From positions 80,822 to 144,821 of the forward strand of contig CAVUFJ010000011.1 of assembly GCA_963740755.1 (NCBI GenBank): DNA of 64,000 bases. Direction: 5' to 3'. Shown here one piece after another: positions 1 through 64,000 of this stretch. The notes beneath the pieces are model-generated. The model was not told the origin of the DNA and did not search any database. It was given only the letters and a program-made list of their open reading frames with translations. The position numbers were made by a program, and so were the translations under genes. Numbering within the stretch: the stretch's first letter is position 1; the number at the start of each line of letters is the position of its first letter. Source of the stretch: Rhodothermales bacterium. GTDB lineage: Bacteria > Bacteroidota > Rhodothermia > Rhodothermales > BA12.

Positions 1-1
1 C

Positions 2-451
2 CCCTACTACGACTACGGGGTGGAGCTGAGCGCGCCCAGCCGGGGCGTGGTCGTGTGGGCGATGCTGCGCGAGATCGGGGCGGAGGGGATGCGGGCGCGC
101 GTCGTGCGCCACAACGACCTCGCGCAGCGCGTGGCTGAGGCGGCGCGGCGCCATCCGAACCTCGAACTCCTGCTCGAACCCACCCTCTCGATCTGCTGCT
201 TTCGCTACGTCGCCCCCGGCGTGGACGACCTCGACCGCCTGAACCAGCGGCTCCACCGGCGGCTGCTGCGCGAGAACCAGAACCTCCCCAGCACCACGCA
301 GGTCAACGGGAAGCTCGCGCTGCGCCCGTGCTTTGTGGGCGCCCGCACCGAGACCGCCCATGCCGACGCGCTCGTGGCCGATGTGCTCCGCATCGGCGCA
401 GAGGTGGCGGCTGAGATGCAGCCCCACGCCCTGGCGGGCGGAGGCACCTGA
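2..451 (+). CDS. C-terminal fragment of a pyridoxal-phosphate-dependent (group II) amino-acid decarboxylase; the 5' end lies outside the window
   Basis: In-frame translation PYYDYGVELSAPSRGVVVWAMLREIG...LSICCFRY matches the conserved C-terminal domain of DOPA/glutamate/diaminobutyrate decarboxylase-type enzymes. The ORF runs open from the window edge. Confidence 0.55.
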   Translation, partial: PYYDYGVELSAPSRGVVVWAMLREIGAEGMRARVVRHNDLAQRVAEAARRHPNLELLLEPTLSICCFRYVAPGVDDLDRLNQRLHRRLLRENQNLPSTTQVNGKLALRPCFVGARTETAHADALVADVLRIGAEVAAEMQPHALAGGGT

Positions 452-750
452 TACCAGATCCGGCTGTAGCGTGTGTCATTGCGAGGAGCGCAGCGACGAA
501 GCAATCTCCCTATTCAGGGGCCGTAGGAGGGGATTGCTTCGCTGCGCTCGCAATGACAGCACCAACTCCTCCACCGGCGTTGGTATGATACCAGATCCGG
601 TGGAATCGTGAGGGATGACCGGGTCACGGATCATGGATCATGGTCAGAGACGCTCCGAGGCACCTCTGGCTATGATCCATGATCCCGCAGGCATTCCTGT
701 ACCCTTGGCCGGATTTGGGATGACGGGTGGCCTGCGCGGAGGCGTGAACG
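452..750. repeat. Composite intergenic repeat (R1). It has two direct copies of gataccagatccgg (456-469 and 587-600) around an ~87-bp imperfect hairpin (474-562), followed by a GATC-rich core gatcatggatcatggtcagagacgctccgaggcacctctggctatgatccatgatcccgcaggcattcc (628-705).
   Basis: Direct reading. The core recurs at 2647-2745, and in inverse orientation at 38343-38500 and 58108-58212. Confidence 0.7.
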
Positions 751-850
751 CGTGGGTTTTGCCAGGGGCAGCGCCTTCGGGTGCGGAGCAGGCGCGGATG
801 TTCGTACGCTTGGGCGGTTGCCCGTCGTTGCTCTGCTATCCTCCCGCGCC

Positions 851-2539
851 ATGCTCTGCCGCCGCCTGCTCCGCTGCCCGCTCGTCGCCCTGGTGCTTCT
901 GTGCGCCGCCGCGCCCCTTCAGGCGCAAACGCCCCTCGCGCACGACGCCGGCCCCACGCGCGCCGACACGCTGCGCGGCTCGATCACGCCCGAGCGGGCC
1001 TGGTGGGACGTCACGTTCTACGACCTTCACGTCGCCGTCAGCCCCGCCGACAGCAGCATCCGGGGCAGCAGCGCCGTCACCTACCGCGTGGTTGATGCCG
1101 CGCGCGTGCTCCAGCTCGACCTCCAGGCGCCCCTCGTGCTCGACAGCGTCGTGCAGCGCGGGCGCCGCCTCGCCGTGCGGCACGACGGCGCGGCCCACTT
1201 CGTCGCCATCACGGCGCCGCAGGTGAAGGGCGCCCTCGAAACCGTGACGGCCTACTACCACGGGCGGCCCCGCGTGGCGAAGCGGGCCCCGTGGGATGGG
1301 GGCTTCGTGTGGACAGCAGGACAGCCTCGGCAACGCCTGGGTCGCCACGGCCGTGCAGGGCCTCGGCGCGAGCGCGTGGTGGCCGACGAAAGACACGCAG
1401 GCCGACGAGCCCGACTGGCAGCGCGTCGCCATCACGGTGCCGAGCGGGATGATGGACGTGTCGAACGGCCGCCTCCGTCGCACGACGCGCAACGCCGACG
1501 GCACGACCACCTACGAGTGGGCCGTCGCGCAACCCCATCAACAACTACAACGTGGCCGTCAACGCCGGCCGCTACGCCCACTTCAGCGACACCTCTGCGG
1601 GTGAATCCGGCGCCGCTCACGCTCGACTTCTACCCCCTCGCCTACCACGAGGCGAAGGCGCGGCGGCACTTCGCGCAGGACGTGAAGCCGATGCTCGCGT
1701 GCTTCGAGGGCTGGTTCGGGCCGTATCCGTGGTACGAAGACGGCTACAAGCTCGTCGAGACGCCGCACCTGGGCATGGAGCACCAGAGCGCCGTGGCCTA
1801 CGGCAACCACTACGGCAACGGCTACCTCGGGCGCGACCTCTCGCGTACCGGGCGCGGCCTCACGTGGGACTTTATCGTCGTCCACGAGAGCGCCCACGAG
1901 TGGTGGGGCAACAGCATCACCACCGACGACGTGGCCGACATGTGGGTCCACGAGGCGTTCGCCAACTATGCCGAGAACCTGTACGTGGAGTGCCGGCAAG
2001 GCAAAGCGGCCGGGCGCTGAGTACGTGATCGGCACCCGCGCGAACATCCGCGAACGACGTGCCGATCGTGGGGCCGTACGGCGTCAACGCGGAAGGCTCG
2101 GGCGACATGTACTACAAGGGCGGCAACCTGCTGCACACGCTCCGGCAGACTCGTGGGCGACGACGCGCGGTGGCGCGCGGTCCTGCGCGGCCTGCAGTCC
2201 GAGTTTCGCCACCAGACGATCACGGGCCGCGACGTGGAGCGCTACATCGCCCGCCACGCCGACCTCGACCTCGCGCCCATCTTCGACCAGTACCTCCGCA
2301 CGACGCAGATTCCCACGCTCGAATACCGCACCGAGGGCAGCACGCTCTTCTACCGCTGGGCCGACGTGGTGCAGGATTTCGCCATGCGCCTCCCCGCCAC
2401 GCTCACCGCCGATGGCGTCTTTACCTCCCTCCGCCCTACGACGGCGTGGCAGACGACGCAGGCCACGCTGCCCGGTGGCGCGTTGAAGGTGGACCCCAAC
2501 TACTACGTCCGCGTCCGGCGCCTCGAACCGGGACGGTGA
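851..2539 (+). CDS. Secreted M1-family zinc metallopeptidase (aminopeptidase N-like), broken by at least four frameshifts
   Basis: Signal peptide MLCRRLLRCPLVALVLLCAAAPLQA. HEXXH-E zinc motif VHESAHEWWGN...EAFANY. Homology continues through frames 752-1320, 1296-1560, 1552-2028 and 2059-2539. Apparent single-base indels near 1310, 1550, 2035 and 2150. Confidence 0.8.
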
Positions 2540-2646
2540 GCGGAAAAAGGCAGGCGCGCATCGGTACGCGTGGTTCTATGTTCAGGGGCATTCTCAGGGC
2601 AGGCCACGAGGATGCGGTTCATCCCAACGCTGGTAGCATGGGCAAG

Positions 2647-2745
2647 GATCACCGGGTTGATCCCCGATCATGGTCAGAGATGCCCCCATGTGCCCGCTGG
2701 CGATGATCCATCCTCCATGATCCCGCAGGCCTTCCCGCACCGCCC
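2647..2745. repeat. R2 copy of the GGTCAGAGA / GATC-rich repeat family, same orientation as R1
   Basis: gatcaccgggttgatccccgatcatggtcagagatgcccc...ctggcgatgatccatcctccatgatcccgcaggccttcc shares the R1 core. It is the reverse complement of the R4 core. Confidence 0.7.
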
Positions 2746-2774
2746 GGCCCGATGTGGTCTGAACCCTCCTGTGC

Positions 2775-4247
2775 ATGAAAACCACCCATGACGTCGTGGT
2801 GATCGGCGGCGGGGCCGCCGGGCTCACCGCCGCCGGCATTGCCGTCAACCTGGGCGCGAGTGCGGTGATGATCGAGCGCGGAAAGCTCGGCGGCGACTGC
2901 ACCTGGACCGGCTGCATCCCCTCCAAAACGCTCCTCAAGGCGGCCCGCGTGGCCCACCAGAGCGCCCACGCCTCGGCGTACGGCCTCCGCGACACGCCCC
3001 TCGATGTGGACTTTCCGGCGCTCATGCGCCACGTCCGGGGCGTTCGCCAAGAGGTGTACGAGCAGGCCGATGCCCCGCCCATCTTCGCGCGGATGGGGGT
3101 GGACGTGCGCCACGGCACCGCCCGCTTCGTGGACGCCCACACCGTCGAAATCACACGTGCGGACGGGCAGGCGGCGCGCGTGAGCGGCCGTGCCATCATC
3201 ATTGCCACCGGCGCGCGGGCCGCCCTGCCCCCCATCGAGGGGCTCGGCGGCGTGCCGTTCCGCACCAACGAGACGCTCTTCGAGATCGAGGCCCTGCCGC
3301 GTCACCTCGCCGTCCTTGGCGGCGGGCCCATCGGGGTCGAGATGGCGCAGGCGTTCCGGCGCCTGGGCGCAGACGTCACCGTGCTCGACACGGGCGCGCG
3401 GATCCTCGGGCACGACGACGCCGAACTCGCCGACCTGCTCCGCGCCCGGCTTGCGGACGAGGGCGTGCGCTTCCGCTTGGAGACAAAGGCCACCGCCGTG
3501 GCGCGCGAGGGTGATGGGATCCGCCTCACCCTGGAGCATGAGGGCGCGTCCGAGCCCCTTGCGGCGGATGTGCTGCTCGTGGCCACCGGGCGGCAGCCGA
3601 ACGTCGAGCACGTCGGCCTTGAGGCAGCGGGCGTCGACTTCAGCGCCAAGGGCATCCCGGTGGACGCGCGCGGGCGCACGAACGTCTCGCACATCTACGC
3701 GGTGGGCGATGTGACCGGACATTTCCCGTTTACCCACATGAGCGAGCACACCGCCAAGGTGGCCGTCACGCACGCGCTCCTGAAGCTGCCGCAGAAAGTG
3801 GACACCGCGCACGTGCCGTGGGTGACGTACACCGACCCGGAGCTGGCCCACGTGGGCGCGACCGCCGAGGCCCTGCAGGCGCGCGGAACGCGGTTCGAGA
3901 CCTACCGCTTTCCGTACGCGAAGCTCGACCGCGCCATCACGGAGGGCAGCACGACCGGGCTCATCAAGGTCCACGCCACCCGCTGGGGACGCCTCCTCGG
4001 CGCGAGCGTGCTCGGCGACCGCGCGGGCGAGCTGATCTGCGAACTGGCCCTCGCTATGCGCAACGGCGTGTCCCTGCGCCAGCTCAGCGACACGATCCAC
4101 CCGTACCCCACCTACGGCCTCGGCGTGCGCCGCGCCGCCGATCAGTGGTACGCCGCGCAGCAGCAGGCGTGGATGATCCGGCTGCTCCAGAAGGTGTTTG
4201 GCTACCGGGGCCCTGTGCACACGCACGAGAAGGGCCGCGTCGTGTGA
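2775..4247 (+). CDS. Class I pyridine nucleotide-disulfide oxidoreductase (dihydrolipoamide dehydrogenase / mercuric reductase-like flavoprotein)
   Basis: Intact 490-aa ORF. FAD-binding VVVIGGGAAG, redox-active disulfide GGDCTWTGCIPSK, NAD-binding and dimerisation regions. Confidence 0.8.
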   Translation: MKTTHDVVVIGGGAAGLTAAGIAVNLGASAVMIERGKLGGDCTWTGCIPSKTLLKAARVAHQSAHASAYGLRDTPLDVDFPALMRHVRGVRQEVYEQADAPPIFARMGVDVRHGTARFVDAHTVEITRADGQAARVSGRAIIIATGARAALPPIEGLGGVPFRTNETLFEIEALPRHLAVLGGGPIGVEMAQAFRRLGADVTVLDTGARILGHDDAELADLLRARLADEGVRFRLETKATAVAREGDGIRLTLEHEGASEPLAADVLLVATGRQPNVEHVGLEAAGVDFSAKGIPVDARGRTNVSHIYAVGDVTGHFPFTHMSEHTAKVAVTHALLKLPQKVDTAHVPWVTYTDPELAHVGATAEALQARGTRFETYRFPYAKLDRAITEGSTTGLIKVHATRWGRLLGASVLGDRAGELICELALAMRNGVSLRQLSDTIHPYPTYGLGVRRAADQWYAAQQQAWMIRLLQKVFGYRGPVHTHEKGRVV

Positions 4248-4365
4248 GGCGGCGGGGCCGGCAGCGGCGGAGCCCTTACAAACGCGCGGGGCCCCGCCAC
4301 GGATGCAGCGGGGCCCCGCGTCGGGGCGATTCAAGGGCGTGGGGGGGCGTGCCCGAGAACGCCGT

Positions 4366-5916
<1,551 letters not shown>

Positions 5917-6026
5917 AGGGCTACAGATGGAGTTAGGTGCTGCAGGGTTACCAGGGAAGCTAGGCGAGGGCTCCGGTATAAGTAAAATCACAAATCTCTA
6001 CCTTTGCATCGAGCCCGTCTATAACC
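5917..6026. promoter_or_regulatory. Divergent katE/oxyR promoter region with an AT-rich patch resembling OxyR boxes
   Basis: The local drop in GC is seen directly: ataagtaaaatcacaaatctctacctttgcatcgagcccgtctataac lies between two divergent start codons. OxyR-box similarity is by eye only. Confidence 0.35.
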
Positions 6027-6941
6027 GTGACCCTCACCCAACTCGCCTACGTTGCCGCCGTGGAAGCCCACGGCTCGTTCAGCCGCGCCGCCGACGCCTG
6101 CCACGTCACGCAGCCGACGCTCTCGATGCAGGTCCAGAAGCTCGAACGCGACCTCGACGTCGTGCTCTTCGACCGCTCGCGCACGCCCGTCGTGGCGACC
6201 GAGGCCGGACGGGCGGTGGCCGACCAGGCGCGCCGGGTGCTGCGCGAGGCTGAGCGCGTGGCCGAGATCGCCGAGGCGGCGCGTGGGCGCGTGGCGGGCA
6301 CGCTCCACCTGGGCGTGCTGCCCACCCTCGGGCCGTACCTGCTGCCGCGCTTTCTGCCCGCCTTCGCCGCGCGCTACCCTGACGTGCGCCTGCGCGTGGA
6401 GGAACTGCCCACCGAGGTTATCCTCGACCGGCTCCGCCACGAGGCCCTCGACGCCGGGCTCATCGCCACCCCCGAGGAGGCCGCAGGCTTCCACGTCCGT
6501 CCGCTCTTCGACGAGCCGTTCGTGGCGCTCGTGAGCGCCGCGCATCCGCTCGCCGGGGCCGCCGAGATCCGGCCGGGGGCGCTCTCGCGCGAGGGCCTGT
6601 GGGTGCTCTCGGCGGCGCACTGCCTGCGCGGCCAGGTGCTCGGGCTGTGCGCGGGCGCCGCCGGTGAGGTGGCCGAGGCCGGGGTGCGCTTCGAGAGCGG
6701 CAACCTGGAAACGCTCGTCCGGCTCGTCGAAGGCGGGGCGGGCATGACGCTCCTGCCCGTGCTGGCCGCCCCCATAGCGCCCGGCGGCGCGGCGCGGCGG
6801 ATCCCGCTCGCGGCCCCGGTGCCCGCGCGGCGCGTGGCGCTCGTGCAGTGGCGGGCAGACCTCAAGGCGATGCTCGTGGCGCCCTTTGTGACCGCTCTGC
6901 TCGCAGCCCTGCCTCCCGAAGTCACAGGGCTGCCGGCCTGA
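6027..6941 (+). CDS. oxyR: LysR-family transcriptional regulator, OxyR-like, divergent from catalase
   Basis: N-terminal HTH LAYVAAVEAHGSFSRAADACHVTQPTLSMQVQKLE, LysR substrate-binding domain with a conserved Cys (SAAHCLRG). Position next to katE. Confidence 0.75.
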   Translation: MTLTQLAYVAAVEAHGSFSRAADACHVTQPTLSMQVQKLERDLDVVLFDRSRTPVVATEAGRAVADQARRVLREAERVAEIAEAARGRVAGTLHLGVLPTLGPYLLPRFLPAFAARYPDVRLRVEELPTEVILDRLRHEALDAGLIATPEEAAGFHVRPLFDEPFVALVSAAHPLAGAAEIRPGALSREGLWVLSAAHCLRGQVLGLCAGAAGEVAEAGVRFESGNLETLVRLVEGGAGMTLLPVLAAPIAPGGAARRIPLAAPVPARRVALVQWRADLKAMLVAPFVTALLAALPPEVTGLPA

Positions 6942-7239
6942 CCGCCTGCGTCCCGGCGCGTAGGGCCCAAGCGGTGCAGCGCGGGCTTCGGCCCGAAACG
7001 CCCGCGGGTGCCGTTCAGAAGGGGAGGTTCTGGAAGCCGTCGGCGAGGAGGGTGCGCGGGCTCGGGTGGCCGTGGTGCTCGCGCAGCAGGGGGATGTGTT
7101 GTGCCGTCACCGCATCGGTCAGGCCCGGGGCGCGGGCAGAGTAGGCGCAGGCCCGGGGCGGAGTGGCTGTGCGCACGGAGCACTGCTCCACCGGCGGCCC
7201 GCTGCGCCCGGCAGGGCGCCAACCGCGCTGCCGAAGGCG

Positions 7240-7836
7240 TCACCGGTAGCGCCCGGACGCCGCTACCTCCGCGCGTACGGCCTCGGGCACGAGGTAGCGA
7301 ATGCTCCGCCCGGCGGCCACGCGCGCCCGGATTTCGGTGGCCGACACGTCCACGCGCCCGGCCGCGATGAAGCGGGCCGGAAAGCGTGCCTGCACCTCCG
7401 CCGATGCCGACGCGCCGCTGCGGTGGTACACGACGAGGTCCGCGAGGCGCGCGATCCTGTCCGGTTCGCGCCACGACCCGAAGGCGGCATACTGGTCCTC
7501 GCCCATGAGCAGCGCCCACCGAACGCCCGGATGCGCGGCGTGGAGCGCGCGGAGCGTGTCTACCGTGTAGGAGGGCGCGCCGGTCGCCGCGAGGCGGTCC
7601 GCTTCGAGCGTGGACGCTTCGAAGTCTGGGTTGCCCGCGATGGCCTGTTGGACCATCTTCAGGCGGACCTCAAAGGGTGCAAGGCCTGCTCCGGACTTAT
7701 GCGGCGGGCGGGCGGTGGGCATCCACACCACGCGGGCGAGTCCGAGTGCCTCGCGCAGCGCTTCGGCCACGATGAGGTGGCCTACATGTGGCGGGTTGAA
7801 GGCCCCGCCGAAGAGTCCGTAGCGTGGGTTCTCCAT
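7240..7836 (-). CDS. nadD: Nicotinate-nucleotide adenylyltransferase
   Basis: MENPRYGLFGGAFNPPHVGHL (H/T-x-G-H nucleotidyltransferase motif). 198 aa, intact. Confidence 0.85.
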   Translation of the reverse strand: MENPRYGLFGGAFNPPHVGHLIVAEALREALGLARVVWMPTARPPHKSGAGLAPFEVRLKMVQQAIAGNPDFEASTLEADRLAATGAPSYTVDTLRALHAAHPGVRWALLMGEDQYAAFGSWREPDRIARLADLVVYHRSGASASAEVQARFPARFIAAGRVDVSATEIRARVAAGRSIRYLVPEAVRAEVAASGRYR

Positions 7837-7841
7837 GCAGG

Positions 7842-9754
7842 TCACCGCGCGAGCCGGACGCCGACGAGCCACCACCGGCCCGGAAGGGGCGCGTAGAGTT
7901 CGGCCACGCGCGCGTCGAACACGTTGCGCAGTTCGCCCGTCACCACGAGCGGGACGTTGAACAGGTCGAGCGCGTAGGCCGGCGCGCACGTTCACGAGCG
8001 TGTACGGATCGTCGGTTCTTGGCGTCGGGGCCGTGGCGGGGTCGTCGTAGGGATCGCGCACGAGGGCCTGCAGGCCAAGCGTGAGCGGGCCGCGCTCGAA
8101 GCTGGCGGTGGCCTGCAGGCTGTGCTTTGCGTTCGAGAGGACGTATTTGGCCTGCGCCCCGGTGGGCAGGCCATCGGTCGCGATGTCGAGCAGGGTGTAG
8201 GCGAGGCCCAGGCGCACCGGCCCGCGCGCGGCGTCGAGTCTCGGTCTCTACGCCCTGCACGGTCACGTCGAGGAGGTTCTGGGCGCGGTAGACGGTGTCG
8301 GCGGGGAGGCGGACGAAGTCGATGAGGCCGTCGGTGGTGCGGCGGAAGGCGGTGGCGCGGAGCGTGAGCGCTTGGTGGGGGCGCAGGTCGGCGCCGGCTT
8401 CGGTGTTCCAGGCGCGCTCGGCGCGGAGGCCGGGGGCGCCGTAGTCGCGCCCGCGCGGCTTCGCGAGGGTGGCGTTGAAGTAGCGCTCGGCATACGAGGG
8501 CGCCCGCACGGCCCGCCCAGCGCTCGCGTGGACGCCCCACACGGGCGCGGCATAGGCGAGGCGCAGCTGCGGCGTCACCTCGGTGCCGTAGCCCGGATCG
8601 TGGTCCACGCGCGCGGCGGCGGCGGCGGCAAAATCGCCGTGGGCGTAGCGCGCCTGCACGTAGGCGCCGCCCGAGCGGTCGTCGTGCTGCCCGAGGTTGT
8701 TCGAGTCCACGTACCGCGCAATGAGGAGCGCCCCGGCGCCCGCATACAGGCCCGGCGCGAGGCGCTGCTCGCCATCGAGCGAGAGCACGCCCTGCCCGGA
8801 CTCGTGCTCGTTGGCAACGGCGTGCGGGCGGAAGAGGTAGCGGTCCGTGTGGCGGCGCAGGCCGAGGGCAGCCCGCCAGCGCGTGGCTCCGCGCTGCTGT
8901 CCGGCGCTCGCCTGAATCCAGTGCGTCTTGGTGCCTTCGCGCGCCGAATCGGAAGCGAAGACCGAGTAGAAGCGCACGGCCGAGAAGGCGTGTTCGTCGA
9001 AGCCGTAGCGCACGAACGCGTCCACGCCCTTCACGCGGCCCCGGAGCGCGCCGGTGAGCGCGCGGCGGTTGAAGTCGTACGTGAGGTTGGTCGCGCGGCT
9101 GTAATCGTAGCCCGTCACCGCCCCGGCGGGCGTCGTGCCCGAGATCACCGGCACGGCTTCGCCCTGCGCGCGCGCGTCCTCGGCGCCGATGCCGAGGCCC
9201 CCGCCGCCAAACGTCAGGCTCGTGCTGTTGTAGCCGTGGGCGCCGCGTGTCACCGCCGCCGCCAGGCCCGCGCCGCCGAGGGCGGTCTTGGTGAGGATGT
9301 GGACGACGCCCCCGAGCGCGTCCGGCCCGTAGAGCGCCGTGGCGGGCCCGCGCAGCACCTCGATGCGCGCGATCTCGCCGAGCGGAATCGGCAGGTCGGT
9401 GAGGAAGTGGTTCGTCATCGGGTCGTTGAAGCGCACGCCGTCGATGAGCAGGAGCACGCCCCCGAAGGTCGCGCCGCGAATCGTCAGGTCACTCTGCACG
9501 CCGAAGGGCCCGCGCGAGAGCACGTCCACGCCCGCGGCGGTGCGCAGCACTTCGTCGAGCGAGGCGGCGGGCATCCGCGCGATCTGCTCGGCGGTGATGA
9601 CGGTGACGCGCTGCCCGGCGCGGCGCGCGCTCTCGGGCGCCCGCGAGGCCGTCACGACCACCGTGTCGGCGAGGGGCGCGGGGGCGTCGCCGCGCGGCTG
9701 GGCGTGGGCAACGGAGGCGAGCAGGAGCAGGGCAAGGCCGGAGGCAAGGCGCAT
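7842..9754 (-). CDS. TonB-dependent outer-membrane receptor (BtuB-sized, ~640 aa) with two frameshifts
   Basis: Signal peptide, TonB box DTVVVTASR, plug domain, beta-barrel, C-terminal ...[40 protein letters not shown]. Frame breaks near 7975 and 8240. Confidence 0.8.
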
Positions 9755-9920
9755 CAGAGCAGGGCGGGCAGAGGGCGCAAGGTACCGGAGCGGCCCGCGC
9801 GGCAGGCACGCGGGAGGGGCAATTCACGGCCCCTGCTGCCGCGCCCGCGATTTCTGGACCCGCCATGAGGCGAAGGCGTCTCACCCGCCGTTCTTTCCGG
9901 ACGCCTCCGCTCATCGCCCC

Positions 9921-10694
9921 TCGCTGTTGGAATCCGCGTCTGCCCTGCTCGCCCCGCCGTTCGCGCCCCTGCTCGTGGCCGACGCGCTCGTCAAGCGCTA
10001 CCCGGCGGGCACGGGCGCGCTCGAAGTGCTCCACGGCGTGAGCATGCACGTGGCGCCGGGCGAGTTCGTGTCCATCGTCGGCGAGAGCGGGACCGGCAAG
10101 AGCACGCTCCTGCACCTGCTCGGCGCCCTCGACCGGCCGACGTCCGGGACGGTCCGCTTTCGGGGCGAGGACGTGTTCAAAAAGTCTGATGAGGCCCTCG
10201 CCGCGTTTCGGGGGCGGCACGTGGGGTTCGTGTTCCAGTTTCACCACCTGCTGCCCGAGTTCACGGCCCTCGAAAACGCCGCCATGCCGGCGCTCGTGCT
10301 CGGGCAATCGCTCCGGCAGGCCACGCCGCGCGCCCAGTCGCTCCTCGAACGGATGGGCCTCGGCCCGCGCCTCGACCACCGGCCCGGCCAACTCTCCGGC
10401 GGCGAGCAGCAGCGCGTGGCCGTGGCGCGTGCGCTCATGAACGCCCCGGACGTGGTGCTCATGGACGAGCCCACCGGCAACCTCGACGAAAGCACCGCCG
10501 AAAGCCTTCACGACGAGATCGTCCGCCTCCGCGACGAAGAAGGCCGGGCCTTCGTCATCGTCACCCACAACCTCCGCCTCGCCGCCCGCGCCGACCGGAT
10601 GCTCCGCATGGAAGGCGGCGCCCTCCACGACGTGACGCCGGCGCGGTCCCACGGAGGGGCGGCACATAGGGAGCCCGCCCCCGGCCCCGTGTAA
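9921..10694 (+). CDS. ABC transporter ATP-binding protein, LolD/MacB-type
   Basis: Walker [11 protein letters not shown]-loop, signature [15 protein letters not shown], Walker [13 protein letters not shown]. The start codon is uncertain (a TTG near 9921). Confidence 0.75.
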
Positions 10695-10771
10695 GCGGAC
10701 GCAGAGGCGCGCGGCGTGCAGAAAGGTGCGTCCGGGCATAGGTAGCGCGCCCTGTCCGGTGTGTATCTGAA

Positions 10772-12761
10772 TTGCTAAATCACTTCAAGCAGTTGAAAAC
10801 AAAGCACTTCTGGGCCGTGTCGCTCCTGCTCGTGGGCCTGGCGGCCTGCGACAGTGGGGCCAACGGCGGCGCCTCGGTGGCGACGCTGGCCCTCAGCACG
10901 TCCTCGGTCACGGTGGGCGTCGGGCAGACGGTCACGCTCTCGGCCTCGCCCCGCGACAGCGACGGGCAGGCCGTCGAGGCCGCCGTGACGTGGACCTCGT
11001 CCAACACCGCTGTGGCGACGGTCACGAGCCAGGGCGTCGTGAAGGGCGTCAGCCTCGGCACGGCCACGATCAAGGCCACGGCGGGCGGCAAGAGCGCCAG
11101 CACGACCGTGACCGTGGGGCAGGAGACGCTCGTGTCCTTCAACACGTCCACGAGCTCCTGCTCCAACGCCGACACGCGCTCGTTCCGCAAGATGGCCGAG
11201 GGCACGCACGCGATCCTCTACGAGGACACATCCAACCCGCCCAACGGCCTCACGAGCGCCGACTACGTCGTGCTCGCGCAGCGCTTCGACCAGATCATCT
11301 GGCCCACCGACACGCGCTTTTTCGGCGAGCCCTCCGACGCCGACAAGAACGCCAAGGTGGTGATCCTCTACACGCGCGCCGTCAACGAACTCACGTCCGC
11401 CAACTCGGCGTCGTACGTGGGCGGCTTCTTCTACGCCCGCGACCTGTTTCCGCGCGCGGCGGGCGTCTTTAACGGGGTGAACTTCGGCAGCGGCAACTGC
11501 GCCACGAGCAACCAGGGCGAACTCTTCTACATGCTCGCCGCCGACCCCACGGGCGTCGTGAACGGCAACACGCGCTCGCGCGACTTTGTGCTCAACGTGA
11601 CCACGGCCACGCTCGCGCACGAATTCCAGCACCTCATCAACGCCTCGCGGCGCCTGTTCGTCAACAACGCCGACCAGTTCGAGGTGACGTGGCTCGACGA
11701 AGGCCTCGCGCACATCGCCGAGGAGCTGACGTTCTACAGCGTCAGCGGGCTCATGCCGCGCACCAACATCGGCATCACACAGCTGCGCGCGTCGCAGACG
11801 ATTCTCGACGCCTACAACGAGTACCAGATCTCCAACCTCACGCGCGCCAGCGAATTCCTCAAGGCCCCGGCCACGAGCGGAGCCTTCGATTCCGACGACG
11901 ACCTCGCCACGCGCGGGGCGGCGTGGTGGCTGCTCCGGCAGGCTGCCGACCGCAAGGGCGGCGATGAAACGGCCTTCTGGAAGGCCCTCGTGAACTCGAC
12001 GAGCAATGGCGTGGCCAACCTGCGCGCCGTCTACGGCGGCGACGTGGACGAACTCGTCCGCTCCTGGGCGATGAGCCTCTACACGGACGACTTCGTGCGC
12101 GAACGTGGCCGCGCCCTACACGCAGCCCTCGTGGGACCACCGCTCGATCTATGCCAACGTGGGCTCGAAGGTGTACCCGCTCAACGTGCAGGTGATCGCG
12201 CAGGACGGGCAGTCGAGCGCCTCCGTCAACGCGGGCGCTGCCGCCTACTACCGCTTCTTCATTCCCACCGCCACCGGCTCCGGCACGCTCCGCACGACGG
12301 CGGGCGGCACGGGTCCGGCCGTGGGCGCCTGCACGAGTGCGACGGCCACGACGTTCACCGTGGGCGAGGTGCGCACGCTCAGTACGGGCAACGGTGCCTT
12401 TGCGTGCCTCGGCGCGGGCGAGTACGTGGTGGTGCTGGCCAACACCACCGCCCCGCCGCTTCGCACCGACGCCGTGCAGAACCCCTCGGCCCCGCCGGTG
12501 GGCGTAACCGTGGCCGTGACCGGCGTGACGACTCCGCCCGTCAACCGCATCCCCGACACCCAGCCGCGCCTAGACGTGCGCCTGAGCCTCGGCGGCGTGG
12601 CGTCCTACCTCGGCGCCACCCCGGACGAGGGCTTCGAGCAGACGCTCCGCGCGCGCGAACGGGCCGAACTGAACCTGCCGGGCTTTGCGGCGCCGCGTTT
12701 CAGCCGCGCGGGCCTGCAGGGCGCCGAAGCCGTGGGCACGCTCGTGGTGCGGACGCGCTAA
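10772..12761 (+). CDS. Secreted lipoprotein with a Big_2 (bacterial Ig-like) domain and an HEXXH metallopeptidase-like domain (M30/hyicolysin-like); one frameshift
   Basis: Lipobox LLLVGLAAC. Big_2-like segment TVTLSASPRDSDGQAVEAAVTWTSSNTAVATVTSQGVVKGVSLGTATIKAT. LAHEFQHLIN...WLDEGLAHIAEE. Single-base insertion at about 12098, then continues in ORF 12105-12761. Confidence 0.6.
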
Positions 12762-12968
12762 CGGCGGCGCTGAGCGTCATCCGGGGGCGACACCTGCTGT
12801 GCCCTCGGGAGGACACAGCCAAGCGGTCACGGATCTGTTGCAGAACGATTTCGGTCGGGTGGCGCCCCGAATGGCACGAAGCTGTTCGGGGCGCGGCCTT
12901 GGCGTCCGGTTTGCATGGCAGGCGGGCGTGTCCTTCGGGGCACGTTCGTTCTTCAACCCCCGATTGCC

Positions 12969-13424
12969 ATGCGCCGATTTATGACCCTGGTGGTGCCCGT
13001 GCTGCTCACGCTCAGCGCGTGCTCGTCCACCCGCTCATCGAGCCGCTACCCCGGCTCGCGCACCATCCCCACGCCCTCCGGCGACGTCATCGTCATGCCC
13101 GATGGGCAGGTCTACCGCGACGCCAACCGCAACGGCATCCCCGACCGCGACGAGCAGCGCAACCGCCGCAACGAGGGCCGGACAACGGTTTGCCACAAGG
13201 GCCGCACCCAGGTGGTGGGCAACGCCGCCGTGCAGGCGCACCTGCGCCACGGCGACTATGTGGGCCGTTGCGAGAGCAACCGCAACGACCGGAATGGCCG
13301 CTACGAACGTGACGACGACGACCGCAACGACCGCCAAGGTCGCTACGAGCGTGGCAAAGAAGACGACCACGAACGCGGTCATGACCGTGACAAGCACTCC
13401 CGGGGCCGTGGCCATCACGACTGA
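12969..13424 (+). CDS. Small secreted lipoprotein with a Cys/His-rich motif and a low-complexity Arg/Asp/Asn-rich tail
   Basis: MRRFMTLVVPVLLTLSACSS lipobox. Motif TVCHKGRTQVVGNAAVQAHLRHGDYVGRC. Tail NRNDRNGRYERDDDDRNDRQGRYERGKEDDHERGHDRDKHSRGRGHHD. Confidence 0.45.
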   Translation: MRRFMTLVVPVLLTLSACSSTRSSSRYPGSRTIPTPSGDVIVMPDGQVYRDANRNGIPDRDEQRNRRNEGRTTVCHKGRTQVVGNAAVQAHLRHGDYVGRCESNRNDRNGRYERDDDDRNDRQGRYERGKEDDHERGHDRDKHSRGRGHHD

Positions 13425-13494
13425 CGTGGCCAGCCACACGTAAAGGCGAGGGCGAAGCTTCCGGGCTTCGCCCTCGTGCTGTTCTCGGGCCTGC

Positions 13495-14484
13495 CTACGC
13501 CGCGCCGGCGGTCTCGAACACGCCCATCGCGTCGAACTTGGCGAGGCGGGCAGCCAGGAGGTCGTCGGTGGGAAGGGGTGCCAGGGTGTCGAGGGCGCGG
13601 GCGATGGCGGCGCCGACGGTCTCGAAGGTCGCGGCGGGGTCGTGGTGGGCGCCGCCGAGGGGTTCGGGCAGGATCTCGTCGATCACGCCGACCTCCCTGA
13701 GGTCGGGGGCGGTGAGCTTGAGCGCGCGCGCGGCCTGCTCCTTGTAGTCCCAGGAGCGCCACAGAATGGACGAGCACGACTCGGGCGCGATGACCGAGTA
13801 CCAGGCGTTCTCCAGCATCAGGATGCGGTCGCCCACGCCGATGCCGAGCGCGCCGCCGCTGGCCCCCTCGCCGATCACGACGACGACGATGGGCACGGGG
13901 AGGCGGGCCATCACCATCAGGTTGTGGGCGATGGCCTCGGCCTGCCCGCGCTCTTCGGCTTCGAGGCCGGGGTAGGCGCCGGGCGTGTCGAGCAGGCACA
14001 CGACGGGCTTGCCAAAGCGGGCGGCCATCTCCATGAGGCGCCCCGCCTTGCGGTAGCCCTCCGGGTTGGGCATCCCGAAGCGGCGCAGCTTGCGCGTCTT
14101 CGTGTCGCGCCCCTTCTGGTGGCCGATGAGCATCACCGTGCGGTCCTGGCTGCCCCAGCGGCTGCCCTGGAACGTGCCGAGCCCGCCGATCATGGCCGGG
14201 TCATCGGCAAAGGCGCGGTCGCCGTGAAGCTCGGTGAACCCGTCGAGCAGCGCGCCCGCATAGTCGAGCGTGTAGGGGCGCTGCGGGTGGCGGGCGATCT
14301 GGACGCGCTGCCAGCGCGTGAGGCTGCCGTAGACCTGCGTGCGGAGCTGCTGCACGCGGGTTTCGAGCGCGCGCACCTCGGCGGCGTCGGGGCCGAGGAG
14401 GGCGCGGATCTCTTCGAGGCGCTGCTCGAGTTCGGCAATCGGCTTCTCGAAGTCCAGGAGCGGCGGTGAAGCGGGACGGGCCAT
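13495..14484 (-). CDS. accA: Acetyl-CoA carboxylase carboxyltransferase alpha subunit
   Basis: 329 aa, intact. Conserved AccA block [55 protein letters not shown]. Confidence 0.9.
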
Positions 14485-14618
14485 GCGGGCGCAGGGTGAG
14501 CGGGCGGAAAGGTAGGAAGGGATGGGCGACGTGCGACGTGCGGCGTACGACCTTCGATGTTCGCCCGTCGCCTGTCGCCCTGTCGCCCGTCGCCCGTCGC
14601 CTGTCGCGCCGTCGCACG

Positions 14619-16440
14619 TCACACGACCCGCTCGGCGTCTACGAGCCCGAGTTCGTCCACCGAGGCCTTGCCGATCACGCGGGCGCCGTCGGGGGCGAGC
14701 ATCCGGCATTCGATGGGCAGGTCGGCGAGGGTTTGCACGAGCGCGAAGGCGGTGCTCGCCGGGAGGGTGGTGGCCGAGAACAGCACGTCGGAGGCGCCCT
14801 CGAAGCGCACGAGGTCGCGCAGGGCCCGCACCGGCCCGAGGTGGGGCACCGGCGGCGTCCGGCGCGGGCGGCGGTCGTGGACATAGCCGGCGAGCACGAA
14901 CGGCGGGCGGGCCTGGGCGCGCAGCCGCTCGGCAAGGCGCCCGGCCTCTTCGGGCGTGCCGACCACGATGGCGCGGCGCGGGCGGACGCCGCTGCCGGAG
15001 CGCGAGGCGGTGGGCGCCGAGGAGCAGGCCGGTCAGGAGCGTGCCGCCCAGCACGAGCACGCGCGAGAACGCCACCGCCTTGACGAAGAACGAGAGCGTG
15101 GCCACGCCCACGAGCCCGGCGAGTGTGCCGGTGAGCACGGGCTGCCACCGCGCCCGTCCGCCCGGCCGGTAGCCCCCCCCGAGTGCCAGCCCCAGCACAA
15201 CGGCGAGGGTGAACGCCACGCCCACCGTCCCGAAAAAGCGCCCGCCGAGGGCCACGGGGCTGTCGCCCACGCGGAGCACCGCGGCGAGCGTGAGGCCGAT
15301 CAGGGCCAGCATCGCGTCGAAGGCGGGCGCGCGGAGGCGCTGCGAGGCCTGCCCGGTGGCGCTCACGAACGCCCGCCCCAGAATCGCCGCCCGCAGGCCG
15401 CCCACGAGCAGCGCTCCGCCGCGGTTGCCGCTGAAGTGCTTTTCGGCAAAGCGCAGCATGGCCCCGTAGAAAAGGCGCACGTAGCGCAGTTCGCCCTTCT
15501 TCGTGCTCTCGCCCTTGTAATGCACGATCCGCGTGTCCGGCGTGTAGTGCATCGTGTAGCCCGCCCGCTGGAGCCGGAAGCACAGGTCGAGGTCTTCGCC
15601 ATACATGAAGAAGGCCTCGTCGAAAAAGTCCACGGAATGCGCAGATCGGGGCTCAGGCGGCGCTGCGGCGAGGCCTTCGTCTGGGCGCGGCTCATGGCCG
15701 GTTTCCTGCGCTCCGTGTTCGGCAATCCGCCATAGGGCCGCGCGGCGCACCATCATGCAGGCGCCCGAGAGCGCGTCTACCTCGGTGGGCGTGTCCGGGT
15801 GGAGGTAGGTGAGGTTGTAGCGCCCGAAGCGCGGCGAGCGCGGAAAGAGCGTCGAGAGGCCGGACATCCGGTAGAACGCCACCTCGGGCGTCGGAAACGC
15901 GCGGCGGCTCTCGGGGGCAAACGTGCCGTCCGGGTTGAGCAGCATCGGGCCCACCGCGCCCGCCCCGGGGTGGGCATCGAGAAAGGCGGCGAGCGTGCGC
16001 AGCGTGCCTTCCTCCAGGATCGTGTCCGGGTTGAGGATGAGCACGTGCCGCCCGCGCGCCCGCCGAAGAGCCTGGTTGTTGGCCCGGCTGAAGCCCACGT
16101 TGTCCGCGTTGGCGATCAGGTGGACGTGGGGAGAGTGCGCGCGCACCGCCTCGGGCGTGCCGTCGACGGAGGCATTGTCCACCACGAACGTTTCGACGCG
16201 CAGGCCCTCGCTCGCCCGGTCGACGCTCGCGAGCGCCTGCTCCAGAAACGCCCGCACGTTGTACGACACGATCACGACCGACACGTCGGGCGCGTCGGCG
16301 TCAGGGCTGTCGGCAGGGCCGGGGGCGCGTTCAGGGGCAGGCGTCACGCGCGGAAGATACCAGACACGGGCGCCGCGCTTACCGGCGCACGGCGGTGAGC
16401 TGCGCCGCGACGGCCCGCCAGCGCCCCTCCAGCCATGCAT
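14619..16440 (-). CDS. Family 2 glycosyltransferase fused to a multi-TM region and a C-terminal WbaP-type CoA-binding-like regulatory domain; one frameshift; start codon uncertain
   Basis: GT2 N-terminus [13 protein letters not shown]...DNASVDGT...ILNPDT. Hydrophobic segments. C-terminal [31 protein letters not shown]...[26 protein letters not shown]. Frame break at about 14970 in a GC run. Confidence 0.6.
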
Positions 16441-16834
16441 ACGTGTTCGTAAAACGCACGTCCCGGTTGGCCTCGTGGATCACCCCGACCGACACGGCTG
16501 TGGCGCCGTAGCACCGCACGTCAACCATGCCGAGCCGGAACGGGGCGCCGGGGGCGAGCGGCTCGGCGGCCAGGATATCGGCGCGCTTCTCGGCCCTGGT
16601 GAGCACGCCCCCGTTGCTATGCGTGATCGTGAAGCCCTCGGCTACGATCCGGTCGTAGGCCGTCATGTCGTGGTCGCGGTAGGGCTGGACGAGCCACGCC
16701 TCGTCGAGCGGCGCGATGCGCGCGTGCGAGCAGGCCGGCACCGCGCGCTCCGGCGTGCGCGATCCGACCGAGATCGCACAGCCGCTCGCAGCCACGAGCA
16801 CCAGCAAAAGCGCGCTCAGGGGTGCAGGCTGCAT
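16379..16834 (-). CDS. Lipoprotein with an NTF2/SnoaL-like (DUF4440-type) fold
   Basis: [19 protein letters not shown] lipobox. ...[25 protein letters not shown]...[18 protein letters not shown]. Confidence 0.45.
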
Positions 16835-16881
16835 CGGCGGGAGAAGTTGGGGCGAGCGAGGGAGCGCTTGGAGGCGTCCGG

Positions 16882-18141
16882 TCACGCCTCCAAGCGCTTC
16901 ATGATCACGCTCGTGTTGTGCCCGCCGAAGCCGAACGCGTTCGACATCGCCACCCGCACGTCGCGCTGCTGCGGCGCGCCGAACGTGTAGTTGAGGTCGC
17001 ACGCCGGGTCCGGCGTCACGAAGTTGATCGTCGGCGGCACGATGCCGTGGTGGATGGCCAGGATGCTCGCGATGGCCTCGACCGCGCCCGCTGCGCCGAG
17101 CAGGTGGCCCGTCATGCTCTTGGTGGACGAGCAGTTGAGCCGGTACGCGTCCTCGCCGAAGACGGCCTTGATGGCCTTCGTCTCGGCGGCATCGCCGAGG
17201 GGCGTGCTCGTGCCGTGCATGTTGAGGTAGTCCACGTCGGCGGTCGTCAGGCCGGCGTCGCGGAGGGCGCTCTTCATCGCCAGCTTGGCGCCCTTGCCCT
17301 CGGGCTCGGGGGCGGTGAGGTGGTAGGCGTCCGCGCTCGCGCCGAAGCCCGCCACCTCGGCGTAGATCCGCGCGCCGCGCGCCTTGGCGTGCTCATATTC
17401 CTCCAGGATGAGCGCGCCCGCGCCCTCGCCGAGCACGAAGCCGTCGCGCGTGGCGTCGAAGGGCCGCGAGGCCGTTTCGGGGCTGTCGTTGCGCGTCGAG
17501 AGGGCCTTGCAGGCGTTGAAGCCGCCCACGCCGAGTTCGGTCACCGACGCCTCGGAGCCGCCCGTCACCATCACGTCGGCGGAGCCGTGCTGGATGAGCA
17601 GGAAGGCGTCGATGAGGTTGTGGTTGCCGGTGGCGCAGGCGCTCACGGCGCGAGTGGTTGGGGCCGCGCAGCCCGTGCATCATCGAGATCTGCCCCGGCG
17701 CGATGTCGGTGATGAGCATCGGGATGAAGAAGGGCGAGATGCGGCGCGGGCCCTCGGTGAGCAGGATCTGCGTCTGCTGCTGGAAGGTCTGGAAGCCGCC
17801 CTGCCCGGAGCCGAAAACGACGCCGAAGCGGTCGCGCTCGTCTTCCGTGAGCGTGCGCGTGTCGATGCCGGCGTCTTTGAGCGCCTCGTTGGCGACCACG
17901 CAGGCGTACTGCGCAAACGGGTCCATGCGGCGGACGAGCTTGCGGTCGAGCAGGTCTTCGGCGCGGAAGTCTTTGACCTCGCACGCAAACTTGGTCTCGT
18001 ACTGCGTCGTGTCGAAGCGGGTGATCGGCGCGGCGCCGCTTTTGCCGGCGAGGAGCGCGGCCCAGAAGTCGGGCACGGTGTTGCCAATCGGCGTGAGCGC
18101 GCCGAGGCCGGTAATGACGACGCGGCGGGGAGCAGCAGGCA
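16882..18141 (-). CDS. fabF: 3-oxoacyl-ACP synthase II with one frameshift
   Basis: [16 protein letters not shown], active-site [31 protein letters not shown]. Frame break at about 17645. Confidence 0.85.
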
Positions 18142-18272
18142 TAGCAGAAAGGGTGAAGCGGAGCGCGCCGGGGGTGGGGGCCGGCCGTCCCTCTACGCGC
18201 ACACACGCCGCCTGCTCCGGCGCAGGGCCGGACAGAGTAGCGTCCGTCGGGGCGGGGCGCAAACAGAAAGCG

Positions 18273-18316
18273 CGCCTTCCTGAGGGTGCAGGAAGGCGCG
18301 CCCAAAACGCAACCGG
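18273..18316 (-). terminator. Hairpin with a U-rich tail downstream of acpP, possibly an acpP-fabF attenuator
   Basis: Minus strand GCGCGCCTTCCTG-cacccu-CAGGAAGGCGCGC followed by TTTCTGTTTG. Confidence 0.5.
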
Positions 18317-18325
18317 AACGCCGGG

Positions 18326-18565
18326 TCAGGCGGCCGTCTTGCCTTCCAGGTACGACGTAGCGTCGCCGACGGTCGAGATCTTCTCGGCGTCCTCGTCGGG
18401 GATCGTCACGTTGAACTGCTTCTCGAACTCCATGACGAGCTCGACGATGTCGAGCGAGTCGGCGCCGAGGTCGTTCGTGAACGAGGCTTCGGGCTTGATA
18501 TCGGCCTCGTCTACGCCGAGCTTGTCGACGATGATGGCCTTGACTTTTTCTGCGACCTGACTCAT
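18326..18565 (-). CDS. acpP: Acyl carrier protein
   Basis: 79 aa. The DSLD phosphopantetheine site lies in [16 protein letters not shown]. Confidence 0.95.
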
Positions 18566-18801
18566 TGCAAATCGGGGGATGGTGAAACAGCGCGCCGGAG
18601 GATCGGGGCGCGCAGGGTGAGCCGCCCAAACCTACGGCATCGCAGGCGGCATCGCGCAGTTCCCACCCCGCGCCCGGCGTTCGGTGCCCGCGTGGGGTCC
18701 GGATTCTGTGTTAAGTCGGTTACTGCCGGGCTCCGGAGGGGCCATGCGGGGGTTATTCTCACCTGCTGTTCCTCCTCTGGCCCTCAACCCATTCCCGCCG
18801 C

Positions 18802-19993
18802 ATGGCCTACCTCTTCACCTCGGAGTCGGTCTCCGAAGGGCACCCCGACAAGGTCGCCGACCAGATCTCCGACGCCATCCTCGACGCGCTGCTCACGCAG
18901 GACCCGAAAAGCCGCGTGGCGGTCGAGACGCTCGTGACGACGGGCCTCGTGGTGCTCTCGGGCGAGGTGACGACGAATGCCTATGTGGACGTGCAGGAGA
19001 TCGCCCGCGGCGTGATCCGGGAGATCGGCTACACCGACCCCCGCCTCCGCTTCGATGCCGATTCGTGCGGCGTCATCTCGGCCATCCACGGCCAGAGCCC
19101 GGACATCGCGCAGGGCGTCGATGAAGGCGCCGGCCTGCACGAGGAGCAGGGCGCCGGCGACCAGGGCATGATGTTCGGCTACGCGACGACCGAGACGGCC
19201 GAGTTCATGCCGCTCGCGCTCAGCCTCTCGCACAAGCTCGTGCACGAGCTCGCCAAGATCCGCAAGTGGGAGCCGCACCTGATGCCCTACCTCCGCCCGG
19301 ACGCCAAGAGCCAGGTGACGATCGAGTACGACGACGACCGCCGCACCGTGCGCCGCGTCCACACCGTCGTGCTCTCGACGCAGCACGACGACGAGGTGAC
19401 GCTCGAGAAGATCAAGAAGGACGTGATCAAGCACCTGCTCCCGCGCGTGCTCCCGCAGAGCCTCGTGGACGACAACCTGATCCTCCACGTCAACCCGACG
19501 GGCAAGTTCGTCATCGGCGGCCCCCACGGCGACACCGGCCTGACGGGCCGCAAGATCATCGTGGACACCTACGGCGGCAAGGGCGCCCACGGCGGCGGCG
19601 CGTTCTCGGGCAAGGACCCGAGCAAGGTGGACCGCAGCGCCGCCTACGCGGCCCGCTACGTGGCGAAGAACCTCGTGGCGGCGGGCCTCGGCCGAGGAAG
19701 CGCTCGTGCAGGTGGCCTACGCCATCGGCGTGGCCGAGCCGGTGAGCGTGAACGTGAACACCTACGGCACCGGCACGCTCTCCGACGAGGCGCTCGGCGA
19801 ACTCATCCGCGCCGAGTTCGACCTGCGCCCGGCGGCCATCACGCGCACGCTCGACCTGCTCAAGCCGCGCTACCGCCACACGGCCGCCTACGGGCACTTC
19901 GGGCGCGACGGCGAGACGTTCACCTGGGAGCAGCTCGACCGCGTGGAGAGCCTCAAGGACCGCGCCGCCAAGTACAAGGAGCAGGCCGCGTAA
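18802..19993 (+). CDS. metK: S-adenosylmethionine synthetase with one frameshift
   Basis: [24 protein letters not shown]..., [41 protein letters not shown] single extra G at about 19691 joins frames 18802-19690 and 19706-19993. Confidence 0.9.
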
Positions 19994-20011
19994 CCCGCGC
20001 ACCTTCCGGCT

Positions 20012-20050
20012 TCGGGCCGCCTCGCTTTGTGCGGGGCGGCCTTTTTTGTG
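20012..20050 (+). terminator. Rho-independent terminator after metK
   Basis: GGGCCGCCTCGCTTTGTGCGGGGCGGCC followed by TTTTTTGTG. Confidence 0.6.
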
Positions 20051-20179
20051 GGTCTGGGCGCGGCGCGCGGCCCAAACAGGCGAAAGCGGGGGCGTGCGGG
20101 CGCCCGGCATCGCGCGCCGTGGTTGATGGCGGCGGGCGCAAGGGCTAAGTTGCCGCCGTCCATTTGCGCCGTCTTTCCG

Positions 20180-22735
20180 ATGCCCCTTCGCCCAGTTCGT
20201 TGCCCCGCTGCTTGCCGGGGCCCTCGTGCTCGCTGCCTGCACGTCGAGCCGTTCCACCCCGGCTTCCCCGCCGTCCGCCACGCCGCCCAGTGCGGCCGCC
20301 ACAGCTCCCCCGGCCGCAGGGGCCACGCCCCCGGCGGCCGGCACGCCCGCGCGACCGGCAGCGGCTCCGACGGGGCCGAAGCCGTTTGCGGAGACCGTGC
20401 GCGGGATGCGCGCCGACAGCGGACTCGTGACGGTGTACCGCAACGACACCAAGCTGCTCTTCGCGGTCGCCGACACGCTCTTCGGGCGCGACTTGCTCTG
20501 GCTCACGCGCGTGTCCGCCGTGCCCGCCGGGCTGGGCGGCTTCGTGACGCCGGGCGTCAACCTGAACGAGAGCGTCGTGCGCTTCGAGCGGCGCGGCGAC
20601 CGCGTGCTGCTGCGCGAAGTTCAGCTACGACCAGGTGGCCGCCGATTCCCTGCCCGATTGCGCGCGCCGTGGCGCGGGGCCAACTTCGCGCCCGTGCTCG
20701 CCTCGCTGCCCGTGCAGAGCTACGCGCCCGATTCGAGCGTGGTGCTCGACGTGACGGCGCTCTTCGAGAAGGACACCCCCGCCTTTGCCGGGCTCACGGC
20801 CACGCAGCGCACCACCTACCAGGTGCGGCGCCTAGACGAGTCGCGCAGCTTCATCAACACGGCGCGGAGCTACCCGCTCAACGTGGAGGTCAACCACACG
20901 CTCACCTACGACGCCGGGCGCCCGCCGTCCGACGTCGATGCCGGCACGATCTCGATGGAGCTGCAGCAGTCGCTCGTGCTGCTGCCGAAAACGCCCATGC
21001 GGCCCGCGCATCGCGGACGAGCGCGTGGGCTACTTCACCGTCGATCAGATCAACTTCGGCGCCGCCGATCAGCAGGCCGTGCGGCAGCAGTTCATCCGCC
21101 GGTGGCGCCTGGAGCCCAAAGACCCGGCGGCCTACGCCCGGCGCGAACTGACAGAGCCCGTCAAGCCCATCGTCTACTACCTCGACCCGGCCACGCCCGC
21201 CGAGTGGCGCTCGTGCGTGATGCAGGGCGTGAACGACTGGCAGAAGCCGTTCGAAACCGCGGGCTTCAAAAACGCCATCGAGGCGCGCTTGCCCCCCACC
21301 GACGACCCCGACTGGAGCGCCGACGACGTGCGCTACTCGACCGTCCGCTGGGCGGCGAGCCTGACGCGCAACGCGATGGGCCCGAGCGTGAGCGACCCGC
21401 GCACGGGCGAGATCATCGAGTCCGACATCGTGTGGTACCACAACCACCTTCGCTCCTACCGCAACCGGATCATGCTGGAGACGGGCGCCGCCAACCCGCT
21501 CGCCCGCACCCTCCCCATCGACACCGGGGCTCATGTGCGAGGCGATGCGGCAGGTGATTGCCCACGAGATCGGCCACGCGCTCGGCTTTCCGCACAACAT
21601 GGGCGCGAGCAGCGCCTACCCGGTCGACTCGCTCCGTAACCCGTCGTTCGTGCGGCGGATGGGCGTGGCGCCGTCCGTGATGGACTATGCGCGCCAGAAC
21701 TACGTGGCCCAGCCCGGCGACGGCCTTGTGGGCACCGACTTTCTGCGCCAGATCGGGCCGTACGACCACTACGCCGTCAACTGGGGCTACCGCGTGATTC
21801 CCGTCTGCCGCGACGCCCGAGGCCGAGAAGCCGATCCTCCACCACTGGATCCTCGCGCACGCGGGCGACCCGGTGTACCGCTTCAACGGCGGCGGGGGCT
21901 TCGACCCGAGCGCGCAGACCGAGGACATCGGCAGCGACCCGGTGGCCGCGAGCACGCTCGGCATCGCCAACCTGAAGCGCGTGGCGCCGCAGCCTGCTCG
22001 CGTGGACGACGAAGCCGGGCGAGGACTACACGAACCTGACCGAGCTCTACGGCGAACTCGTGGGCCAGTGGCAGCGCTACGTCGGGCACGTGCTCACGCT
22101 CGTGGGCGGGCGTCGTAGAGACGCACAAGACGTCCGATGAAACCGGCAACGTGTACACGCCCGTGCCGGCCGCGCAGCAGCGGGCGGCGATGGCGTTCGC
22201 TGGCGCGCGAGGTGTTCGAGGCGCCCACGTGGCTCACCGACGATGCCGTGCTGGGCCGCATCGAAGCCACCGGCGGGCTCGACCGGATCACCGGCGCGCA
22301 GGCGAACGTGGTGAACAGCCTGCTCTCCACCGCCCGCCTCCAGCGCCTCGCCGACGCCGCGGTCCGTGATGGATTTGCGTATTCCCCCACGAGCTTCTTC
22401 GACGACCTCCGCGCGGGCGTCTGGGGCCGCGGCGCGCCCGACGTGTACCGCCGCGCCGCTCCAGCGCGCCTACGTGGAGCGCCTGACCACGCTCCTCAAC
22501 CCGCCGGACGCGCCCGCCACGGCCTCCCCGATCCCCGGCGCCCCGAGCCCCGCCGCGCAGCAGGCCGCCGTGCTCCGCTCCGACATCCAGCCGCTCGTGC
22601 GCGCCGAACTCGCAGACGCTCCAGCGACGAGCGCCCGCGCCGCCGCCCGCGCCACAAGCGACCGGCTCGTGCGCGCCCACTACGAAGACCTCGCCACAGC
22701 GCGCCGCCCGCGCCCTCGACCCGAACGCGTGATTG
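20180..22735 (+). CDS. Large secreted zinc metalloprotease lipoprotein (metzincin-type HEIGHALGFPH motif), heavily frameshifted; its 3' end abuts the low-GC island
   Basis: Reconstructed start MPFAQFVAPLLAGALVLAAC after removing one extra C at 20184. HEIGHALGFPHNMGASSAYPVDSL...VMDYARQNY. Homology runs through at least seven frames up to about 22735. Confidence 0.7.
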
Positions 22736-24568
22736 CTTCATCACGTCATCTTGTATCGCCTAACCATCTAGAAACATGGATGTAGTAACACAGAGCCTGC
22801 TTGGCGAATTTACTTCAAGCCAGAAGCTTGAAAATCTGGCCCAGTCTGATCAATTTGAGGCGTTTGTAAACTACATCGTTATATCAGACCTATACCCTGA
22901 AGAATTTGATTACAGTGTTGTGTCTACAGGCACGGGTGAGTTTGGTATTGATGGCATAGCAATAATCGTCAATGATTCAATCATAGATATGGCGAGGATC
23001 AGATGGATGATATTATATCGAATGTTCCTGTCATTCAGGCCCATTTTGTGTTTGTTCAGTCGAAAACAAGTGCATCTTTCGATGTTGGAGACATGTCTAA
23101 GTTTTTGTAGGCAGTAGTTGATTTTTTCAAGCAGGAAATATCTTTTAGCCAAACGACAAGATATTGGAGCTCCAGAGGGTCAAGAACAAGCTTTTTAAGA
23201 GCGCATCTAAGTTTGCCAGGGGGCTTCCTAAGATATCTCTATACTACGCCACTACTGGCACATGGAATGATGACCAAAATCTTTGTGCGACTAGAGATTT
23301 ATTTGTCGGTCAACTAAACAACCTTCACATATTTGAGTCGGTTAAGTTTTATCCGCTTGGGGCTAGCAAGGTGCAAAAGCTGTATTTTCAGACAAAGAAT
23401 GCATTCAGGGTGTCGATAAACTTTGCCCAGAATCTTTCACTGCCTGAAATACCTGGGGTCAGAGAGTCGTACATCGGACTCTGCCTGTATCTGAATACAT
23501 GAAAATGATTACAGATGAAGCAGGGAACGTAAGAAGAAGGCTATTTTTTGACAATATTAGGGATTTTCAGGGCGAAACCTCTGTAAATAAATCAATTAAG
23601 GAAACGCTTGTTTCACCAAACAGTATTGAGTTTCCACTGAGGAATAACGGTATTACCATAGTAGCACGCAAGCTCCAGAGGGTTGGGTCTCAGTTTACGT
23701 TAGAGGATTATCAAGTTGTAAATGGTTGTCAAACCAGTCATGTCATAGCGTCCACGGGAAAGAAAGATGATCATGATACCATGATACCCATAAAGATTAT
23801 ATCTACAGAAGACGAGGAGATCACAAGACAGGTGATAATTGCTTCTAACCAACAAAATAAGGTAGATCAGGAGAGTTTTTGGACCCTCGCTCCCATTCAT
23901 AAGTCAATTGAGGTATATTTTGATTCAAAGCCTGGCGACCACAAGCTGCATTACGAGAGGAGGCCAGGTCAATTCAATACATTGAACGGCATAGAAAAGG
24001 TTAGAATAGTTACCAAGGACTCACTATTGAAGGTTTATGCATCTGTATTTCTCGAGCAACCTAACCAGGTTGGTAGGTATTATAAAGACCTAACACCGCT
24101 TATTGGTAAAGAAATATTCTCCCCAGATCACGAGGTGAATTCGTATTATACAGCTGCTATACATAGCTTATAGACTGGAGTTTATGTTTCGCAATAAAAA
24201 AATGGATCCTGAATGGAAGCCTTTTAGATTCCAAATTATGATGGCAACTCGCCTCTTGATAGAGAAGGATTTGAAATTAGAACCTAAAAAAAGAGGTCAA
24301 AGCAATATTGTGCCGCAATAGATGCCGTAATGGTTGGACCCAGAGAAAGCACAAGCCGTTTTTGAGCGAGCAACAAGCTTGATCTCAAAGGCTATATCTC
24401 TGCTTAAGGATCAGGATGCTAAGCTTGACCGACGGACCGCTAAAATGCGAGACATGAGAGACAAACTCAGAGACGTTATATCTAAACAAGACACGCGATG
24501 ATTTTGTGTGTATCAACTAAGTGAATTCTTCACATTTATGCCAATATTGTCCCTCAGACGACGCTAGA
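22732..24568. mobile_element. Horizontally acquired low-GC island (~1.84 kb, roughly 35-40% GC by eye) carrying an abortive-infection gene; no integrase or transposase
   Basis: Abrupt composition change at both ends. Flanked by the metzincin 3' end on the left and a displaced DUF445 3' fragment on the right. Confidence 0.7.
22776..24173 (+). CDS. AIPR-family abortive infection (phage resistance) protein in three frameshifted pieces; it may continue in two further small ORFs to about 24490
   Basis: N-terminus FEAFVNYIVISDLYPEEFDY...GEFGIDGIAIIVND. AIPR-core motifs FFDNIRDFQG...NNGITIVA and QVVNGCQTSHVI. Pieces 22776-23117, 23164-23502 and 23499-24173. Confidence 0.6.
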
Positions 24569-24578
24569 ATCCGAGCGT

Positions 24579-24745
24579 TCACCCGAGCCAGGTGGTCAGC
24601 AGATAGAGGAGCGCGCCGACGAGACCGCCCACCAGCGTGCCGTTGATGCGGATCCACTGCGGACCTTGCCGACGGCGACTTCGATGCGGTCAGGCGACGG
24701 CCTCGGCGGGCCAGTGCTCGATCGTGTCGCGCATGCCCCTGCACG
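24579..24745 (-). pseudogene. Displaced, diverged fragment of a DUF445 gene 3' end (~85% identical to 25438-25610); it keeps the native stop codon
   Basis: Minus-strand translation ...[38 protein letters not shown] against ...[42 protein letters not shown] in the intact gene. Confidence 0.55.
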
Positions 24746-24821
24746 TAGCTCCAGTGTGTCCGGAACTCTCTCCGCCCCGAATTAACGTCGATGAGGCCTC
24801 CGTTTTACACATCCCGGATCG

Positions 24822-25035
24822 ATGCCTGCCGTTTTCGCGTATCGCCCAAATTTCAGGTCGTCATCCCTCGCCGCGTGCGGGAGGCGCTCCGCATCGAGCC
24901 TGGTCAGCAGGTCGAGGTCATCGCGCACGGCGACCGCATCGAACTCATCCCGGTGCGCCCCATCCAGCAGATGCGCGGTTTTCTGACGGGGCTAGACACC
25001 CTGAATTGGGCGGGAGCAAGACCAGGGCGCTATGA
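24822..25035 (+). CDS. vapB: AbrB/SpoVT-type antitoxin (VapB-like), frameshifted near its start
   Basis: VSPKFQVVIPRRVREALRIEPGQQVEVIAHGDRIELIPV swapped-hairpin motif. ATGA overlap with the next gene at 25032. Confidence 0.6.
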
Positions 25036-25460
25036 ACGTCGTCGATTCCTCCGGATGGCTCGAATACTTCGCCGGGAGCGCCCGGGCGGACTTTTTCGCC
25101 CCTGCCATTGAGGACACGGCAGCGCTCGTTGTGCCGGTGGATCACGCTTTATGAGGTGTACAAGCGCGTACGCCAGCAGCGCAGTGAGATTGAAGACGTT
25201 TACAGGCGGTCGGGGAAATGCAGCAAGGCCGTCTTGTCGATCTCGATAGGAGCCTCGCCCTACGGGCCGCCCAACTGAGTCTCGCGCATCGCCTCCCCAT
25301 GGCGGACAGCCTGATCTTGGCGACGGCGCGGGCCCTGGAGGCAGAACTCTGGACCCAAAACGCTCACTTCGAGGGACTCGCCGGGGACGATATCAGCGTA
25401 AAGCGTGAGCCGCAAGCTCGCGCGGACGCCGTGCAGCCGAGCCAGGTGGTGAGCAGGTAG
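25032..25460 (+). CDS. vapC: PIN-domain toxin (VapC-like) with two frameshifts; its 3' end overlaps the DUF445 gene convergently
   Basis: [35 protein letters not shown]...YEVYKRV...[49 protein letters not shown]. Confidence 0.65.
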
Positions 25461-26637
25461 AGGAGGGCGCCGACGAGGCCGCCCACGAGGGTGCCGTTGA
25501 TGCGGATCCACTGGAGGTCTTTGCCGACGGCCACCTCGATGCGGTCCGAGACCGGCTTCAGCGGGCCAGCGCTCGATGGTGTCGCGGATGAGGTCGGGGA
25601 TGCGCTGCCCGTGCTCTTGGATGGCCCACGCGGCGGCGGCGGCCACCTTCTCGTTGACGGCGTGCTGGAACGCCTCGTCTTCGAGCATCGAGCGGCCGAA
25701 CTCCACGCCGCGCGCTTCGAGAAAGCCGAAGATGGCCGAGTCCTCGTCGTGCAGGTCGCGCACGAGAAAGCCCTTGAAGTCGCCCCAGCGCTCGACGGCG
25801 AAGTCGCGCAGGGCCGGGTTTTCGAGCACGCGGTCGCGGAGGGCGTCCACCTTGGCCTGCATGGCCGGGTCGTGGTCGAGGCGCTCCAGGAATTCCTGCA
25901 CGCGCTCGTGGATGCGCACGCGCAGCGGGTTCTCGCGGTCGGAGAGCATCGCCTGGATCGTGGTGTCGATCTTGCCCATCACGGCGTCGGTGACGAGGTC
26001 GGCGGCGAAGACGGCGATGAGGCTCGGCATCTGCGCGCGCACGACGTCGTAGATGGCGTCGCGGTTGGCGGCGGCCACGCTCGCGGCGCCCTGGAGCACC
26101 TCGTCGAGCAGGTCTTCGTGCTGCCCGTCGCGCGCGAGGCCGAGGAGCAGGTCGGAGAGCTTGGGCGCCAGGGCGACCTCCCGGAGGCGCGGGATCACCT
26201 CGCGGTCCGAGAACTCGCGGATGCGCCCGTCCGAGAGGCCGTCCACCGCCCCTTCGATCATCCCCACGATGCGCGTGCGCAGGCTTCGCACGTGCCCCGG
26301 CGTTTCGAGCCAGCGCCCGGCGATCTCGGCGAAGTTGATCCGCTCGATGCGCGGCAGCACGTTCTCGGGCGTCAGAAACTGCCCGCCCGACGAAGTTGCC
26401 GAGCGCGTTGCCGAGGCGGGCCTTGCGCTCGGGGATGATGGCCGTGTGGGGGATCGGCACGCCGAGCGGGTGCCGGAAGAGCGCCGTGACGGCGAACCAG
26501 TCGGCGAGGGCGCCCACCATGGAGGCCTCGAAGAAGGCGGCGAAGAGGCCCGTCCAGAAGTTGCGGGGCAGGGCAAAGTGGCACACGAGAAAGCCCACCG
26601 CCGCCGCCACGAGAAACCCGAGCGCGATGCGCTTCAT
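25438..26637 (-). CDS. DUF445-family membrane protein (YjiN-like) with at least two frameshifts; the stop codon is missing, so the ORF reads about 23 codons into antisense vapC
   Basis: [24 protein letters not shown]...[20 protein letters not shown]...[10 protein letters not shown]. One extra G at 26393. ...[28 protein letters not shown] with no stop after it. Confidence 0.6.
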
Positions 26638-26980
26638 CCGGCGGAGCGCCGCGCGCTTGTCCTGCTCGTCGCGCAGCTGGGGGAGCGGCGGCTGCCATGC
26701 CGGTCCGTTGCCGACAGCGCGGCACGGGCTCCGGCGCGGGGGGCGGGGCCGTGCGCGCGTGGGCGTACGTCGCGGGCGGCAGGGCCAGCGGGGCGACAGG
26801 CAGGGCGCCGGCCGGGGCGTCGGGCAGCGCTGTGGGGGTGAGCGGGGGCTCCATAGGGGTCGGGACGGCCTTGCAGGATTCGCGGCGCGGCAGGCGTTTG
26901 TTTCGGGCAGACGGAAGGGGTACATCCGTGGACCCCGGCGCCGAGGCCTGTTGTAGCAGCCCGGTCTGCCTTGCCCTGCC

Positions 26981-27844
26981 ATGCTGCGCCTCTGCCTTGC
27001 CCTGCTGCTGCTTGCCCCGCTCACGGCCTGCCAGCGGACCCCCGCGCCCGCCCCGCCGGGCCCCCAGGCGGCGGCCGTGGATTCGGTCGCCGCTGCTCCC
27101 ACGCTCCGCCACGACGCGCCCCTCGACTCGGTCTTCGCGGGCGTGCCGGGCGCGTTCATCGTCCTCGATGCGGCCCGCCACGACACGCTCCGCTACGGCG
27201 ACACCGAGGGCCGGACGCTTCCGGCGAGCACCTACAAGATCCCGCACACGCTCCTCGCCCTCGAAAGCGGGATCGCCCCGGACACGAACCTCGCCATCGC
27301 CTACGACCGCCGCCGCGATCCGCGCCAGCGCACCTGGCCCGCCGGATGGGCGCAGGACCAGACGCTCGGCACCGCCTTCCGCCGCTCGGTGGTGTGGTAC
27401 TACCAGGAACTCGCCCGCCGCATCGGGCGCGATCCGGCGCAGCACTGGCTCGACACGCTCGGCTACGGCTCGAAGACGATGGGGCCGGAGGTGGACCGCT
27501 ACTGGCTGGACAACAGCCTGCAGATCTCGCCGGAGGAGCAGGTGGCCTTGCTCGACCGGCTCTTTCAGCACCGCCTGCCCGCCACGGAAGCGCACCAGGA
27601 CGTGGTAATCACCTTCATGAAGCTCGACGCCGGGCCCGACTGGACGGTCTACGGCAAAACCGGCACCGGCGATGATGAGGCGGGCGCACCGGTGCAGTGG
27701 CTCGTCGGCGCGGCGCAGCGCGGCGCGGCCGTATACCCCTATGCGCTCCGCGTACGGCCCGGCGCGGGCAAGGCGGGCTGGGACCGCCCCGAGCGCCTCG
27801 CCCGCGTGGAGCGTCTGCTGCGCGCGGCGGGGGTGCTGCCGTAA
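26981..27844 (+). CDS. Class D (OXA-like) beta-lactamase lipoprotein
   Basis: Lipobox [16 protein letters not shown] (S-x-x-K), YGKTGTG (K-T-G), W...QISPEEQ. Intact 287 aa. Confidence 0.8.
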
Positions 27845-27982
27845 GCCGCCCCCGAATGCCTGGCTGAACGGGCTCGGTTTCCGTCCCCTTCGCCTGCGAA
27901 GGGGGCAGACGCGCCAGCGTCGGGGGATGCCACAAGCAGGGCCGCGCCGGGTTACTTTGGGGCCTGATCCTTCGCGTCCCCC

Positions 27983-30438
27983 ATGCGCCGTTTGCTTCTG
28001 CTTGCGCTCCTCGCGCTCCTCGCGCCCCTCGCCTCTCCGGCCCTGCGCGCCCAGCCCCGTCCGAGCGACGGCCGGCCGGCGCTCACCGTCGCCCAGATCA
28101 TGCAGTTGGGCGAAGAGCTGCGGCGCGGCCTGCCCACGCCCCTCGGCTGGGACGAGCGCGGCGACTACTTCTACTTCAACTGGAATCCCGCCGGAGACCG
28201 CGCCGCGAACGCCGGGGGCAGTGCCTTTGCCGACTCGCTCTACCGCGTCGCCCGCACCGGGAGCACGCCCGAGAAGGCGCCGGCGCTCCTCCAGCGGCGC
28301 GGCGTCGAGACGTTCGACGGGTGGCATCCGGGCGAGTTCGTCTACACGCGCGACCGGCAGCGCAAGGTGGATGTGCGGGGCGGCGACGTGGTGCTCATCG
28401 ACCGGCAGACGGGCGCCGAAACGTTTCTGACCCGCACGAGCGCCGCCGAGCGCGGGGCCCGCTTTACGCCGGACGATGCGGCAGTAGTCTACCGGCAGGG
28501 CGACAACCTCTTCCGCCACAGCCTCACGAGCGGCGCCGTCGTGCAGCTCACCGACTTCCGCAGCGGCAACGCCCCGGCCCCGCCGCGTCCGGGCGAGGCG
28601 CAGGCCTACCTCGACCGGCAGCAGCAGCAGCTCTTCGGCGTCCTCCGCGACCGCCGGGCCCGCGCCACCGCCCGCGACTCCTCGGCCGCCTGGCAGCGCC
28701 GCGCGGACGCCGCGCCGAAGACGATCTACCTCGGCGGCAAGACCCTCGGCGCCCTCGCGCTCGACCCGTCCGGGCGCTATGTCTCCTACACGCTGACGCC
28801 CGCCGCCTCCGGCCCCACGAGCAGCACGCTCGTGCCGGCGTGGGTCACCGAGAGCGGGGCGGTGGAAAACCTGACCTCCCGCTCGAAGGTGGGCGTGCAG
28901 CCGTTTGCCGCGCCCGAACTCTACGTGCTCGACATCGCCGCCGACACCGCGCGCCGCGTAGACCTTTTCGCGCTTCCCGGCACGTCCGACAAGCCGGCCT
29001 TTCGCCGCGCCCTCGGCGACACCGCCCGCGCCCGCCGCCCGCTCTTTGCCTTCGGGCCGTCGTGGCGCCCGGACGGGCGCTACGCCGTCGTGGAGGTGCG
29101 CAGCTACGACAACAAGACGCGCTGGCTCGCCCGCCTCGACCCCGCCACCGCGCGCCTGACGCCGCTCGACGTGCAGCAGGACGACGCGTGGATTCAGGGC
29201 CCCGGCATCGGCTTTGGCTCAACCGGCTGGCTCTCCGACGGCCAGACGTTCTGGTTTCAATCCGAGAAGACGGGCTACTCGCACCTCTACACGGTAGACG
29301 TGGAGACGGGCGCCGTGCGGCCGCTCACGAGCGGCAACTTCGAGGTGTCGAATCCGCGCCTCTCGCGCGACGGGCAGCAGTGGCGCTTCAACTCGTCCGA
29401 GCTGACGCCTGCCGAGACGCACCTCTACACGATGCCGGTCGGCGGCGGCGCCCGCACGCGCGTCACCACGCTCGCCGGGCAGAGCAGCGCCTTCGACGAT
29501 CCGCGCGAGGAGATGCTCGGCTTCGCGTTCGGACAGGCCAACCAGCCCACCGAGATCTACCTCGCCCGGCGGGGCGGGGCGCCCGTGCGCGTCACGAGCA
29601 GCACGAGCGCGGCGTTCCGGCGTACCCGTGGCGCGACGCCGAGATCATCCAGGTGCCCGCCTCCGATGGCCTGTCGGTGCCCGCGCGCATCTACCGGCCC
29701 CCGGCAGGCGTGACCCCCAACGGCGCGGCGGTGCTGTTCGTGCACGGCGCGGGGTACCTCCAGAACGTCCACCGTGGCTGGAGCACGTACTACCGCGAGT
29801 ACATGTTTCACAACCTGCTCGCCGACCGGGGCTACACCGTGCTCGACCTCGACTACCGCGCCTCGTCCGGCTACGGGCGCGACTGGCGCACGGCCGTCTA
29901 CCGCTTTATGGGCGGGCGCGACCTGCAGGACTACGTGGACGCGAGCCGCTACGTGAACGCCGAACTGGGCATCGACCCGAACCGCGTGTTCATCTACGGC
30001 GGCTCCTATGGGGGCTTCATCACGCTCATGGCGCTCTTCACCGCCCCCGAGCACTTCGGCGGCGGCGCGGCCCTCCGCTCGGTGACGGACTGGGCGCACT
30101 ACAACCACGGCTACACGGCCAACATCCTCAACATGCCCGCGCAGGACACGCTCGCGTTTCGGCAGTCGTCGCCCATCTACCACGCCGAGGGCTACAAGGG
30201 CAACCCGCTGCTCATCGCCCACGGCCTCGTGGACACGAACGTGGAGGTGCAGGACGTCATCCGCCTCTCGCAGCGTTTGATCGAGCTCGGCAAGACGGGC
30301 TGGGAGATGGCGCTCTACCCGGTCGAGGACCACGGCTTCGTGGAGCAAAGCTCGTGGACGCGACGAGTACCGCCGCATCCTCAAGACGATTGAGGAGAGC
30401 GTTGGCCCCGAGCGGCGGTTGCGCGTGTGGCCGGAGTA
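27983..30438 (+). CDS. S9-family serine peptidase (dipeptidyl aminopeptidase IV / prolyl oligopeptidase-like) with two frameshifts
   Basis: Signal peptide, beta-propeller region, catalytic domain [10 protein letters not shown] (Ser), ...DTNVEV (Asp), ...EDHGF (His). Frame breaks at about 29620 and 30358. Confidence 0.8.
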
Positions 30439-30442
30439 GCCG

Positions 30443-31138
30443 TCAGCGCTCTGGGAGGGTGCCGGTGGCGAGGAACGCGCGCACGAGCCGCTGCACCCGC
30501 GGCTGGAGCATCAGGAACGTGTGGCGGCCCGGCACGAGCACGAACGCGGCACCGTCGAGGCGGGCTTCCTCGGGGCGCACCTTGCCGTCGCGCGTGCCGG
30601 CGATGACCGCCATCTCGACGCCGGTGGGCACGGGCAGCGTGCGCACGGTGCTGCCGGTCGTGCGAAGCTCGCGGAGGGGCTTGAGGAGCCAGCCCGCGTA
30701 GGGCGCGAGCCGGTCGGCCTTGGCGGCGCCCTGGTTGGGCGGGGCGAGCATCACCACCCGCCCGAGGCGCGCGGGGCGGTCGTGCGCAAGCAGGTACCGC
30801 ACCACGATGCCGCCGAGGCTGTGCGTGACGAAGTGGACGCGCGGGGCAGCCTCTTCGGCGAGCGCCCGGTCTACCGCCCGGCCCACCTGCGCGCTGATCT
30901 CTGCGATGCTTGGTCCGTAGGAACTGTAGCCGACGTTGCGCACCCGGTAGCCGTCGCGCTCCAGCATCCGTTGCAGCGGCAGCATCGACAGGGACGTGCG
31001 GCCCATCCCATGCACGAGCACGACAAGGTCGCGCGGCGGCGTGGTCACGCGCGGGCGGGCGGACGTGGGGGCGAGGTGCGCGCAGCCCAGCGCGCCCAGG
31101 AGGAGCAAACCCGGCAGAAGCGCAGCGGAAACGTGCAT
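30443..31138 (-). CDS. Secreted alpha/beta hydrolase, lipase-like
   Basis: MHVSAALLPGLLLLGALGC. HGMGRT...VHFVTHSLGG (G-x-S-x-G nucleophile elbow). Confidence 0.65.
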   Translation of the reverse strand: MHVSAALLPGLLLLGALGCAHLAPTSARPRVTTPPRDLVVLVHGMGRTSLSMLPLQRMLERDGYRVRNVGYSSYGPSIAEISAQVGRAVDRALAEEAAPRVHFVTHSLGGIVVRYLLAHDRPARLGRVVMLAPPNQGAAKADRLAPYAGWLLKPLRELRTTGSTVRTLPVPTGVEMAVIAGTRDGKVRPEEARLDGAAFVLVPGRHTFLMLQPRVQRLVRAFLATGTLPER

Positions 31139-31166
31139 CACCAGAGGAGGCCGGGGCGTGGGCGCG

Positions 31167-31373
31167 TAGGGGCAAAGCATCCGCTGTGCGGCCACCGGCC
31201 TCCGCAGCGCTCCGCTCATGGCAACGGTGCCGCGCAATGCCCCGCCCGGATGCTTCGCCCGCACCGCCCGGCATGGTGGGCAAAGCATCGGGGTGGGGCC
31301 ACGGGCAGAGGCGTTGCCGCAGGTGGGGGCGGGGCCGCGGGCAGGGGCTTCACAGCGGATGCTTTGCCCCTAC
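31167..31373. repeat. GC-rich nested-palindrome element, copy 1. The outer inverted repeat is GTAGGGGCAAAGCATCCGCTGTG paired with CACAGCGGATGCTTTGCCCCTAC.
   Basis: Direct reading. The related copy is at 52140-52350. Confidence 0.75.
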
Positions 31374-31392
31374 GGATGGCGTCTTGGGGCGC

Positions 31393-32632
<1,240 letters not shown>

Positions 32633-32751
32633 GGGGAAGAAGGAGGGATGGGAACAGGCGGGCCTACGGAGCCGCCGGCGCCGGGATGCAAAAAAACAGA
32701 CGACGCCCGAACAGATAGGCGCAGGTTTTCAAACGGGTTAGGGGCGCCGCG

Positions 32752-33378
32752 TCAACGCACGCGTGGGGCGAGCGGCAGGGCGGCGGAATCGTCCACGCGC
32801 ACGACCTCGGCGGTGCGCCCGTCCATGCGCACGACCACCACCTCGTCGCCGCGCGCAAAGCCGTCTACGCCTTCGAGGGCGCGCGCCGGCAGCAGCACGC
32901 GCTGCCCCTTGCTCACGAGCAGCACCTGCCCCCGTGCGGCGCCTTCAAACGGCAGCTCGACGCGCGCCGTGCTTCCGACCAGGTCGGCGTTCGTGATCGT
33001 GCTCGACACCCGCTCCTGCCCGAAGCGCCGCAGCGTATAGGTGCCGCCCATCCCGACGAGCGTGCCCACGAGCGCGGCGGCCAGGGCTGTGAACGGCTCG
33101 CCCTCGTGGGCGACGTAGTGGAGGGTGAGCCCGGTGAGCCCGAAGAACGCGGCGAAGAGAAACAGGAAGCGGAGCGAGAGCAGGTCCGCAAGGCCCGGGG
33201 CGGTGCCGCCTGTGGCGTCGCCGGTAGCATGAGCGGCAGTGTCGGCCCCGACGTCACCGCCCGCCGTGTGGTCGAAGCCCGCATCGGCGGAGGCGTCGGC
33301 GTTGTGGCCGCCGCCGAAGAGCGAGAGCGCGACGAACACGCCGCCCACGAGAAAGGCGATGAGGTAGAGGGTGTCCAT
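32752..33378 (-). CDS. NfeD-like membrane protein, paired with the flotillin
   Basis: N-terminal TMs, C-terminal OB-fold-like ...GQVLLVSKGQRVLLPARALEGVDGFARGDEVVVVRMDGRTAEVVRV. Confidence 0.65.
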   Translation of the reverse strand: MDTLYLIAFLVGGVFVALSLFGGGHNADASADAGFDHTAGGDVGADTAAHATGDATGGTAPGLADLLSLRFLFLFAAFFGLTGLTLHYVAHEGEPFTALAAALVGTLVGMGGTYTLRRFGQERVSSTITNADLVGSTARVELPFEGAARGQVLLVSKGQRVLLPARALEGVDGFARGDEVVVVRMDGRTAEVVRVDDSAALPLAPRVR

Positions 33379-33419
33379 GGCAGCAGGAGGTCCCGGAGTT
33401 TACGCCCCGGCGTCCGTGC

Positions 33420-34100
33420 TTACCAGCCTTTGCGCTTTTGGCTGCGTCCGTGCCCCTTGCCGCCATGCCCCTTGCTGTGTTTCGCGGGGGCCCGCCGCGT
33501 GGTCGTCGCCGGACGCGGGGTGGGCGTCCGGGCGGGCGTCACGGTGCGCGGGCGGCTCGGCGTCGGGGCGGGCGCGGCGCGGGCCACCGGCGTTGCGGCG
33601 TCGCTCGGGGCTGCGGTGACGCTCGGCGGGGCGGTGGCGTCGCCGAGCGTGTCGGCGCGAATGGCGGCGTAGGCCTCGGGGCGCCACACGTTCATCGCCA
33701 TCGTGTAGAAGAGGACGGTGCCGAGCGGCAGGCCGGTCGTCGGGGCGTCCCAGGCCGCGCCGGGCGCATCCGGGGCCCGCGCCTCGATGGGCAGGGGCGC
33801 GGCTGCCACGCGGGCGCGGAGCGAGTCGGGCACGTCGAGGCGCGCGGCAAAGGCATCCGGGGTGGTGAGGCGTTCGGTGGTGCTGTCGAGGTGGTGGATC
33901 ACGACGACGGTGGCCGAGTCCACGAGCAGCTCGCGTGCGATCACGTAGCGATCCGGGCGGATCTCCTCCACCGTCGAGCGCACGCCCTGCGCGCCTGGGA
34001 TCGGGGTCTGCCGGGCTGCGGTGCGTCGCTCTCCACACCCCCCTATCATCAGCCCCAGCAGGAGGGCGCCGAGGGCGGCAGAGCGTCGGAAAGGCAACAT
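33420..34100 (-). CDS. Hypothetical lipoprotein with a Pro/Thr/Ala-rich C-terminus
   Basis: LLGLMIGGCG lipobox. No recognised domain. Confidence 0.4.
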   Translation of the reverse strand: MLPFRRSAALGALLLGLMIGGCGERRTAARQTPIPGAQGVRSTVEEIRPDRYVIARELLVDSATVVVIHHLDSTTERLTTPDAFAARLDVPDSLRARVAAAPLPIEARAPDAPGAAWDAPTTGLPLGTVLFYTMAMNVWRPEAYAAIRADTLGDATAPPSVTAAPSDAATPVARAAPAPTPSRPRTVTPARTPTPRPATTTRRAPAKHSKGHGGKGHGRSQKRKGW

Positions 34101-34260
34101 GGGCAGGGGCAGGGCGGACCCCTACGCCGGTGGGGCGTCCGCGATTCCCCGCCCGCGCGCCGGGGCGCCGATAGCACCGCATCGTCTCATCTGCTCCCCG
34201 AGGCAGCGGCAACGCCCGCCCTGCTCGGGGCCGGATCAGGCGGGCGGTGCTGGGCGGCGC

Positions 34261-35646
34261 CTATGCGGTCTCGGAAAACCCGCGCTGGGGGACGCCGGGC
34301 GAACGAGCGTCATACAAAGCGCCCACGCCATAGCCCAGCATCGCAGCCCCGAGCGAGGTCAGGTAGGGCAGCGGCAGGTGCAGCAGCTTGTCGGCCACAA
34401 GGTAGACGACGAAGCCCGCGAGCATGGCGCCGGTGGCGGCCCAGCGCCCGCCCCAGCGCGTGAAGAGCGCCAGCAGCACCACCACGAACAGCCCCGCGCT
34501 GCCAAACGCCGACGCTTCCTCGACGAGCGCGTACACGCCCTCGGAGCCGAGCGCGAGCCCGTACGCCACGCCCGCAAACGCCACCACCGACACGCGCGCC
34601 GCGAGGAGCTTGCCCCGCTCCGACAGCCCCGGCCGCAGCGGCACCACGATGTTGTGCGACACGAGCGAGCCCGCCACGAGCAGCGTCGAGTCCACCGTCG
34701 AGAGGATCGCGGCCACGAGCGCGCCCGTGAACACGACCGAGAGCGCCTTCGGCAGATGCTGCGCGGCGAGGGCCGGCAGAATCCCTTCGGGGTCCGCGAG
34801 GCCGGGTACCTGCACCGCCCCGATGAGCCCCAGCACCACCGGGATGCCGCCGGCGAAGGCGTACAGCCCGGCGGCCTGAAACGCCGCCCGCTGCGCCACG
34901 CCCGCACTCCGGCACGCGATCACGCGCGAGACCAGCTCGACAGCCACGACGGACCCGCAGATCGGCACGGCCCACTTTTCGAGCCCGGCCAGCACGCCGA
35001 AGCCCGCAAACGGGTTGAAGCGCGCGGCGGGCACCTGCGCGAGCGCTTCGCCCCCGTCCGCCATGAACACCGCCACGCCGAGCACGACGAGCCCCACGAG
35101 CAGCACGACGCCCTGGATGAGGTCGTGGTAGGCATCGGCGAGGGCGCCGCCGAGGACGGTGTAGAGCACGATCACGACCGCCGCCGCCGTCACGCCCACG
35201 ACGGGCGAGAAGCCGCCCACGCCTGCCACGATGCCCCCGAAGGCCCGCACCTGCGCGCCCGCCCACAGCACCGACGCGGGGATCATGAGCACGACGGCGA
35301 GCCGCTCCACGCCCGCCCCGTAGCGCTGCCGGTAAAGGTCGGCGAGCGTCGTCAGGCCGCGCCGGTAGAGCGGGCGCGCGAGAAAAGCGCCCATGAGCAG
35401 CAGGCAGAGTCCGTAGCCGAAGGGGTCGGCCCGCGCCCCCGCGAGCCCTTCGGCGTAGACCGCCCCGGCCGCCCCGATGCACGTCTCGGCCCCGAACCAG
35501 GTGGCGAAGATCGTGAACGTGCCGAGCCACAGCCCGAGGCTCCGCCCGGCAACGATGTAGTCGGTCTCCGTCCGGATCCGGCGCGACACGAACGCGCCGA
35601 TGGCGAGCTGGAGGAGCAGGTAAACGGCGAGCGTCGCGAGGGCCAC
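34261..35646 (-). CDS. Sodium:solute symporter family transporter
   Basis: 461 aa, intact, 12-13 TM pattern. N-terminal DYIVAGRSLG...GAETCIGAAG, typical of SSS transporters. Confidence 0.8.
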   Translation of the reverse strand: MALATLAVYLLLQLAIGAFVSRRIRTETDYIVAGRSLGLWLGTFTIFATWFGAETCIGAAGAVYAEGLAGARADPFGYGLCLLLMGAFLARPLYRRGLTTLADLYRQRYGAGVERLAVVLMIPASVLWAGAQVRAFGGIVAGVGGFSPVVGVTAAAVVIVLYTVLGGALADAYHDLIQGVVLLVGLVVLGVAVFMADGGEALAQVPAARFNPFAGFGVLAGLEKWAVPICGSVVAVELVSRVIACRSAGVAQRAAFQAAGLYAFAGGIPVVLGLIGAVQVPGLADPEGILPALAAQHLPKALSVVFTGALVAAILSTVDSTLLVAGSLVSHNIVVPLRPGLSERGKLLAARVSVVAFAGVAYGLALGSEGVYALVEEASAFGSAGLFVVVLLALFTRWGGRWAATGAMLAGFVVYLVADKLLHLPLPYLTSLGAAMLGYGVGALYDARSPGVPQRGFSETA

Positions 35647-35690
35647 GGCAGGGCGGGGGAGCAGCGTCCCAAACTAACCCCGATGGGCGT

Positions 35691-36063
35691 TCAGGCCTTG
35701 CGCCGATGCCCGGCGAGCCACACGAGCGCGCCCATGACGGGCTGCATCGGCAGGCGGGCCCAGAGGCTCCACTCGGGCGCCCACGCTCATCGTCTCGGGG
35801 TGGCGCGCGGCGTAGATGTTGGCCGGAAACACGGCCGTGAGCAGCGTCAGCAGGCCCCACATGGCTGCCCGGCGCGTGCTGCGCAGCATCAGCCCGAGGC
35901 CGCCGGCGATCTCGGCCACCCCGCTGAGCGCCACGGTGGGCTTGGGCGGCAGCGGGGGCGGCACGATCCGCTCGAAGGATTTCGAGGCGGCAAAGTGCAT
36001 GGTACCGGAGAAGACAAACAGGCTGCCCCAGAAGTAGGGCGAGGTGAGCAGGCGGCGCAGCAT
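35691..36063 (-). CDS. DoxX-like small membrane protein with one frameshift
   Basis: MLRRLLTSPYFWGSLFVFSGTMHF...ALSGVAEIAGGLGLML. Frame-corrected C-terminus ...WAPEWSLWARLPMQPVMGALVWLAGHRRKA*. Confidence 0.5.
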
Positions 36064-36368
36064 GGCGGCAAGCAGAAGGAAGCGGGTCGCAAAATTGGGG
36101 CATCCGGTGCCGCGCAACCGTGCCGATCCGGGAAGGGACAGACGCTTTACGATCCGGCCCCCACCTGCTGCCTCCGCGCTGAACTGAAGGTCCGCGTAGC
36201 GGAACGCGCTCCGGCAGCGGTCCTCTCCCGAAATCGGGGGAGGTGTCCCGAAGCGGACGGAGGGGGCGGGGGGCGCCTTCCCCACAGCTTCGCGGACCCG
36301 CGCGCCCGTCGCGCCGGTTGCAGCGGCTTCGATGCCCGGCTCCCGACCCCCGATTCCCCCTCTCTGAC

Positions 36369-38042
36369 GTGTCCGACCAGAAAGTCATCTTCTCGATGCG
36401 CGGCGTCACCAAGACGCACAAGAACGGCAAGACCGTCCTCCGCGACATCTGGCTCTCCTTCTACTACGGCGCCAAGATCGGCGTGCTCGGCCTCAACGGG
36501 GCCGGCAAGTCTACCCTCCTCAAGATCATCGCGGGCGAGGACAAAGACTTTCTGGGGCACGTCGAAGTGCTGCAGAAGGGCATCACCTTCGGGATGCTCC
36601 ACCAGGAGCCCAACCTCGACCCCGCCCGGACGGTCCGCGAGATCGTCGAGGAAGGCGTGGCCGAGCAGGCGCAGATCCTCAAGGACTACGAGGCCATCAA
36701 CGCCCAGTTTGCCGACCCCGACGCCGACTTCGACGCGCTCATGGCCCGGCAGGCCAAGCTGCAGGACGACATCGACCGCCTCGGCCTCTGGGACCTCGAC
36801 GCGCAGCTCGAACAGGCGATGGACGCCCTCCGCACGCCCCCCGGCGACGCCGTGATCGGCACCCTCTCGGGTGGCGAGAAGCGCCGCGTGGCCCTCGTGC
36901 GCCTGCTCCTCCAGAAGCCCGACGTGCTCCTGCTCGACGAGCCGACAAACCACCTCGACGCCGAGTCGGTCGCGTGGCTGGAGCAGTTTCTCGCCAAGTA
37001 CCCCGGCACCGTCATCGCCGTCACGCACGACCGCTACTTCCTCGACAACGTCGCCGGCTGGATCCTGGAGCTCGACCGGGGCTCGGGCATCCCGTTCGAG
37101 GGCAACTACTCGTCGTGGCTGGAGCAGAAGAGTGCCCGGCTCGCGCTCGAGGAGAAGCAGCAGAGCAAGCAGCAGAAGGCGCTCCAGGAAGAGCTGGAGT
37201 GGGTGCGGCAGAGCCCGAAGGGACGCCACGCCAAGAGCAAGGCGCGCATTGCCAACTACGAGAAGCTCGTCGAGCAGCAGCAGCACAAGCGCGACGACGA
37301 GATGGAGATCCCCATCCCGACCGGCCCGCGCCTCGGCAACCTCGTCATCAACGCCGACGCGCTCACGAAGGCCTACGGCGACAAGCTGCTCTTCGAAGAC
37401 CTGACGTTCTCGCTGCCCCCCGGCGGCATCGTCGGCATCGTGGGCCCCAACGGCGCCGGCAAGACGACGCTCTTCCGCATGATCACGGGCGCCGCCGAGC
37501 CCGACGGGGGCACCATCAAGGTGGGCGAGACCGTCAAGCTCGGCTACGTGGACCAGAACCGCCCGCTCGACCCGGAGAAGACCATCTGGCAGGAGATCGC
37601 CGACGGAGCCGACTTCATCAAGGTGGGCGGGCGCGACATGCAGAGCCGCGCGTGGGTGGGCAAGTTCGGCTTCGGCGGCGCGGATCAGCAGAAGAAGGTG
37701 ACCGAGCTCTCGGGCGGCGAGCGCAACCGCGTCCACCTCGCCAAGGTGCTCCGCGAGGGCGCCAACGTGCTCCTGCTCGACGAGCCCACGAACGACCTCG
37801 ACGTGAACACGCTCCGCGCGCTCGAAGAGGCGCTCCAGGACTTTGCCGGCTGCGCCGTCGTGATCTCCCACGACCGCTGGTTCCTCGACCGCGTGGCCAC
37901 CCACATCCTCGCCTTCGAGGGCAACTCGGAGGTGGTGTGGTTCGACGGCAACTACCGCCTCTACGAGGAAGACTACCACAAGCGCAAGGGCATCGACGCC
38001 GAGCGCCCGCACCGCCTCACCTACCGCAAGCTCACGCGGTAA
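36369..38042 (+). CDS. ettA: Energy-dependent translational throttle protein (ABC-F ATPase)
   Basis: Two ABC cassettes (GLNGAGKST; GPNGAGKTT), two signature motifs [11 protein letters not shown] and [11 protein letters not shown]. 557 aa, intact. Confidence 0.9.
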
Positions 38043-38062
38043 CGCCATCCCCCGACGCGCTG

Positions 38063-38119
38063 CGCGCCGTCGCCCTCTTCCGCGGGAAAGGGCGCCTCAT
38101 CAACACTCCCCTTCCCGCA
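38063..38119 (+). terminator. Long imperfect hairpin downstream of ettA, with no U-tract
   Basis: GCCCTCTTCCGCGGGAA...TTCCCGCAGAAGAGGGC, a 17-bp stem with one mismatch. Confidence 0.3.
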
Positions 38120-38198
38120 GAAGAGGGCGGATTCGAGTCGTTCAGGCGAAGAATCCGGGGGTGGACGCAGCGTTGCGCACGGACAACCGTCACGCGCC

Positions 38199-38435
38199 AT
38201 GCACGTCGTTTCGCTCGATGAAGCCGGTGAGCACCTTGACGGCCTGATCGACGAGGCACTCCAAGGAAACGTGGTCATCATCAGACGCGATGATGGCTTC
38301 GTGGTACAGCTCGTGCCGGTAATCGAGCGCGATGCTACAGAGGATCTGATACCAGATCCGGCCGATGAGTACGGGAAGGTCCCCTCGATCATTGATGATG
38401 GATCATGGCCAGAGAGCACATCTGGGCGTCTCTGA
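38199..38435 (+). CDS. Orphan Phd/YefM-like antitoxin; its 3' third is encoded by repeat R3 and no toxin gene follows
   Basis: MHVVSLDEAGEHLDGLIDEALQGNVVIIRRDDGFVVQLVPV resembles Phd/YefM N-termini. Downstream ...DLIPDPADEYGKVPSIIDDGSW is the translated repeat. Confidence 0.35.
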   Translation: MHVVSLDEAGEHLDGLIDEALQGNVVIIRRDDGFVVQLVPVIERDATEDLIPDPADEYGKVPSIIDDGSWPESTSGRL

Positions 38436-38500
38436 CCATGATCAATGATCCGTGATCAACCCGGTGATCCCTGACCAAGCTACCGGAGTTGGTATGACAA
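38343..38500. repeat. R3 copy of the GGTCAGAGA / GATC-rich repeat family, inverse orientation
   Basis: gatctgataccagatccgg...gatcatggccagagagcacatctgggcgtctctgaccatgatcaatgatccgtgatcaacccggtgatcc...accggagttggtatga. Confidence 0.7.
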
Positions 38501-38600
38501 GGCATGGGCGCACAAAGGATCCGAAAGGAAGTGGCTAAAAGCGGCAGGGGAGGGCGCTGAGCGCTGTATCCTTGCGCGTTCGCTCACCCTTTGCCTGTCC

Positions 38601-39219
38601 ATGTTCAACGGCGCCCACCTCCACCTGCTCGTCAACCACGTGCCCGAGATGGCCGCGATGTTCGGCGTGCTGCTGCTGCTTGGCGCGCTCCTGTTCAAAC
38701 GGGCCGACGTGGCGCGGGCGGCGCTCGTGCTGCTCGTCGTGGGCGGCGTGGGGGCGTGGGCGTCGGACTACACCGGACAGGGCGCCGAGAACATCGCCAC
38801 GAAGTATCCGGGCGTCTACCGCACCACGATCCACGCGCACGAGGACGCCGCCGAACTGGCCTGGAAGGCAGAGGCGCTCCTGGGCCTGCTCGCCCTCGGC
38901 GCGCTCGTGCGCTGGCGCCGCGCCGACGTGATTGCCCACGGGCATCGTGGCCGGCTTTCTCGTGCTCGGGGCTGGGATGGCGGGGTGGATGGCCTACGTG
39001 AGCCACCTCGGCGGCTACGTCCGCCACACCGAGATCCGCGAGGCCTCCGAGATCGTGGCCGACTCCACCGCCGACGCCCAGCGCCGTGCCGCGCGCCTGC
39101 GCCAGCAGGCCGAGCGCGAAGGCCGCCCGGTGCCCACCGATCCGTCCGTGCCCGACACCAGCGCCGCCGATTCGCTCGGCGCTGGCCTCCCCGCCCGTCC
39201 CGACACCACGACGCGCTGA
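38601..39219 (+). CDS. Hypothetical membrane protein with four predicted TMs; one frameshift
   Basis: MFNGAHLHLLVNHVPEMAAMFGVLLLLGALLF.... Continues after about 38930 as ...IPTGIVAGFLVLGAGMAGWMAYVSHLGGYVRHTEIREA. Confidence 0.4.
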
Positions 39220-39279
39220 GGCGCTGCCTCCGTGCGGCCCCGGCGGTGATCCGGGCGGGCTGCGCGGCGTTCTGGCTCC

Positions 39280-39777
39280 ATGTCCAACTTTCGCGGCCAC
39301 CTGTTCGGCGCGGCGCTCTTCGGGGTGCTCTACCTCGGCGCCTTCGCGGCCCTCTACGCCGTAGACGGCGCGTATGCGCAGTTCTCGCTGCCCGAGCGCG
39401 TGGCCTACCCGGCGGCGCTCTTCGGGCTGTGCCTGCTCTTCGGCCTCTGGCCCGACGTAGACACGCACTCGGTGGGGCAGAAGGTGTTCTACGCCATTTT
39501 CTTCGTGGCCGACCTCGCGCTCATCCTCACGCAGCGCTTTCAGGAGTCGGCCTACTTCGGGCTCGCCGCCATCCTCCCCATCCTGAGCAAACACCGGGGG
39601 TGGACCCACACGCTCTGGGCGATGCTGCTCGTGCCATCGCCCCTGTTCGTGCTGCCGTACCTGTCGCTGCCGGCGCGTCCGCTCGCCGGGCTCCCGTTCT
39701 ACGGCGCCGCCGTGATGGGCTACGCCAGCCACCTCGTCTTCGACGGCATGCTCTTTTCCCGCCGCAAGCGCCGCTGA
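39280..39777 (+). CDS. Membrane-bound metal-dependent hydrolase (YdjM/DUF457-like)
   Basis: Intact 165 aa with four TMs and conserved His/Asp (...WPDVDTHS...HRGWTHTLWA...HLVFDG). Confidence 0.55.
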   Translation: MSNFRGHLFGAALFGVLYLGAFAALYAVDGAYAQFSLPERVAYPAALFGLCLLFGLWPDVDTHSVGQKVFYAIFFVADLALILTQRFQESAYFGLAAILPILSKHRGWTHTLWAMLLVPSPLFVLPYLSLPARPLAGLPFYGAAVMGYASHLVFDGMLFSRRKRR

Positions 39778-40075
39778 TGGAAGGGCGTGGCTGCGCCTGA
39801 CGAGAAACGCCGTCCCTCCGGGTGGTCGGCCGGAGCGCCGGACGGGATCGCCGTCAAGGTGGCGCCTGTGCTGTCGGCGGTAGAGAGCGCGACTTGTCGT
39901 GCCCTCCTCATGAGGGACGCCCTGCGACCGAAGGGCGCGATGCATCGCGCCCCTACGGAGGATGCGCCCGAGGGCGGCCTACTGCCTATGAGGAGGACGG
40001 GGACGGGTGAAGATCGGAGGGCGGGAGAACGGGGGCGGGCCGCGTACCTTTTCGGCGCTGTCCCCCTCCGCTGCT

Positions 40076-41728
40076 TTGAGCCGTCTCCGCAAGCTCGCCT
40101 CCGACACGGCCGTCTACGGGCTCTCGTCCATCCTCGGGCGGATGCTCAACTTCCTGCTCGTGCCGTTCTACACGCAGGTGTTCACGCGCGAGGAGGTGGG
40201 CGTGATCACGCTCGTGTTTCTGGCCTTCGTCTTCCTGAACATCCTGTTCACGTACGGGCTGGAGTCGGCCTACCTCAAGTACGCCTCGGGCCAGGAGGGG
40301 CGCGCGCGCGTCGTGGAGGTGTTCTCGACGGCCACGTTCTCGCTCCTCGCCACGAGCGCCGTGCTCGGGCTCGGGATCGTGCTCTTTCCCGGCGTGCTGC
40401 AAGGCCTGTTCGGCTTCGGCGCAGGCGCGCCGTACCTCGTGGCCGTCGTCGCGCTCACGCTCGTGCTCGACACGCTCACCAAGGTGCCGCTCGCCGAACT
40501 CCGCCTCGCCGGGCGCCCGTGGATGTTCGCGGTGGCCAACTTCGCCAACATCGGGGCCAACATCCTGCTCACGCTCGTGCTCGTGCTCAAGTACAAGCGC
40601 GGCGTGGCGGGCGTGTTCGAGGCCAACCTGATGGGGAGCGTGGCGCAGCTCGCCGTGCTCGCGCCGCTCTACGTGCAACTGCTGCGCCCGCGCTTTCACC
40701 GGGCCATCTGGCGCGACCTCGTGGCCTTTGGCCTGCCGTTCGTGCCGGGCGGCGTGGGCTACGCGCTCACCGACCGCGTGAGCACCATTGGCCTGCAAAA
40801 GCTGCCCTCGGCCGTGCCCGGCGCCTCCGGCGAGGCGCTCGTGGGCCTCTACGGCGCGGCGCCCAAGCTGGGCGTGTTCATGATGCTCGCCGTGCAGATG
40901 TTCAGGTTCGCCTGGCAGCCCTTCTTCCTCCAGCACGCCGACGACGCCGACGCGCGCCCGCTCTTTGCGCGCGTGTTCACGCTCTTCAACGCGGGCCTGT
41001 GGGCGTTCTTCCTCGGCGTGGCCTTCTACGCCCGCGAGATCGCCACGCTGCCGCTGCCGGGCGGGCGGACGCTTATCCAGGCGTCGTTTCTGCCGGGGCT
41101 CGTGGCGGTGCCGCTCGTGCTCGGCTCGTACCTGCTCCAGGGCTGGTACTACGCCTTCTCGGCGGGCCTCTACATCGAGAAGCAGACCAAGTATTTCGTC
41201 CACGCCACCGTCGCGGGGGCGGTGGCGGCCATCGTCGCCACGGTGCTGCTCGTGCCCCGGCTCGGACTCGTGGGCGCGGGCGCGGCGAGTGTGGCGGGCT
41301 ACGGGGCGATGGCCCTCGCGCTCTACGTGTACGCACAGCGGGCCTACCCGCTCCCGTTCAACTGGCGCCGCGCCGGGGGCACCGCCGCGCTCGCGCTCGC
41401 GCTCTTTGGCGCGTGGGCGCTCGTGCCGGTGCTCCAGCGCTGGTTCATCGAAGGGTTGCTCCTGGCGGCCTACGGAGCGGGCCTCGTGGCGCTCGGCGTG
41501 GTGCCGCGCGGACTGCTCACGCGGATCGGGCGGCGCCCGGCGCGTCCGCAGGCGCCGCCCGAGGAGCCCGGCGAGAGCGCCCGCACCGGCGCGCAGCTGG
41601 CCGACCTCGCCGCCGACCCGGCCGCGCTCGCCGACAACACCGACGCGCCGGACGCCTCGGCGCCCTCGCCGCCGCCCGCCTCCACCCCCTCGGAGGCGCC
41701 CGGCCCGGCGCCCTCCGAGCCGTCGTGA
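40076..41728 (+). CDS. Wzx-like oligosaccharide/lipid flippase (polysaccharide biosynthesis protein family); TTG start inferred
   Basis: About 12-14 TMs. N-terminal LRKLASDTAVYGLSSILGRMLNFLLVPFYT, typical of Wzx/MOP flippases. Confidence 0.7.
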   Translation: MSRLRKLASDTAVYGLSSILGRMLNFLLVPFYTQVFTREEVGVITLVFLAFVFLNILFTYGLESAYLKYASGQEGRARVVEVFSTATFSLLATSAVLGLGIVLFPGVLQGLFGFGAGAPYLVAVVALTLVLDTLTKVPLAELRLAGRPWMFAVANFANIGANILLTLVLVLKYKRGVAGVFEANLMGSVAQLAVLAPLYVQLLRPRFHRAIWRDLVAFGLPFVPGGVGYALTDRVSTIGLQKLPSAVPGASGEALVGLYGAAPKLGVFMMLAVQMFRFAWQPFFLQHADDADARPLFARVFTLFNAGLWAFFLGVAFYAREIATLPLPGGRTLIQASFLPGLVAVPLVLGSYLLQGWYYAFSAGLYIEKQTKYFVHATVAGAVAAIVATVLLVPRLGLVGAGAASVAGYGAMALALYVYAQRAYPLPFNWRRAGGTAALALALFGAWALVPVLQRWFIEGLLLAAYGAGLVALGVVPRGLLTRIGRRPARPQAPPEEPGESARTGAQLADLAADPAALADNTDAPDASAPSPPPASTPSEAPGPAPSEPS

Positions 41729-42781
41729 CGCCCCCGCCCACGCCCACCGCTTCGCCCGCGCCGGGCTTTGCGCCGCGCGCCGGGCGCGTGCTCGTGACGG
41801 GCGCGACGGGCTTTCTCGGCGGCGCCCTCGCCCGCGCCCTCCACGCCCGCGGGCGCGCCGTCACCGCGACAGGCCGGGATGCCCGCGCCGGCGCCGCACT
41901 GGAGGCCGAGGGCATCCCCTTCGCCCGCCTCGACCTCGGCGACGCCGATGCGGTGCATCGCCTCGTGGAGGGCCACGCCGCCGTGATCCACAGCGCCGCC
42001 CTCGCCGCGCCGTATGGGCGGGCCGCCGATTTCTGGCGCGCCAACGTGCAGGCCACCGCCCATGTGCTCGGCGCGTGCCAGGCCGCCGGCGTGCAGCGCC
42101 TCGTCCACCTCTCGACGCCCTCCGTCTACTTCGGCTTCGAGAGCCGCGAAGACGTCCGCGAGTCCGACGAACTGCCCGCCCTGCCGCGCACCCCCTACGC
42201 CGCCTCGAAGCGCCTCGCCGACGTGCTCGTGCGCGCGGCCGTAGCCGAGGGCCTGAGCGCGATCCTGCTGCGCCCGCGCGCGATCTATGGCCCCGGCGAC
42301 CGGGCGGTGCTGCCGCGCCTGATCCGCGCGCTGCGCACGGGCCGCCTGCCCATCATCGGCGACGGGCACAACCGCGTGAGCATGACCTACATCGACCACG
42401 CCGTAGACGCCGCAATCCGCGCGCTCGACGCCCCGGACGCCCTCTCGGGCCGCATCTACAACGTGGCCGATGGCGAGCCTGTAGCGCTGTGGGCGATGAT
42501 CGCGGCGCTCTGCGACCGGCTGGGCCTGCCGCGCCCCACGCGCCACGTTTCGCTCGCGCGGATGATGCGCGTCGGCGGCGTGCTCGAAGCCGGTGTACCG
42601 CCGCCTGCTCCCGGGCCGCGAGCCCGTGCTGACGCGCTACAGCGTGGCCGTGGTGGGCTGCTCGCAGACGCTCGACACCACCGCGCTCCGCCGCGACCTC
42701 GGCTTCCGCCCGTGGGTGACGCCGGAAGAGGGGCTAGCGCGCTTTGCCGCGTGGTGGCAGGCGCAGGAGGCGACGCCGTGA
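41725..42781 (+). CDS. NAD-dependent epimerase/dehydratase (3-beta-HSD-like SDR) with one frameshift
   Basis: VLVTGATGFLGGALARAL Rossmann motif. YAASK catalytic pair. GTG start overlaps the flippase stop. Frame break at about 42595. Confidence 0.75.
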
Positions 42782-43596
42782 GCGGCTGGCGCCTCGCGTG
42801 GCTCGAAGCCGGCGCGTGCCGGGCGCCCGAGCGCCTCTCGCGCGGCGATGGCCGCTGGCGGACGCACCGCTTTCCGGCGGGCGTGGGCCTGCTCGAAGGG
42901 CACGGGCGGATCGTCCTCTTCGACACCGGCTACGCCCCGCGCTACCGCCCCGTGATGCAGTGCACGCTCCCGCACCGGCTCCTCACGCGCGCCCTCGCGC
43001 CCGTCGTGACGCCCTCGGCGGCAGACCTGCTCGCCGCCCGGGGGATCGCGCCCGAGGCCGTCACCGACGTGTTCGTGTCGCACTTCCACACCGACCATGT
43101 GGGCGGCCTGCGCGACTTTCCGCACGCCCGCTTTCACGCCCACCCGGAGGCGCTGCGTCCCGTGCGCGCCCCGCACGGCGTGGACGAACGCGGCGGGCTA
43201 CGCCGCCGCCTTCCTGCCGGACGACTTCGACGCGCGCTTCACGCCCCTCCGGCACCGCGTGGCGCTCCCGCCCGTGCTCGCCCCGTTCGCCGAGGGCTAC
43301 CGCGTGTTCGGCGACGAGCACCACGCTCGCGCTCGACCTCCCCGGCCACGCGCCGGGCCAGGTGGGCCTCTACGTGGAGACGGACGCGGGCCCGTGGCTT
43401 CTCGCCGCCGACGCCGCCTGGCACATCGACGCGCTCGTGGACGATAAGGGCCGCGCCCTCGGCGCTCGGGATGCGCCTCCAGCACGACGCCCGCGCCTAC
43501 CGCGCCACCCAGCACGCCCTGCGCACGGTGATCGCCCGCCACCCCGGCCTCACCGTGGCGGTGAGCCACGACGCCCCCCGCCGGTTCGGCCCGTAG
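42778..43596 (+). CDS. MBL-fold metallo-hydrolase with about three frameshifts
   Basis: VSHFHTDHVGGL (HxHxDH). ...LDLPGHAPGQVGLYVETDAGPWLLAADAAWHIDAL. Start overlaps the epimerase stop. Confidence 0.6.
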   Translation: MSGWRLAWLEAGACRAPERLSRGDGRWRTHRFPAGVGLLEGHGRIVLFDTGYAPRYRPVMQCTLPHRLLTRALAPVVTPSAADLLAARGIAPEAVTDVFVSHFHTDHVGGLRDFPHARFHAHPEALRPVRAPHGVDERGGLRRRLPAGRLRRALHAPPAPRGAPARARPVRRGLPRVRRRAPRSRSTSPATRRARWASTWRRTRARGFSPPTPPGTSTRSWTIRAAPSALGMRLQHDARAYRATQHALRTVIARHPGLTVAVSHDAPRRFGP

Positions 43597-43644
43597 GGGC
43601 CCCATGAATGGGGCCCTTCCATCGAGTCGCACGGCGACGCGGGA

Positions 43645-45063
43645 ATGTCGCAGGGGAACGCGGGGCTAGATGGGGCGGAAGGCGATCTTGGGGTTCACCG
43701 TTTGCCTGTGCCCACCCTTCTCGCCTCCCGCCTGCGTCTGCTCGGCGCCTACGCGGCCACGCGGGTCCGCCGCTTTGGCACGCGCGCCGCACTCGGAGGC
43801 TGGCAGGAGCAGCAGGTGCAACGCCATCTCGCGTGGGTCGCGGCGCGGTCGCCCTTTCACGCCGCGCGCTTTGCCGGGCAGATCGGCCGCTGGCGCGAGG
43901 TGCCGCCCGTCGGCAAGGCCGAGATGATGGCGCACTTCGACCGCTTCAACACGGCGGGCATTCGGCTAGACGACGCGCTCGCGGTGGCGCTGCAGGCCGA
44001 GGGCGAGCGGGACTTTGCGCCCCTCCTGCCCGGCGGGATCGCGGTGGGGCTCTCGTCCGGCACGTCCGGCAACCGGGGCGTCTTTCTGGCAGGGCCCGCC
44101 GAGCGCGACGCCTGGGCCGGGACGATGCTGGCCCACGTGCTGCCGGGCGCGCTCCTCGGACGGCACCGCGTGGCCTTCTTTCTCCGCGCGAACTCGGCCC
44201 TCTACAGCCGCCTCGGCAGCCGGCGCCTCCAGTTTCAGTTTTTCGACCTGCTCGACAGCCCCGCGCAGCACGTTGCCCGGCTGCGCCGCTTTCAGCCCAC
44301 AGTCCTCGCCGCCCCGCCGTCCATGCTTCGGCTCCTCGCCGAGGCGCAGCACGCGGGCCGCCTCTCGCTCGCCCCGGCGAAGGTGCTCTCGGTGGCCGAG
44401 GTGCTCGACCCGGTGGACCGCGCGGTCATCGAAGCCGCCTGGGGGCCGGTCCACGAGGTCTACCAGGCCACCGAGGGGCTGCTCGGCGTCACCTGCGCGC
44501 ACGGCACGCTCCACCTGTGCGAGACGCACGCCGTGATCGAGCGCGAGGGCATCGGCGACCCGGCGGAGGGCCGCTTCACGCCCGTCATCACCGACTTCCG
44601 GCGCCGCACGCAGCCCATCCTCCGCCACCGCCTCGACGACGTGCTCGTGCTCCGCCCCGACCCCTGCCCGTGCGGCTCGGTCCTCACCGCGCTCGCCCGC
44701 ATCGAAGGCCGCGCCGACGACGTGTTCTGGCTCGCCGGGTCGCACGGGCGCCGCGTGCCCCTCTTCCCCGACTTTGTGCGCCGCGCCGTGCTCATCGGCG
44801 CCCCGGAGGCCGACGCCTACACCGCCACGCAGACCGGCCCGGACGCCGTGGCCTTTGCCCTGCGCCTGCCGGACGCGCGCCGCGCGGAGGCCGAAGCCGG
44901 GGTGCGCGCGGCCTGGGACGCCGTGTGCGCCCGCGTGGGCGCGCCGCCGCCCGTGCTCACGTTTGAGGCGCTCGGCGCGGAAGCCGTGGGCGGGGCCAAG
45001 CGCCGCCGCGTGGTGCGGGCGTGGCACCCCGGGGACGTGCCGGTGGCCCTGGAGGCCGCATGA
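43645..45063 (+). CDS. PaaK/F390-synthetase-family adenylate-forming enzyme (acyl- or aryl-CoA ligase-like)
   Basis: Intact 472 aa. GLSSGTSGNRGVF (AMP-binding P-loop-like S/T-G-T-S-G). ...YQATEG. Overall PaaK-like layout. Confidence 0.7.
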   Translation: MSQGNAGLDGAEGDLGVHRLPVPTLLASRLRLLGAYAATRVRRFGTRAALGGWQEQQVQRHLAWVAARSPFHAARFAGQIGRWREVPPVGKAEMMAHFDRFNTAGIRLDDALAVALQAEGERDFAPLLPGGIAVGLSSGTSGNRGVFLAGPAERDAWAGTMLAHVLPGALLGRHRVAFFLRANSALYSRLGSRRLQFQFFDLLDSPAQHVARLRRFQPTVLAAPPSMLRLLAEAQHAGRLSLAPAKVLSVAEVLDPVDRAVIEAAWGPVHEVYQATEGLLGVTCAHGTLHLCETHAVIEREGIGDPAEGRFTPVITDFRRRTQPILRHRLDDVLVLRPDPCPCGSVLTALARIEGRADDVFWLAGSHGRRVPLFPDFVRRAVLIGAPEADAYTATQTGPDAVAFALRLPDARRAEAEAGVRAAWDAVCARVGAPPPVLTFEALGAEAVGGAKRRRVVRAWHPGDVPVALEAA

Positions 45064-46052
45064 GCCTGCGCCGCGTCCAGATCGCCGGGGTGGGCGGGTT
45101 CTTGCCGCCGCACGTGGTGCCGAGCGCCGAGGTGGAGGCGCGCTGCGGCGTGCCGGAGGGCTGGGCGGAGGCCCGCGCGGGCGTGCGGGAGCGCCGCGAC
45201 GCGTGCGGGATGCCCGCCTCCGCGATGGGCGCGGAGGCCGCGCAGCAGGCGCTCGCCATGGCCGGCCTCGCCGCCGCCGACCTCGACCTCGTGCTCGGCG
45301 CCTGCGGCACGCAGGAGCAGGCCATCCCCGACACCGCCGCGCTGATCCACCGCGCGCTCGGTCTGGCCGGCACGGGCATCCCCGCCTTCTCGGTCCACGC
45401 CACCTGCCTGAGCTTTGTCGTCGCCCTCGACCTCGCGGCCACGCTCATCGACGCCGGGCGCTACCGCCGCATCCTGATCGTGAGCGCCGACATCGGCACG
45501 GTGGGGGCGAATCCGGCGCAGCCCGAGAGCGCCGTGCTGCTGGGCGATGCGGCGGCGGCGGTCGTGCTCGTGCGGGCGCCGGAGGGCAGCGCCTCGGCGG
45601 TCGAGGCGGCGCGCTTCGAGACGTACTCGGAAGGCGCTGCGGCCACCGAGATTCGGGGCGGCGGCTCACGGCGGCCCCCCAACGCCGCGCACACTCTTCC
45701 GGACGACAACCTCTTCAGCATGGACGGGCGCGCGGTGCTGCGGCTCGCGCGCACCCACACGCCGGGCTTTCTGGAGGCGCTGCGGCCTGGCCTCTCCACC
45801 GGCCTTGCGGGCGTGGACCTCGTGGTGCCGCATCAGTCGAGCGCGATGGGGCTGCGCCTCATGGAAGGCCTTGGCTGGCCGGCCGCGCGCATCGTGTGGA
45901 CGCTCCCGTGGACGGGCAACGTGATCGCGGCGGGCATCCCGTTCGCCCTCGCCCACGCCGTCGAAACCGGACGCCTGCAGCGGGGCGACCGGGTGCTGCT
46001 CGTGGGCACCGGCGCCGGCCTTTCGCTCGGCGGCGTCGTGCTCACGTACTGA
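45060..46052 (+). CDS. 3-oxoacyl-ACP synthase III-like (KAS III / FabH family) condensing enzyme
   Basis: Active-site Cys in SVHATCLSFVVAL. His/Asn region ...VPHQSSAMG...WTGNVIAAGIPFAL. ATGA overlap with the upstream gene. Confidence 0.75.
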   Translation: MSLRRVQIAGVGGFLPPHVVPSAEVEARCGVPEGWAEARAGVRERRDACGMPASAMGAEAAQQALAMAGLAAADLDLVLGACGTQEQAIPDTAALIHRALGLAGTGIPAFSVHATCLSFVVALDLAATLIDAGRYRRILIVSADIGTVGANPAQPESAVLLGDAAAAVVLVRAPEGSASAVEAARFETYSEGAAATEIRGGGSRRPPNAAHTLPDDNLFSMDGRAVLRLARTHTPGFLEALRPGLSTGLAGVDLVVPHQSSAMGLRLMEGLGWPAARIVWTLPWTGNVIAAGIPFALAHAVETGRLQRGDRVLLVGTGAGLSLGGVVLTY

Positions 46053-46293
46053 GCGGGCACCGCTCGCTGAGGGGCGTAACCGGTTCGTTGCGGGGGCCGC
46101 AAGCCAGGGCTATGCTCAATGTTTAGAGCAGGATGGGAATGGCGCGGATGAAGGCTCCGTCTGGAAGCGCTTTCAGGACCGGCAAACTTGGAGGCCGTGC
46201 CCGTACCTCCGAGCACGCGAGGCCCCGCGTTCCACCTGCCCCGGGCGCGCCTCCGAGCGCCCGGGACGCCTTCTTCTTTACCAGAGGTCTTCA

Positions 46294-47877
46294 ATGAAGC
46301 ATCTGTACCGGATTCCTGCGCTCCTGCTCGTCACGCTGGCCCTGCTGCCGGGCTGCTCCGACGCGCTCCGCGATGACGACGCCCCGTCTCCAGCGAACGC
46401 CACGCTGACCCCGCAGCACCACCTCGACGCGCAGTTTGCCAGCGCCGCCTCCGCTTTCGGGGTGCCGGTGGATCTGCTCAAGGCCATCGGGTACGCCGAG
46501 ACGCACTGGCAGATGGTGCAGGGACAGGAGGAGTTTGCGGGCATGGACGCCGCCTATGGCATCATGGCCCTGCGCGGCGCCCAGCTGACCCGTGGCGCGC
46601 AACTCGCGGGCGTTACCGAGGCCGCCGCCCGCACTGAGGTGCCGGCCAACCTCCGGGCTGCGGCGGCACTCCTGCGCGCCTATGCCGATGAGGCGGGCAT
46701 CGACCGCGACGACCTCGGCGCGTGGGCGCCCGTCGCCGCGCGCTACAGCGGTATCGTTCAGCGCGAAGGCCAGGCGGCCTACGTGCATGAGGCGGTCTAC
46801 GCCGCGCTCCACGACGGAGCCACGGTGCGCACCGAATCCGGCGAGACGGTGGCGACACTCGCGCCGCAGGCGGTGACGCCCGCGTTCCCGGCGCCCACGG
46901 CAGGCCTCGGCAAAACCGCCGCCGTCGACTTCCCCGGCGCCGTCTGGCGTCCGTCGCCCAACTACAACAGCCGTCCGGCGGGCAGCATCGGGCAGGTCGG
47001 CATGGTCATCATCCACACGTGCGAAAGCTCCTACAGCGGCTGCTGGAGCTGGCTCACCAACACGCAGTCGGGCGTGAGCGCGCACTATGTGGTCAACGAG
47101 GCGGGCTCAGAAGTGTCGCAGCTCGTGCTGCGAGGCCAACCGCGCCTGGCACATCGGCGCCACCTACGACTGCGTCAACAACAGCAACGTCGAGTGCTGG
47201 CGCAACGGCAATTCGAGCAACCACTTCACCGTGGGCATCGAGCACGGGGGCTACGCCTCGCAGACCTCCTGGCCGACCGCGCAGATCGACCTGTCGGCCA
47301 AGCTCAGCTGCGACATCTCGAAGGCCTACAACATCCCGCGCGACGTGTACCACTTTGTGGGCCACGGCCAGCTCCAGCCCGCCAGCCGCACCGATCCGGG
47401 CGCCAACTGGCCCTGGACAACCTACCTGAGCAAGATCAACGCCGAGTGCGGCAGCGGCCAGATCATCATCGACTCGAACAACAGCAACAACGACCAGAAC
47501 GTCGGCTACATCCAGGTGTCGAGCAACTGGACGTCGGCCTCCTCGACGGCGGGCTACTATGGCAGCGGCTACTACTTTGCCAACACCGCCGCCGTGAGCG
47601 ATCCAGCTGCCTTCTACTTCTACCTGCCCACCGCGCAGACGCGCACCGTGGACGCGTGGTGGACGACAGGCGCCAACCGCTCGACGACGGCGCCTTTCCA
47701 GGCCTACAACGCCGCGTGGCACGCTCCTCAGCACGGTCAACGTGAACCAGCAGGCGAATGGTGGCCAGTGGAATCAGCTCGGCACGTTCAACTTCACGGC
47801 CGGCTGGAACCGCGTGCAGCTCTCGCGCTGGACGACGACCGGTTACGTCGTGATCGCCGACGCCGTGCGCATCCGGT
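46294..47877 (+). CDS. Secreted peptidoglycan hydrolase: lysozyme/SLT-like N-domain, N-acetylmuramoyl-L-alanine amidase (Ami_2/PGRP) domain and golvesin/Xly-like C-domain; two frameshifts
   Basis: Lipobox [24 protein letters not shown]. ...[18 protein letters not shown]...HYVV...[11 protein letters not shown]...[11 protein letters not shown].... C-terminal ...[24 protein letters not shown]. Confidence 0.65.
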
Positions 47878-47928
47878 GAGCCGAGCCGCCGCGTGCCGGT
47901 ACGGGACGATTCGGGCAGGGCGCTTGCT

Positions 47929-48955
47929 GATGGCAGGCGCCCTGCTCGGGCTGGCTGCGTGCCGCCCGGCAGAGCCGCCGCTCGCACTCGCGGGGCAGGT
48001 GGCCTTCGTGTCCGAGCGCGACGGCAACCCGGAGGTGTACCGCCTCGATCTGGCCTCGGGCACCACCACGCGCCTTACGCACCGGCCTGCCTCAGACTAT
48101 CCGGCGGCGGCGCTTTCCGGCGGCGACGTGCTCGTGGTTGCAGCGGAGGGTGACGGCGCCGGAACGCGCGAATCGCTCTGGCGCGCCACGGCAGCAGGCG
48201 TGCTCCAGCCGCTCCGGCTCACCGCCCGCACGCTCCGCCATCCGGTGGTCGTGCCGGACGGGCGCACGCTCCTCTTCGAGGCCGACTTTGCGAGCGTGCG
48301 CGACCTCTACCGCTACACCTTCGCCACCGACTCGGTCGCGCGCCTCACCGACCAGCCAAGTGGCAACTACGACCCCTCGCCCGGACCAGGCGGGCGGATC
48401 GCACTTGCGTCGAGCCGGGAAGGGCAGGCCGAGGTCTACACGATGCCGGCCACCGGCGAGGGTCCCGGCGGCGATTCCCTCCGGCGCCTGACGGCCTTCC
48501 ACCGCGACGACTGGGCGCCCCGCTGGAGCCCGGATGGGCGCTGGATCGCGTTCCTGAGCCTCCGCGAGGGACCCCCGCGCCTCTTCCTCGTCTCCCCCGA
48601 CGGCACCAACCTGCGCCGCCTGCTCGCCCCATCCGACACGCTCGGGGCCGATATGCAGGAGGGCGAGGCCGTGTGGAGCCCGGACGGGCGCTTTATCGCC
48701 GTCCCGGTGCTGCCCCGTACGGGCGGCGCGCAGCTCTGGGTGGCCGACGTCGCCACGGGCCGCCGGTGGCGGGTGGGCGCCACGCTGCCCTCGGCGAGCG
48801 ACCCCGCCTGGCGCCCCGACGCCAGCGCACTCGTGTTCTCGGGCCACGCCCCCGGTGGCGACGCCGAACTCTACGCCGCCCGCCGCGACGGCACGGGCCT
48901 GACGCGCCTCACCACGAGCCCTGGCCCCGACTGGCTGCCCGTCTGGCTACGCTGA
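47929..48955 (+). CDS. TolB-like periplasmic beta-propeller protein (WD40-like repeats)
   Basis: Repeated units ...[20 protein letters not shown]..., ...[10 protein letters not shown]..., ...GQAEVYTM..., ...[11 protein letters not shown]..., ...SPDGRFIAV.... Confidence 0.6.
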
Positions 48956-48961
48956 GGCGTG

Positions 48962-50314
48962 TCAGCGTGCCGCGTCGGACCAGCCGGTGCCGTCGTAGCG
49001 GGCGATAACGAGCGGGCCCGGTGCGGGCGGTGCGTCGCCAAACGTGGCGGCGGCGAGGAAGGCCTCCTGAAACGCGGCGAGGCGTTCGGTGTGCTTCGTG
49101 TAGAGCGTGGCGAGGAGGTCGCCGGCGGCCACGGCGTCGCCGGGGCGTTTGTGGAGCCAGAAGCCCGCCACCGGGTCCACGGCGTCTTCCTTGACCCGGC
49201 GCCCGGCGCCCATGTCCACGGCGAGCAGGCCGAGGGCGCGGGAGTCGTAGTCGGCCACGAACGGGCCGGCGCCCGCAGGCGCGCGCACTTCCCCGGCGGG
49301 CGTATAGCCGTCGCGCGTCTCCGGGGCGTCCAGTTCGCGCGTGCTGCCGCCCTGCGCGGCGCTCACCGTTTTGAACGTTTCGAAGGCCGAGCCGTCGTGG
49401 AGCGAGCGGTCGAACAACTCCGCGCCTTCCGCCGCCGTGGCGGCCTTGCCGCCGAGCACGAGCATCTCGGCGCCGAGCGCGCGCGTGACCTCCATGAGGT
49501 CTTCGGCGCCCGTGAAATCGCCCTGGAGGCAGCGCACGCTCTCGTGGACCTCGGGCCAGTTGCCCACCGCGCTCCCGAGCGTCGCGTCCATGCGGGTGAG
49601 CAGCGCCACCGTGGGCACGCCCGCGCCGAGGCCGATGCCGACGAGCGCCTCGGCGAGCTGCCGGGCGTCCTCCTCGCGCTGCATGAACGCGCCGCGCCCG
49701 GTCTTGACGTCGAGCACGAGGGCCGTGCAGCCCTCGGCGAGCTTTTTCGACATGATGCTCGCGGCGATGAACGGGATGAACTCCACCGTCGCCGTCACGT
49801 CGCGGAGGGCGTAGAGCTTGCGGTCGGCGGGCGCGATCTCGTCGGTCTGCCCGATGAGCGCCAGCCCGAGCGCCTTGACCTGCGCGCGGTACTGCTCCAC
49901 CGTGAGGTCGGTGCGGAAGCCGGGGATGGACTCCAGCTTGTCGAGCGTGCCGCCCGTGTGGCCGAGGCCGCGCCCGGAGATCATGGGCACCGGGATGCCG
50001 AGCGCCGCCACGGCGGGCGCGAGGATGAGCGACGTTTTGTCGCCCACGCCGCCCGTGGAGTGCTTGTCGACGAGCGGGCCGGGCACCTCGTCGAGCGTCA
50101 GCACGTCGCCCGAGTGGAGCATCGCCTGCGTGAGGGCCGTCATCTCCTCGCCCGAGAGCCCGCGCAGAAAGGCGGCCATCAGGAAGGCGGCCATCTGGTA
50201 GTCGGGCACCTCGCCGGCCGTGTAGGCGGTGATGAGGGCCGTGATCTCGCCCGGCGTGAGCGCGCCACCGTCGCGCTTTTTGTGGAGCAGGGCAACGACG
50301 TTGAGGGCAGCCAT
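48962..50314 (-). CDS. deoA: Thymidine/pyrimidine-nucleoside phosphorylase
   Basis: DKHSTGGVGDKTSLILAPAVAALGIPVPMISGRGLGHTGGTLDKLESIPGF. Intact. Confidence 0.85.
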   Translation of the reverse strand: MAALNVVALLHKKRDGGALTPGEITALITAYTAGEVPDYQMAAFLMAAFLRGLSGEEMTALTQAMLHSGDVLTLDEVPGPLVDKHSTGGVGDKTSLILAPAVAALGIPVPMISGRGLGHTGGTLDKLESIPGFRTDLTVEQYRAQVKALGLALIGQTDEIAPADRKLYALRDVTATVEFIPFIAASIMSKKLAEGCTALVLDVKTGRGAFMQREEDARQLAEALVGIGLGAGVPTVALLTRMDATLGSAVGNWPEVHESVRCLQGDFTGAEDLMEVTRALGAEMLVLGGKAATAAEGAELFDRSLHDGSAFETFKTVSAAQGGSTRELDAPETRDGYTPAGEVRAPAGAGPFVADYDSRALGLLAVDMGAGRRVKEDAVDPVAGFWLHKRPGDAVAAGDLLATLYTKHTERLAAFQEAFLAAATFGDAPPAPGPLVIARYDGTGWSDAAR

Positions 50315-50440
50315 GAGCAGATTCGGGAAAGGCGCCTGCAACGACGCCTACCCGATCTCGTGCCCTGGCGGGGAAAATGGAGGCCCGTGCCCCGGGCATC
50401 GGCCCACTCCTCTGCGCACGTGCCGGCTGTCCTCCTGCGC

Positions 50441-51996
50441 TCACAGCCCCGCCGTTTCGCCGAAGTCGACTTCCTGCGGGATTTCGGTGCGGTCGAGATT
50501 GGGCAGGTACCAGGCGATGAGCGTGAGCAGCGCCGCGAAGCCCACGAGGCCCCAGAACACCGTCTGCAGGCTCACCGCGAGGCCGTCGTGCAGGGCGGCG
50601 AGGGCCGCCGGGGGCAGCGCCGGACCACTCGTGTGGGCGCCTTCGCCGATGAGGTCGCGCAGGCGGTCGATGGGCACCGTCTCTCCGAGGCCGCGCGCGG
50701 CGAGGTAGGCGTGCAGGCGCACGTTGAGGAGCCCGCCGAAGAGGGCGGCGCCGACCGTACTGCCCAGCAGGCGCATCAGGATGTTGGAGGCCGTCGCCGC
50801 GCCGCGCTGCCGCCAGCCCACGCTCGTCTGGATGGCGACCATGAACGTGGTGCTGCAGAAGCCGAGCCCGAAGCCCACGAGGAACGAGCCAGCCGCCGCG
50901 TAGAGCGCCCCGTGCGGCGCGCCGAGCGCCACCACGAGCGTGCCCGCCAGGAGCGAGAGCCCGCCCACGCGCGCCGTCAGGCGGGCGCCGAGCGTGAGCA
51001 GGAGTCGTCCGGCGATGAACGCCGAGATGGGCCAGCCGAGCGTCATGCCGGTGAGGCTGAAGCCCGCCGCGAGCGCCGAACTGCCCAGCACGCCCTGCAC
51101 GTAGGTGGGCAAGAACGAGATCAGCCCGATCATCACCCCGCCCGCGAGAAACGTGGCCGTGTTGCCGATGCGGATCAGGCGGGTTCTGCCACAGCTCCAG
51201 GTGCATGAGCGGGTCGTCCACGCGCCGCTCGTGGCGCAGAAACCAGACGAGCGCGACGACGAACACCGCCAGCAGCGCCGCCGCCGCCGTCCAGCCCCAG
51301 ACGGTGCTCTGCGTGAGCGCGAGCATGAAGGCCGACACGCCGACGAAGAGCAGCGTCGCCCCGCCGTAGTCGATCTGCCGGGCGTGCACCTCGACGCGCT
51401 CGTGGAGAAACCGCCACGCCAGAAAGCCCGCGATGAGGCCGAAGGGCACGTTGATCCAGAACACCCAGTGCCAGTCGGCGTGGGCCACGATGAGGCCGCC
51501 CGCGAGCGGCCCGAGGATGGACGAGAGGCCCCACACGCTGCCGAGCACGCCCTGCACGCGCGGGCGCTCCTCGAGCGTGTAGAGGTCGCCCACGAGGATC
51601 ATCGTGAGCGGCTGCACCGCCCCCGCACCGATGCCCTGCACGAGCCGGAAGAGCACGAGCAGGCCCATCGTCGGGCGCAAAGCCGCACAGCACGGAGCCG
51701 ACGAGGAAGATGCCGAGCCCGACGAGGAAGACGGGCTTGCGCCCGAACATGTCGGCGAGCTTGCCGAAGACGGGCGTCATCGTGCCCTGCATGAGCAGGT
51801 ACGACGAGAACACCCACGCGTAGAGCCCGAACCCGCCGATCTTCGCCGCGATGTTGGGCATGGCCGTGGCCACGATCGTCGCCTCGATGGACGACATGAA
51901 CGAGGCCATCACGAGCGCCGTGAGCACGAGCGTGCGGTGGGTCGTGGGCAGGCCGGCAGGCGTGGCCGTAGGGGCCGCCAGGGTAGCAGTAGACAT
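50441..51996 (-). CDS. MFS transporter, DHA2 (EmrB-like, 14-TM) family; two frameshifts
   Basis: ...MSSIEATIVATAMPNIAAKIGG...FGKLADMFGRKPVFL...LFRLVQGIGAGAVQP.... Frame breaks at about 51690 and 51190. Confidence 0.75.
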
Positions 51997-52139
51997 CAGG
52001 CGCAGGTAGAGGCCCCTCCCGAACCCGGTGGTAGCACACCGTTTCCGGGTGACAGGCCGGTATCCCTCGCGTCTACACACGCCGGTCACACGTCCGTTGC
52101 ACCCGCCCCCGTTATCGCCCGCCCCCATCGTCGCGCGTA

Positions 52140-52350
52140 GGGGCGAAGCCTCCGCTGTGCGGCGCCTGCCCGTCGTGCGGCTCCCTGCGCCGCAACGGCA
52201 CGCGCGTTGTCCCGGTGCGAGGCTTCGCCCAACTCCTGCCACCGGGGGCGATGCGGGCGAAGCCTCGCGCCAGGACCATGGGCAGGGCCGTTGCCGCGTC
52301 GGGCGGCGGGGCCGCGCGCGGAGGCGGCACAGCGGAGGCTTCGCCCCTAC
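52140..52350. repeat. GC-rich nested-palindrome element, copy 2. Outer inverted repeat GTAGGGGCGAAGCCTCCGCTGTG paired with CACAGCGGAGGCTTCGCCCCTAC. Inner pairs cgaggcttcgccc / gggcgaagcctcg and gcaacggc / gccgttgc.
   Basis: Direct reading. Same architecture as 31167-31373, with compensated base differences. Confidence 0.75.
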
Positions 52351-52400
52351 GCGGTCGGCGGTACGGCGGTGGTATGTTGGGGCGGATGCCATCCCTGCCC

Positions 52401-55444
<3,044 letters not shown>

Positions 55445-55673
55445 GGCCAGGCCCCTCCCCAGCTGTCCCCCTCAGTGCCGGGAAAACTGGCCCGCAAGGC
55501 TATCCCAGCTAAGCCGCGCCTCTCTCCCAACCGTCCCCCTCGGGGGACCGGCGCGCAGCGCCGAGGGGGGTAGCGCGCAGTTTGCCTGAAAGCCAGAACC
55601 CCCTCCGGCCCTGCGGGCCACCTCCCCGAGGGGAGGCGTTTGCTGCCCGTGCTTGCTCTGAATTCTACCTGCG

Positions 55674-56156
55674 ATGGCCCAGCCGATTGACTTTGTGCCG
55701 CCCGCCGCACCGGGGCAGGCTGCCTTCACCGCCGCCGACGATGTGGCGCGGCTCGTCGAAACCCTCCACGACAGCGGAACGCTCCGCGTGCTCAACGGGC
55801 TCTTCGCGCGCTTCGAGGCCGTCACCGCCGTCGCGCTCGGCGGGCTCGACACGCCCGAGGGGCGGCGGGGCCTCGCCAACCTGCTCGTGGTGGCCCGACT
55901 GCTCGGCCGCATCGACACCGACGCGCTCGACCGCTTTGTGGGCGCGCTCGACAAGGGCTTCGGGGCGGCCTCCGCACGCCTCGCCAAAGACGACCCGCCC
56001 GGCACCATCGCCGTGCTCGGCAAGCTGCGCGACCCCGCCGTGCGCCGCGGCCTCGACGCCGTGCTGACGCTCCTCGGCACGCTCGGCGCCGAGGTCCACG
56101 CGCCCACGCTGCTGCCGTACTCGAACACCGACGGCAAACCCGCCGCCACGCCGTGA
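55674..56156 (+). CDS. DUF1641-domain protein, a common formate dehydrogenase accessory neighbour (B. subtilis YrhD-like)
   Basis: Intact 160 aa. Position between fdhA and fdhD. Confidence 0.65.
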   Translation: MAQPIDFVPPAAPGQAAFTAADDVARLVETLHDSGTLRVLNGLFARFEAVTAVALGGLDTPEGRRGLANLLVVARLLGRIDTDALDRFVGALDKGFGAASARLAKDDPPGTIAVLGKLRDPAVRRGLDAVLTLLGTLGAEVHAPTLLPYSNTDGKPAATP

Positions 56157-57035
56157 CCGCCGACGCCCTCCGCGACCCTGCCACCGACGCCCGCGCCCGC
56201 ACGTTCGCCGTGCAGCGCGTGCGCGCGGGCGGTATGCGCGCGGACGACGACCGCCTCGCCGTCGAGGAGCCGCTCGAAATCCGCCTCCAGTTCTGGACGG
56301 ACGACGGCGAACGGCGGCGCCTCCAGCAGAAGGCGCTCGCGCTCACGATGCGCACGCCCGGCCACGACGACGACCTCGCGGTGGGCTTTCTCGTCTCCGA
56401 GGGCGTCATTCGCGCCCCGTCCGACGTCGTACAGGTGCAGCACTGCCCCGTGCCCGACGAACTCCCGAGCCACAACGTGCTCGTCGTGCGCCTCGCCGAG
56501 ACCGCCGCCTTCGACCCGAAGCGCCTGGAGCGGCACTTCTACACCACGTCGAGCTGCGGCGTGTGCGGCAAGACCTCCCTCGAAGCCCTGGAGGTGACGG
56601 GCTGCCCGGTGCTGGCGCCCGGACCGAGGCTCGCGCCCGAGACCATCCACGCGCTTCCTGCCACGCTCCGCGCGGCGCAGGCCGTGTTCGAGGAGACCGG
56701 CGGCCTCCACGCGGCGGCGCTGTTCGACGCCGCGGGCACCCTCCTGCGCGTGCGCGAGGACGTGGGCCGCCATAACGCGGTGGACAAGCTCGTGGGCAGC
56801 TACTGGCGCGAAGGGAGCGCCGTGCCGTCCGAGACGATGCTGCTCGTGAGCGGGCGCGCGAGCTTCGAGCTCGCCCAGAAGGCGCTCATGGCCGGGATCT
56901 CGGTCCTCGCCGCCGTGGGCGCGCCGAGCAGCCTCGCCGTGGAACTGGCGGCCCGTTTCGGCATGACCGCTGCTGGGCTTCGTCCGCGACGGGCGCTTTA
57001 ACGTCTACAGCGGCGCCCACCGCCTCACCGCCTGA
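56153..57035 (+). CDS. fdhD: Formate dehydrogenase accessory sulfurtransferase FdhD, with one frameshift near the 3' end
   Basis: ...TTSSCGVCGK (catalytic Cys loop)...GRHNAVDK.... Corrected C-terminus ...[25 protein letters not shown]. Confidence 0.8.
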
Positions 57036-57048
57036 TCCTCCTCCTGCC

Positions 57049-57441
57049 GTGAAACTCCGCATCAAAGGCGACACGCTCCGCCTCCGCCTCACCCAGCCCG
57101 AAGTGGCCCTGTTCGCCGCCGAAGGCTGCGTGGAAGACGCCCTGCACGTGGCCCCCGGCGCCGCGCTGCGCTACCGCCTCTACGCCGACCCGGAGGCGAC
57201 CGCGCTCGGGGCCGTCTGGAACGGCAGTCTGCTCACCGTCGTCGTGCCGGAAGGCTGGGCGCGGCCGTGGGCGGAGGGCAACGAGGTGGGCGTCGAGGGC
57301 GCGCAGGCCGCCGGCGAGGGGCACACGCTCACCCTGCTCGTCGAGAAAGACTTTGCCTGCCTCCACGAGGCGCGCGACGAGCCCGGCGCCTTCCCCAACC
57401 CCTTCTCCGACGTGCCGGGCTACGTGGATGCGGATGACTGA
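57049..57441 (+). CDS. Hypothetical protein; its last ~17 codons (AFPNPFSDVPGYVDADD) recur in the downstream duplicated fragment
   Basis: Intact 130-aa ORF in an operon position. No recognised domain. Confidence 0.4.
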   Translation: MKLRIKGDTLRLRLTQPEVALFAAEGCVEDALHVAPGAALRYRLYADPEATALGAVWNGSLLTVVVPEGWARPWAEGNEVGVEGAQAAGEGHTLTLLVEKDFACLHEARDEPGAFPNPFSDVPGYVDADD

Positions 57442-57487
57442 CGCGCAGCGCGGCGGTGGGGCGGGGAGGGCAGACGCGGCGGGGAGC

Positions 57488-58072
57488 ATGGTCACGGCGC
57501 GCCGTGCCCCGACCCACATCCCGCCGGGCGACGTCACCGGGCTGATCCTTGCGGGTGGGCACAGCCGCCGCTTCGGGCGCGACAAGGCCCTCGCGGAGGT
57601 GGACGGCGTGCCGCTCGTGGCGCGCGTGTACGACGCCCTGGCTCCCCACTGCGCGGAGGTACTGATCGCCACCGGGGCCACGCCGCGCGCCTACCCCGTG
57701 CCCGCACGCGTCGTGCTGGATGCGGTGCCGGAGGCGGGGCCGCTCGCCGGACTCCTCGCCGGGCTGGCGGCAGCGCGCACGCCGTGGCTGCTCGTGGCCG
57801 CCTGCGACCTCGCGGGCCTCACGCCGGCCGCGCTGGCCTCGCTGCTGCGCGGGGCTGCGCCGGACGTGGACGCGGTGGTGGCCGTGGATGCAGATGGGCG
57901 GCGCCAGCCCGTGTGCGCGCTGTACCGCGCCGAGGCCGTGGCGCCGGTGGCCGCGATGCACCTCGCCGCAGGCCGCCGGGCGCTCCACGCGCTGCTCGAT
58001 GCGCTCACGGTCTGCGAGGTCGCACTCGATCCTGTGGCCCTGCGCAACGCCAACACCTCCGAAGACCTTTGA
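57488..58072 (+). CDS. mobA: Molybdenum cofactor guanylyltransferase
   Basis: LILAGGHSRRFGRDKALAEVDGVPLV...ACDLAGLTPAAL.... Confidence 0.8.
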   Translation: MVTARRAPTHIPPGDVTGLILAGGHSRRFGRDKALAEVDGVPLVARVYDALAPHCAEVLIATGATPRAYPVPARVVLDAVPEAGPLAGLLAGLAAARTPWLLVAACDLAGLTPAALASLLRGAAPDVDAVVAVDADGRRQPVCALYRAEAVAPVAAMHLAAGRRALHALLDALTVCEVALDPVALRNANTSEDL

Positions 58073-58107
58073 CCCCAACGCCGGCCGCCTGGTGCGGGAA
58101 GGTCCAC

Positions 58108-58212
58108 TGGATCATGCATCATCGCCAGAAGACCGCTCCGGGCATCTCTGACCATGATCGGGGATCAACCCGATGATCTCCCATGATGCGACCGGAGTTG
58201 GGATGACCCCTA
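58108..58212. repeat. R4 copy of the GGTCAGAGA / GATC-rich repeat family, inverse orientation
   Basis: gatcatgcatcatcgccagaagaccgctccgggcatctctgaccatgatcggggatcaacccgatgatctcccatgatgcgaccggagttgggatga. Confidence 0.7.
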
Positions 58213-59373
58213 CCGGAAAGCCTGTCGCAGCTTGCGGTTGACGGCGGCCGCGTCGAAGTGCGCCGGGTCGAAGCGCTTGCCCGCCCAGGCCTTCATCTCC
58301 CGATGCTCGGGGTGGGACGGGTCGGCGAGCACCGCGCACAGCTCCGCGTAGCCCCACGGGCCGCCGCAGTCTTCGGGCGGCCCGGCGCGCTCGCCATCGA
58401 CGCAGCGGGGGTAGACCGCGCCCGGCTCCGGCGGCGCCATCGCCTCGACCTTCACGTCGTGCACCCAGCCGTCGCCGAAGTCGTAGAGGTAGACAAAGCG
58501 GCTCCCCTTGCGCTGGATGAGGTCGGCGAGGCAGGCGCCGTCGGTCGGGAAGTCGTCCGGGCCGGGCTCGAAGTTGGTGTAGGTGGCGGTCTTCGTCTCG
58601 AAGGCGTACAGGTGGTAATTCTCCCACGCAAAGGCACTCTGGAAGACCAGGTGCAGCGCGTCGAGCGGCAGCGCGAGCGGCACGTCGAGGCGCCGCCAGA
58701 CGGGCGGCTCGGTGCCCGCGATCTCGACCCGCAGCGTGGCGATCTCGCCCCGCTCGGCGGCCCGCTGCGCCCCCGAAGAAGCCATTGTGCGGGGCGGGGG
58801 CGTGTCGAGGACCACGCGGAACCGCTCCGGCCCGTCGGTTTCTTCGAGCAGCACGCGCGTGCCCGGCGGCAAGGTGCCCGGCTCCGTCACGGTGGGGCCG
58901 TAGGGGATGAGGTCCGCCTGCGCGAGCAGGTCCTGCGATTCGGCAGAGAGCGTGCGCGCGTCGAGCACCATCCCGCCTACTGAGAGCATCCACGCGACCG
59001 GGTTGCGGTCGAGCCGGGAGGGCAGCGTCCAGCGCGGGTCGAGGGGGCCGGAGTCGAGCAGGTCGAGCACCTCGCGGCCTTTGCTGGCGCCGGTGGCCTC
59101 GCTCACGCCGCAGGCCGCGCACAGCTCCTTGAGCGTCATGTGGACGTCTCCGCTGGCCGGGTCGGAGAGGAAGTTGATGCGTCCGAGCGCGTAGAGGAGG
59201 CCGCAGGCCCAGCTTCGGGGGCGGCCCTGGGCGAGGCGGTCGGGCACGGCTTCGGCGAGGCGCGCGGCGGCGCGGCGGGCGAGCACCGCGTATTCGTCGG
59301 AGAGGAGCTCGCGGGCGAGGGCTTCGGCGAGGCGGACAATCTCCGCAGGCCGGTCTTCGGGCGGGATAGGCAT
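58210..59373 (-). CDS. Plasmid pRiA4b ORF-3-like family protein (PF07929-like C-domain) with an N-terminal DUF6398-like domain
   Basis: C-terminal ...VWRRLDVPLALPLDALHLVFQSAFAWENYHLYAF...FVYLYDFGDGWVHDVKVE...PRCVDGERAGPPEDCGGPWGYAEL. Intact 387 aa. Confidence 0.7.
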   Translation of the reverse strand: MPIPPEDRPAEIVRLAEALARELLSDEYAVLARRAAARLAEAVPDRLAQGRPRSWACGLLYALGRINFLSDPASGDVHMTLKELCAACGVSEATGASKGREVLDLLDSGPLDPRWTLPSRLDRNPVAWMLSVGGMVLDARTLSAESQDLLAQADLIPYGPTVTEPGTLPPGTRVLLEETDGPERFRVVLDTPPPRTMASSGAQRAAERGEIATLRVEIAGTEPPVWRRLDVPLALPLDALHLVFQSAFAWENYHLYAFETKTATYTNFEPGPDDFPTDGACLADLIQRKGSRFVYLYDFGDGWVHDVKVEAMAPPEPGAVYPRCVDGERAGPPEDCGGPWGYAELCAVLADPSHPEHREMKAWAGKRFDPAHFDAAAVNRKLRQAFR

Positions 59374-59454
59374 AGGAGCCGGGGCGTATCCAAAGATAAC
59401 TGGCGCTACCCACGAAAAAGCCGCCCCGGTGCAGAACCGCGTCGCGCGACGAGC

Positions 59455-59745
59455 CGGACGCCTTCCCCACCCCCTTTGCCAACGTGCCCGGCTACGTGGA
59501 TGCCGACGACGGTAGGGGCGGGGTTAACCACGCCCTACCGCATCCTGGTGCTGCCGGGCGACTTCGGGCACGACAAGGCCCTCGCACGCGTGGCCGGGGT
59601 GTCGCGCGTGGCGCGCCTCTACGACGCCCCCGCGCCCCACTGCGCCGAGGTGCTCCTCGCCACGGGCGCCGCGTGCCTCCCCGGTGGCCGCGCGTGTCGT
59701 GCTCGATAACGCCAACACCCCGGCCGATCTGTTCGGAAGCGCTTT
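59455..59745 (+). pseudogene. Decayed partial duplicate of the 57390-58072 segment (3' end of the hypothetical gene plus an internally deleted mobA)
   Basis: AFPTPFANVPGYVDADD then ...LVLPGDFGHDKALARVAGVSRVARLYDAPAPHCAEVLLATGA...NANTPADL, parallel to mobA's GGHSRRFGRDKALAEVDGVPLVARVYDALAPHCAEVLIATGA...NANTSEDL. Confidence 0.55.
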
Positions 59746-60025
59746 TTGATAAAGTACGTGCGCAGCTGAACCTGTCAGAGTGTAACGAAAGCCCTTCCAG
59801 CATTGCAACGGAAGCCCTTCCGCCCCGGCGCGTGCCTTGACAGGCCCACAAGCGGGCGGTAACGTGCCCAACCGTCGAAGCCGGTGGGTTTTGCCTGAAG
59901 GGGCAGCGCCTGCGGTGGCGCTGCGCGTCCCGCACCGGACGCCGTTGACAAGGCTTCGGCGGACGCCCTGGCGGTGCCGTCCGGCCTGCCGCCGTGTGTC
60001 TGCGCACGAATCCCGAGGTCTGTCA

Positions 60026-64000
<3,975 letters not shown>

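What the first reader, a model, noticed from the sequence alone, without database searches (positions are those of the whole stretch)
628..705. GATC-rich GGTCAGAGA...TCTCTGACC intergenic repeat family with four copies in two orientations
Copies at 628-705 and 2647-2745 (one orientation) and 38343-38500 and 58108-58212 (reverse) share several blocks. These include gatcatggtcagaga / tctctgaccatgatc, gatcaacccg(g/a)tgatc, atgatccatgatcccgcaggc(a/c)ttcc and accggagttgg(t/g)atga. Each core is an imperfect palindrome centred on CAGAGA...TCTCTG. The copies are packed with GATC tetramers, up to about eight in 150 bp. Every copy lies just downstream of a gene end: the decarboxylase, the M1 peptidase, the ettA/antitoxin pair, and mobA with the pRiA4 gene. 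They behave like REP/BIME-type or MITE-like elements, but the sequence matches no family known to me. The GATC density raises the possibility of a methylation- or SeqA-like binding cluster.
Basis: seen in the sequence. Interest (0 to 1): 0.55.

Follow-up and report, generated by a model that had tools for sequence, protein, structure and literature searches.

The report
Small palindromic mobile-element family at gene ends
The GATC-rich repeats are real and are best read as a new but ordinary family of about 140-base non-coding "hitch-hiker" transposable elements (MITE-like) in an uncultured Rhodothermales bacterium; their one unusual trait is that several sit exactly on the TGA stop codon of the neighbouring gene.

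Summary
Four copies of one 137-151 nt imperfect palindrome lie at 586-723(+), 2619-2762(+), 38347-38497(-) and 58070-58206(-). They are 71-79% identical. All four carry the core GATCATGGTCAGAGAYGC unchanged. GATC density is 9.5 times that of the rest of the window.

- Each copy ends in 15-nt terminal inverted repeats (TSAYMCCARNNCCGG).
- A fifth element at 449-588 abuts copy 1. It has the same termini but an unrelated palindromic interior.
- Four of the five elements are bracketed by direct TGA...TGA. Two of those TGAs are the native stop codons of the upstream genes, a PLP decarboxylase and a MobA-like gene.

There is no covariation supporting an RNA structure, and two copies have decayed hairpins. 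There is no Rfam match at threshold. I found no copies in public genome, metagenome, viral, plasmid or phage collections, nor in about 65 kb from the nearest relatives. The source MAG itself is not searchable.

Best reading: a lineage-restricted MITE-like family, probably inserting at TGA with a 3-bp duplication. The REP/BIME and methylation/SeqA readings are not supported. A possible link to elements in Longimicrobium and Planctomycetota that share the terminus and also abut stop codons is suggestive but biased by my search pattern. It is a new member of a known kind, of modest interest.

The parts
449..588 (+). Element A': 140 nt. It has the same termini as the GATC-rich copies (TGATACCAGATCCGG ... 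CCGGCGTTGGTATGA) but an unrelated, single-copy palindromic interior. It abuts c1 and shares the TGA at 586-588.
   Evidence: terminus pattern hits; DNA fold z = -6.07; interior is unique in the window.
586..723 (+). Copy c1 of the GATC-rich family, 138 nt. It is the best-preserved hairpin.
   Evidence: (RNA fold -78.3 kcal/mol, z = -6.7).
628..685 (+). Apical stem-loop of c1: GGATCATGGATCATGGTCAGAGAC / loop / CTCTGGCTATGATCCATGATCC. The left arm carries the 15-nt block that is invariant in all four copies.
   Evidence: longest invariant run 15 columns, column-shuffle p = 0.0025.
2619..2762 (+). Copy c2, 144 nt, with a decayed hairpin. It lies 80 nt after the M1 peptidase stop (2537-2539) and 13 nt before the ATG of the pyridine-nucleotide disulphide oxidoreductase (2775). 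It is the only element with TCA...TGA flanks.
   Evidence: (z = +0.9 and +0.7).
38347..38497 (-). Copy c3, 151 nt. It has one extra GATCATN heptamer in each arm and 7 GATC sites. It lies within the 3' part of a weak Phd/YefM-like ORF (38199-38435), downstream of the ABC-F (EttA-like) gene.
   Evidence: (z = -4.2).
58070..58206 (-). Copy c4, 137 nt, with a partly decayed hairpin. It fills the gap between convergent genes. Its first 3 nt (58070-72, TGA) are the MobA-like gene's stop codon. The pRiA4_ORF3/DUF6398 gene's stop (58210-12) is 3 nt beyond its other end.
   Evidence: (MobA C-terminus ends in the same alignment column as its closest homologues).
449..451 (+). TGA that is both the stop codon of the PLP-dependent decarboxylase ORF (20-451) and the outermost trinucleotide of element A'. 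The matching flanking trinucleotides are 586-588, 721-723, 2760-2762, 38347-49, 38495-97, 58070-72 and 58204-06 (all TGA on the + strand) and 2619-21 (TCA).
   Evidence: the decarboxylase is not truncated: the conserved region ends at residue ~139 of 149, and homologue tails run 1-14 aa.

Best explanation
These are copies of a lineage-restricted, non-autonomous transposable element (MITE-like) in an uncultured Rhodothermales genome. Each element is a 137-151 nt fold-back bounded by ~15-nt terminal inverted repeats (consensus T-S-A-Y-M-CCA-R-N-N-CCGG).

Inferred mechanism: a transposase encoded elsewhere in the genome recognises the termini, which explains why an element with a wholly different interior (449-588) shares them. 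Insertion most likely occurs at a TGA (T-S-A) trinucleotide and duplicates it. An insertion into a TGA stop codon therefore regenerates the stop and leaves the protein intact, which would explain why copies survive precisely at gene 3' ends.

The GATC richness is a by-product of a GATCATN heptamer array in both arms of the ancestral sequence. The invariant apical stem (GATCATGGTCAGAGA / TCTCTGRCCATGATC) is probably a protein-binding site needed for mobilisation. This last point is inference only.

Once inserted, copies decay (c2 and c4). Any effect on the host gene, such as a stable 3' hairpin starting at the stop codon, would be incidental.

Shown: the repeat family, the terminal repeats, the flanking TGAs, the coincidence with stop codons, the decay, and the lack of covariation. 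Inferred: transposition, the identity of the transposase, and the target duplication.
For: - Four homologous copies in both orientations, plus a fifth element sharing only the termini.
- The terminus pattern gives 9 hits against 1.3 expected, and every hit lies at an element end.
- Flanking trinucleotides are direct TGA...TGA in 4 of 5 elements. A' and c1 are joined through a single shared TGA, as expected if one inserted into the other's duplicated target.
- The TGA at 58070-72 is MobA's native stop: the protein ends in the same alignment column as its closest homologues.
- The decarboxylase ending at 449-451 is not truncated.
- Element GC is 54-63% against 70.6% for the window. Copies are only 71-79% identical. 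Two of the four no longer fold better than shuffles. This is the pattern of decaying selfish DNA.
- There is no support for a selected RNA structure: 1 compensatory pair out of 34.
- No Rfam family reaches threshold.
- No copies occur in ~65 kb from relatives at 68-76% amino-acid identity or in public collections. This fits the usual genus-level restriction of prokaryotic MITE families (PMC11602168).
- Clustering and mutual insertion of such elements is known for BOX, RUP and SPRITE (PMC10969869).
- A 3-nt insertion site is described for the IS1031 group of the IS5 family (PMC2516522).
Against: - No transposase or full-length IS with these termini is in the window: all terminus hits belong to the five elements.
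- No empty site or insertion polymorphism could be examined.
- Only five elements are available. If the middle base of T-S-A were free, 4 of 5 direct repeats would not be significant (p about 0.19). The stronger signal is 9 of 10 termini reading TGA on the + strand.
- c2 has TCA...TGA.
- The three possibly related elements in other phyla (L007-L009) lack a 3-bp direct repeat. A TA...TA parse (IS630-like) fits L008, L009, A' and c3 instead.
- The 15-nt invariant core within otherwise 71-79% identical copies (p = 0.0025) shows sequence-level constraint that pure post-insertion decay does not explain.
Confidence: 0.7

Rival explanations
1. REP/BIME or REPIN-type element. The palindromes would be mobilised by a REP-associated tyrosine transposase (RAYT) acting on single-stranded hairpins, without target duplication. 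The host would use them for mRNA 3'-end stabilisation, termination or nucleoid-protein binding.
For: The elements are intergenic, palindromic and occur in both orientations at gene 3' ends. A GTAG tetranucleotive-style tag (the tetranucleotide GTAG) lies just inside the terminus in A', c2 and c3. A second family that looks more REP/BIME-like, with GTAG...CTAC tags, exists in the same window at 31163-31374 and 52134-52353. The possibly related elements L008 and L009 lack a direct repeat.
Against: The units are 137-151 nt with 15-nt terminal inverted repeats, not 20-40 nt hairpins. GTAG is absent from c1 and c4 and does not sit at a hairpin foot. Direct TGA flanks occur in 4 of 5 elements. No RAYT could be looked for outside the window.
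Confidence: 0.1
2. A host-selected cis-acting RNA element: a 3'-UTR hairpin that terminates transcription, protects mRNA from 3' exonucleases, or hinders the ribosome at the stop codon. It would have spread or been retained because of that function.
For: c1, c3 and A' have very stable hairpins (z = -6.7, -4.2 and -6.1). They start at or next to stop codons. The apical stem is conserved while its loop varies. From my own knowledge, REP hairpins within ~15 nt of a stop codon reduce translation of the upstream gene in E. coli (Liang, Rudd and Deutscher 2015).
Against: The elements occur in both orientations relative to the upstream gene. Only 1 of 34 pairs shows a compensatory change, and G.U versus A.C events show no clear asymmetry (about 6 against 4). 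c2 and c4 no longer fold better than shuffled sequence. No U-tract follows any copy (read directly). No Rfam family reaches threshold. The host genes are functionally unrelated.
Confidence: 0.1
3. A GATC cluster with a DNA-level role: a Dam-type methylation or hemimethylation sensor, or a SeqA-like sequestration site. A narrower version is GATC sites that couple transposition to replication, as in IS10 and IS50.
For: GATC is enriched 9.5-fold in the elements, and several GATCs are invariant in all copies. One GATC lies inside the terminal repeat itself (CCAGATCCGG). From my own knowledge, this is where Dam sites regulate IS10, IS50 and IS903.
Against: The four copies share one ancestor, so the enrichment is a single event. 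The GATCs arise from a GATCATN heptamer, with spacings of 7, 12 and 14 nt rather than helical-phase spacing. A' has only one GATC, so GATC richness is not needed for the element type. Window-wide GATC frequency is near expectation. No Dam homologue lies in the window (weak evidence). From my own knowledge, SeqA and MutH are confined to some Gammaproteobacteria, whereas this is a Rhodothermales genome.
Confidence: 0.07
4. Chance similarity, assembly artefact, or integron attC-type recombination sites.
For: The assembly appears to carry indel errors, or else a pseudogene (frame shifts in the M1 peptidase gene). attC sites are also imperfect palindromes just after gene ends with conserved ends and variable interiors, and some termini contain CCAAC / GTTGG.
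Against: Shuffle controls give 0 of 100. The four copies are diverged (71-79% identity) and lie in different, unique contexts, so they are not a collapsed or duplicated assembly segment. The termini do not fit RYYYAAC / GTTRRRY consistently (half are CCAGATCC). The neighbours are ordinary chromosomal genes, not cassettes.
Confidence: 0.02

Closest known systems
Prokaryotic MITEs in general (e.g. Correia/NEMIS of Neisseria, ERIC of enterobacteria, RUP of pneumococcus, QMITEs of Coxiella)
   Same: They are 100-200 nt, non-coding, with terminal inverted repeats and short flanking direct repeats. They fold into long hairpins, are mostly intergenic, occur in both orientations, cluster or nest with other elements, and are usually restricted to a genus (PMC10969869, PMC11602168, PMC3184786).
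   Different: There is no sequence similarity to any of them that I could detect. The autonomous partner is unknown. The flanking repeat is TGA rather than the TA of Correia and ERIC. The interior is a GATCATN heptamer array. Several copies sit exactly on TGA stop codons.
IS5-family IS1031 group and the related eukaryotic PIF/Harbinger-Tourist elements
   Same: They use a 3-nt insertion site and duplication (PMC2516522 for the IS1031 group; PMC2213677 and PMC4482050 for the 3-bp TSD of PIF/Harbinger). From my own knowledge the site is typically T-N-A, which TGA/TCA would fit.
   Different: No transposase is linked to these elements. From memory, the terminal repeat sequence does not resemble IS5-family ends, but I did not test this. 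The assignment is only a lead.
IS630/Tc1-mariner-derived MITEs (TA duplication)
   Same: If the termini are parsed as TA|CCAGATCCGG...CCGG..TGG|TA, then A', c3, L008 and L009 have TA...TA flanks and ends starting with CCAG. From my own knowledge this is typical of the superfamily.
   Different: In the window family the TA positions vary (TA, GA, TC, CC) while the outer TGA is invariant. c1 and c4 do not fit.
REP/BIME and REPINs
   Same: They are extragenic palindromes at gene 3' ends, with possible effects on mRNA stability and on translation termination.
   Different: REPs are 20-40 nt with a GTAG or CGTC tag (PMC3733652) and depend on RAYTs (PMC2817692), without a target duplication. Here the units are ~140 nt with 15-nt terminal repeats and direct TGA flanks.
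MIRUs of Mycobacterium (my own knowledge)
   Same: They are intergenic repeats whose ends overlap the stop codon of the upstream gene.
   Different: MIRUs are 40-100 nt direct tandem units containing short ORFs. They are not fold-back elements with terminal inverted repeats.
Dam-regulated IS ends (IS10, IS50, IS903; my own knowledge)
   Same: A GATC lies inside the terminal repeat (CCAGATCCGG).
   Different: Nothing here shows methylation or regulation. The GATC is absent from the CCAAC-type termini.

Membership tests
MITE (miniature inverted-repeat transposable element) | Small size (about 50-800 bp) and no coding capacity | tested here: met
   The elements are 137-151 nt. No ORF is shared between copies. 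The only ORF running into a copy (38199-38435 into c3) is incidental.
MITE (miniature inverted-repeat transposable element) | Terminal inverted repeats of at least 10-15 bp | tested here: met
   The 15-nt termini TSAYMCCARNNCCGG give 9 hits against 1.3 expected, all at element ends. The tenth terminus (c2 right) is degenerate.
MITE (miniature inverted-repeat transposable element) | Target-site duplication flanking each copy | tested here: inconclusive
   Direct TGA...TGA occurs in 4 of 5 elements, and A' and c1 share one TGA. However n = 5, c2 is TCA...TGA, and the alternative TA parse fits some copies. No empty site is available.
MITE (miniature inverted-repeat transposable element) | Multiple dispersed copies in the genome | tested here: met
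   There are 4 homologous copies plus 1 terminus-sharing element at four separate loci in 64 kb. The genome-wide count is not obtainable because the source contig is not searchable.
MITE (miniature inverted-repeat transposable element) | An autonomous IS with the same termini, encoding the transposase | not testable with these tools
   None is in the window. The rest of the genome is unavailable, ISfinder is unavailable, and pattern searches cannot span an IS-length gap.
MITE (miniature inverted-repeat transposable element) | Insertion polymorphism (filled versus empty sites between strains) | not testable with these tools
   The nearest available relatives are only 68-76% identical in protein and are not syntenic at the insertion sites. 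They carry no copies.
REP / BIME / REPIN | Unit is a 20-40 nt imperfect palindrome with a GTAG or CGTC tag at its foot | tested here: not met
   The units are 137-151 nt. GTAG is present in 3 of 5 elements, 16-20 nt from the end, and not at a hairpin foot.
REP / BIME / REPIN | Associated RAYT gene and more than 100 copies per genome | not testable with these tools
   Only 64 kb of the genome is available.
Any Rfam RNA family | Score at or above the family's gathering threshold | tested here: not met
   There are 0 matches in the whole window. In E-value mode, the c-type copies give only miRNA-model noise, and c3 gives none.
SAH riboswitch RF01057 (for element A' only) | Gathering score of 37 bits, pseudoknot-forming 3' segment, and location upstream of SAH-recycling genes | tested here: not met
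   The score is 29.8 bits with a 29-nt insertion in the P2 loop. The 3' segment falls in the terminal repeat. The downstream gene is an M1 peptidase.
Integron attC site | RYYYAAC ... GTTRRRY core sites flanking an imperfect palindrome, within a cassette array | tested here: not met
   Half the termini are CCAGATCC and the rest fit only loosely. The neighbours are ordinary chromosomal genes.
Dam/SeqA-type GATC cluster | GATC methylation in the organism, and GATC pairs in helical phase bound by SeqA | not testable with these tools
   There are no methylation data. Spacings are 7, 12, 14 and 35-46 nt. No Dam homologue lies in the window.

The most novel reading that the evidence does not exclude
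The terminus TGATACCAG(A/C)TCCGG may mark a cross-phylum superfamily of fold-back elements (Rhodothermales, Longimicrobium/Gemmatimonadota, Planctomycetota). These would integrate specifically at TGA stop codons. Because the TGA is regenerated or supplied by the element end, the insertion would be a coding-neutral 'safe harbour'. It would also place a very stable hairpin directly at the translation stop, where it could modulate termination or mRNA decay of the upstream gene.

Support: native stop codons coincide with the element's first three bases in four unrelated genes. These are the PLP decarboxylase and MobA in the window, pdxH in L008, and a VTT/DedA gene in L007, plus the convergent ORF at L007's other end.

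Caveats: my search pattern forced T-S-A at that end of L007-L009. An unforced metagenome scan found no such elements. A plain TGA target combined with purifying selection would give the same picture.
Probability: 0.2. Interest if true: 0.5.

Novelty: new member of a known kind. Interest (0 to 1): 0.28.

Why it matters
As a MITE family it matters mostly for annotation. It explains four GATC-dense intergenic hairpins and one neighbouring hairpin in this MAG. It warns against calling the ORF extension at 38199-38435 a real C-terminus. It also gives a marker for strain typing in an uncultured Rhodothermales lineage.

The part worth a specialist's attention is the exact abutment to native TGA stop codons. 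If genome-wide data confirm TGA-targeted insertion with stop-codon regeneration, it would be a neat example of a transposable element minimising its own cost. It would also be a natural system for asking what a ~20-bp-plus hairpin starting at the stop codon does to termination and ribosome rescue.

Tried and rejected
1. Exact search for the core (GATCATGGTCAGAGAN{10,22}CTGGCNATGAT) found 0 hits in genome contigs and 0 in metagenome contigs.
2. Looking up the source contig by exact protein failed for the oxidoreductase and for P0001. The listing of cluster members gave no name or accession. A genome-wide count was therefore impossible.
3. The terminus-based genome scan gave 10 hits. Seven look like chance matches in coding sequence. 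Three are true hairpins (L007-L009).
4. The symmetric-terminus metagenome scan returned 22 loci. They are heterogeneous and none has T or TGAT before ACCAG, so they give no support for a wider family.
5. Two viral scans found 0 hits.
6. nhmmer and the terminus regex found nothing on ~65 kb from relatives (L001-L004, L037-L040).
7. blastn against plasmids found no match. Against phages it found only 29-38 nt matches to the A' interior in unrelated gut and Helicobacter phages, treated as chance.
8. I reconstructed an 'empty-site' antitoxin by removing c3 plus one TGA. This restores a 63-aa ORF. A homology search found nothing, so the reconstruction is untested.
9. RNAalifold covariation gave 1 compensatory pair out of 34, so there is no evidence for a selected RNA structure.
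10. The SAH-riboswitch reading of A' was rejected. It is below threshold and in the wrong context.
11. The attC reading was rejected on the core-site pattern and the context.
This is uninformative for the genome.
13. Literature searches for a described Rhodothermales repeat, or for MITEs at stop codons, found nothing specific.
Full report
**Observation.** A MAFFT alignment of the four, with c3 and c4 reverse-complemented, shows homology over about 140-150 nt.
- The 18-mer GATCATGGTCAGAGAYGC occurs without mismatch in all four copies. Hits within 3 mismatches number 5, against 0.06 expected from shuffles. The fifth hit is the opposite arm of c1.
- An nhmmer profile of the four copies finds only these loci in the window, at E 1e-46 to 1e-53. 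It also finds their own reverse strands, which reflects the palindromy.
- GATC density is 36.8 per kb inside the copies against 3.9 per kb elsewhere. The copies account for four of the five windows of 150 nt with at least 5 GATC. Over the whole window GATC is near expectation (266 against 240 +/- 13).

Terminal repeats. The homology extends outwards to 15-nt terminal inverted repeats. The pattern TSAYMCCARNNCCGG, allowing one mismatch, hits nine times against 1.3 expected, and every hit is an element end. This sets the bounds at 586-723 (c1), 2619-2762 (c2), 38347-38497 (c3) and 58070-58206 (c4).

A fifth element. Two further hits, at 449 and 574, bound another 140-nt element that I call A' (449-588).
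- Its left terminus is identical to those of c1 and c3 (TGATACCAGATCCGG).
- Its right terminus is CCGGCGTTGGTATGA.
- Its interior is a different, single-copy palindrome. As DNA it folds with z = -6.07.
- A' and c1 are joined through one shared TGA at 586-588.

Interior. The four GATC-rich copies have arms built from GATCATN heptamers. GATC spacings of 7, 12 and 14 nt recur. The length differences between copies are two 7-column indels, one in each arm.

Divergence. Pairwise identity is 71-79%. Element GC is 54-63%, against 70.6% for the window.

Folding. c1 and c3 fold far better than shuffled sequence (RNA z = -6.7 and -4.2). c4 does so only weakly (z = -2.4 as RNA, -0.8 as DNA). c2 does not (z = +0.9 and +0.7).

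**Flanks.** Read on the window's + strand, the outermost trinucleotides are as follows:

| Element | Left | Right |
|---|---|---|
| A' | TGA | TGA |
| c1 | TGA | TGA |
| c2 | TCA | TGA |
| c3 | TGA | TGA |
| c4 | TGA | TGA |

If these bases were simply part of the inverted repeat, they should read TGA...TCA. Four of five are direct repeats instead, which is what a 3-bp target duplication gives. The single TGA shared by A' and c1 is what insertion of one element into the other's duplicated target would leave.

With five elements this is only suggestive. If the middle base were free, 4 of 5 direct repeats has p of about 0.19. The bias of 9 of 10 termini towards TGA on one strand is stronger, at about 0.02.

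An alternative parse with a TA duplication (TA|CCAG...TGG|TA) fits A' and c3 but not c1 or c4. In this family the TA positions vary while the TGA does not.

**Relation to genes.**
- PLP-decarboxylase ORF. It ends at 449-451, so its stop codon is the first three bases of A'. The protein is not truncated. Its conserved region ends about ten residues before the stop, and homologues have tails of 1-14 residues.
- MobA-like gene. It ends at 58070-72, the first three bases of c4. In an alignment with its closest homologues it stops in exactly the same column as P0122, P0126 and P0136, so this is the native stop.
- c4's other side. The convergent pRiA4_ORF3/DUF6398 gene stops 3 nt beyond the other end of c4. 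Removing c4 and one TGA would leave two convergent genes 3 nt apart.
- c2. It lies 80 nt after the M1 peptidase stop. That gene is frame-shifted in this assembly. c2 also lies 13 nt before the oxidoreductase start codon.
- c3. It lies inside the 3' part of a weak Phd/YefM-like ORF (Pfam E = 0.01, below threshold), whose last ~29 codons are element sequence. Removing c3 and one TGA restores a 63-aa frame, but I found no homologues to test this.

**Is it an RNA?** There is no Rfam match at gathering threshold anywhere in the window. In E-value mode the GATC-rich copies give only noise.

A' gives a 29.8-bit hit to the SAH riboswitch, whose threshold is 37 bits. The hit has a 29-nt insertion, and the downstream gene is unrelated. 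I treat it as chance.

RNAalifold on the four copies predicts 34 pairs, of which only one shows a compensatory change. Wobble and A.C events are about balanced. The copies occur in both orientations relative to the upstream gene, no U-tract follows any of them, and two have lost their hairpin. None of this suggests a selected RNA structure.

There is nevertheless uneven conservation. The left arm of the apical stem is 17/18 invariant, the right arm 11/15, and the loop 2/11. A 15-column invariant run is unlikely under column shuffling (p = 0.0025). I take this as sequence-level constraint on the apical stem in the lineage of active copies, for example a protein-binding site. That is inference.

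**Distribution.** Neighbouring proteins place the window in an uncultured Rhodothermales genome. The best named relatives are Rhodothermales, Rubricoccaceae and Rubrivirga. The nearest sequences are only 71-76% identical, and the 100% hits come from a 162,930-bp NCBI/ENA contig.

That contig is not in the searchable DNA collections.
- The core pattern has no exact match in 596 Gb of species-representative genomes or in the JGI metagenomes.
- About 65 kb from the closest available relatives contains no copy and no terminus.
- Plasmid, phage and viral collections give nothing relevant.

The family is therefore narrowly distributed, as is usual for prokaryotic MITE families (PMC11602168).

**A possible wider family.** A scan for the termini alone (ACCAGATCCGG, a gap of 100-130 nt, then CCGGNNYTGGKRTSA) gave ten genome hits. 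Seven look like chance matches. Three are long, near-perfect hairpins of 135-160 nt with unrelated interiors:

| Locus | Source | Fold energy |
|---|---|---|
| L007 | Planctomycetota MAG | -121 kcal/mol |
| L008 | Longimicrobium MAG | -83 kcal/mol |
| L009 | Longimicrobium MAG | -67 kcal/mol |

- In L008 the element's first three bases are the stop codon of pdxH. Its Pfam C-terminal domain model (1-42 of 42) ends on the last residue.
- In L007 the two terminal trinucleotides are the stop codons of two convergent ORFs. One of these is a VTT/DedA protein.
- This echoes the decarboxylase and MobA cases in the window.

The caveats are serious.
- My pattern forced T-S-A at that end.
- The unforced ends read TGA-C, CAA-T and TCG-T, so there is no 3-bp direct repeat.
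- A symmetric-terminus scan of metagenomes, with free flanks, found only heterogeneous sequences and none with TGAT before ACCAG.

I regard homology with the window family as possible but unproven.

**Interpretation.** The best-supported reading is a non-autonomous, MITE-like transposable element family. It meets the criteria of size, non-coding nature, terminal inverted repeats and dispersed copies. The target duplication is likely but not secure. An autonomous partner and insertion polymorphism could not be tested.
- A shared-termini, different-interior element (A') is what one expects if only the termini are recognised by a transposase.
- Tandem insertion and decay of older copies also fit. 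Clustering and mutual insertion are known for BOX, RUP and SPRITE (PMC10969869).
- A 3-nt insertion site points loosely to IS5-family (IS1031 group) or PIF/Harbinger-like transposases (PMC2516522, PMC2213677).
- The TA parse would point to the IS630 family. Neither assignment can be made here.

Survival at stop codons needs no special targeting. If the target is TGA and is duplicated, insertion into a TGA stop codon is coding-neutral. In a 70% GC genome, stop codons are a sizeable share of the TGA sites where insertion is tolerated. This is my rough estimate, not a computed value.

**Rivals.**
- REP/BIME/REPIN is disfavoured by the unit size, the lack of a consistent GTAG tag and the direct flanks.
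- A host-selected 3' hairpin is disfavoured by the orientation independence, the lack of covariation and the decayed copies. An incidental effect of a hairpin starting at the stop codon is still plausible. From my own knowledge, REP hairpins close to stop codons lower translation in E. coli (Liang, Rudd and Deutscher 2015).
- The methylation/SeqA idea has no support. The GATC excess is inherited from one heptamer-repeat ancestor, A' has a single GATC, and the spacing is not helical. SeqA is not expected outside Gammaproteobacteria (my own knowledge). The one point in its favour is a GATC inside the CCAGATCCGG terminus, where Dam sites regulate IS10 and IS50 (my own knowledge). Only methylome data can test that.

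**Verdict.** The element type is well known and the family is new but ordinary. The exact abutment to native TGA stop codons, possibly shared with elements in two other phyla, is the only feature that might repay further work.

Noticed in passing
window 31163-31374 and 52134-52353: A second, unrelated palindromic repeat family of ~212-220 nt. The two copies are ~70% identical to each other and to their own reverse complements. The ends are CGCGTAGGGGC(A/G)AAGC.TCCGCTGTG ... CACAGCGGA.GCTT.GCCCCTACG, i.e. tagged GTAG...CTAC, with internal GGGCAAAGCATC-type units in alternating orientation. This looks more REP/BIME-like than the finding itself.
   Followed up: partly
window 477-589 (+), interior of element A': Sub-threshold Rfam hit to the SAH riboswitch RF01057: 29.8 bits against a gathering score of 37, covering the full model, with a 29-nt insertion in the P2 loop. 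The downstream gene is an M1 peptidase, so I judged it chance similarity of a GC-rich palindrome.
   Followed up: yes
window 752-2539: The M1 peptidase gene is broken by frame shifts around 2020 and 2060-2150. The sensible protein continues in other frames to the TGA at 2537-2539. It is either a pseudogene or an indel error in the assembly. Many other genes in the window also appear fragmented in a GC3-based map.
   Followed up: partly
window 57366-57682 and 59438-59673: A fragment duplicating the upstream region and first ~80 codons of the mobA-like gene (81-85% nt identity) lies on the far side of c4 and the pRiA4_ORF3/DUF6398 gene. This suggests a past rearrangement or insertion at this locus.
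   Followed up: partly
L007 1829-1988; L008 1930-2069; L009 1085-1238: Long, near-perfect hairpin elements in Planctomycetota and Longimicrobium MAGs share the terminus TGATACCAG(A/C)TCCGGG. In L007 and L008 the terminal TGA/TCA are the stop codons of the flanking genes (VTT/DedA and a convergent ORF; pdxH).
   Followed up: partly
window 33850-34046: The only other place in the window with at least 5 GATC per 150 nt. It lies in coding-looking sequence and is unrelated to the repeat family.
   Followed up: no
window 24576-24735 and 25430-25590: Adjacent segments 854-855 nt apart with 81-90% nt identity, probably tandem paralogous genes (families D5, D9 and D14).
   Followed up: no
window 38199-38435: A short ORF with a weak Phd/YefM antitoxin-like N-terminus (Pfam E = 0.01, below threshold) and no toxin gene next to it. 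Its last ~29 codons are supplied by element c3, so an annotated C-terminus here would be an artefact of the insertion.
   Followed up: partly

Follow-up and report, generated by a model that had tools for sequence, protein, structure and literature searches.

The AT-rich segment at 22733-24555 of the window, by which we mean the whole 64-kb stretch of DNA that was analysed, is very probably a one-gene cassette for phage defence, of the AIPR/AbiU type, acquired horizontally and not ameliorated in composition, placed in a variable interval between a metalloprotease gene and a DUF445 gene. As a phenomenon this is ordinary horizontal gene transfer. The features of the region, from left to right, are the following.

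20190-22732, plus strand: native Zn-metalloprotease gene (DUF5118/DUF5117/DUF4953 'met-zincin'), left border, stop codon TGA at 22730-22732
22733-24555, no strand: low-GC island, 1.82 kb, ~40% GC, delimited by GC profile and z-scores
22776-24501, plus strand: AIPR/AbiU-family gene, ~575 aa, defined by Pfam PF10592, PADLOC AbiU and the homologue frame map
22776-23480, plus strand: N-terminal half of the same gene, predicted FokI/MspJI-like PD-(D/E)xK nuclease domain
23544-24290, plus strand: AIPR core (Pfam domain), predicted to be ParB/Srx-like, with the invariant motifs FFDNIRDF, RNNGxT and QxVNGCQTSH
24572-24738, minus strand: 5'-truncated DUF445 3' fragment, covering ~53 terminal codons, own stop codon TGA at 24579-24581
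24791-25460, plus strand: vapBC toxin-antitoxin module (AbrB/MazE-type antitoxin and PIN toxin), GC 63%
25364-26760 (upper coordinate approximate), minus strand: resident DUF445 (YjiN-like) gene, right border, Pfam DUF445 E=1.7e-96

The collapse in base composition that an earlier note on this DNA had described for 22732-24568 was confirmed. The GC fraction of this stretch is 0.405, compared with 0.706 over the whole window, and along the GC profile the value drops from 0.72-0.78 to 0.37-0.42 between ~22740 and ~24555. In 300-bp windows off the island (n=408) the mean GC was 0.715 (sd 0.039) with a minimum of 0.553, and all 10 of the 300-bp windows inside it were at or below 0.42, which makes the island a clear outlier (z ≤ -7.6); the same scan detected no second region of island-like GC within the 64 kb. 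The GC3 of the AIPR gene is 0.41 versus 0.93-0.96 in host genes. The gene fills the island, with a leader of 43 nt and a trailer of ~55 nt. Of the marks of a classical integrative genomic island, the segment shows the atypical composition and is missing at the syntenic position in a relative, whereas the integrase or transposase, the tRNA/att target and the flanking direct repeats are absent. The lack of integrase, transposase and tRNA had already been pointed out, and it was borne out here: the one-gene island has no mobility gene, the genes within ±10 kb are housekeeping, and the 64-kb window is free of tRNA genes. Terminal direct or inverted repeats and target-site duplications at the island ends did not exceed shuffle expectation, and the homologous AIPR loci had no conserved non-coding ends in common. 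No Rfam family matched in the window, and the promoter/terminator scan yielded a single feature, a weak hairpin that spans the stop codon of the metalloprotease.

The open reading frames of the island (22776-23117, 23164-23502, 23499-24173, 24184-24321 and 24334-24501) are pieces of a single gene on the plus strand. Homologue-guided tblastn with P0002 and P0009 located six frame switches, at ~22990, 23155, 23481, 24160, 24295 and 24335, besides an in-frame TAG at 23108-23110, where the homologues have Q or H. Once these were bridged, the pieces formed one protein of 575-583 aa, as had been proposed. Judged by its sequence, the gene is a member of the AIPR/AbiU family. The Pfam AIPR profile (PF10592), suggested earlier as a check, matched with 157.2 bits (cut-off 25; E=1e-45; profile positions 1-274 of 308), and the unbroken 224-aa reading frame reached 152 bits by itself; PADLOC AbiU (PDLC02357) matched over the full length with 385.8 bits (E=1.1e-115; residues 2-578 on profile positions 3-535 of 537). 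Every AIPR motif quoted in the earlier note, N-terminal and core, was found. In an alignment of 49 sequences that includes the window protein, FFDNIRDF, RNNGxT and QxVNGCQTSH are invariant columns, and the window copy keeps all of the 100+ invariant columns of the family, without deletions.

The comparison of the site was made between two genomes, the window and L095, which was found through a DUF445 protein search and is the closest relative found (84-87% nucleotide identity). In L095 the metalloprotease and DUF445 genes likewise form a convergent pair, and homology between L095 and the window ends exactly at the two stop codons of these flanking core genes. The two genes enclose 7.7 kb of unrelated cargo in L095, without a counterpart in the window; the AIPR gene and vapBC are absent from that interval and nothing in it is similar to the island. 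Taking into account this unrelated cargo, the metalloprotease/DUF445 interval is a variable hotspot. The comparison with related genomes that had been recommended thus found the segment missing from the syntenic site, which is occupied by other cargo. An empty site was not found, L095 being the sole reasonably close relative, and the segment may have been lost from L095. In L009, a 69% relative obtained by scanning GTDB representatives with DUF445, the syntenic arrangement stops at the 3' end of DUF445, and no synteny was seen in L089 and L090, which have metalloprotease homologues of 74% and 68% identity, respectively. With the strong AIPR match and a syntenic site in L095 that lacks the segment, the earlier central reading of a recently acquired low-GC AIPR island is upheld.

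The left edge of the island is at 22732/22733, directly after the metalloprotease stop codon. Homologues of the metalloprotease that are 74% identical carry PF17162, PF17148 and PF16313. Ungapped tblastn with P0122 gave 11 frame pieces, the last of which (22697-22729) corresponds to the C-terminus of the homologue: the ending QRAARALDPNA, followed by the stop, aligns with a homologue ending in QRIARALDPKA and a stop. The final codons of this gene had been thought to enter the AT-rich DNA, which proved incorrect, since the natural stop is at 22730-22732 and blastn homology to L095 on this side has its last position at 22732; the apparent run-on into the island is caused by a 1-nt indel near 22697. 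Sliding identity to L095 gave no signal of a mosaic boundary in the metalloprotease, and thus no mark of a homologous crossover.

On the right side, the vapBC module reported beside the island was recovered. Its antitoxin matched PF04014 (E=1.6e-11) and TIGR01439 (E=7.5e-13) and the bridged VapC matched PIN (E=2.5e-15), with the AbrB/MazE-fold antitoxin gene ahead of the PIN-domain toxin gene as in VapBC type II systems. The resident DUF445 gene is 87% identical to that of L095 by blastn over 25437-26712, and homology ends at 25437. Its stop codon changed from TGA to TGC, so the reading frame extends 23 codons antisense to vapC. The protein P0250 of NCBI/ENA is identical to the frameshifted reading frame of this gene in the window.

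Between the island and vapBC lies the DUF445 3' fragment, which matches positions 320-367 of 368 in the Pfam DUF445 profile (E=2e-15). Its intact stop and 3' flank lie next to the AIPR gene and its truncated end next to vapB. It differs from the resident copy at 17 nt, 15 of them at codon position 3, and 13 of the 17 altered codons are synonymous. Its identity to the resident and L095 copies is 84.7% and 85.3%, respectively, against 90.4% between those two, and it has 15 unique sites versus 7 in each of them. From these nucleotide comparisons, the 160-nt fragment is xenologous, coming from a third related lineage that is an outgroup to the resident and L095 copies. It had previously been taken for a displaced DUF445 3' fragment: a fragment it is, but it is neither a displaced native end nor an in-situ duplicate of the resident gene. 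The fragment offers a tidy case of a flank remnant that traces the previous host of a transferred gene.

How the cassette entered can be proposed only tentatively. We consider it possible, with somewhat less than even chances, that a block of ~2.0 kb with the AIPR gene and the 160-nt DUF445 fragment (22733-24738) came as one contiguous piece from a related Rhodothermales lineage in which AIPR already lay downstream of the DUF445 gene, in the same metalloprotease/DUF445 interval. Homologous or illegitimate recombination would have brought it in, independently of any mobile element, and vapBC would be a separate accessory module of the interval. If this is true, a bare defence gene spreads among relatives by recombination, free of mobile elements, and the DUF445 piece is a 'flank fossil' of the previous host; it would also explain the recurrent low GC of the subfamily relative to its hosts, and its solitary occurrence in two loci.

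It is unlikely, in our estimation, that AIPR and vapBC are instead the remains of one or two integrase-borne islands, integrated site-specifically at the DUF445 3' end, with the two DUF445 copies as attL and attR and the integrase lost. A direct repeat of ~160 nt does flank vapBC (24576-24735 and 25430-25590; 81-90% identity), tyrosine integrases adjoin some AIPR homologues, and toxin-antitoxin modules commonly persist after the island that delivered them is gone. However, the AIPR gene is outside the repeat pair, with no third att copy or terminal repeat at 22733; only 690 bp separate the repeats, and no integrase remnant is visible. Moreover, the standard expectation is that the displaced fragment is native, whereas here the fragment is foreign and it is the copy still joined to the gene that is native.

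The six frameshifts of the AIPR gene are most likely assembly errors. The metalloprotease has 10 frame switches in 2.55 kb (3.9 per kb) against 3.5 per kb in the AIPR gene, and vapC is likewise frameshifted as deposited. Considering that the density is as high in native neighbours, the frameshifts reflect the quality of the assembly and are uninformative on decay; the ~36 predicted for the entire window (~0.6 per kb) point to an error-prone assembly. We find it improbable that the AIPR gene is a dead relic, that is, a pseudogene in decay, now without function, whose frameshifts and TAG are real. Such a reading would account for six switches plus a TAG where homologues show Q or H, for a density of switches far over the window-wide value, and for the TAG being a substitution when the neighbouring genes attest indel errors only. 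Yet the native metalloprotease is as interrupted as the AIPR gene, and its orthologue in L095 is intact across the 2.3 kb present; the essential metK is also split, by one frameshift; all invariant family residues are kept with zero deletions; and a change from CAG to TAG is a single base error in an AT-rich gene. It is hardly credible that the island arose in assembly, through a chimeric join or the insertion of contaminant DNA into a MAG contig: the assembly is visibly error-prone and the composition wholly foreign, but both flanks are host DNA collinear with L095, the insert lies exactly between two stop codons, a chimera would take two precise joins, solitary low-GC relatives of the gene occur in other high-GC contigs, and indel density is alike in island and flanks.

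The best homologues of the acquired gene are 74-77% identical, have 45-57% GC and come from metagenomes and Proteobacteria. These genes are also GC-poorer than their surroundings (host GC 55-71%). In two loci the low-GC homologue is solitary, as in a 71% GC Acuticoccus contig where it has 45.5% GC, and other low-GC homologues adjoin IS elements or integrases. Neither a donor nor a near-identical copy was found in a database of 5.8 billion proteins, where the best identity was 77%. JGI metagenome contigs yielded no donor and one locus at 74%, IMG/VR had no match to the AIPR gene, plasmids (blastn) gave no donor and one 66% match in Caballeronia, and phages (tblastn) gave no donor and matches of 34% or less. 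The low-GC Bacteroidota or Firmicutes donor that had been suggested did not appear in these searches, in which the closest named sequences belong to Proteobacteria and Chlorobi (≤77% identity).

For the fold we used the structure model of the homologue P0002 (77% identical) in place of the window protein. Its N-terminal part is predicted to adopt a restriction-endonuclease-like fold with a FokI-like PD-(D/E)xK match, and its AIPR core, which has ParB/Srx-like matches, may share that fold; these modelled matches are in line with published predictions. The invariant residues of the N-terminal half, E55 (22938-22940), D59 (22950-22952) and Q95-x-K97 (23057-23065), which are candidates for the catalytic D...(D/E/Q)xK residues, fall on predicted strands. 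Foldseek against the PDB gave no significant match, the profile search of PDB sequences gave none, and the AIPR protein had no sequence-level match to DUF262.

In the light of this model the protein may be a stand-alone defence nuclease, in which a helical domain at the C-terminus would follow a FokI/MspJI-type PD-(D/E)xK N-terminus and a ParB/Srx-like AIPR core. The core probably binds a nucleotide or DNA and would serve as a switch or sensor. The case of lactococcal AbiU suggests that the protein could interfere with an early nucleic-acid step of phage development, seen as delayed phage transcription, with no need of a partner. AbiUi by itself makes cells phage-resistant and slows the onset of phage transcription; the AlphaFold model of AbiUi is FokI-like (PMC13064643). 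AbiU has been placed in the PD-(D/E)XK superfamily, close to Upx (PMC13099982), and AbiU1/AIPR/COG1479 has a ParB-superfamily domain that is often fused with other nucleases (PMC3632139).

With this gene the AIPR/AbiU set gains one defence gene from a poorly sampled, high-GC Rhodothermales-like lineage, and the present understanding of defence islands and of the AIPR family is left unchanged. The practical value is mostly cautionary, as it is an indel-rich assembly that makes the gene look pseudogenised and makes the gene upstream look fused to it. The metalloprotease/DUF445 interval is marked out as a small variable hotspot. It resembles other defence and accessory hotspots between conserved core genes in that the core flanks are conserved in L095, the cargo is wholly different and toxin-antitoxin modules are present in both genomes; unlike them, it is tiny, at 2.7 kb, lacks an integrase, a tRNA and repeats, and is described from the two genomes compared.

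Among known systems, the gene is like lactococcal AbiU (AbiUi/AbiU1; 'AbiU' in PADLOC and DefenseFinder) in its full-length profile match, its comparable size of ~575 aa, its single-gene organization and its predicted FokI-like PD-(D/E)xK nuclease. Unlike the AbiU of L. lactis, it is chromosomal, resides in a 70% GC Rhodothermales-like host and has no AbiUii/HEPN neighbour; an abortive-infection or phage-resistance phenotype (PMC13064643) is on record for lactococcal AbiU alone, and the window copy is interrupted as deposited. With the Pfam AIPR/COG1479 genes of prophages and satellites it shares the domain (157 bits) and the condition of lone accessory gene in a variable hotspot. The AIPR gene of Fels-2 is 30.6% identical to the window protein over 97% of the protein; in contrast to genes of that type, the window copy is neither prophage- nor satellite-borne and is not linked to restriction-modification. 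Finally, the type IV restriction enzymes GmrSD and BrxU, as well as DndB, join a ParB/Srx-like DUF262 domain to a nuclease or HEPN domain; the window protein differs from this group in that its predicted nuclease is an N-terminal PD-(D/E)xK domain and not a C-terminal HNH/DUF1524 domain.

The GC profile dropped from 0.72-0.78 to 0.37-0.42 over about 22740 to 24555 and then rose again, so the sharp low-GC island described in the earlier note was recovered. The interval as first delimited had a GC of 0.405 (whole window, 0.706), and it was the sole place in 64 kb with GC below 0.55. All the 300-bp windows of the island lay at least 7.6 sd below the mean of those off the island (0.715, sd 0.039), and GC3 was 0.41 in the island gene versus 0.93-0.96 in host genes. 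Considering this sharp contrast in GC and GC3, the island DNA is completely unameliorated. The second-lowest GC of the window (0.55-0.57) was found at 38042-38593, which contains a plus-strand ORF (38199-38435) of 78 aa beginning MHVVSLDEAGEHLDGLIDEALQGNVVIIRRDDGFVVQLVPV; by eye only, it resembles a Phd/YefM-type antitoxin, and a toxin partner was not obvious. The arrangement around the island was as follows.

20190-22732, plus, Zn-metalloprotease, left border
22733 to about 24555, island: 43 nt leader, gene and about 55 nt trailer
22776-24501, plus, AIPR/AbiU-family gene
24572-24738, minus, DUF445 3′ fragment, 5′-truncated, right of the island
24791-25460, vapBC module, 63% GC, right of the island
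25364 to about 26760, minus, resident DUF445 gene, right border

No space is left in the island for a second gene, and no terminal direct or inverted repeats beyond chance were detected at it. The lack of mobility genes and tRNA that had been noted was confirmed: no tRNA was found across the whole window, and the neighbours within ±10 kb are housekeeping genes (AccA, GT2 glycosyltransferase, FabF, MetK, a transpeptidase-fold protein, a DPP-IV-like peptidase, an alpha/beta hydrolase and a Band 7 protein). Upstream of metK, about 630 nt (18129-18759) had no coding signal; no riboswitch or other RNA family was detected in the window with Rfam at gathering thresholds.

The plus-strand ORFs of the island are parts of a single gene. 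By homologue-guided tblastn, six frame switches were located in it, at about 22990, 23155, 23481, 24160, 24295 (on an A7 run) and 24335, together with an in-frame TAG at 23108-23110, a site occupied by Q or H in homologues. Once bridged, the protein matched Pfam AIPR PF10592 with E=1e-45 and 157 bits, far over the cut-off of 25 bits, and the PADLOC AbiU profile along its whole length (E=1.1e-115), as expected from the family assignment made earlier. The nearest database proteins were 569-583 aa long with 74-77% identity. In a 49-sequence alignment the window copy kept every invariant column, including E55, D59, Q95-x-K97, FFDNIRDF, RNNGxT and QxVNGCQTSH.

Bridging the frameshifts was right in giving one gene; their meaning has to be corrected, as they are no evidence of decay. 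Their density, 3.5 per kb, is like that of the native metalloprotease (3.9 per kb), which was aligned with a homologous protein (P0122) in 11 frame pieces, that is, 10 switches in 2.55 kb. In the closest relative locus found (L095, a JGI metagenome contig of 70% GC), the metalloprotease orthologue is unbroken along the 2.3 kb present, and its differences from the window copy include scattered 1-nt gaps. The essential gene metK (18802-19993) is split within its C-terminal domain (switch at ~19690), vapC and DUF445 are likewise split, and about 36 frameshifts were predicted in the 64 kb by GC3-phase Viterbi segmentation. The frameshifted DUF445 ORF of the window has an exact match in the NCBI/ENA protein P0250, so the errors lie in the deposited assembly, which we infer to be indel-rich and probably of long-read type. 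The TAG alone, because it is a substitution, hints at real inactivation of the AIPR gene. Since the sequence is full of 1-nt indels, pseudogene or gene-fusion readings anywhere in the window deserve distrust.

Contrary to what had been proposed, the metalloprotease does not run into the AT-rich DNA. After correction of a 1-nt indel near 22697 its frame ends ...QRAARALDPNA, followed by TGA at 22730-22732, in agreement with the homologue C-terminus (...QRIARALDPKA and stop), and nucleotide homology with L095 stops exactly at 22732. The AIPR gene, on the same strand, starts just 43 nt past this stop. The search for promoter-like sites gave none, and the gene may depend on read-through transcription. 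A 7-bp hairpin (GCGTGAT-TGCTTC-ATCACGT, 22727-22746) straddles the stop codon and the island junction.

The host is Rhodothermales-like. Distant relatives, among them L009, L089 and L090, had no common synteny on the island side, and L095 was the informative locus, with nucleotide identities of 84.2% in the metalloprotease and 87.0% in DUF445, which are convergent in both. Between the two stop codons L095 has 7.7 kb of very different cargo: FMN reductase, a 549-aa protein, YbjQ, M28 peptidase, a SnoaL-like protein, a HEPN/nucleotidyltransferase pair, a HicB-like ORF and a DUF4238 protein. No equivalent of any of them occurs in the window, and both AIPR and vapBC are missing from L095. Taking into account how wholly unlike the two cargoes are, the interval is a variable hotspot with a core gene on either side, in line with the hot-spot clustering suggested before. 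The AIPR gene is thus missing from the syntenic site of the sole close relative available; a truly empty site was not found among the relatives examined. The part of the L095 cargo beside the metalloprotease 3′ end (L095:6567-9022), which holds the HEPN/nucleotidyltransferase pair, the HicB-like ORF (58 aa) and the DUF4238 protein, is lower in GC (0.59-0.64 vs 0.70); PADLOC gave weak matches there for the nucleotidyltransferase only, to candidate system PDC-S09.

The DUF445 3′ fragment was present as noted, followed by vapBC; its description as displaced did not stand. Its length is about 160 nt, and it closes with its own TGA; at the same position the resident gene has TGC and L095 TAA. The resident ORF extends 23 codons antisense to the vapC 3′ end (25364-25440, minus strand), and its homology to L095 ends at 25437, at the vapBC junction. 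Between fragment and resident gene, 15/17 nucleotide differences fall at third codon positions and 13/17 changed codons are synonymous, so their divergence was that of functional genes, not of a copy decaying in situ. When the fragment was aligned with the resident gene and L095, the latter two shared 90.4% identity, and the fragment had 84.7% and 85.3% to them, with 15 unique sites versus 7 and 7. As the most divergent copy, the fragment is foreign and derives from a third related lineage. The end that borders the island is intact, with the stop and about 20 nt of flank; the end beside vapB is broken. We infer, as the simplest reading, that AIPR and fragment (22733-24738) were imported together as one block, whose source would be a relative already carrying AIPR downstream of DUF445. 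The alternative, an att duplication by an integrase-borne island, fits less well: AIPR sits outside the repeat pair, the foreign copy is the fragment, whereas that model expects the native copy there, and no integrase remnant is present. Under the one-block import, a bare defence gene would have moved between relatives without a mobile element, the DUF445 piece being a remnant of its former host; we propose this tentatively, with the odds somewhat against it.

Searches of the protein database, metagenome contigs, viral contigs, plasmids and phages yielded no donor. The Bacteroidota or Firmicutes origin put forward in the earlier note gained no support, the named close homologues being from Bradyrhizobium, Acuticoccus, Burkholderia, Methylobacterium and Chlorobaculum. 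Homologues were lower in GC than their surroundings in every context examined: 45.5% in a 71% Acuticoccus contig (solitary, adjoining a truncated MmeI-like gene), 44.5% in ~59%, 50% in 62%, 47% in 52-55% (adjoining IS elements and TA genes) and 56-57% in 56-62% (adjoining integrases). These loci have no flanking non-coding sequence in common. The Acuticoccus copy (L092:7750-10000), 67% identical, is a much alike solitary islet of about 2.2 kb without a mobility gene; the adjoining 380-aa protein has N-terminal MmeI domains only and is perhaps a truncated R-M enzyme. The subfamily behaves as an often-transferred accessory gene. The core interpretation, an acquired low-GC AIPR island, was correct, and neither of the outcomes named in the earlier note as refuting it was seen. 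The island gene adds another member to a known family, and its location is a variable hotspot of a typical kind.

Follow-up and report, generated by a model that had tools for sequence, protein, structure and literature searches.

The gene of a DUF445 (PF04286) membrane protein, encoded at 25433..26853 on the minus strand of the window (the whole 64-kb stretch of Rhodothermales bacterium DNA that was analyzed), has two 3' ends, one attached to the gene body and the other displaced to the far side of a vapBC toxin-antitoxin gene pair. This locus raises the question of where the second end comes from and by what route the cargo genes came to lie between and beyond the two ends. A preliminary description of the window had taken the arrangement, with the gene body and one 3' end followed by cargo and then by a second 3' end, for the signature of site-specific or homology-guided integration into the 3' end of a gene, of the kind seen with tRNA- or tmRNA-targeting islands. 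The layout itself proved to be as described.

A DUF445 3' end present twice

Alignment of the two stretches bears out a direct repeat, which spans positions 24576-24735 and 25430-25590. Identity between the copies amounts to 87% (90% and 81% in the ungapped blocks, 86.9% across the 153-154 coding positions compared; blastn E-value of 3e-46), there is one indel, and no third copy is found across the 64-kb window. They are spaced 854-855 bp apart, start to start, and enclose vapBC alone. On the minus strand, the repeat contains approximately the 52 last codons of DUF445, which include a conserved motif and the C-terminal helix; the similarity is that of the conserved C-terminus of the DUF445 family and not that of a generic low-complexity hydrophobic segment.

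The gene-attached copy (25430..25590, minus strand) comprises the last 52 DUF445 codons and 3 nt past the stop position and carries one additional G (GCCGGTC versus GCCGTC in all others). The displaced copy (24576..24735, minus strand) has two compensating indels and 3 to 4 amino acid changes. As had been noted, it keeps its TGA stop codon and abuts an AT-rich island: it terminates with GGG TGA (stop at 24579-24581) and directly adjoins the 40% GC island that carries an AIPR-family gene. Homology between the copies runs out within 3 nt of the stop codon, which is also where the orthologues cease aligning. The other edge is of a different nature: homology to a conserved gene is present on one flank, and at 24735/25590 there is an abrupt switch to unrelated sequence upstream of vapB. 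The non-homologous junction, from the 5' edge of the displaced fragment to the region upstream of vapB (24736..24821; 59% GC), is a putative joint of illegitimate recombination.

The nearest DUF445 relatives found were at loci L002 (protein P0001, 87% protein identity) and L003 (P0002, 85%), followed by a representative from GTDB (L001, 68%); no parental (pre-insertion) allele and no relative closer than these 85 to 87% was found. Of the 20 substitutions that distinguish the two copies of the repeat, 16 fall at third codon positions (P = 2.5e-5 versus the expectation of 1/3). With the L002 and L003 orthologues used to polarize the private changes, the attached copy has 5 of them, all at third positions, and the displaced copy has 13, mostly G/C-conserving, 10 of which are at third positions (P = 0.002-0.012); none is common to both copies. 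In view of the third-position bias, the divergence must therefore have arisen mostly within functional genes of different lineages. Because no private change is shared, the copies are separated by a split of about the same depth as the one from L002 and L003. Identity of the attached copy to L002 and to L003 is 91.6% in both cases, the same value as between L002 and L003, and this equidistance continues along the whole DUF445 gene body, whereas the displaced copy is the outlier, being 85.6-86.9% identical to L002 and L003. Sliding identity of DUF445 and of the adjacent metalloprotease gene versus L002 and L003 revealed no recombination breakpoint.

The attached copy had been described as a surrogate 3' end. 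Its distances match those of the gene body, and it looks like the gene's own end. Judging from the same comparisons, the two copies are different alleles rather than a fresh target duplication, and the proposal of a foreign, inter-lineage origin finds support in the excess of third-position differences and in the lack of any shared private change. Alternatively, the displaced copy may be somewhat decayed as well, as its two compensating indels and 3 to 4 amino acid changes would suggest. The extreme form of this view is an ancient in situ duplication at the time of vapBC insertion, after which the attached copy stayed under selection and the displaced copy decayed neutrally. The indels and amino acid changes of the displaced copy, its longer branch (13 versus 5 private changes), and the disruption of the cargo genes are all in line with such a history. 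However, changes on the displaced branch are biased toward third positions and mostly conserve G/C, the core metalloprotease is equally dense in indels (11 in 2.3 kb), so that the indels look like assembly noise, and a 160-bp fragment without any use would need to have persisted through species-level divergence. An ancient duplication is accordingly unlikely; the excess of third-position changes that the displaced branch shows would also fit divergence under selection combined with some decay at a later stage.

Frameshifts, the missing stop codon, and the gene overlap

Frameshifts were counted by frameshift-aware alignment of homologous proteins to the DNA, uniformly for core and cargo genes. 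There are 3 in DUF445 (1.3 kb aligned), 11 in the core metalloprotease (2.33 kb), 2 in an S9 peptidase (2.47 kb), and 6, together with a CAG to TAG nonsense codon, in the AIPR gene (1.71 kb); metK and fabF also switch frame, and examples are spread window-wide (20400-22732, 25433-26853, 27968-30437, and 18802-20148). vapBC has about 6 frameshifts in 0.6 kb (3 aligned and 3 more deduced in the unaligned C-terminal parts), versus 1 to 5 per kb in core genes; these may stem from sequencing error or from real decay. The indel load of the assembly is roughly 1 to 5 per kb, and the record is probably a noisy long-read assembly. The notion that the cargo is more frame-disrupted than the core, as would be expected from decay, was ruled out by the 11 frameshifts of the core metalloprotease. 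Since indels are common to core and cargo, assembly noise is favored over cargo-specific decay. Lost stops, extended open reading frames (ORFs), and overlaps, all of them single-base features, are untrustworthy in this record because its core genes have 1 to 5 frameshifts per kb.

This caution bears directly on the DUF445 gene, which had been described as intact and as having lost its stop codon. In this record it has three frameshifts, near 26718, 26387, and 25552, and the record's own gene call is a frameshifted ORF (P0010, 366 aa). In the orthologues (P0001 to P0008 and L001 to L003), a C-terminus of the pattern ...T[T/A]W[L/I]G is followed by a TGA or TAA stop directly after the final Gly; P0001 (87% identity) and P0002 (85%) both end with ...TAWLG and then stop. 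This position of the native stop, immediately after the final Gly, was confirmed in every orthologue examined. The corresponding position in the window, 25433-25435, reads TGC, so that the attached copy has GGC TGC at 25433-25438 and stays open for 23 further codons, up to a TGA at 25364-25366. Two things set it apart from the orthologues: one changed base within the stop codon and a synonymous change of the preceding Gly codon from GGG to GGC. The 23-codon read-through (25364..25432, minus strand) is absent from all orthologues compared and presupposes that the TGC at 25433-25435 is correct. Thus, the TGC and the open frame behind it are present as claimed, and the loss of the stop codon hangs on one base in an error-rich record. 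That base is a difference in its own right and goes back to either a mutation or a sequencing error.

The other partner in the proposed overlap is vapC. The vapB antitoxin gene (MazE/AbrB-type, PF04014, E = 7e-12; 24822..25035, plus strand) encodes a product that starts with MPAV... and has about three frameshifts; its TGA stop (25033-25035) overlaps the ATG of vapC, forming an ATGA overlap at 25032-25035. vapC (25032..25408, plus strand) encodes a PIN-domain toxin (PF01850, E = 1.5e-15). The antitoxin gene directly upstream of, and overlapping, the PIN toxin gene is the type II VapBC arrangement, and the homologues are 69 aa (VapB; L004) and 123 to 130 aa (VapC) long. The apparent vapC ORF, with frameshifts near 25141, 25197, and about 25385, extends to a TAG at 25458-25460. 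VapC homologues end with ...FEGLxGV(R/Q)Y..K, and an alternative frame of the window reads ...RYQRKA followed by TGA at 25406-25408, which is where the native stop most likely lies. The C-terminal extension attributed to vapC is an artefact of a one-base frameshift near 25385 and not a result of insertion. With the native vapC stop at 25406-25408, the convergent overlap, put at ~75 nt in the preliminary description, shrinks to at most about 45 nt, and that only if TGC, not TGA, is correct. The missing stop and the overlap do not serve as a signature of integration: one is a single-base difference and the other a demonstrable frameshift.

A record of this quality also invites the suspicion that the repeat itself is an assembly artefact, in which case sequences of two co-occurring populations would have been fused into a chimeric contig by a noisy metagenome assembly, probably of long reads. 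The pervasive frameshifts and the frameshifted gene call P0010 would fit this explanation, as would the junction pattern, for which a search of the JGI metagenomes produced no match. However, a mis-join via 160 homologous bp would yield a hybrid gene, whereas the window shows a duplication whose junction at 24736 is non-homologous, and the 13% divergence of the copies respects codon positions, which marks it as biological. Such an artefact is very unlikely; the repeat and its layout are real and biological.

The variable interval and its cargo

The L002 locus shares both convergent flanking genes with the window, DUF445 and a DUF5118/DUF5117 metalloprotease, and nucleotide homology between the two loci ends exactly at the two stop codons. 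In the window, the metalloprotease, a convergent core gene, occupies 20400..22732 on the plus strand; its stop (22730-22732) forms the left border of the variable interval, and its product, once the frames are corrected, is 82% identical to that of the L002 orthologue (L002 9023-11343). Precisely at the left edge of the AT-rich island, the metalloprotease stop is overlapped by a hairpin (GCGTGATTGCTTCATCACGT; 22727-22746) with a T-rich tail behind it; apart from this hairpin, a scan for promoters and terminators detected nothing informative.

Between these two stops, L002 has 7.7 kb of unrelated cargo, versus 2.7 kb in the window. The L002 cargo codes for an FMN reductase, a 549-aa protein of unknown function, YbjQ, an M28 peptidase, and a SnoaL-like protein, as well as for a HEPN/nucleotidyltransferase pair and DUF4238 (L002 6567-7314 and 7765-8835); by virtue of the latter genes, toxin-antitoxin or defense-type cargo recurs at the interval. 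In more distant relatives, coaBC or other genes are found downstream of DUF445. The segment between the DUF445 and metalloprotease stops is, by this comparison, a variable spot, and the suggestion of its repeated use agrees with the different 7.7-kb cargo that L002 bears between the same stop codons. Oliveira et al. (Nat Commun, 2017) reportedly described hot spots in the chromosome, located between conserved core genes, where accessory and defense genes gather. Here, too, two syntenic core genes bracket unrelated cargo (toxin-antitoxin pairs, the Abi-like AIPR, and DUF4238), although the "hot spot" in this case is drawn from a small sample, the two genomes that share the interval.

The cargo of the window is compositionally foreign, with a GC content of 63% in vapBC and 41% in the AIPR gene, as compared to 71-73% in core genes and about 72% in the genome. 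The AT-rich island (22733..24575, plus strand; 40.6% GC) contains a single AIPR-family gene at 22776-24501, whose nonsense codon is located at 23108-23110. The AIPR homologues form a tight family of proteins of about 570 aa that are 65 to 76% identical across Bradyrhizobium, Burkholderia, Chlorobaculum, and Methylobacterium (L085 to L088); their genes are found either beside integrase or DDE remnants or alone among housekeeping genes, which suggests that the AIPR gene is a widely travelling single-gene defense cassette. A search via these homologues for a donor arrangement (metalloprotease, AIPR, DUF445) returned best matches of no more than 76% identity, in unrelated contexts. Likewise, vapBC was not found beside DUF445 elsewhere, and the nearest vapBC (77% protein identity) adjoins ccmB; a parental form of the sequence upstream of vapB was not found either.

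To see how widespread such an arrangement is, 83 further DUF445 loci, all from distant relatives with 50 to 65% identity, were collected by a metagenome scan with the C-terminal 60 aa. None of these 83 loci, 47 of which extend 3 kb or more downstream, has a second DUF445 3' end, and none has vapC or AIPR nearby. Loci L001 to L003 and L090 to L093 have a single DUF445 3' end each, and no relative was found with a duplicated 3' end free of cargo. In this sample, DUF445 ends do not appear to be a recurrent integration target.

These data are hard to reconcile with site-specific integration, in which an element with a surrogate DUF445 3' end and vapBC would have been inserted by a tyrosine or serine recombinase that was later lost or acted in trans. 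The layout could be read as attL, cargo, and attR with a displaced native end, the interval is repeatedly used, and the closest AIPR homologues elsewhere are located beside integrase and DDE remnants. Nevertheless, no recombinase is encoded in the 2.7-kb interval (22733-25432), whose content is limited to AIPR, the DUF445 fragment, and vapBC, and there is no tRNA or tmRNA gene within the window. The att-like core expected at the repeat edges is missing, too: identity extends for 8 nt at the 5' edge and 3 nt past the stop, and the longest block without a mismatch (23 nt) is found in the central part of the repeat. Add to this the single 3' end at all 83 surveyed loci and the phylogenetic likeness of the attached copy to the rest of its gene, and site-specific integration becomes improbable. 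Islands that tyrosine recombinases insert at the 3' ends of tRNA, tmRNA, or protein-coding genes do resemble this locus in that direct repeats of the 3' end flank the cargo and one copy reconstitutes the gene. However, the locus has neither an integrase nor an identical att core, its repeats are 13% diverged along their full length, and the target is not recurrent in the 83 loci. The comparison with tRNA- and tmRNA-type islands drawn in the preliminary description is not upheld.

Probable recombination between related lineages

In the reading that we favor, with a probability of roughly 0.6, related Rhodothermales-like lineages exchanged DNA horizontally and the repeat was left as a scar; the recombination would have been homologous on one side and illegitimate on the opposite side. 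Linear DNA from a relative would have recombined homologously in one of the conserved flanking genes, and its other end would have joined illegitimately, 160 bp inside or beside the DUF445 3' end, to leave two DUF445 3'-end alleles, one on each side of vapBC. In one version of this scenario, the anchor would be in DUF445, with the donor providing the 3' end and vapBC and the native 3' end being pushed downstream. In the other version, the anchor would be in the metalloprotease, with the donor providing the AIPR island and 160 bp of its own DUF445 end, upstream of the resident vapBC. The two versions fit the data equally well.

Whichever the direction, the process that we infer is homology-facilitated illegitimate recombination, i.e., 3'-end displacement. 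It would account for the abrupt non-homologous junction at 24735/24736, for the homology that ends at the stop, where the lineages cease aligning, for the allelic divergence of the copies, and for the absent recombinase and att core. The exchange reading is favored because L002 keeps the same flanks with unrelated cargo, because the GC content of the cargo is foreign, because comEC-like genes are found in the loci of relatives, and because displaced 3' ends have a precedent (PMC5361080). Natural transformation in this lineage is a putative trait.

A similar pair of ends could also result from a Campbell-type single crossover, whereby a circle of ~855 bp, consisting of the DUF445 3' end of a relative and vapBC, would have integrated to give two hybrid repeats. 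Such a circle would match the spacing of the repeats and the fact that they enclose nothing but vapBC, and mosaic repeats are compatible with it as long as the parental alleles are absent. However, there is no evident mechanism for making the circle, a 160-bp match of 87% identity, in which no identical stretch exceeds 23 nt, is poorly suited to RecA, and no switch point is visible among the differences between the copies, all of which makes a single crossover quite unlikely. Most improbable is the idea that vapBC moves as a minimal cassette of ~855 bp that has no integrase and brings along its own version of the host 3' end, inserts by homology into that gene end, and removes the host stop, thereby generating the convergent overlap. 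If true, it would represent an unrecognized mobility route for toxin-antitoxin modules, and nothing that was found requires such a reading.

The exchange reading has parallels in systems that are already known. At T6SS effector-immunity and Rhs loci, incoming modules leave displaced 3' ends, and homology-facilitated illegitimate recombination is the process invoked to explain them (PMC5361080); for Rhs, 3'-end displacement is credited there to Jackson et al. 2009 (PMC2935791). At those loci, as in the window, a module is joined onto the conserved 5' portion of a gene, whose former 3' end becomes a downstream orphan remnant, at a repeatedly used locus and without an integrase. The differences are that the displaced piece is here a conserved, homologous 3' end (87% identity) and not a polymorphic toxin tip, and that the cargo consists of vapBC and an AIPR gene. 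Homology-facilitated illegitimate recombination as such is reported for transformable bacteria by de Vries & Wackernagel 2002 (PMC122324) and Prudhomme et al. 2002 (PMC122325), and also for E. coli conjugation (PMC3240628); its experimental basis comes from Acinetobacter, Streptococcus, and Pseudomonas, according to the references within PMC5361080 and PMC3240628. It shares with the present locus one homologous anchor, one non-homologous joint, and foreign DNA trapped beside a conserved gene. However, it is known from experiments, whereas here it is deduced from the end product alone.

If the exchange reading holds, this locus is a further instance of an already known type of recombination scar and offers a clear, dated-by-divergence case of small defense or toxin-antitoxin cargo swapped at a convergent core-gene junction, where a cargo swap between related lineages leaves a gene-end remnant.

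The window contains several other repeats at a distance from DUF445. A GATC-rich palindromic element of roughly 100 to 150 nt is present in three copies (2619-2758, 38351-38497, and 58108-58178), which are 75 to 85% identical to each other and occur in both orientations; it may be a MITE- or REP-like repeat. Another repeat, of ~210 nt, is found at 31162-31374 and 52133-52351, about 21 kb apart, and includes an internal inverted repeat (GCGTAGGGGCAAAGCATCCGCTGTG ... CACAGCGGATGCTTTGCCCCTACG). Finally, segments 57366-57682 and 59438-59673, about 2 kb apart, are 81 to 85% identical and are probably parts of paralogous neighboring genes.

Follow-up and report, generated by a model that had tools for sequence, protein, structure and literature searches.

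Probable giant-loop REP doublets among the palindromic repeats of a Rhodothermales genome

The stretch of DNA analysed here, hereafter the window, comprises 64,000 nucleotides from a Rhodothermales bacterium with a G+C content of about 71%. Along these 64 kb we found two long palindromic elements and three short hairpins, all of them intergenic (Table 1). The first long element, copy 1, lies between two genes of the - strand. It is separated by 18 nt from the preceding stop codon (31393-31395) of a Band 7/SPFH flotillin-like gene, and by 26 nt from the ATG of the alpha/beta-hydrolase gene that follows (30443-31138, - strand). The second, copy 2, separates divergent genes: the ATG of an MFS transporter gene is 137 nt away on one side, and the first in-frame ATG of an FdhA-like molybdopterin oxidoreductase gene is 32 nt away on the other. 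The annotation agrees with the neighbours originally predicted (lipase, flotillin, MFS and fdhA), the lipase being the alpha/beta hydrolase. The further proposal that both copies are promoter-proximal is too simple for copy 1, located as it is between same-strand genes, just past a stop codon as well as before an ATG. The hydrolase has no relative above 65% identity, and its nearest named relatives come from Rubricoccaceae and other Rhodothermales-like MAGs. In these MAGs, the closest homologues (about 65% identity) are not adjacent to a flotillin gene and are not accompanied by such repeats. The flotillin-like gene shows a change of reading frame near 31530. Several genes in the window are frameshifted, and single-base assembly errors are therefore possible. 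An assembly artefact was considered as the source of the long elements and was rejected, since two loci share one architecture and perfect termini but have diverged interiors.

Table 1. Coordinates of the long palindromic elements, their parts and the short hairpins in the window.
Feature	Position	Strand	Description
Copy 1	31165-31374	.	210-nt nested palindrome; inverted half-units of ~97 nt (31165-31262 and 31277-31374), 17-nt centre
Copy 1 left terminus, GTAGGGGCAAAGCATCCGCTGTG	31166-31188	+	GTAG tag, GGGC foot and word 1 (31170-31181)
Copy 1 word 2, GGGCGAAGCATC	31249-31260	-	Sole copy 1 word without the A variant of copy 1
Copy 1 word 3, GGGCAAAGCATC	31278-31289	+	Central stem partner of word 2
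Copy 1 right terminus	31351-31373	-	23-mer identical to the left terminus; includes word 4 (31358-31369)
Copy 1 motif, GGCAACGG	31220-31227	+	Partner GCGTTGCC at 31311-31318
Copy 2	52134-52353	.	220-nt nested palindrome; half-units 52136-52232 and 52254-52351, 24-nt centre
Copy 2 left terminus, GTAGGGGCGAAGCCTCCGCTGTG	52137-52159	+	Includes word 1 (52141-52152)
Copy 2 word 2, GGGCGAAGCCTC	52219-52230	-	
Copy 2 word 3, GGGCGAAGCCTC	52255-52266	+	
Copy 2 right terminus	52328-52350	-	23-mer identical to the left terminus; includes word 4 (52335-52346)
Copy 2 motif, CGCAACGGC	52191-52199	+	Partner GCCGTTGCC at 52287-52295
Short REP 'a', GTAG + GGGCGCGATGCATCGCGCCC	39933-39956	-	Canonical; 20-nt hairpin body; intergenic
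Short REP 'b', GTAG + GGGCCCCATGAATGGGGCCC	43593-43616	+	Canonical; its own TAG closes an open frame ending at 43596
Short REP 'c', GTAGGGGCGGGGTTAACCACGCCCTAC	59512-59538	.	'Double-foot' (GTAG...CTAC); one stem mismatch

The two long elements had been described as sharing one architecture, with a perfect 23-bp outer inverted repeat and an inner inverted repeat built from the same word, and our analysis recovered both elements with this layout. The 23-nt terminus, GTAGGGGC[A/G]AAGC[A/C]TCCGCTGTG, is present at exactly four sites in the window, which form two inverted pairs; 100 shuffles give an expectation of 0.00, even with three mismatches allowed. Within it lies a 12-nt word, GGGC[A/G]AAGC[A/C]TC, that is found four times per copy in the alternating order forward/reverse/forward/reverse. 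All four words of a copy were predicted to carry the variant of that copy. This is true of copy 2 but not of copy 1, in which word 2 reads GGGCGAAGCATC and not GGGCAAAGCATC; words 2 and 3 of copy 1 accordingly face each other with an A.C mismatch on the + strand (G.T on the - strand). The third inverted pair of the original description is present in both copies, as GGCAACGG/GCGTTGCC in copy 1 and CGCAACGGC/GCCGTTGCC in copy 2, but its pairing is imperfect.

Each element can be read as two half-units of 96-98 nt that are reverse complements of each other around the 17- or 24-nt centre. From 5' to 3', a half-unit has the layout CGTAG-GGGCNAAGCNTC-CGCTGTG-(~33 nt)-GCAACG-(~22 nt)-GANGCTTNGCCC, with 63-68 nt of loop between the stem arms. 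GTAG directly precedes GGGC at all four termini, and the GCAACG motif is invariant in the four half-units. The 23-nt terminus by itself is not a hairpin. The open reading frames called inside the elements behave as the palindrome artefacts they had been taken for, giving stop-free peptides on both strands; a comparison of these peptides with a protein collection yielded 570 candidates, none of them at E <= 10.

The short hairpins share the GTAG-GGGC head of the long elements. REPs 'a' and 'b' differ from each other by three adjacent compensated base pairs, and the 24-mer of REP 'a' is also present in a viral contig of 49% G+C (L032). REP 'c' lies 10 nt upstream of the gene at 58210-59502. Overall, the window contains nine GTAGGGGC sites, compared with an expectation of 1.66, and three of those beyond the termini of the long elements are these short hairpins. 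We also considered the 23-nt terminus as a decayed version of such a 20-nt REP hairpin; this idea was dropped because the terminus pairs poorly with itself, this pairing is not conserved among the four termini, and the 23-mer is found intact in another organism (locus L009, see below).

Searches for further copies of the long elements gave little. No other long copy or comparable long inverted repeat is present in the 64-kb window. A scan of the genome contig collection with TAGGGGCNAAGCNTCCGCTGTG returned no match, blastn against the plasmid collection revealed no further copy, scans of viral sequences with the terminus or the word pair gave only chance or coding matches, and a literature search with sequence strings of the elements returned irrelevant matches only. 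A metagenome scan with GTAGGGGCNNNGCNNCCGCTGTG detected 14 loci, of which 12 have no palindromic partner. Of the other two, L006 is an independent double-foot GTAG hairpin whose body differs, which leaves L009 as the only related locus. On this metagenome contig, from an organism of 59% G+C, the 23-nt terminus forms a minimal 42-nt double-foot hairpin, GTAGGGGCGAAGCATCCGC-TGTG-GCGGATGCTTCGCCCCTAC, followed by a second GTAGGGGC hairpin. A second relative, L146, belongs to a Chloroflexota MAG and carries the same word around a 27-nt loop (GTAG-GGGCGAAGCATTCGCGCG-[27 nt]-CGCGCGAGTGCTTGGCCC). The same stem word is thus found around loops of 4 nt (L009), 27 nt (L146) and 63-68 nt (window elements). 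No relative closer than L009 and L146 was found in the collections searched (genome contigs, plasmids, metagenomes and proteins). With a covariance model of the half-unit, the four half-units score 94-101 bits and L009 scores 46 bits (E ~1e-6), and ordinary short REPs score weakly, with the loop deleted. Across 160 loci, an enlarged loop with this word is seen only in L146, every other second occurrence of the stem word being the partner REP of an ordinary dimer.

To place the GTAG-GGGC head in a wider frame, it was surveyed by pilot scans of viral contigs and then by a scan of species-representative genomes with GTAGGGGCNNNATGNATNNNGCCC. The matches are almost only perfect palindromes with covarying stems, at 13 viral loci and at least 117 genome loci. 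Among the matches listed, the hosts include Chloroflexota, Thermodesulfobacteriota, Bacillota, Gemmatimonadota, Cyanobacteria, Rhodothermales and many others. The genome loci hold at least 268 GTAG-GGG hairpins, counted strand-wise, and in at least 250 of these the body is exactly 20 nt long. Head-out inverted dimers of 60-80 nt are frequent among the genome loci listed. An all-against-all comparison of open reading frames further revealed a recurrent RAYT-like protein in at least four of the at least 117 listed loci (L045, L090, L118 and L147). Among NCBIfam models the protein best matches NF047646 (REP-associated tyrosine transposase), scoring 47-79 bits where the cut-off is 80; in Pfam it matches Y1_Tnp. 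All four coding sequences contain a hairpin, placed in three of the genes just downstream of the HUH motif. A tblastn search of the 64-kb window with a single subclass-2.4-like query detected no RAYT-like gene.

Folding was examined on either strand of each copy. The minimum-energy structure is in every case one long imperfect hairpin of about 100 bp, with energies of -145 to -183 kcal/mol (z = -7.0 to -10.5) that none of 200 shuffled sequences reached. The words can also pair within a half-unit over 12-14 bp, completely in copy 2 (12/12) and almost completely in copy 1 (13/14 for words 1 and 2, 12/12 for words 3 and 4). The base of this word stem is GGGC/GCCC, and in all six half-unit folds GTAG stays unpaired at its foot.

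Comparison of the two copies showed that the A/G and A/C differences in the outer arms are mirrored exactly on the opposite arm, as had been observed before. In the two-copy alignment, using the long-hairpin structure, eight pairs are changed on both sides, against one when the partners are slid; since only two sequences are counted and the structure is derived from the same two, this covariation is supportive and not strong. An alignment of the four half-units revealed which parts are conserved. Its 55 invariant columns correspond to the first 24 positions minus two, to GCAACG and to the inner word. Six columns are copy-specific, of which three belong to words and the other three are close beside the inner word, four are side-specific and three follow the third possible partition (ABBA). 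The remaining 28 variable columns, all interior, change without compensation. The proposal that base pairing is under selection is borne out in that the termini, the words and the central stem remain complementary through two-sided changes: pairing in the elements is being maintained.

The original prediction had offered homogenisation within an element as an alternative to selection. Template switching or gene conversion between the arms of a quasi-palindrome could copy variants from one arm to the other with no sequence-specific function involved, and it would explain why the variant of a copy is found in four of four words in copy 2 and in three of four in copy 1, a pattern that otherwise calls for concerted change or several parallel substitutions. 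Such a process is expected to act on whole arms, yet the two arms of one copy (72-78% identical) resemble each other no more than arms taken from different copies do (69-77%), and the copy-specific columns barely outnumber the side-specific and ABBA columns. Against homogenisation also count the shared invariance of the four half-units at 22 of the 24 terminal positions, in the words and in GCAACG, and the retention of the same 23-mer in the unrelated organism of L009. Because the termini, the words, the central stem and GCAACG are constant or change together whereas the interior of the arms drifts, constraint on specific parts is indicated and general arm-to-arm homogenisation is not; as a full explanation of the elements we consider it improbable. 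The word variants shared within a copy may nevertheless reflect local template switching, selection on both foldings or descent from different master copies, three possibilities that two copies are too few to separate. The half-units are only 69-78% identical, in a star-like pattern; the two long copies are therefore old and do not belong to a recently expanding population.

Strong folding, the eight pairs changed on both sides and the end of copy 2 just ahead of the FdhA-like ATG could alternatively point to a structured RNA, namely a cis-regulatory leader or attenuator in the fdhA 5' region (copy 2) or a small RNA, with stems selected as RNA. With RNA parameters the + strand is more stable than the - strand by 7-10 kcal/mol in both copies, which also favours this possibility. 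A DNA palindrome, however, lets both strands fold nearly equally, the two copies differ in context, and the genes flanking copy 1 are on the - strand, the strand of the less stable fold. The 28 uncompensated interior columns and the membership of head and word in a DNA-level repeat family argue in the same direction. The Rfam scan that had been suggested as a check (Rfam 15) matched no family in the window at gathering score; at permissive thresholds it matched only generic eukaryotic miRNA-hairpin models, at 20-28 bits against cut-offs of 69-200 bits. Neither strand has a terminator-like hairpin with a T run in 30900-31600 or 51800-52600, and no sigma-70-like promoter was found. As for an attenuator, the alternative pairings are present, but they are accompanied by no terminator-like site, and the internal open reading frames are artefacts. 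A structured RNA is thus very improbable. The alternating word order, previously likened to that of attenuators, has a simpler geometric origin, because two inverted hairpin units, such as two inverted REPs, necessarily give this order and allow two foldings.

Several features would suit a decaying DDE-type MITE, that is, a remnant of an insertion sequence with 23-bp terminal inverted repeats: the perfection of these repeats, a length of about 210 bp, the intergenic location, the existence of two diverged copies and the uncompensated differences in their interiors. The inverted repeats are however the only diagnostic feature of this class that was recovered. Neither copy is flanked by a target-site duplication or direct repeat, and searches of the window and of the plasmid collection turned up no insertion sequence with such ends. 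Moreover, the termini are the GTAG-GGGC heads of REPs and are shared with simple hairpins that do not belong to the terminal-inverted-repeat class of elements (L009 and L146), and the word is repeated internally in both orientations, which elements with terminal inverted repeats do not need. We therefore regard this origin as quite improbable.

Taken together, the data suggest that each long element is probably an inverted doublet of GTAG-tagged REP units (a REPIN, head-out HH dimer or double-foot arrangement) of a variant type with a giant loop. This reading draws on the GTAG-GGGC present at all four termini, with GTAG unpaired at the stem foot, and on the three canonical hairpins of the window with the same head. 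It also draws on the relatives in which the same word closes a small (L009) or an intermediate (L146) loop, and on the large GTAG-GGGC family with RAYT-like genes holding the hairpin in other genomes. Invariant ends, a variable interior and compensatory changes form the pattern of REPINs (PMC3116915), and the lack of a target-site duplication and the TAG stop at REP 'b' are as in GTAG REPs (PMC3733652). The 17-24-nt spacer, the GTAG-out orientation and the position of copy 1 just past a stop codon also fit a REP doublet. Against it count the presence of only two old, diverged long copies with none further in the collections, the lack of a RAYT-like gene in the window (one tblastn query), a unit and loop size outside the published REP ranges, a 23-nt terminus that is not itself a hairpin, and the location of copy 2 between divergent genes.

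We propose the following model for such a doublet. One unit would consist of a 5'-GTAG followed by a 12-14-bp stem with a GGGC/GCCC base, formed by words 1 and 2, and a loop of 63-68 nt; the second unit would be the reverse complement of the first, 17-24 nt away. As single-stranded DNA (or RNA), the doublet could fold either into two separate hairpins or into one hairpin of about 100 bp. As cited in Quentin et al. (PMC6006769), E. coli TnpA_REP and IS200/IS605 enzymes bind a hairpin on single-stranded DNA and are guided by the tetranucleotide at its foot; their cleavage and rejoining produce no target duplication. By analogy, a REP-associated tyrosine (HUH/Y1) transposase may bind the hairpin here, with GTAG at the foot as guide, and, by cutting and rejoining single-stranded DNA, could preserve the element or let it spread without duplicating the target. 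Selection for recognition by the transposase would keep the tag, the stems and their pairing, with compensatory changes as a result, and would let the loop and the spacer drift. The cognate transposase would presumably be encoded in this genome and act on both elements. Roles for the host, such as protection or stabilisation of transcript ends, termination or protein binding as in BIMEs, would be compatible with a REP doublet.

A more speculative reading is that the elements are bistable DNA or RNA switches. The four words would then change in concert because the ~100-bp hairpin and the two 12-14-bp hairpins with loops of about 65 nt are both functional. Such elements would represent either a giant-loop class of RAYT substrates with loop motifs of their own (CCGCTGTG and GCAACG) or a regulator domesticated to control the neighbouring genes (the fdhA leader and the flotillin-lipase junction), and not a relic REP doublet. 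We judge this distinctly unlikely.

If the elements are indeed REP doublets, the range of sizes and shapes of REP/REPIN substrates is extended, and a loop of about 65 nt is tolerated as long as the tag, the foot and the pairing of the stem are kept. Current REP finders, which assume loops of 2-5 nt, would overlook such giant-loop units. The series of loops around one stem word in L009, L146 and the window would provide a test set for which features of its hairpin a tyrosine HUH transposase recognises. For annotation, such sites would account for spurious open reading frames, N-terminal extensions and TAG stops in their vicinity. The present evidence opens no new biological question.

The elements had originally been presented as new, a claim that our analysis does not support. 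Their GTAG tag and G:C foot are those of the GTAG REP superfamily (PMC3733652; PMC6006769), and the head is common to the three REPs of the window. A match to a known element class, named in the original prediction as grounds against it, therefore exists at the superfamily level. The most striking property of the elements, compensatory change, is already documented for REPINs; what is unusual about them is that each REP unit has a loop of 63-68 nt.

Mosaics of REPs are classically known as BIMEs in E. coli, where REPs in alternating orientation occupy extragenic space, bind IHF, gyrase or Pol I, and contribute to mRNA stabilisation and termination. The window elements resemble them as extragenic mosaics of alternately oriented REPs. 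They differ in their REP sequences (GTAG-GCCGGATG...), and BIMEs have defined linker motifs and a very high copy number.

The elements can also be compared with REPINs (Bertels and Rainey 2011, PMC3116915). Both consist of an inverted pair of REPs around a short spacer, able to form a single long hairpin over the whole element; both have invariant inverted ends with a less conserved interior, are extragenic and lack target duplications. Compensatory changes across the hairpin are common in REPINs, and are seen here as well, with the statistical weakness of two copies. In contrast, known REPINs measure about 70-110 nt, with units of about 20-35 nt, whereas the doublets described here reach 208-220 nt with units of about 97 nt. 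Known REPIN populations also comprise tens to hundreds of near-identical copies beside a cognate RAYT, compared with two copies in the 64-kb window, with half-units 69-78% identical.

In the GTAG REP superfamily (Di Nocera et al. 2013, PMC3733652), GTAG is likewise found at one end of a GC-rich stem-loop, and complementary stem residues distinguish the subfamilies. The elements conform to the rule for GTAG-tagged REPs (PMC3733652; PMC6006769) in having GT[AG]G 0-2 nt 5' of the hairpin foot and a fully paired basal stem of 7-20 nt, which for subclass 2.4 includes three G:C base pairs. They depart from it in size, as the rule gives units of about 20-65 nt with loops of 2-5 nt (largest about 27) and the window elements have units of 96-98 nt with 63-68-nt loops. 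Published stems of the superfamily are 5-13 bp long and loops mostly 2-4 nt; the largest structured loops described, of about 27 bp, are those of Bradyrhizobium GTAG-14 (PMC3733652), and no family is described with stem arms 66-68 nt apart, the distance between the arms in the window elements. The HH dimers of this superfamily, which have spacers of 20-100 bp, carry GTAG outside and may form a single large stem-loop; the long elements share this orientation and folding. The TAG serves as a stop codon for flanking open reading frames, as in REP 'b', and copy 1 lies, like these REPs, less than 20 bp from the 3' end of the upstream open reading frame. The location of copy 2 between divergent genes is, in contrast, the rarest one for REPs (PMC3733652).

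The REPs of TnpA_REP subclass 2.4, or RAYT group 4 (Quentin et al. 2018, PMC6006769), resemble the window elements in the head, with a GT[AG]G guide and three consecutive G:C pairs at the stem base. Their 'double-foot' forms, bounded by GT[AG]G on one side and C[TC]AC on the other, have counterparts here that carry GTAG 5' and CTAC 3'. These known forms are single hairpins, like L009 and REP 'c', whereas in the 210-nt elements, which are double-footed too, the stem word recurs twice internally and long stretches are poorly paired. Subclass 2.4 is spread over Bacteroidetes, Cyanobacteria and scattered phyla, a range similar to that of our hairpins. Its REPs are inserted in frame within tnpA_REP (PMC6006769), and the hairpins inside the RAYT-like genes of L045, L090, L118 and L147 reproduce this already published arrangement.

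The GTAG-tagged hairpin with a GGGC foot also occurs in short form in the window, as three intergenic copies (table below). Two of them, at 39933 and 43593, share their flanking bases (CC...TTC) and their loop (ATGNAT) and differ from each other at three adjacent base pairs, all compensated. A long open frame (39787..43596) ends at the TAG within the GTAG of the latter short REP (43593-43596), and a tag serving as stop codon was reported for GTAG REPs (PMC3733652). Only 10 nt separate the short REP at 59512 from the start of the minus-strand gene 58210-59502; the product of this gene has PRiA4_ORF3 and DUF6398 domains and resembles ORF-3 of plasmid pRiA4b. The window has two other hairpins of note. 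The perfect one contains the same word core as the two long elements, GGGCGAAGC, which may reflect kinship or coincidence, and is found immediately beyond the 3' end of a minus-strand gene (13495-16479); the imperfect one contains a word similar to GGGCNAAGC.

Hairpins and frame changes in the window, and in-frame hairpins in genome loci (L-numbers)
Feature	Location	Strand	Remark
Canonical GTAG-GGGC hairpin, 20-nt body	39933-39956	-	intergenic
Canonical GTAG-GGGC hairpin, 20-nt body	43593-43616	+	intergenic
Canonical GTAG-GGGC hairpin, 20-nt body	59512-59538		intergenic
Perfect 10-bp hairpin CGAGGGCGAAGC-TTCCGG-GCTTCGCCCTCG	13447-13476		no GTAG tag
GTAG-headed imperfect hairpin GTAGGGCCCAAGCGGTGCAGCGCGGGCTTCGGCCC	6960-6995		12-nt loop
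In-frame hairpin within RAYT-like gene	L045 7757-7784
In-frame hairpin within RAYT-like gene	L090 3535-3562
In-frame hairpin within RAYT-like gene	L118 1852-1879
In-frame hairpin within RAYT-like gene	L147 6247-6274
Flotillin-like gene	about 31530		mid-gene frame change
metK	about 19700-20148		frame change at 3' end
DUF5117 metalloprotease-like gene	20226-22760		mid-gene frame change
MFS gene	50441-51996		mid-gene frame change
AIPR gene	22776-24173		mid-gene frame change

The mid-gene frame changes found in several window genes suggest assembly indel errors or pseudogenes. The AIPR gene (abortive-infection-type; Pfam PF10592, E = 4e-44 for 23499-24173) is fragmented and lies in a low-G+C island (about 22700-24700 and 24791-25111; 53-59% versus about 71%), where it is followed by a MazE/AbrB-type antitoxin gene. 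This island is probably acquired DNA.

GTAG-GGGC hairpins were also found well outside the window. Predicted viral contigs (L024, L028, L029, L032/L039, L038 and others) carry several 20-nt hairpins each, with six in L024 and six in L029. Among the matches listed from genome loci (L044-L160), the genomes span many phyla and range from 35% to 76% G+C. The hairpin sequence is sometimes identical between sources, as for the window copy at 39933 and L032 1697-1720. A contig end of a Rhodothermales MAG (L063 1-104) has one complete double-foot hairpin (GTAG...CTAC ends) and, ahead of it, several 16-nt partial copies in tandem, GTAGGGGCACGATGCC; these copies may have arisen by slippage at the REP or through faulty assembly.

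Finally, four genes resembling that of the REP-associated tyrosine transposase (RAYT) contain an in-frame hairpin, encoding a peptide such as GRGTMHRAPT and located directly after the HUH motif in three of the four. An in-frame hairpin within the transposase gene was already published for TnpA_REP subclass 2.4 (PMC6006769); the hairpins found here fit this feature and are therefore known.

Follow-up and report, generated by a model that had tools for sequence, protein, structure and literature searches.

Four adjacent genes in a Rhodothermales bacterium, encoding an extended SDR, an MBL-fold hydrolase (MBL), an F390-synthetase-related adenylate-forming enzyme (F390rel), and a stand-alone KAS-III-fold ketosynthase (KS), constitute one conserved, uncharacterised enzyme module. 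The module was analysed within a 64,000-nucleotide stretch of one contig (hereafter 'the window'), and its gene content, protein families, intact catalytic residues, co-conservation, and nearest characterised relatives are established by the results that follow. The segment from 41725 to 46052 is a minimal copy of this widespread module, for which, by analogy with systems that join acyl chains, we tentatively suggest an Ole-like route of head-to-head condensation followed by reduction and by steps at the carboxyl or lactone end.

Table 1. Positions, in window coordinates, of the module genes and of neighbouring or related features.
Feature	Coordinates	Strand	Family or remark
acpP homologue (housekeeping)	18332-18565		
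YdjM-family membrane protein	39250..39777	+	PF04307, 38.6 bits; upstream of flippase
MOP/Wzx-family flippase-like membrane protein	40076 (TTG) or 40007 (GTG)-41728	+	Polysacc_synt (Pfam PF01943)
Extended SDR, 3-beta-HSD family, OleD-like	41725 (or GTG 41788)-42781	+	PF01370, PF01073
Frame break within SDR	42585..42595	+	probable assembly indel
Lactonase-type MBL-fold hydrolase	42778..43596	+	Lactamase_B
F390-synthetase-related adenylate-forming enzyme, PaaK-like	43645..45063	+	TIGR02304
Stand-alone KAS-III-fold ketosynthase, MxnB/CorB-like clade	45060..46052	+	ACP_syn_III, ACP_syn_III_C
Amidase_2-like gene	~46294-47890		downstream of KAS III; read directly
PD40/TolB-like gene	47876-48955		after Amidase_2-like gene

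Analysis of GC3 by frame, together with translations, assigns five genes to the + strand between 40076 and 46052, and overlaps of GTGA at 41725, GTGA at 42778, and ATGA at 45060 can be read in the sequence; the gap between MBL and F390rel is 48 nt. The results bear out the first-pass annotation of this DNA, which had described five packed same-strand genes with start/stop overlaps, and profile searches uphold all five of its family assignments. The amidase and TolB-like protein that it had placed next are also present, as an Amidase_2-like gene (for which a Pfam search of the 46321-47106 part returned no family) followed by a PD40/TolB-like gene. The SDR may start at a GTG codon, the position at which the orthologue begins, instead of at the GTGA overlap. 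Comparison with Rubricoccaceae orthologues indicates that SDR reads through only with one frame change, at ~42590, and that MBL reads through only with three, at ~43187, 43324, and 43460; these four breaks and the alternative SDR start are absent from the first-pass annotation. The whole window has +1 breaks of this kind at a density of about one per 1.5-2 kb, and the genes affected include several for peptidases as well as gltB and one that is formate-dehydrogenase-like. Because the breaks also affect housekeeping genes across the window, we conclude that those in SDR and MBL are probably assembly errors (indels), and that the two genes are not pseudogenes. After frame correction, codon GC3 is at least 0.9 and all catalytic residues are intact.

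To define the conserved unit, we used a set of 81 cassette loci, 68 of them with full flanks. The genes for KAS III, SDR, MBL, and F390rel are all present on one strand in 64 of the 68 fully flanked loci, so that the co-occurrence of PaaK-like and KAS-III-like genes, put forward earlier as a test of the proposed gene set, is strong. The relative order SDR-MBL-F390rel is constant wherever the three genes co-occur, and the MBL-F390rel pair persists without KS and SDR at three loci (L019, L043, and L090); the pairing of OleB with OleC is a parallel. The commonest form of the cassette contains in addition an ATP-grasp gene (61 of the 68 fully flanked loci), and often also a gene for a 396-aa protein. 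Both are missing at the Rhodothermales locus, and the product therefore may differ between cassette versions.

The flippase gene, in contrast to the other four genes, is not part of the conserved unit. Its protein belongs to the Polysacc_synt family (30.7 bits vs. a cut-off of 28.2; homologues also match PF13440) and has orthologues across Rhodothermales at 44-67% identity. A YdjM-flippase pair, with unrelated genes downstream, is present at five other Rhodothermales loci (L083, L084, L095, L096, and L097), the cassette is absent at each of the six inspected loci that have a flippase orthologue, which represent five different contexts, and a flippase homologue is present at none of the 81 cassette loci. 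YdjM, conserved as the gene that precedes the flippase, shows the lineage-specific gene order that received the module, and the flippase is a lineage-conserved neighbour outside the module, possibly co-transcribed with it. It follows that, of the five-gene operon originally proposed, the last four genes stand as a module and the first is a neighbour, and that the flippase, cited originally as an indication of an exported lipid or glycolipid, provides no evidence for an exported glycolipid.

The distribution of the cassette is wide but patchy, and some copies are plasmid-borne. Carriers are found in Bacillota, Cyanobacteria, Bdellovibrionota, Myxococcota, Alpha-, Beta-, and Gammaproteobacteria, Victivallaceae, and Rhodothermales, and include Paenibacillus, cyanobacteria, Bdellovibrionales, myxobacteria, Ralstonia, and Escherichia coli CFT073, the last being one of 674 carriers of the cassette operon among 5,426 complete E. 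coli genomes (~12%). In CFT073 and Ralstonia the genes form a seven-gene overlapping operon, KS-SDR-MBL-F390rel-PAP2-sterol desaturase family-acyl-CoA desaturase. Accessory genes in other genomes encode GT21 glycosyltransferases (within the cassette at L030 and L035), a Rieske oxygenase together with an ABC exporter, desaturases, and PAP2 proteins; a TetR regulator adjoins the Ketogulonicigenium cassette, and two-component systems are nearby in Brevibacillus. The desaturases, PAP2, GT21, and ABC exporter of these genomes suggest a lipid-like product, which makes plausible the lipid product envisaged in the first-pass annotation. A tblastn search with E. coli AcpP detected no ACP gene in the 81 loci, no PKS-type family occurs among the families shared between loci, and the surroundings of the cassettes have no conserved gene for a dedicated ACP, a dehydratase, or an enoyl reductase. 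The acpP homologue in the window lies 27 kb from KAS III.

The closest solved relatives of the KS are MxnB and CorB, and not FabH. Scores against PDB entries are 274 bits for MxnB (4V2P) and 260 bits for CorB (4YUC) vs. 133 bits for the best FabH, 67 bits for PqsD, and ~61 bits for OleA; PqsC also occurs among the matches. The KS is 42% identical to MxnB with 2 gaps, and ~42% identical to CorB, vs. 30% identical to E. coli FabH with 30 gaps, and it scores below the FabH cut-off (TIGR00747; 179.8 vs. 292.1 bits). A GGGSRxPPN insertion is common to the KS, MxnB, and CorB, and is lacking in FabH. The Cys116/His258/Asn287 triad is retained in the window KS, and Cys, His, and Asn are present in 53 of 53 cassette KS sequences. 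The position of FabH Phe87, at which we expect the catalytic base of OleA, Glu117, to align, is Ile in the window KS and Ile or Leu among cassette KS sequences. The residue two positions after the catalytic His is Ser in the window KS, and Gly (28), Ala (24), or Ser (1) in the others; it is Pro in MxnB, according to our alignment, and in CorB (P266; PMC5506619). MxnB and CorB fuse two chains head to head and form a lactone, an alpha-pyrone (PMC5724707, PMC5506619). Because the KS is far closer to MxnB/CorB than to FabH, the role proposed for it originally, that of a FabH-like KAS III priming a chain with an unusual starter, appears the less likely reading of the sequence.

The SDR matches Epimerase (PF01370; 156 bits) and 3Beta_HSD (PF01073; 114 bits), and its top NCBIfam match is OleD (2-alkyl-3-oxoalkanoate reductase; NF042422), with a full-length alignment and a score of 252 bits, which is below the equivalog cut-off of 580 bits. 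Scores of 108 bits for HpnA and 94 bits for dTDP-glucose dehydratase leave the assignment to the 3-beta-HSD/epimerase family in place and speak against the sugar-nucleotide type assumed earlier. The protein is 59-62% identical to the SDRs of two Rubricoccaceae loci (L002 and L003), with its C-terminus in the +2 frame, and TGxxGxxG, Ser, and YxxxK are kept in 62-64 of 64 family members and are intact in the window protein after frame correction.

The MBL matches Lactamase_B with 51 bits once frame-corrected, over positions 8-193 of 196 vs. positions 8-74 uncorrected, and a single tblastn alignment, at 46% identity, spans the L003 MBL at nearly full length. The HxHxDH motif and the metal ligands that follow it (His, Asp, and His) are kept in 57-58 of 58 MBLs, among them the frame-corrected window protein. 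Lactonases (AHL, pyridoxo-, and GcL) give the best matches in both NCBIfam and PDB, and the PDB matches at E<=1e-3 do not include PqsE; against the AttM equivalog cut-off of 390 bits, the window protein scores 43.9 bits and the Brevibacillus orthologue 103.5 bits. F390rel exceeds the cut-off for TIGR02304 (399.1 vs. 251.9 bits), has 2,745 homologues at E<=1e-10, and scores only 22 bits, below the cut-off of 29.9, for PF00501. The SSGTSG phosphate loop (S137-G142) and the C-terminal catalytic Lys452 are invariant in the F390rel alignment (A1), which includes the window protein. Its top PDB matches are AjiA1 (6WUQ) and PaaK-like ligases, and its nearest named relatives include AjiA1 and BagE/FevW, PaaK-like adenylating enzymes that form esters and do not use CoA.

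No described pathway matches the four-gene set, in agreement with the first-pass annotation, which could fit no characterised pathway to it. OleABCD (also LstABCD and NltABCD; long-chain olefin or beta-lactone) resembles the module in combining a condensing enzyme of the thiolase fold with a reductase of the 3-beta-HSD family, an adenylate-forming enzyme, and a fourth enzyme of hydrolase type; in both systems the reductase, hydrolase, and adenylating genes are grouped and the product context is lipid. However, the module KS is MxnB/CorB-like and not OleA-like, the adenylating enzyme is of PaaK/F390 type (about 440 aa) and not of OleC type, the fourth enzyme is a lactonase-fold MBL in place of the alpha/beta-hydrolase OleB, of which there is none here, and the module misses every equivalog cut-off. 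MxnB and CorB (myxopyronin and corallopyronin) share with the KS a near-gapless alignment, the insertion, and the triad, but act on two PKS-derived carrier-bound beta-ketoacyl chains, whereas the cassettes are without flanking PKS assembly lines or carrier proteins; in addition, the CorB proline is not kept in the module KS, and the enzymes that accompany the module KS (a reductase, an MBL, and an adenylating enzyme) are not, to our knowledge, partners of MxnB or CorB. The three folds of PqsA-PqsD-PqsE (adenylate-forming ligase, KAS III, and MBL-fold hydrolase) likewise all occur in the module, but similarity is weak (PqsE being undetected), the module has an SDR, and anthranilate-related genes are absent. 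In benzoxazole formation by NatL2/AjiA1 with NatAM, a PaaK-like enzyme stands beside a metal-dependent hydrolase-fold partner, as in the module, but the score is only 48 bits, the partner is of the amidohydrolase superfamily and not an MBL, and its substrates are aromatic. In the NocG/NocH (nocuolin A) and PpyS/PyrS systems, a stand-alone KAS-III-like enzyme joins two acyl thioesters by non-decarboxylative Claisen condensation and receives its substrates from an adenylating enzyme (PMC9486936, PMC4578411), but ketosynthases of the NocG/PpyS type are placed in clades apart from MxnB and CorB (PMC9486936, PMC4578411), and NocH is a FAAL-ACP fusion, whereas the module is without an ACP.

According to the hypothesis that the module uses an Ole-like route, the KS would join two acyl or 3-oxoacyl thioesters (of CoA or the housekeeping ACP) head to head in a non-decarboxylative Claisen condensation, yielding a 2-substituted 3-oxo acid or a lactone (pyrone), and the OleD-like SDR, probably NADPH-dependent, would reduce the keto group. 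The tightly paired MBL and F390rel would then act on the carboxyl or lactone end in one of two ways: either F390rel would activate the carboxylate for lactone closure or ligation and MBL would open or decarboxylate the product, as do OleC and OleB, or MBL would open a lactone made by the KS and F390rel would activate the freed acid. The substrates, step order, and product proposed here follow the precedent of OleABCD and MxnB/CorB, and a lipid-like molecule is the likeliest product. Several observations run counter to an Ole-like route: the low score of the KS against OleA and the Ile at the FabH-Phe87 position; the loss from the KS of a proline equivalent to CorB P266; the scores of SDR and MBL, far under the OleD and lactonase equivalog cut-offs; the PaaK-type, not OleC-type, character of F390rel, which might just as well work at an earlier step, as a substrate-CoA ligase; and the futility of combining a lactone synthetase with a lactonase, unless MBL does more than simple hydrolysis. 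A broader and more doubtful reading is that the module represents an unrecognised multi-phylum route to new head-to-head lipids or lactones, in which a PaaK/F390 enzyme and an MBL replace OleC and OleB, and that the same chemistry operates in E. coli that are uropathogenic (CFT073 C_RS07890-07920), with desaturation, hydroxylation, and dephosphorylation of the product as additional steps.

Two alternatives assign the same enzymes to different chemistry. The model of the first-pass annotation, in which F390rel activates an unusual acid, KAS III condenses that acid with malonyl-ACP and so primes a fatty-acyl or polyketide-like chain, SDR and MBL act as tailoring enzymes, and a lipid or glycolipid leaves through the flippase, draws on the fact that an adenylating enzyme and a KAS III are a known priming pair, and is consistent with the Cys-His-Asn triad, which is used in decarboxylative condensation, with the acpP homologue in the window, and with GT21 inside two cassettes; we nevertheless consider it unlikely, given the identity of the KS to MxnB/CorB and its score below the FabH cut-off, an SDR that is OleD-like and not sugar-nucleotide-like, a flippase that is never beside the module elsewhere, and the lack of a conserved dedicated ACP, dehydratase, or enoyl reductase nearby. 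Alkylquinolone synthesis proceeds through a ligase of the adenylate-forming type, then a KAS III, then an MBL, and the module, having the same three folds, could by comparison make a PQS-like small molecule, possibly a signal, with F390rel as a PqsA-like source of a CoA thioester, KAS III extending it like PqsD, MBL freeing a beta-keto acid like the thioesterase PqsE, and SDR reducing the product. The PqsD and PqsC matches of the KS accord with this scheme, and the patchy wide distribution, plasmid carriage, and nearby regulators fit an accessory metabolite, but PqsD scores far below MxnB, lactonases and not PqsE dominate the MBL matches, and the accessory genes in Proteobacteria encode lipid desaturases, a hydroxylase-family protein, and PAP2, making the scheme decidedly improbable.

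Two further alternatives deny the module a function here. Four frame breaks in two genes could be the mark of a decaying remnant, with SDR and MBL as pseudogenes and the module non-functional in this organism, but the same breaks window-wide, gltB included, together with the intact catalytic residues and high GC3 after correction, make decay very unlikely. That KAS III is the housekeeping FabH and its neighbours are unrelated genes brought together by chance would accord with our finding no second fabH or KAS III in the 64-kb window, which is the only part of the genome seen; the conservation of the four genes together across many phyla, the TIGR00747 score, and the presence of a normal fabH in cassette-bearing E. 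coli strains leave this explanation scarcely credible.

The module that we tentatively interpret as an Ole-like route spans Rhodothermales, soil bacilli, and about one in eight complete E. coli genomes, including that of the model uropathogen CFT073, and its genes carry only generic names in RefSeq. The nearest characterised relatives of its enzymes indicate carbon-carbon chain fusion and lactone chemistry. With a copy present in E. coli, the nature of the product lends itself to direct testing. Identification of the product would add a branch to the thiolase-based head-to-head pathways (Ole, beta-lactone, and pyrone), and could bring to light, in an important lineage of pathogens, a membrane lipid or a signal that was unknown before.

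Because the GC content of the window is 70–76%, mechanical ORFs overlap heavily; gene calls were resolved by third-position GC together with translations. Five genes are resolved, all on the + strand (see table), followed by an Amidase_2-type gene and then a PD40/TolB-like gene. The layout in the first-pass annotation, five same-strand genes, several of them joined by start/stop overlaps, with amidase and TolB-like genes after them, is thereby borne out by third-position GC, translations and family matches. An Rfam scan and a tRNA scan gave no match. Elsewhere in the window, a low-GC island (53–59%) that carries a fragmented AIPR abortive-infection gene and a MazE/AbrB-type antitoxin looks like a defence islet gained horizontally.

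Features in the window and in comparison loci
Feature	Position	Strand	Evidence or remarks
M1 peptidase	844-2526		frame-switched
Acyl carrier protein homologue	18332-18565	-	54% identity to E. coli AcpP
Metalloprotease	20236-22607		frame-switched
Low-GC island	22600-25420
AIPR abortive-infection gene	23499-24170		PF10592, 152 bits
MazE/AbrB-type antitoxin	24791-25111
YdjM-family gene	39250-39777		PF04307
MOP/Wzx-type flippase-like protein	40076 (TTG; database model: GTG 40007) to 41728	+	PF01943 30.7 bits, cut-off 28.2
Extended SDR	41725 (GTGA overlap) or 41788 to 42781	+	PF01370 156 bits, PF01073 114 bits
MBL-fold hydrolase	42778 (GTGA) to 43596	+	Lactamase_B 51 bits, frame-corrected
Adenylate-forming enzyme (F390rel)	43645-45063	+	TIGR02304 "F390 synthetase-related protein" 399 bits, cut-off 252
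KAS-III-fold ketosynthase (KS)	45060 (ATGA) to 46052	+	ACP_syn_III, ACP_syn_III_C
Amidase downstream of module			frame-switched
Formate-dehydrogenase-like	52394-55426		frame-switched
Glutamate synthase (gltB)	60022-64000		frame-switched
Seven-gene operon, E. coli CFT073 (uropathogenic)	C_RS07890-C_RS07920; NC_004431.1 1525315-1532196		between narI and tyrT/purU
Two GT21 genes, locus L030	within 4672-7925		between KS and SDR
One GT21 gene, locus L035	within 5719-7863		between KS and SDR
Rieske oxygenase and ABC exporter, Scytonema locus L021	within 4690-7961		between KS and SDR

The first-pass annotation missed frame breaks in two of these genes. The SDR reads through with one frame change (at about 42590) and the MBL with three (at about 43187, 43324 and 43460), and alignments with Rubricoccaceae orthologues cross these break points only after a frame switch. 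The frame-corrected MBL spans Lactamase_B positions 8–193 of 196 (uncorrected, 8–74) and aligns nearly end to end, at 46% identity, with its orthologue in L003, a Rubricoccaceae locus. Window-wide frame tracing, with a six-frame GC3 hidden Markov path and the corresponding translations, reveals +1 frame switches inside otherwise continuous genes across the whole window, about one per 1.5–2 kb (examples in table). Because frame breaks occur window-wide, the reading of the SDR and MBL as pseudogenes is rejected; once frames are corrected, the catalytic residues of the module proteins (SDR, MBL, F390rel and KS) are all intact. We conclude that the SDR and MBL breaks are assembly indel errors and that the window-wide switches typify a long-read assembly prone to indels, in which, therefore, any pseudogene call is unsafe.

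A search with the F390-related protein gave 2,745 homologues at E<=1e-10, and we mapped homologues of the window genes in 80 genome loci fetched around such homologues and in one Brevibacillus locus. Among the 68 sufficiently flanked loci, KAS, SDR, MBL and F390rel occur together on one strand in 64, accompanied by an ATP-grasp gene (PRK06849-like) in 61 and by a 396-aa protein, whose GNAT-like signal is weak at best, in 46. On these counts, chance adjacency of the four genes is rejected, and the PaaK-like and KAS-III-like genes are co-conserved, as the check suggested in the first-pass annotation asked. The commonest gene order is KAS-ATPgrasp-SDR-MBL-F390rel-(396 aa). The relative order SDR-MBL-F390rel is constant wherever the three co-occur, and the position of KAS varies: it closes the cassette in Rubricoccaceae loci, just as it does in the window, and lies on the opposite strand in one locus (L011). 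Carriers include Bacillota (Paenibacillus, Brevibacillus, Bacillus/Metabacillus), Nostocaceae/Scytonema/Phormidium, Sericytochromatia, Bdellovibrionales, Polyangiales/Sandaracinaceae, Amaricoccus, Victivallaceae and Rhodothermales. ATP-grasp and 396-aa homologues are absent from the entire 64-kb window, and a four-gene form like the window's, with neither gene, is present in six fetched loci and in Proteobacteria. Unfiltered tblastx against the Rubricoccaceae loci was swamped by GC-rich noise; with a filter at 90 bits, these loci have only the four module genes in common with the window, and the flanks are non-syntenic.

All-against-all clustering of neighbouring ORFs across loci identified a classical SDR (23 loci) as the sole other widely shared neighbour family and identified no conserved transporter near the cassette. 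No ACP gene was found in the cassette loci; the window's own ACP homologue, 27 kb upstream of the module, is probably a housekeeping acpP unlinked to the cassette. The MBL-F390rel pair stays together without KS and SDR in L019, L043 and L090 (the last on the Pseudomonas sp. Leaf58 megaplasmid). A wider set, with L085 and L087 added, shows such pairs and also the nearest relatives of the window F390rel (65–68% identity), which are stand-alone F390-related genes beside SdrD_B-domain proteins.

The flippase has no homologue in any cassette locus. Its orthologues, at 44–67% identity, are spread across Rhodothermales and Bacteroidota. In five other contexts (L083, L084 and L095–L097), which include the closest orthologues (65–67% identity), the flippase directly follows a YdjM-family gene and has unrelated genes downstream; in one further context it occurs without YdjM and also without the cassette. 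YdjM-flippase is a conserved pair in Rhodothermales, the window retains it (39250–41728) with the module directly downstream, and the flippase-module adjacency is not conserved elsewhere. We conclude that the flippase, which the first-pass annotation had taken as the first member of the operon, is a neighbour of the module and not a member. Because the flippase-SDR gap is 0–60 nt, co-transcription of the two is possible.

The closest solved relatives of the ketosynthase among PDB matches are MxnB (4V2P, 274 bits) and CorB (4YUC, 260 bits), with the best FabH at 133 bits, PqsD at 67 and OleA at about 61. The window KS aligns with MxnB at 42% identity with 2 gaps, vs. 30% identity with 30 gaps for E. 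coli FabH; its GGGSRxPPN insertion is common to MxnB and CorB and missing in FabH, and its score for TIGR00747 (fabH) is under the cut-off. For the 53 cassette KS sequences, identity is about 38% with MxnB and CorB and about 29% with FabH, and each of them keeps Cys-His-Asn. MxnB and CorB build an alpha-pyrone from two beta-ketoacyl chains by head-to-head fusion and ring closure (PMC5724707, PMC5506619). The cassette KS enzymes differ from them in lacking a conserved proline at the second position beyond the catalytic His (CorB P266) and in having neither a PKS nor an ACP nearby. As a possible OleA-like base we weighed the Glu that lies four residues ahead of the conserved Pro, and we dropped it because this position is Val in the E. 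coli KS.

The best curated family for the SDR is OleD (2-alkyl-3-oxoalkanoate reductase), matched over its full length at 252 bits (281 bits for the Brevibacillus orthologue) vs. 108 bits for HpnA and 94 for dTDP-glucose dehydratase, without reaching the OleD cut-off of 580. Conservation of Gly-Arg after strand beta-2 in 63 of 64 members suggests that the SDR uses NADPH. The MBL best matches AttM/AiiA-type AHL lactonases, 4-pyridoxolactonase and GcL, and PqsE is not among its PDB matches. Three residues after the bridging Asp, AiiA-type lactonases have Tyr; Trp takes this position (motif DAAW) in 57 of the 58 MBLs from cassettes, which may mark a distinct substrate class. The adenylating enzyme is a full TIGR02304 member, with AjiA1 (6WUQ) and PaaK-like ligases as best PDB matches and the DVU_1553 family and BagE/FevW as next NCBIfam matches.

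For two of the four enzymes, then, the nearest characterised relatives belong to head-to-head condensation pathways (MxnB/CorB for the KS, OleD for the SDR), and the module parallels OleA / OleD / OleC-OleB by fold and gene grouping; an OleBCD assembly and OleB-OleC fusions are known. Based on the KS and SDR affinities, the persistent MBL-F390rel pair and the Ole parallel, we infer a three-stage mechanism, in which two acyl or 3-oxoacyl thioesters would be joined by non-decarboxylative condensation, the keto group would be reduced, and the MBL and F390rel would process the carboxyl or lactone end. In an Ole-like version of the third stage, adenylation would drive lactonisation or ligation, and the MBL would then open or decarboxylate the product; in an alternative that mirrors the order in which the genes usually stand (KS-SDR-MBL-F390rel), a KS-made lactone would be opened by the MBL, and the freed acid would then be activated.

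The interpretation in the first-pass annotation, that the KAS III primes a chain with an unusual starter and that the flippase exports the resulting lipid or glycolipid, is possible and is consistent with the intact KS triad, but it is weakened by what the KS most resembles, by the absence of an ACP, by the likeness of the SDR to OleD and by the lack of conservation of the flippase with the module; the PaaK/KAS-III pairing survives from that interpretation, and flippase membership does not. A PQS-like route, through a ligase, a KAS III and an MBL-thioesterase, has folds in common with the module, but not sequence affinities. The nocuolin (noc) cluster, considered since cyanobacteria carry the module, was rejected, having FAAL-ACP, an aminotransferase and, in NocG, a KS of a different clade; malleicyprol is not relevant, the butenolide fusion there being made by a condensation (C) domain.

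Accessory genes bear on the product. Ketogulonicigenium plasmids carry TetR, then KS-SDR-MBL-F390rel-VOC. In Ralstonia and E. coli the core heads a seven-gene operon of overlapping genes, KS-SDR-MBL-F390rel-PAP2 phosphatase-sterol desaturase family-acyl-CoA desaturase, with the same seven genes in Ralstonia wenshanensis and E. coli CFT073. Of the 5,426 complete genomes of E. coli, 674 carry this operon, between narI and tyrT/purU, and 88% lack it; the E. coli module proteins show 35–41% identity to the window's four. In L030 and L035 each insertion of GT21 (ceramide-glucosyltransferase-like) genes is followed by a 281–293-aa protein without a family match. The desaturase, FA-hydroxylase-family protein and PAP2 of E. 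coli and Ralstonia, the GT21 lipid glycosyltransferases inside these two cassettes, and the Rieske oxygenase and ABC exporter in the Scytonema cassette suggest that the module product is lipid-like.

Full-text searches of literature readable without subscription found no description of the module. In the 2026 RefSeq annotation each of the four proteins still has a generic name in E. coli, Ralstonia, Bacillus and Ketogulonicigenium, and annotation of the seven-gene operon of E. coli CFT073 and Ralstonia wenshanensis is likewise generic only. Because the families as such are not new (TIGR02304 goes back to the early 2000s), the window copy adds a further member to a gene set that is annotated but uncharacterised. 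The pathway inferred for it would add a new variant to the thiolase-based systems of head-to-head condensation. The main value of the results is that a conserved pathway is delimited to four genes, is separated from the flippase, and is testable in E. coli CFT073.

What the first reader, a model, noticed from the sequence alone, without database searches (positions are those of the whole stretch)
57390..59745. pRiA4b-ORF3-like gene inserted between mobA and a decayed partial duplicate of mobA
Downstream of the fdh-mobA module there is a minus-strand gene for a DUF6398 plus pRiA4b-ORF3-like protein (WRRLDVP...YLYDFGDGWVHDV...PPEDCGGPWGY). One side carries a copy of the R-family repeat. The far side (59455-59745) carries a degenerate, internally deleted second copy of the segment spanning the last 17 codons of ORF 57049-57441 plus mobA. 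Compare AFPTPFANVPGYVDADD...GHDKALARVAGVSRVARLYDAPAPHCAEVLLATG...NANTPADL with the original. A segmental duplication flanking a foreign-looking gene points to insertion by recombination at mobA, not to vertical inheritance. pRiA4-ORF3-like proteins are plasmid or island-borne and of unknown function.
Basis: seen in the sequence. Interest (0 to 1): 0.55.

Follow-up and report, generated by a model that had tools for sequence, protein, structure and literature searches.

The report
Old mobA duplication scar beside pRiA4-like gene
A decayed partial copy of the end of one gene plus mobA really does lie on the far side of an intact pRiA4b-ORF3-like gene, but it is an old, neutrally eroding recombination scar in a variable chromosomal region of a Rhodothermales bacterium, not evidence that the gene arrived recently from outside.

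Summary
59438-59733 is a collinear, internally deleted copy (296 of 707 nt kept, 80-87% identical) of 57366-58072, which is the 3' end of the DUF7009 gene plus mobA. Between the copies lie a ~140-nt dispersed repeat and an intact minus-strand DUF6398+PRiA4_ORF3 gene. An independent metagenome contig (L013, 98.6% identical) has the same structure plus a further 18-nt deletion in the remnant.

The gene's composition is native (GC3 0.93). It has 66-69% orthologues in related Rhodothermales. In one relative (L016) it already abuts mobA convergently.

Polarised substitutions show copy 1 under purifying selection (codon positions 1/1/12) and the remnant decaying neutrally (6/7/8). The two copies are sister to each other relative to L015 and L016. 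So the duplication is old, arose within this lineage, and probably happened after pRiA4 was already next to mobA.

The best mechanism is one recombination between two DNA molecules that shared this segment: either a Campbell-type single crossover or homology-facilitated illegitimate recombination. It occurred in a variable region that relatives fill with toxin-antitoxin pairs and other cargo between mobA and AdoHcyase.

The function of the pRiA4-like protein is still unknown. Overall this is ordinary and of low interest.

The parts
57049..57441 (+). DUF7009 gene (130 aa), conserved partner of fdhD and mobA. Its last ~24 codons (57366-57441) form the left end of the duplicated unit.
   Evidence: Pfam PF22668, E 3.2e-29. 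The order fdhD-DUF7009-mobA is also found in L001, L016, L017, L020, L097, L098 and the P0066 contig.
57488..58072 (+). mobA-like molybdenum cofactor guanylyltransferase gene, the intact copy 1. An alternative upstream ATG at 57434 would overlap the DUF7009 stop.
   Evidence: PF12804, E 1.1e-36. TIGR02665 scores 115.6 bits, below its 151.85 cutoff. Homologues are 176-199 aa, which favours the 57488 start. dN/dS is 0.23 against L015 and L016.
57366..58072 (+). Duplicated unit, copy 1 (707 nt): DUF7009 3' end, spacer and all of mobA.
   Evidence: Boundaries come from the repeat finder, local alignment and blastn. Changes derived on this copy fall 1/1/12 by codon position, which indicates purifying selection.
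58071..58209 (+). It fills the whole spacer between the convergent stop codons of mobA and pRiA4.
   Evidence: blastn matches to 2616-2759(-), 38358-38498(+) and 588-703(-). Alignment A4 has 74% mean identity. No Rfam match. L016 has only 3 nt at this position. The repeat is absent from the relatives' loci held here.
58210..59373 (-). Intact gene for a 387-aa DUF6398 + PRiA4_ORF3 (MM3350-like) protein.
59374..59437 (.). Unique 64-nt spacer between the pRiA4 start codon and the left edge of the remnant. This is the presumed pRiA4 promoter region. The joint that created the duplication lies at about 59437|59438.
   Evidence: No similarity elsewhere in the window. 98.4% identical in L013. One of only 4 TAnnTTTG matches in the window lies at 59391-59398 on the minus strand, 17 nt upstream of the ATG. 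That is weak evidence, since 2.2 matches are expected by chance.
59438..59733 (+). Remnant, copy 2 (296 nt). A collinear, internally deleted pseudogene fragment of the DUF7009 3' end (59438-59510), spacer and mobA 5' debris with a small palindrome (59511-59561), a mobA N-terminal segment (59562-59707) and the last codons of mobA (59708-59733).
   Evidence: Changes derived on this copy fall 6/7/8 by codon position, which indicates neutral decay. It keeps the ancestral NTPADL where copy 1 has NTSEDL. Against L013 it has 4 substitutions in 293 nt plus an 18-nt deletion, compared with 2 in 1164 nt for the gene (Fisher p 0.017).
60025..64000 (+). gltB (glutamate synthase large subunit), the right-hand neighbour. 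It runs off the window, and as assembled it has an in-frame TGA at 60514 and several frame changes.
   Evidence: In-frame translation. Pfam domains of its fragment P0181. The best database homologues are only 55-65% identical and come from unrelated phyla.

Best explanation
This is a chromosomal region of a high-GC Rhodothermales bacterium; the closest named relatives are Rubricoccaceae. The conserved formate-dehydrogenase accessory block fdhA-DUF1641-fdhD-DUF7009-mobA ends in a variable stretch of accessory genes.

The DUF6398+PRiA4_ORF3 gene is an intact, selected member of that accessory stretch. It lies tail-to-tail with mobA, and it most likely sat there before the duplication. A ~140-nt dispersed repeat later landed between the two stop codons.

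The fragment at 59438-59733 is a dead second copy of the 707-nt segment 'DUF7009 3' end + mobA'. I infer that one recombination event made it, between two closely related (or sister) DNA molecules that shared this segment but differed downstream. One carried mobA-pRiA4. The other carried the segment next to what is now the gltB upstream region.

Two mechanisms give exactly this order (unit - insert - unit) with both copies starting and ending at the same points:
- a fragment circularised and integrated by a single homologous crossover (Campbell type); or
- one end recombined homologously and the other joined illegitimately at about 59437|59438 (homology-facilitated illegitimate recombination).

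The downstream copy had no start codon context of its own and was redundant. It has since drifted neutrally and lost 58% of its length through several deletions, and it is still shrinking in the population.

Shown: the duplication, its extent, the selection contrast, its age relative to L015/L016, the variable neighbourhood and the intactness of the gene.
Inferred: the one-step recombination mechanism, the order of events and any function of the protein. For function, my best guess is a DNA- or protein-binding accessory regulator, based only on the TFIIB/cyclin-like fold of its N-domain.
For: - Duplication and boundaries.
- Independent confirmation, with a further 18-nt deletion.
- Polarised differences with L014-L016 as outgroups: copy-1-derived 1/1/12 by codon position (binomial p 8e-5 for third-position excess); copy-2-derived 6/7/8 (p 0.40); contrast p 0.007.
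- The remnant keeps the ancestral NTPADL.
- Copies are sister relative to L016 (12:1:2, 6:2:1, 4:1:0) and L015 (12:2:1).
- L016 has fdhD-DUF7009-mobA followed after 3 nt by a convergent pRiA4 orthologue. Its dS of 0.56 is similar to mobA (0.74) and DUF7009 (0.41) for the same pair.
- Native composition.
- Variable content downstream of mobA, bounded by AdoHcyase(-), in L014, L015, L020, L098 and the P0066 contig. pRiA4 orthologues lie next to the same UPF0175/DUF3368 toxin-antitoxin pairs and AdoHcyase in L010 and L011.
- No tRNA, and no integrase or transposase seen between the copies.
- Both mechanisms are documented: HFIR, and circularisation plus single crossover, in PMC3240628. HFIR has been proposed for gene arrays that keep displaced downstream genes in Vibrio cholerae T6SS clusters and Rhs loci, PMC5361080.
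Against: - No relative shows the postulated 'mobA next to gltB' arrangement. Ten relatives' loci were examined and none has gltB within reach of mobA.
- The closest relatives with usable contigs are about 25% diverged in MobA. The L016 contig ends inside pRiA4, so what lies beyond it there is unknown.
- On parsimony alone, whether the mobA/pRiA4 junction is ancestral is not settled: L015, L014 and others lack it.
- The sister relationship of the two copies is unresolved against L014 (3:1:1, 2:2:3).
- The codon-position test rests on only 36 differences.
- Microhomology at the joint could not be assessed, because the partner sequence no longer exists.
Confidence: 0.55

Rival explanations
1. One reading: the pRiA4-like gene is foreign DNA (from a plasmid or island) that entered in the same event that made the duplicate. 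A donor molecule carrying a mobA-homologous anchor plus the gene recombined at the resident mobA.
For: - The unit-insert-unit structure is what such an event leaves.
- The family is frequent on plasmids.
- The mobA-downstream region is a gain/loss hotspot in relatives.
- L015, L014, L017, L020, L097 and L098 have no pRiA4 at mobA.
Against: - Composition is native.
- The nearest homologues are chromosomal, from the same order, at 66-69% identity. No plasmid copy exceeds 60%.
- L016 already has the junction, at a dS comparable to the flanking genes.
- The copies are sister to each other relative to L016, and the remnant shows no phase of selected divergence. Any donor must therefore have been a very close relative that already had mobA-pRiA4.
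Confidence: 0.22
2. The new partner at this junction is the gltB side. A segment beginning inside the DUF7009 3' end of a close relative and continuing through mobA into gltB was joined illegitimately upstream of pRiA4. This replaced the ancestral downstream genes (toxin-antitoxin pairs, AdoHcyase). The mechanism is the same as in the best explanation, but the cargo is different.
For: - Five relatives have AdoHcyase(-) downstream of mobA, and the window has none.
- No relative has gltB near mobA.
- The best database homologues of this gltB are only 55-65% identical and come from unrelated phyla, whereas fdhA and mobA have relatives at 73-80%.
Against: - The remnant is sister to the resident copy, so the donor was again a very close relative, and none with mobA-gltB is known.
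- gltB composition matches the genome.
- The gltB comparison rests on one 320-aa fragment and a word-filtered search.
Confidence: 0.15
3. Tandem duplication of the whole block (unit + repeat + pRiA4) by unequal crossing-over, followed by a deletion that removed exactly the second repeat + pRiA4 copy.
For: Tandem duplications are frequent in bacteria. The copies are sister to each other and were apparently near-identical at birth.
Against: - It needs two events, and the second must have endpoints that coincide with the mobA stop codon and the end of the block.
- No trace of a second repeat or a second pRiA4 lies downstream of the remnant.
Confidence: 0.07
4. Artefact: a mis-assembly of a metagenome-assembled genome joined reads from two strains, which created an apparent second copy.
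For: The same contig shows 1-nt frame changes in fdhA and gltB, suggesting an imperfect long-read assembly.
Against: - An independent Logan assembly of another run reproduces 58074-59901 at 98.6%, with the same order and no 1-nt indels.
- The copies differ by about 17% and by large deletions, which is not strain-level variation.
Confidence: 0.02

Closest known systems
Pfam PF07929 (Plasmid pRiA4b ORF-3-like; MM3350-like fold, PDB 2i1s) with an N-terminal PF19935 (DUF6398) domain
   Different: This copy is chromosomal, and its nearest relatives are chromosomal Rhodothermales genes. No plasmid homologue exceeds 60% identity. No function is known for either domain, so the family name says nothing about mechanism.
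Scars of homology-facilitated illegitimate recombination, or of single-crossover (Campbell-type) integration of circularised DNA. Described experimentally in Acinetobacter, Streptococcus pneumoniae, Pseudomonas stutzeri and E. coli (PMC3240628). Proposed for displaced gene arrays in Vibrio cholerae T6SS clusters and Rhs loci (PMC5361080).
   Same: A conserved host segment serves as the anchor. The result is anchor copy - extra DNA - displaced anchor copy in direct orientation, and the displaced copy is left to decay.
   Different: The event here is inferred from a single old scar (about 17% diverged, 58% deleted). Neither partner arrangement has been observed in any relative, and microhomology at the joint cannot be checked.
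Chromosomal variable regions ('genomic islets' or recombination hotspots) flanked by conserved core genes
   Same: In relatives the interval between mobA and AdoHcyase holds different cargo: UPF0175/DUF3368 and PIN/MazE toxin-antitoxin pairs, FKBP, MgtC plus glycosyltransferases, and GGDEF-EAL.
   Different: No integrase, tRNA or att-like short repeats are present. In the window the right-hand anchor (AdoHcyase) is missing and gltB stands in its place.
MITE- or REP-like dispersed intergenic repeats
   Same: The element is about 140 nt and non-coding, sits between genes, has several diverged copies on both strands, and has terminal complementarity when folded.
   Different: Only 4 copies were seen, since only one window is available. 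The fold z-scores are weak (-1.5 to -1.8). No target-site duplication or partner transposase was identified. There is no Rfam family.

Membership tests
PF07929 PRiA4_ORF3 / MM3350-like | Sequence match to the family HMM above the gathering threshold | tested here: met
   198 bits against a cutoff of 26.6; profile positions 2-171 of 173.
PF07929 PRiA4_ORF3 / MM3350-like | Fold of the solved family member 2i1s | tested here: met
   [not shown]
PF19935 DUF6398 | Sequence match above the gathering threshold | tested here: met
   89.1 bits against a cutoff of 27.2; profile positions 1-106 of 106.
MobA, molybdenum cofactor guanylyltransferase (TIGR02665 equivalog) | Score above the NCBIfam equivalog cutoff | tested here: not met
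   115.6 bits against a cutoff of 151.85. The PF12804 domain is met (126.8 against 27), and the conserved synteny with fdhA/fdhD supports the role. It is therefore called mobA-like.
Mobile genetic element (IS, transposon, integrative island) | Recombinase gene (transposase or integrase) within or next to the inserted segment | tested here: not met
   The only coding sequence between the copies is the pRiA4-like gene. The neighbours are fdhD, DUF7009, mobA and gltB.
Mobile genetic element (IS, transposon, integrative island) | Short target-site duplication, terminal inverted repeats or a tRNA attachment site | tested here: not met
   The flanking direct repeat is 296-707 nt of host coding sequence, not a short TSD. 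There is no tRNA in the window, and no terminal inverted repeats at 58073/59437 in the repeat finder.
Known anti-phage defence systems (PADLOC-DB v2) | Match to any defence-protein model | tested here: not met
   0 families at E <= 1. PHROGs also gave 0.
Pseudogene remnant (for 59438-59733) | Loss of coding capacity: start codon, essential motif, reading frame | tested here: met
   The mobA start and LAGG motif region are deleted, 324 nt in the middle are deleted, and the frame breaks after ...LLATGA.
Pseudogene remnant (for 59438-59733) | Neutral substitution pattern and raised polymorphism | tested here: met
   Derived changes fall 6/7/8 by codon position, against 1/1/12 in the live copy (p 0.007). 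There are 4 SNPs in 293 nt plus an 18-nt indel, against 2 in 1164 nt for the adjacent gene (p 0.017).
HFIR / Campbell-type integration scar | Direct duplication of a host anchor flanking the extra DNA, with both copies sharing the same end points | tested here: met
   Both copies start at 57366-57369 / 59438-59441 and end at the mobA stop region.
HFIR / Campbell-type integration scar | Microhomology at the illegitimate joint, and existence of the two parental arrangements | not testable with these tools
No relative with mobA-gltB was found among the loci fetched.

The most novel reading that the evidence does not exclude
Probability: 0.1. Interest if true: 0.45.

Novelty: new member of a known kind. 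Interest (0 to 1): 0.18.

Why it matters
It matters little beyond local annotation. The remnant should be annotated as a pseudogene fragment, not as an ORF. The case is a clean, datable example of how a conserved gene end can anchor rearrangement of accessory DNA and leave a slowly eroding scar. It also shows that a flanking duplication does not prove that the enclosed gene is the newcomer. The only threads with wider potential are the unknown function of the widespread PF07929/DUF6398 proteins and the TFIIB/cyclin-like fold of DUF6398.

Tried and rejected
- Exact look-ups of the window's own proteins (pRiA4, P0061, P0181) found no contig on record, so the source record and the sequence beyond the window could not be read.
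- The genome-contig scan with MobA returned only distant relatives (50% identity or less) and no near genome.
- The metagenome scan gave one good relative (L017, 73%) and several at 63%. None had pRiA4 or gltB near mobA.
- PADLOC, PHROGs, Rfam, tRNA and sigma-70 promoter scans were all negative.
- The literature search for pRiA4b, PF07929, MM3350 and DUF6398 gave no functional study.
- The Bacteroidetes-type -7 box TAnnTTTG occurs only 4 times in 64 kb (2.2 expected). It cannot be used as a general promoter marker here, and the copy upstream of pRiA4 is only a weak hint.
- RNA folds of the repeat and of the palindrome in the remnant are not significantly more stable than shuffles (z -1.5 to -1.9).
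- I first thought all the differences from L013 lay outside the gene. An exact recount gave 2 in the gene, one of them D369N.
- I considered an L016-like distant donor for copy 1. I rejected it because the copies are sister to each other and the changes derived on the remnant show no codon-position bias.
- I considered mis-assembly and rejected it on L013.
Full report
**What is there.** The 3' end of the window carries, on the plus strand:
- fdhA, a DUF1641-like gene and fdhD (56153-57001);
- a DUF7009 gene (57049-57441);
- a mobA-like NTP-transferase gene (57488-58072; an alternative ATG at 57434 overlaps the DUF7009 stop).

Next come 139 nt of non-coding DNA, then a minus-strand gene (58210-59373). 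After that lies a 650-nt intergenic stretch, then gltB from 60025. The minus-strand gene encodes 387 aa with full-length Pfam matches to DUF6398 and PRiA4_ORF3.

**Check of the observation.** The second copy is real. Three tools agree (repeat finder, a local alignment and blastn within the window):
- 57371-57438 matches 59443-59510 at 86.8% (E 4e-18).
- 57571-57721 matches 59562-59707 at 79.5% (E 2.5e-33).
- The last codons of mobA (58046-58068) recur at 59708-59730.

Short collinear pieces of the DUF7009-mobA spacer and the mobA 5' end lie between them. The unit is 707 nt (57366-58072), and the remnant keeps 296 nt (59438-59733). The remnant has lost the mobA start, the LAGG motif region and 324 nt of the middle of the gene.

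The spacer 58071-58209 is one copy of a ~140-nt dispersed repeat with three other copies in the window. It has no Rfam match.

The structure is not an assembly artefact. A Logan contig from another run (L013) is 98.6% identical over 58074-59901 and has the same order of parts.

**Whose genome.** The nearest MobA homologues are unnamed metagenomic proteins at 70-76% identity. Named ones are a Rubricoccaceae MAG (62%), Rubrivirga marina (61%) and Rhodothermus marinus (53%). The scan of species-representative genomes returned Rhodothermaceae and Salinibacteraceae MAGs at 50%. The organism is therefore a high-GC member of the Rhodothermales with no close sequenced relative in the collections.

**Is the gene foreign?** The evidence says no.
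- Composition: GC at codon positions 1/2/3 is 0.74/0.52/0.93, indistinguishable from fdhD and DUF7009.
- Closest homologues (69%, 69% and 67% identity) are chromosomal, with the same two-domain architecture.
- Selection: dN/dS to them is 0.46-0.50, similar to DUF7009 (0.39-0.50) and higher than mobA (0.23).
- The family is indeed frequent on plasmids (844 of 72,556 PLSDB records), but none exceeds 60% identity to this protein.

**Relatives.** The block fdhA-DUF1641-fdhD-DUF7009-mobA is conserved, with occasional inserts. What follows mobA differs in every relative:

| Locus | What follows mobA |
|---|---|
| L015 | UPF0175-DUF3368 toxin-antitoxin pair, then AdoHcyase(-) |
| P0066 contig | PIN-MazE, two more genes, then AdoHcyase(-) |
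| L098 | FKBP, then AdoHcyase(-) |
| L014 | MgtC plus glycosyltransferases, then AdoHcyase(-) |
| L020 | GGDEF-EAL, cytochrome c peroxidase, then AdoHcyase(-) |
| L017, L097, L001 | other genes |

The pRiA4 orthologues of L010 and L011 sit beside the same UPF0175/DUF3368 pairs; L010 also has AdoHcyase next to them, but with a photolyase-like gene instead of mobA on the other side. In L016 (MobA about 75% identical) fdhD-DUF7009-mobA is followed after 3 nt by the convergent 3' end of a pRiA4 orthologue. That orthologue is 62-66% identical over 73-77 aa with dS 0.56. For the same pair, dS is 0.74 for mobA and 0.41 for DUF7009. None of these loci has gltB near mobA, and the window has no AdoHcyase.

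**Age and nature of the duplicate.** Over 214 aligned positions the two copies differ at 36. I polarised these with L014, L015 and L016 as outgroups.
- 14 changes are derived in the intact copy. By codon position they fall 1/1/12.
- 21 are derived in the remnant, and they fall 6/7/8.
- The contrast gives p 0.007, and the third-position excess in copy 1 gives p 8e-5.

The intact copy has therefore stayed under purifying selection. The remnant has drifted neutrally for essentially its whole separate history. This argues that the copies were near-identical when the event happened, not that a diverged xenologue was imported. The remnant even keeps the ancestral ...NTPADL end, where the live gene has changed to NTSEDL.

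Quartet counts place the two copies as sisters relative to L016 (12:1:2, 6:2:1, 4:1:0) and L015 (12:2:1). Against L014 the result is unresolved. Third-position divergence on the live branch is about 17% and neutral divergence on the remnant is about 10%. The event is therefore old, roughly half-way back to the split from those relatives.

Decay continues. Against L013 the remnant has 4 substitutions in 293 nt plus an 18-nt deletion. The adjacent gene has 2 in 1164 nt, one synonymous and one D369N (Fisher p 0.017).

**Mechanism (inferred).** Both copies share the same left and right ends, and they flank a unique segment. That is the product expected from one recombination between two molecules that share the unit. 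Two routes fit:
- integration of a circularised fragment by a single crossover; or
- homologous recombination at one end with illegitimate joining at the other (about 59437|59438).

Both routes are documented experimentally (PMC3240628). HFIR has been proposed for natural arrays in which displaced downstream genes persist (PMC5361080).

A tandem duplication followed by a precisely placed deletion needs two events, and no trace of a second repeat or second gene exists. No recombinase, tRNA, short target duplication or terminal inverted repeats are present, so a mobile element is not indicated.

Which partner brought what cannot be settled.
- The junction shared with L016 and the sister relationship of the copies favour pRiA4 already being next to mobA.
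- The missing AdoHcyase, and a gltB whose best database homologues are only 55-65% identical and from other phyla, make it possible that the gltB side is the newcomer.

A DNA- or protein-binding adaptor role is a reasonable guess, but it is untested.

**Verdict.** This is a new instance of known things: a PF07929/DUF6398 gene in a variable chromosomal region, plus an old recombination scar decaying as a pseudogene. Interest is low.

Noticed in passing
window 52935-55417 (fdhA) and 60025-64000 (gltB): Both large genes are broken as assembled. Against L001 FdhA, fdhA reads in three frames, with switches at about 53723/53725 (an extra C in GAGCCTC) and about 54618/54632. gltB has an in-frame TGA at 60514 and further frame changes before 64000. 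These are either 1-nt indel errors of a long-read MAG assembly or real pseudogenes. The small genes between them are intact, and L013 shows no 1-nt indels over 58074-59901.
   Followed up: partly
window 60541-61500 (gltB fragment): The best database homologues are only 55-65% identical and come from unrelated phyla (Gemmatimonadales, Xanthobacteraceae, Nitrospira and others). fdhA and mobA of the same window have relatives at 73-80%. This gltB may not be a vertically inherited Rhodothermales gene.
   Followed up: partly
[not shown]
   Followed up: partly
window 588-703(-), 2616-2759(-), 38358-38498(+), 58071-58209(+): A ~140-nt dispersed intergenic repeat with a conserved core (GCATCTCTGACCATGATCG...GATCAACCCGGTGATC) and about 74% mean identity. 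It has no Rfam family and is absent from the relatives' loci held here. It is probably a lineage-specific MITE- or REP-like element.
   Followed up: partly
L014, L015, L020, L098, P0066 contig; L010/L011: Relatives share a frame in which mobA and a minus-strand AdoHcyase bound a variable stretch (toxin-antitoxin pairs UPF0175/DUF3368 or PIN/MazE, FKBP, MgtC plus glycosyltransferases, GGDEF-EAL). pRiA4 orthologues in L010 and L011 sit beside the same toxin-antitoxin pairs.
   Followed up: partly
window 59511-59540: A small palindrome, GGTAGGGGCGGGGTTAACCACGCCCTACC, lies inside the remnant where the DUF7009-mobA spacer used to be. L013 has lost its right arm through the 18-nt deletion. The L016 spacer carries similar CGCCCCTACC motifs, so this may be a small REP-like hairpin.
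   Followed up: no
L017 2931-5631 and L020 3950-5640: In two relatives 1.7-2.7 kb of extra genes separate fdhD from DUF7009. In L017 these are an EamA transporter and a metallo-beta-lactamase-fold protein, both on the minus strand. The fdh accessory block is therefore interrupted there as well.
   Followed up: no
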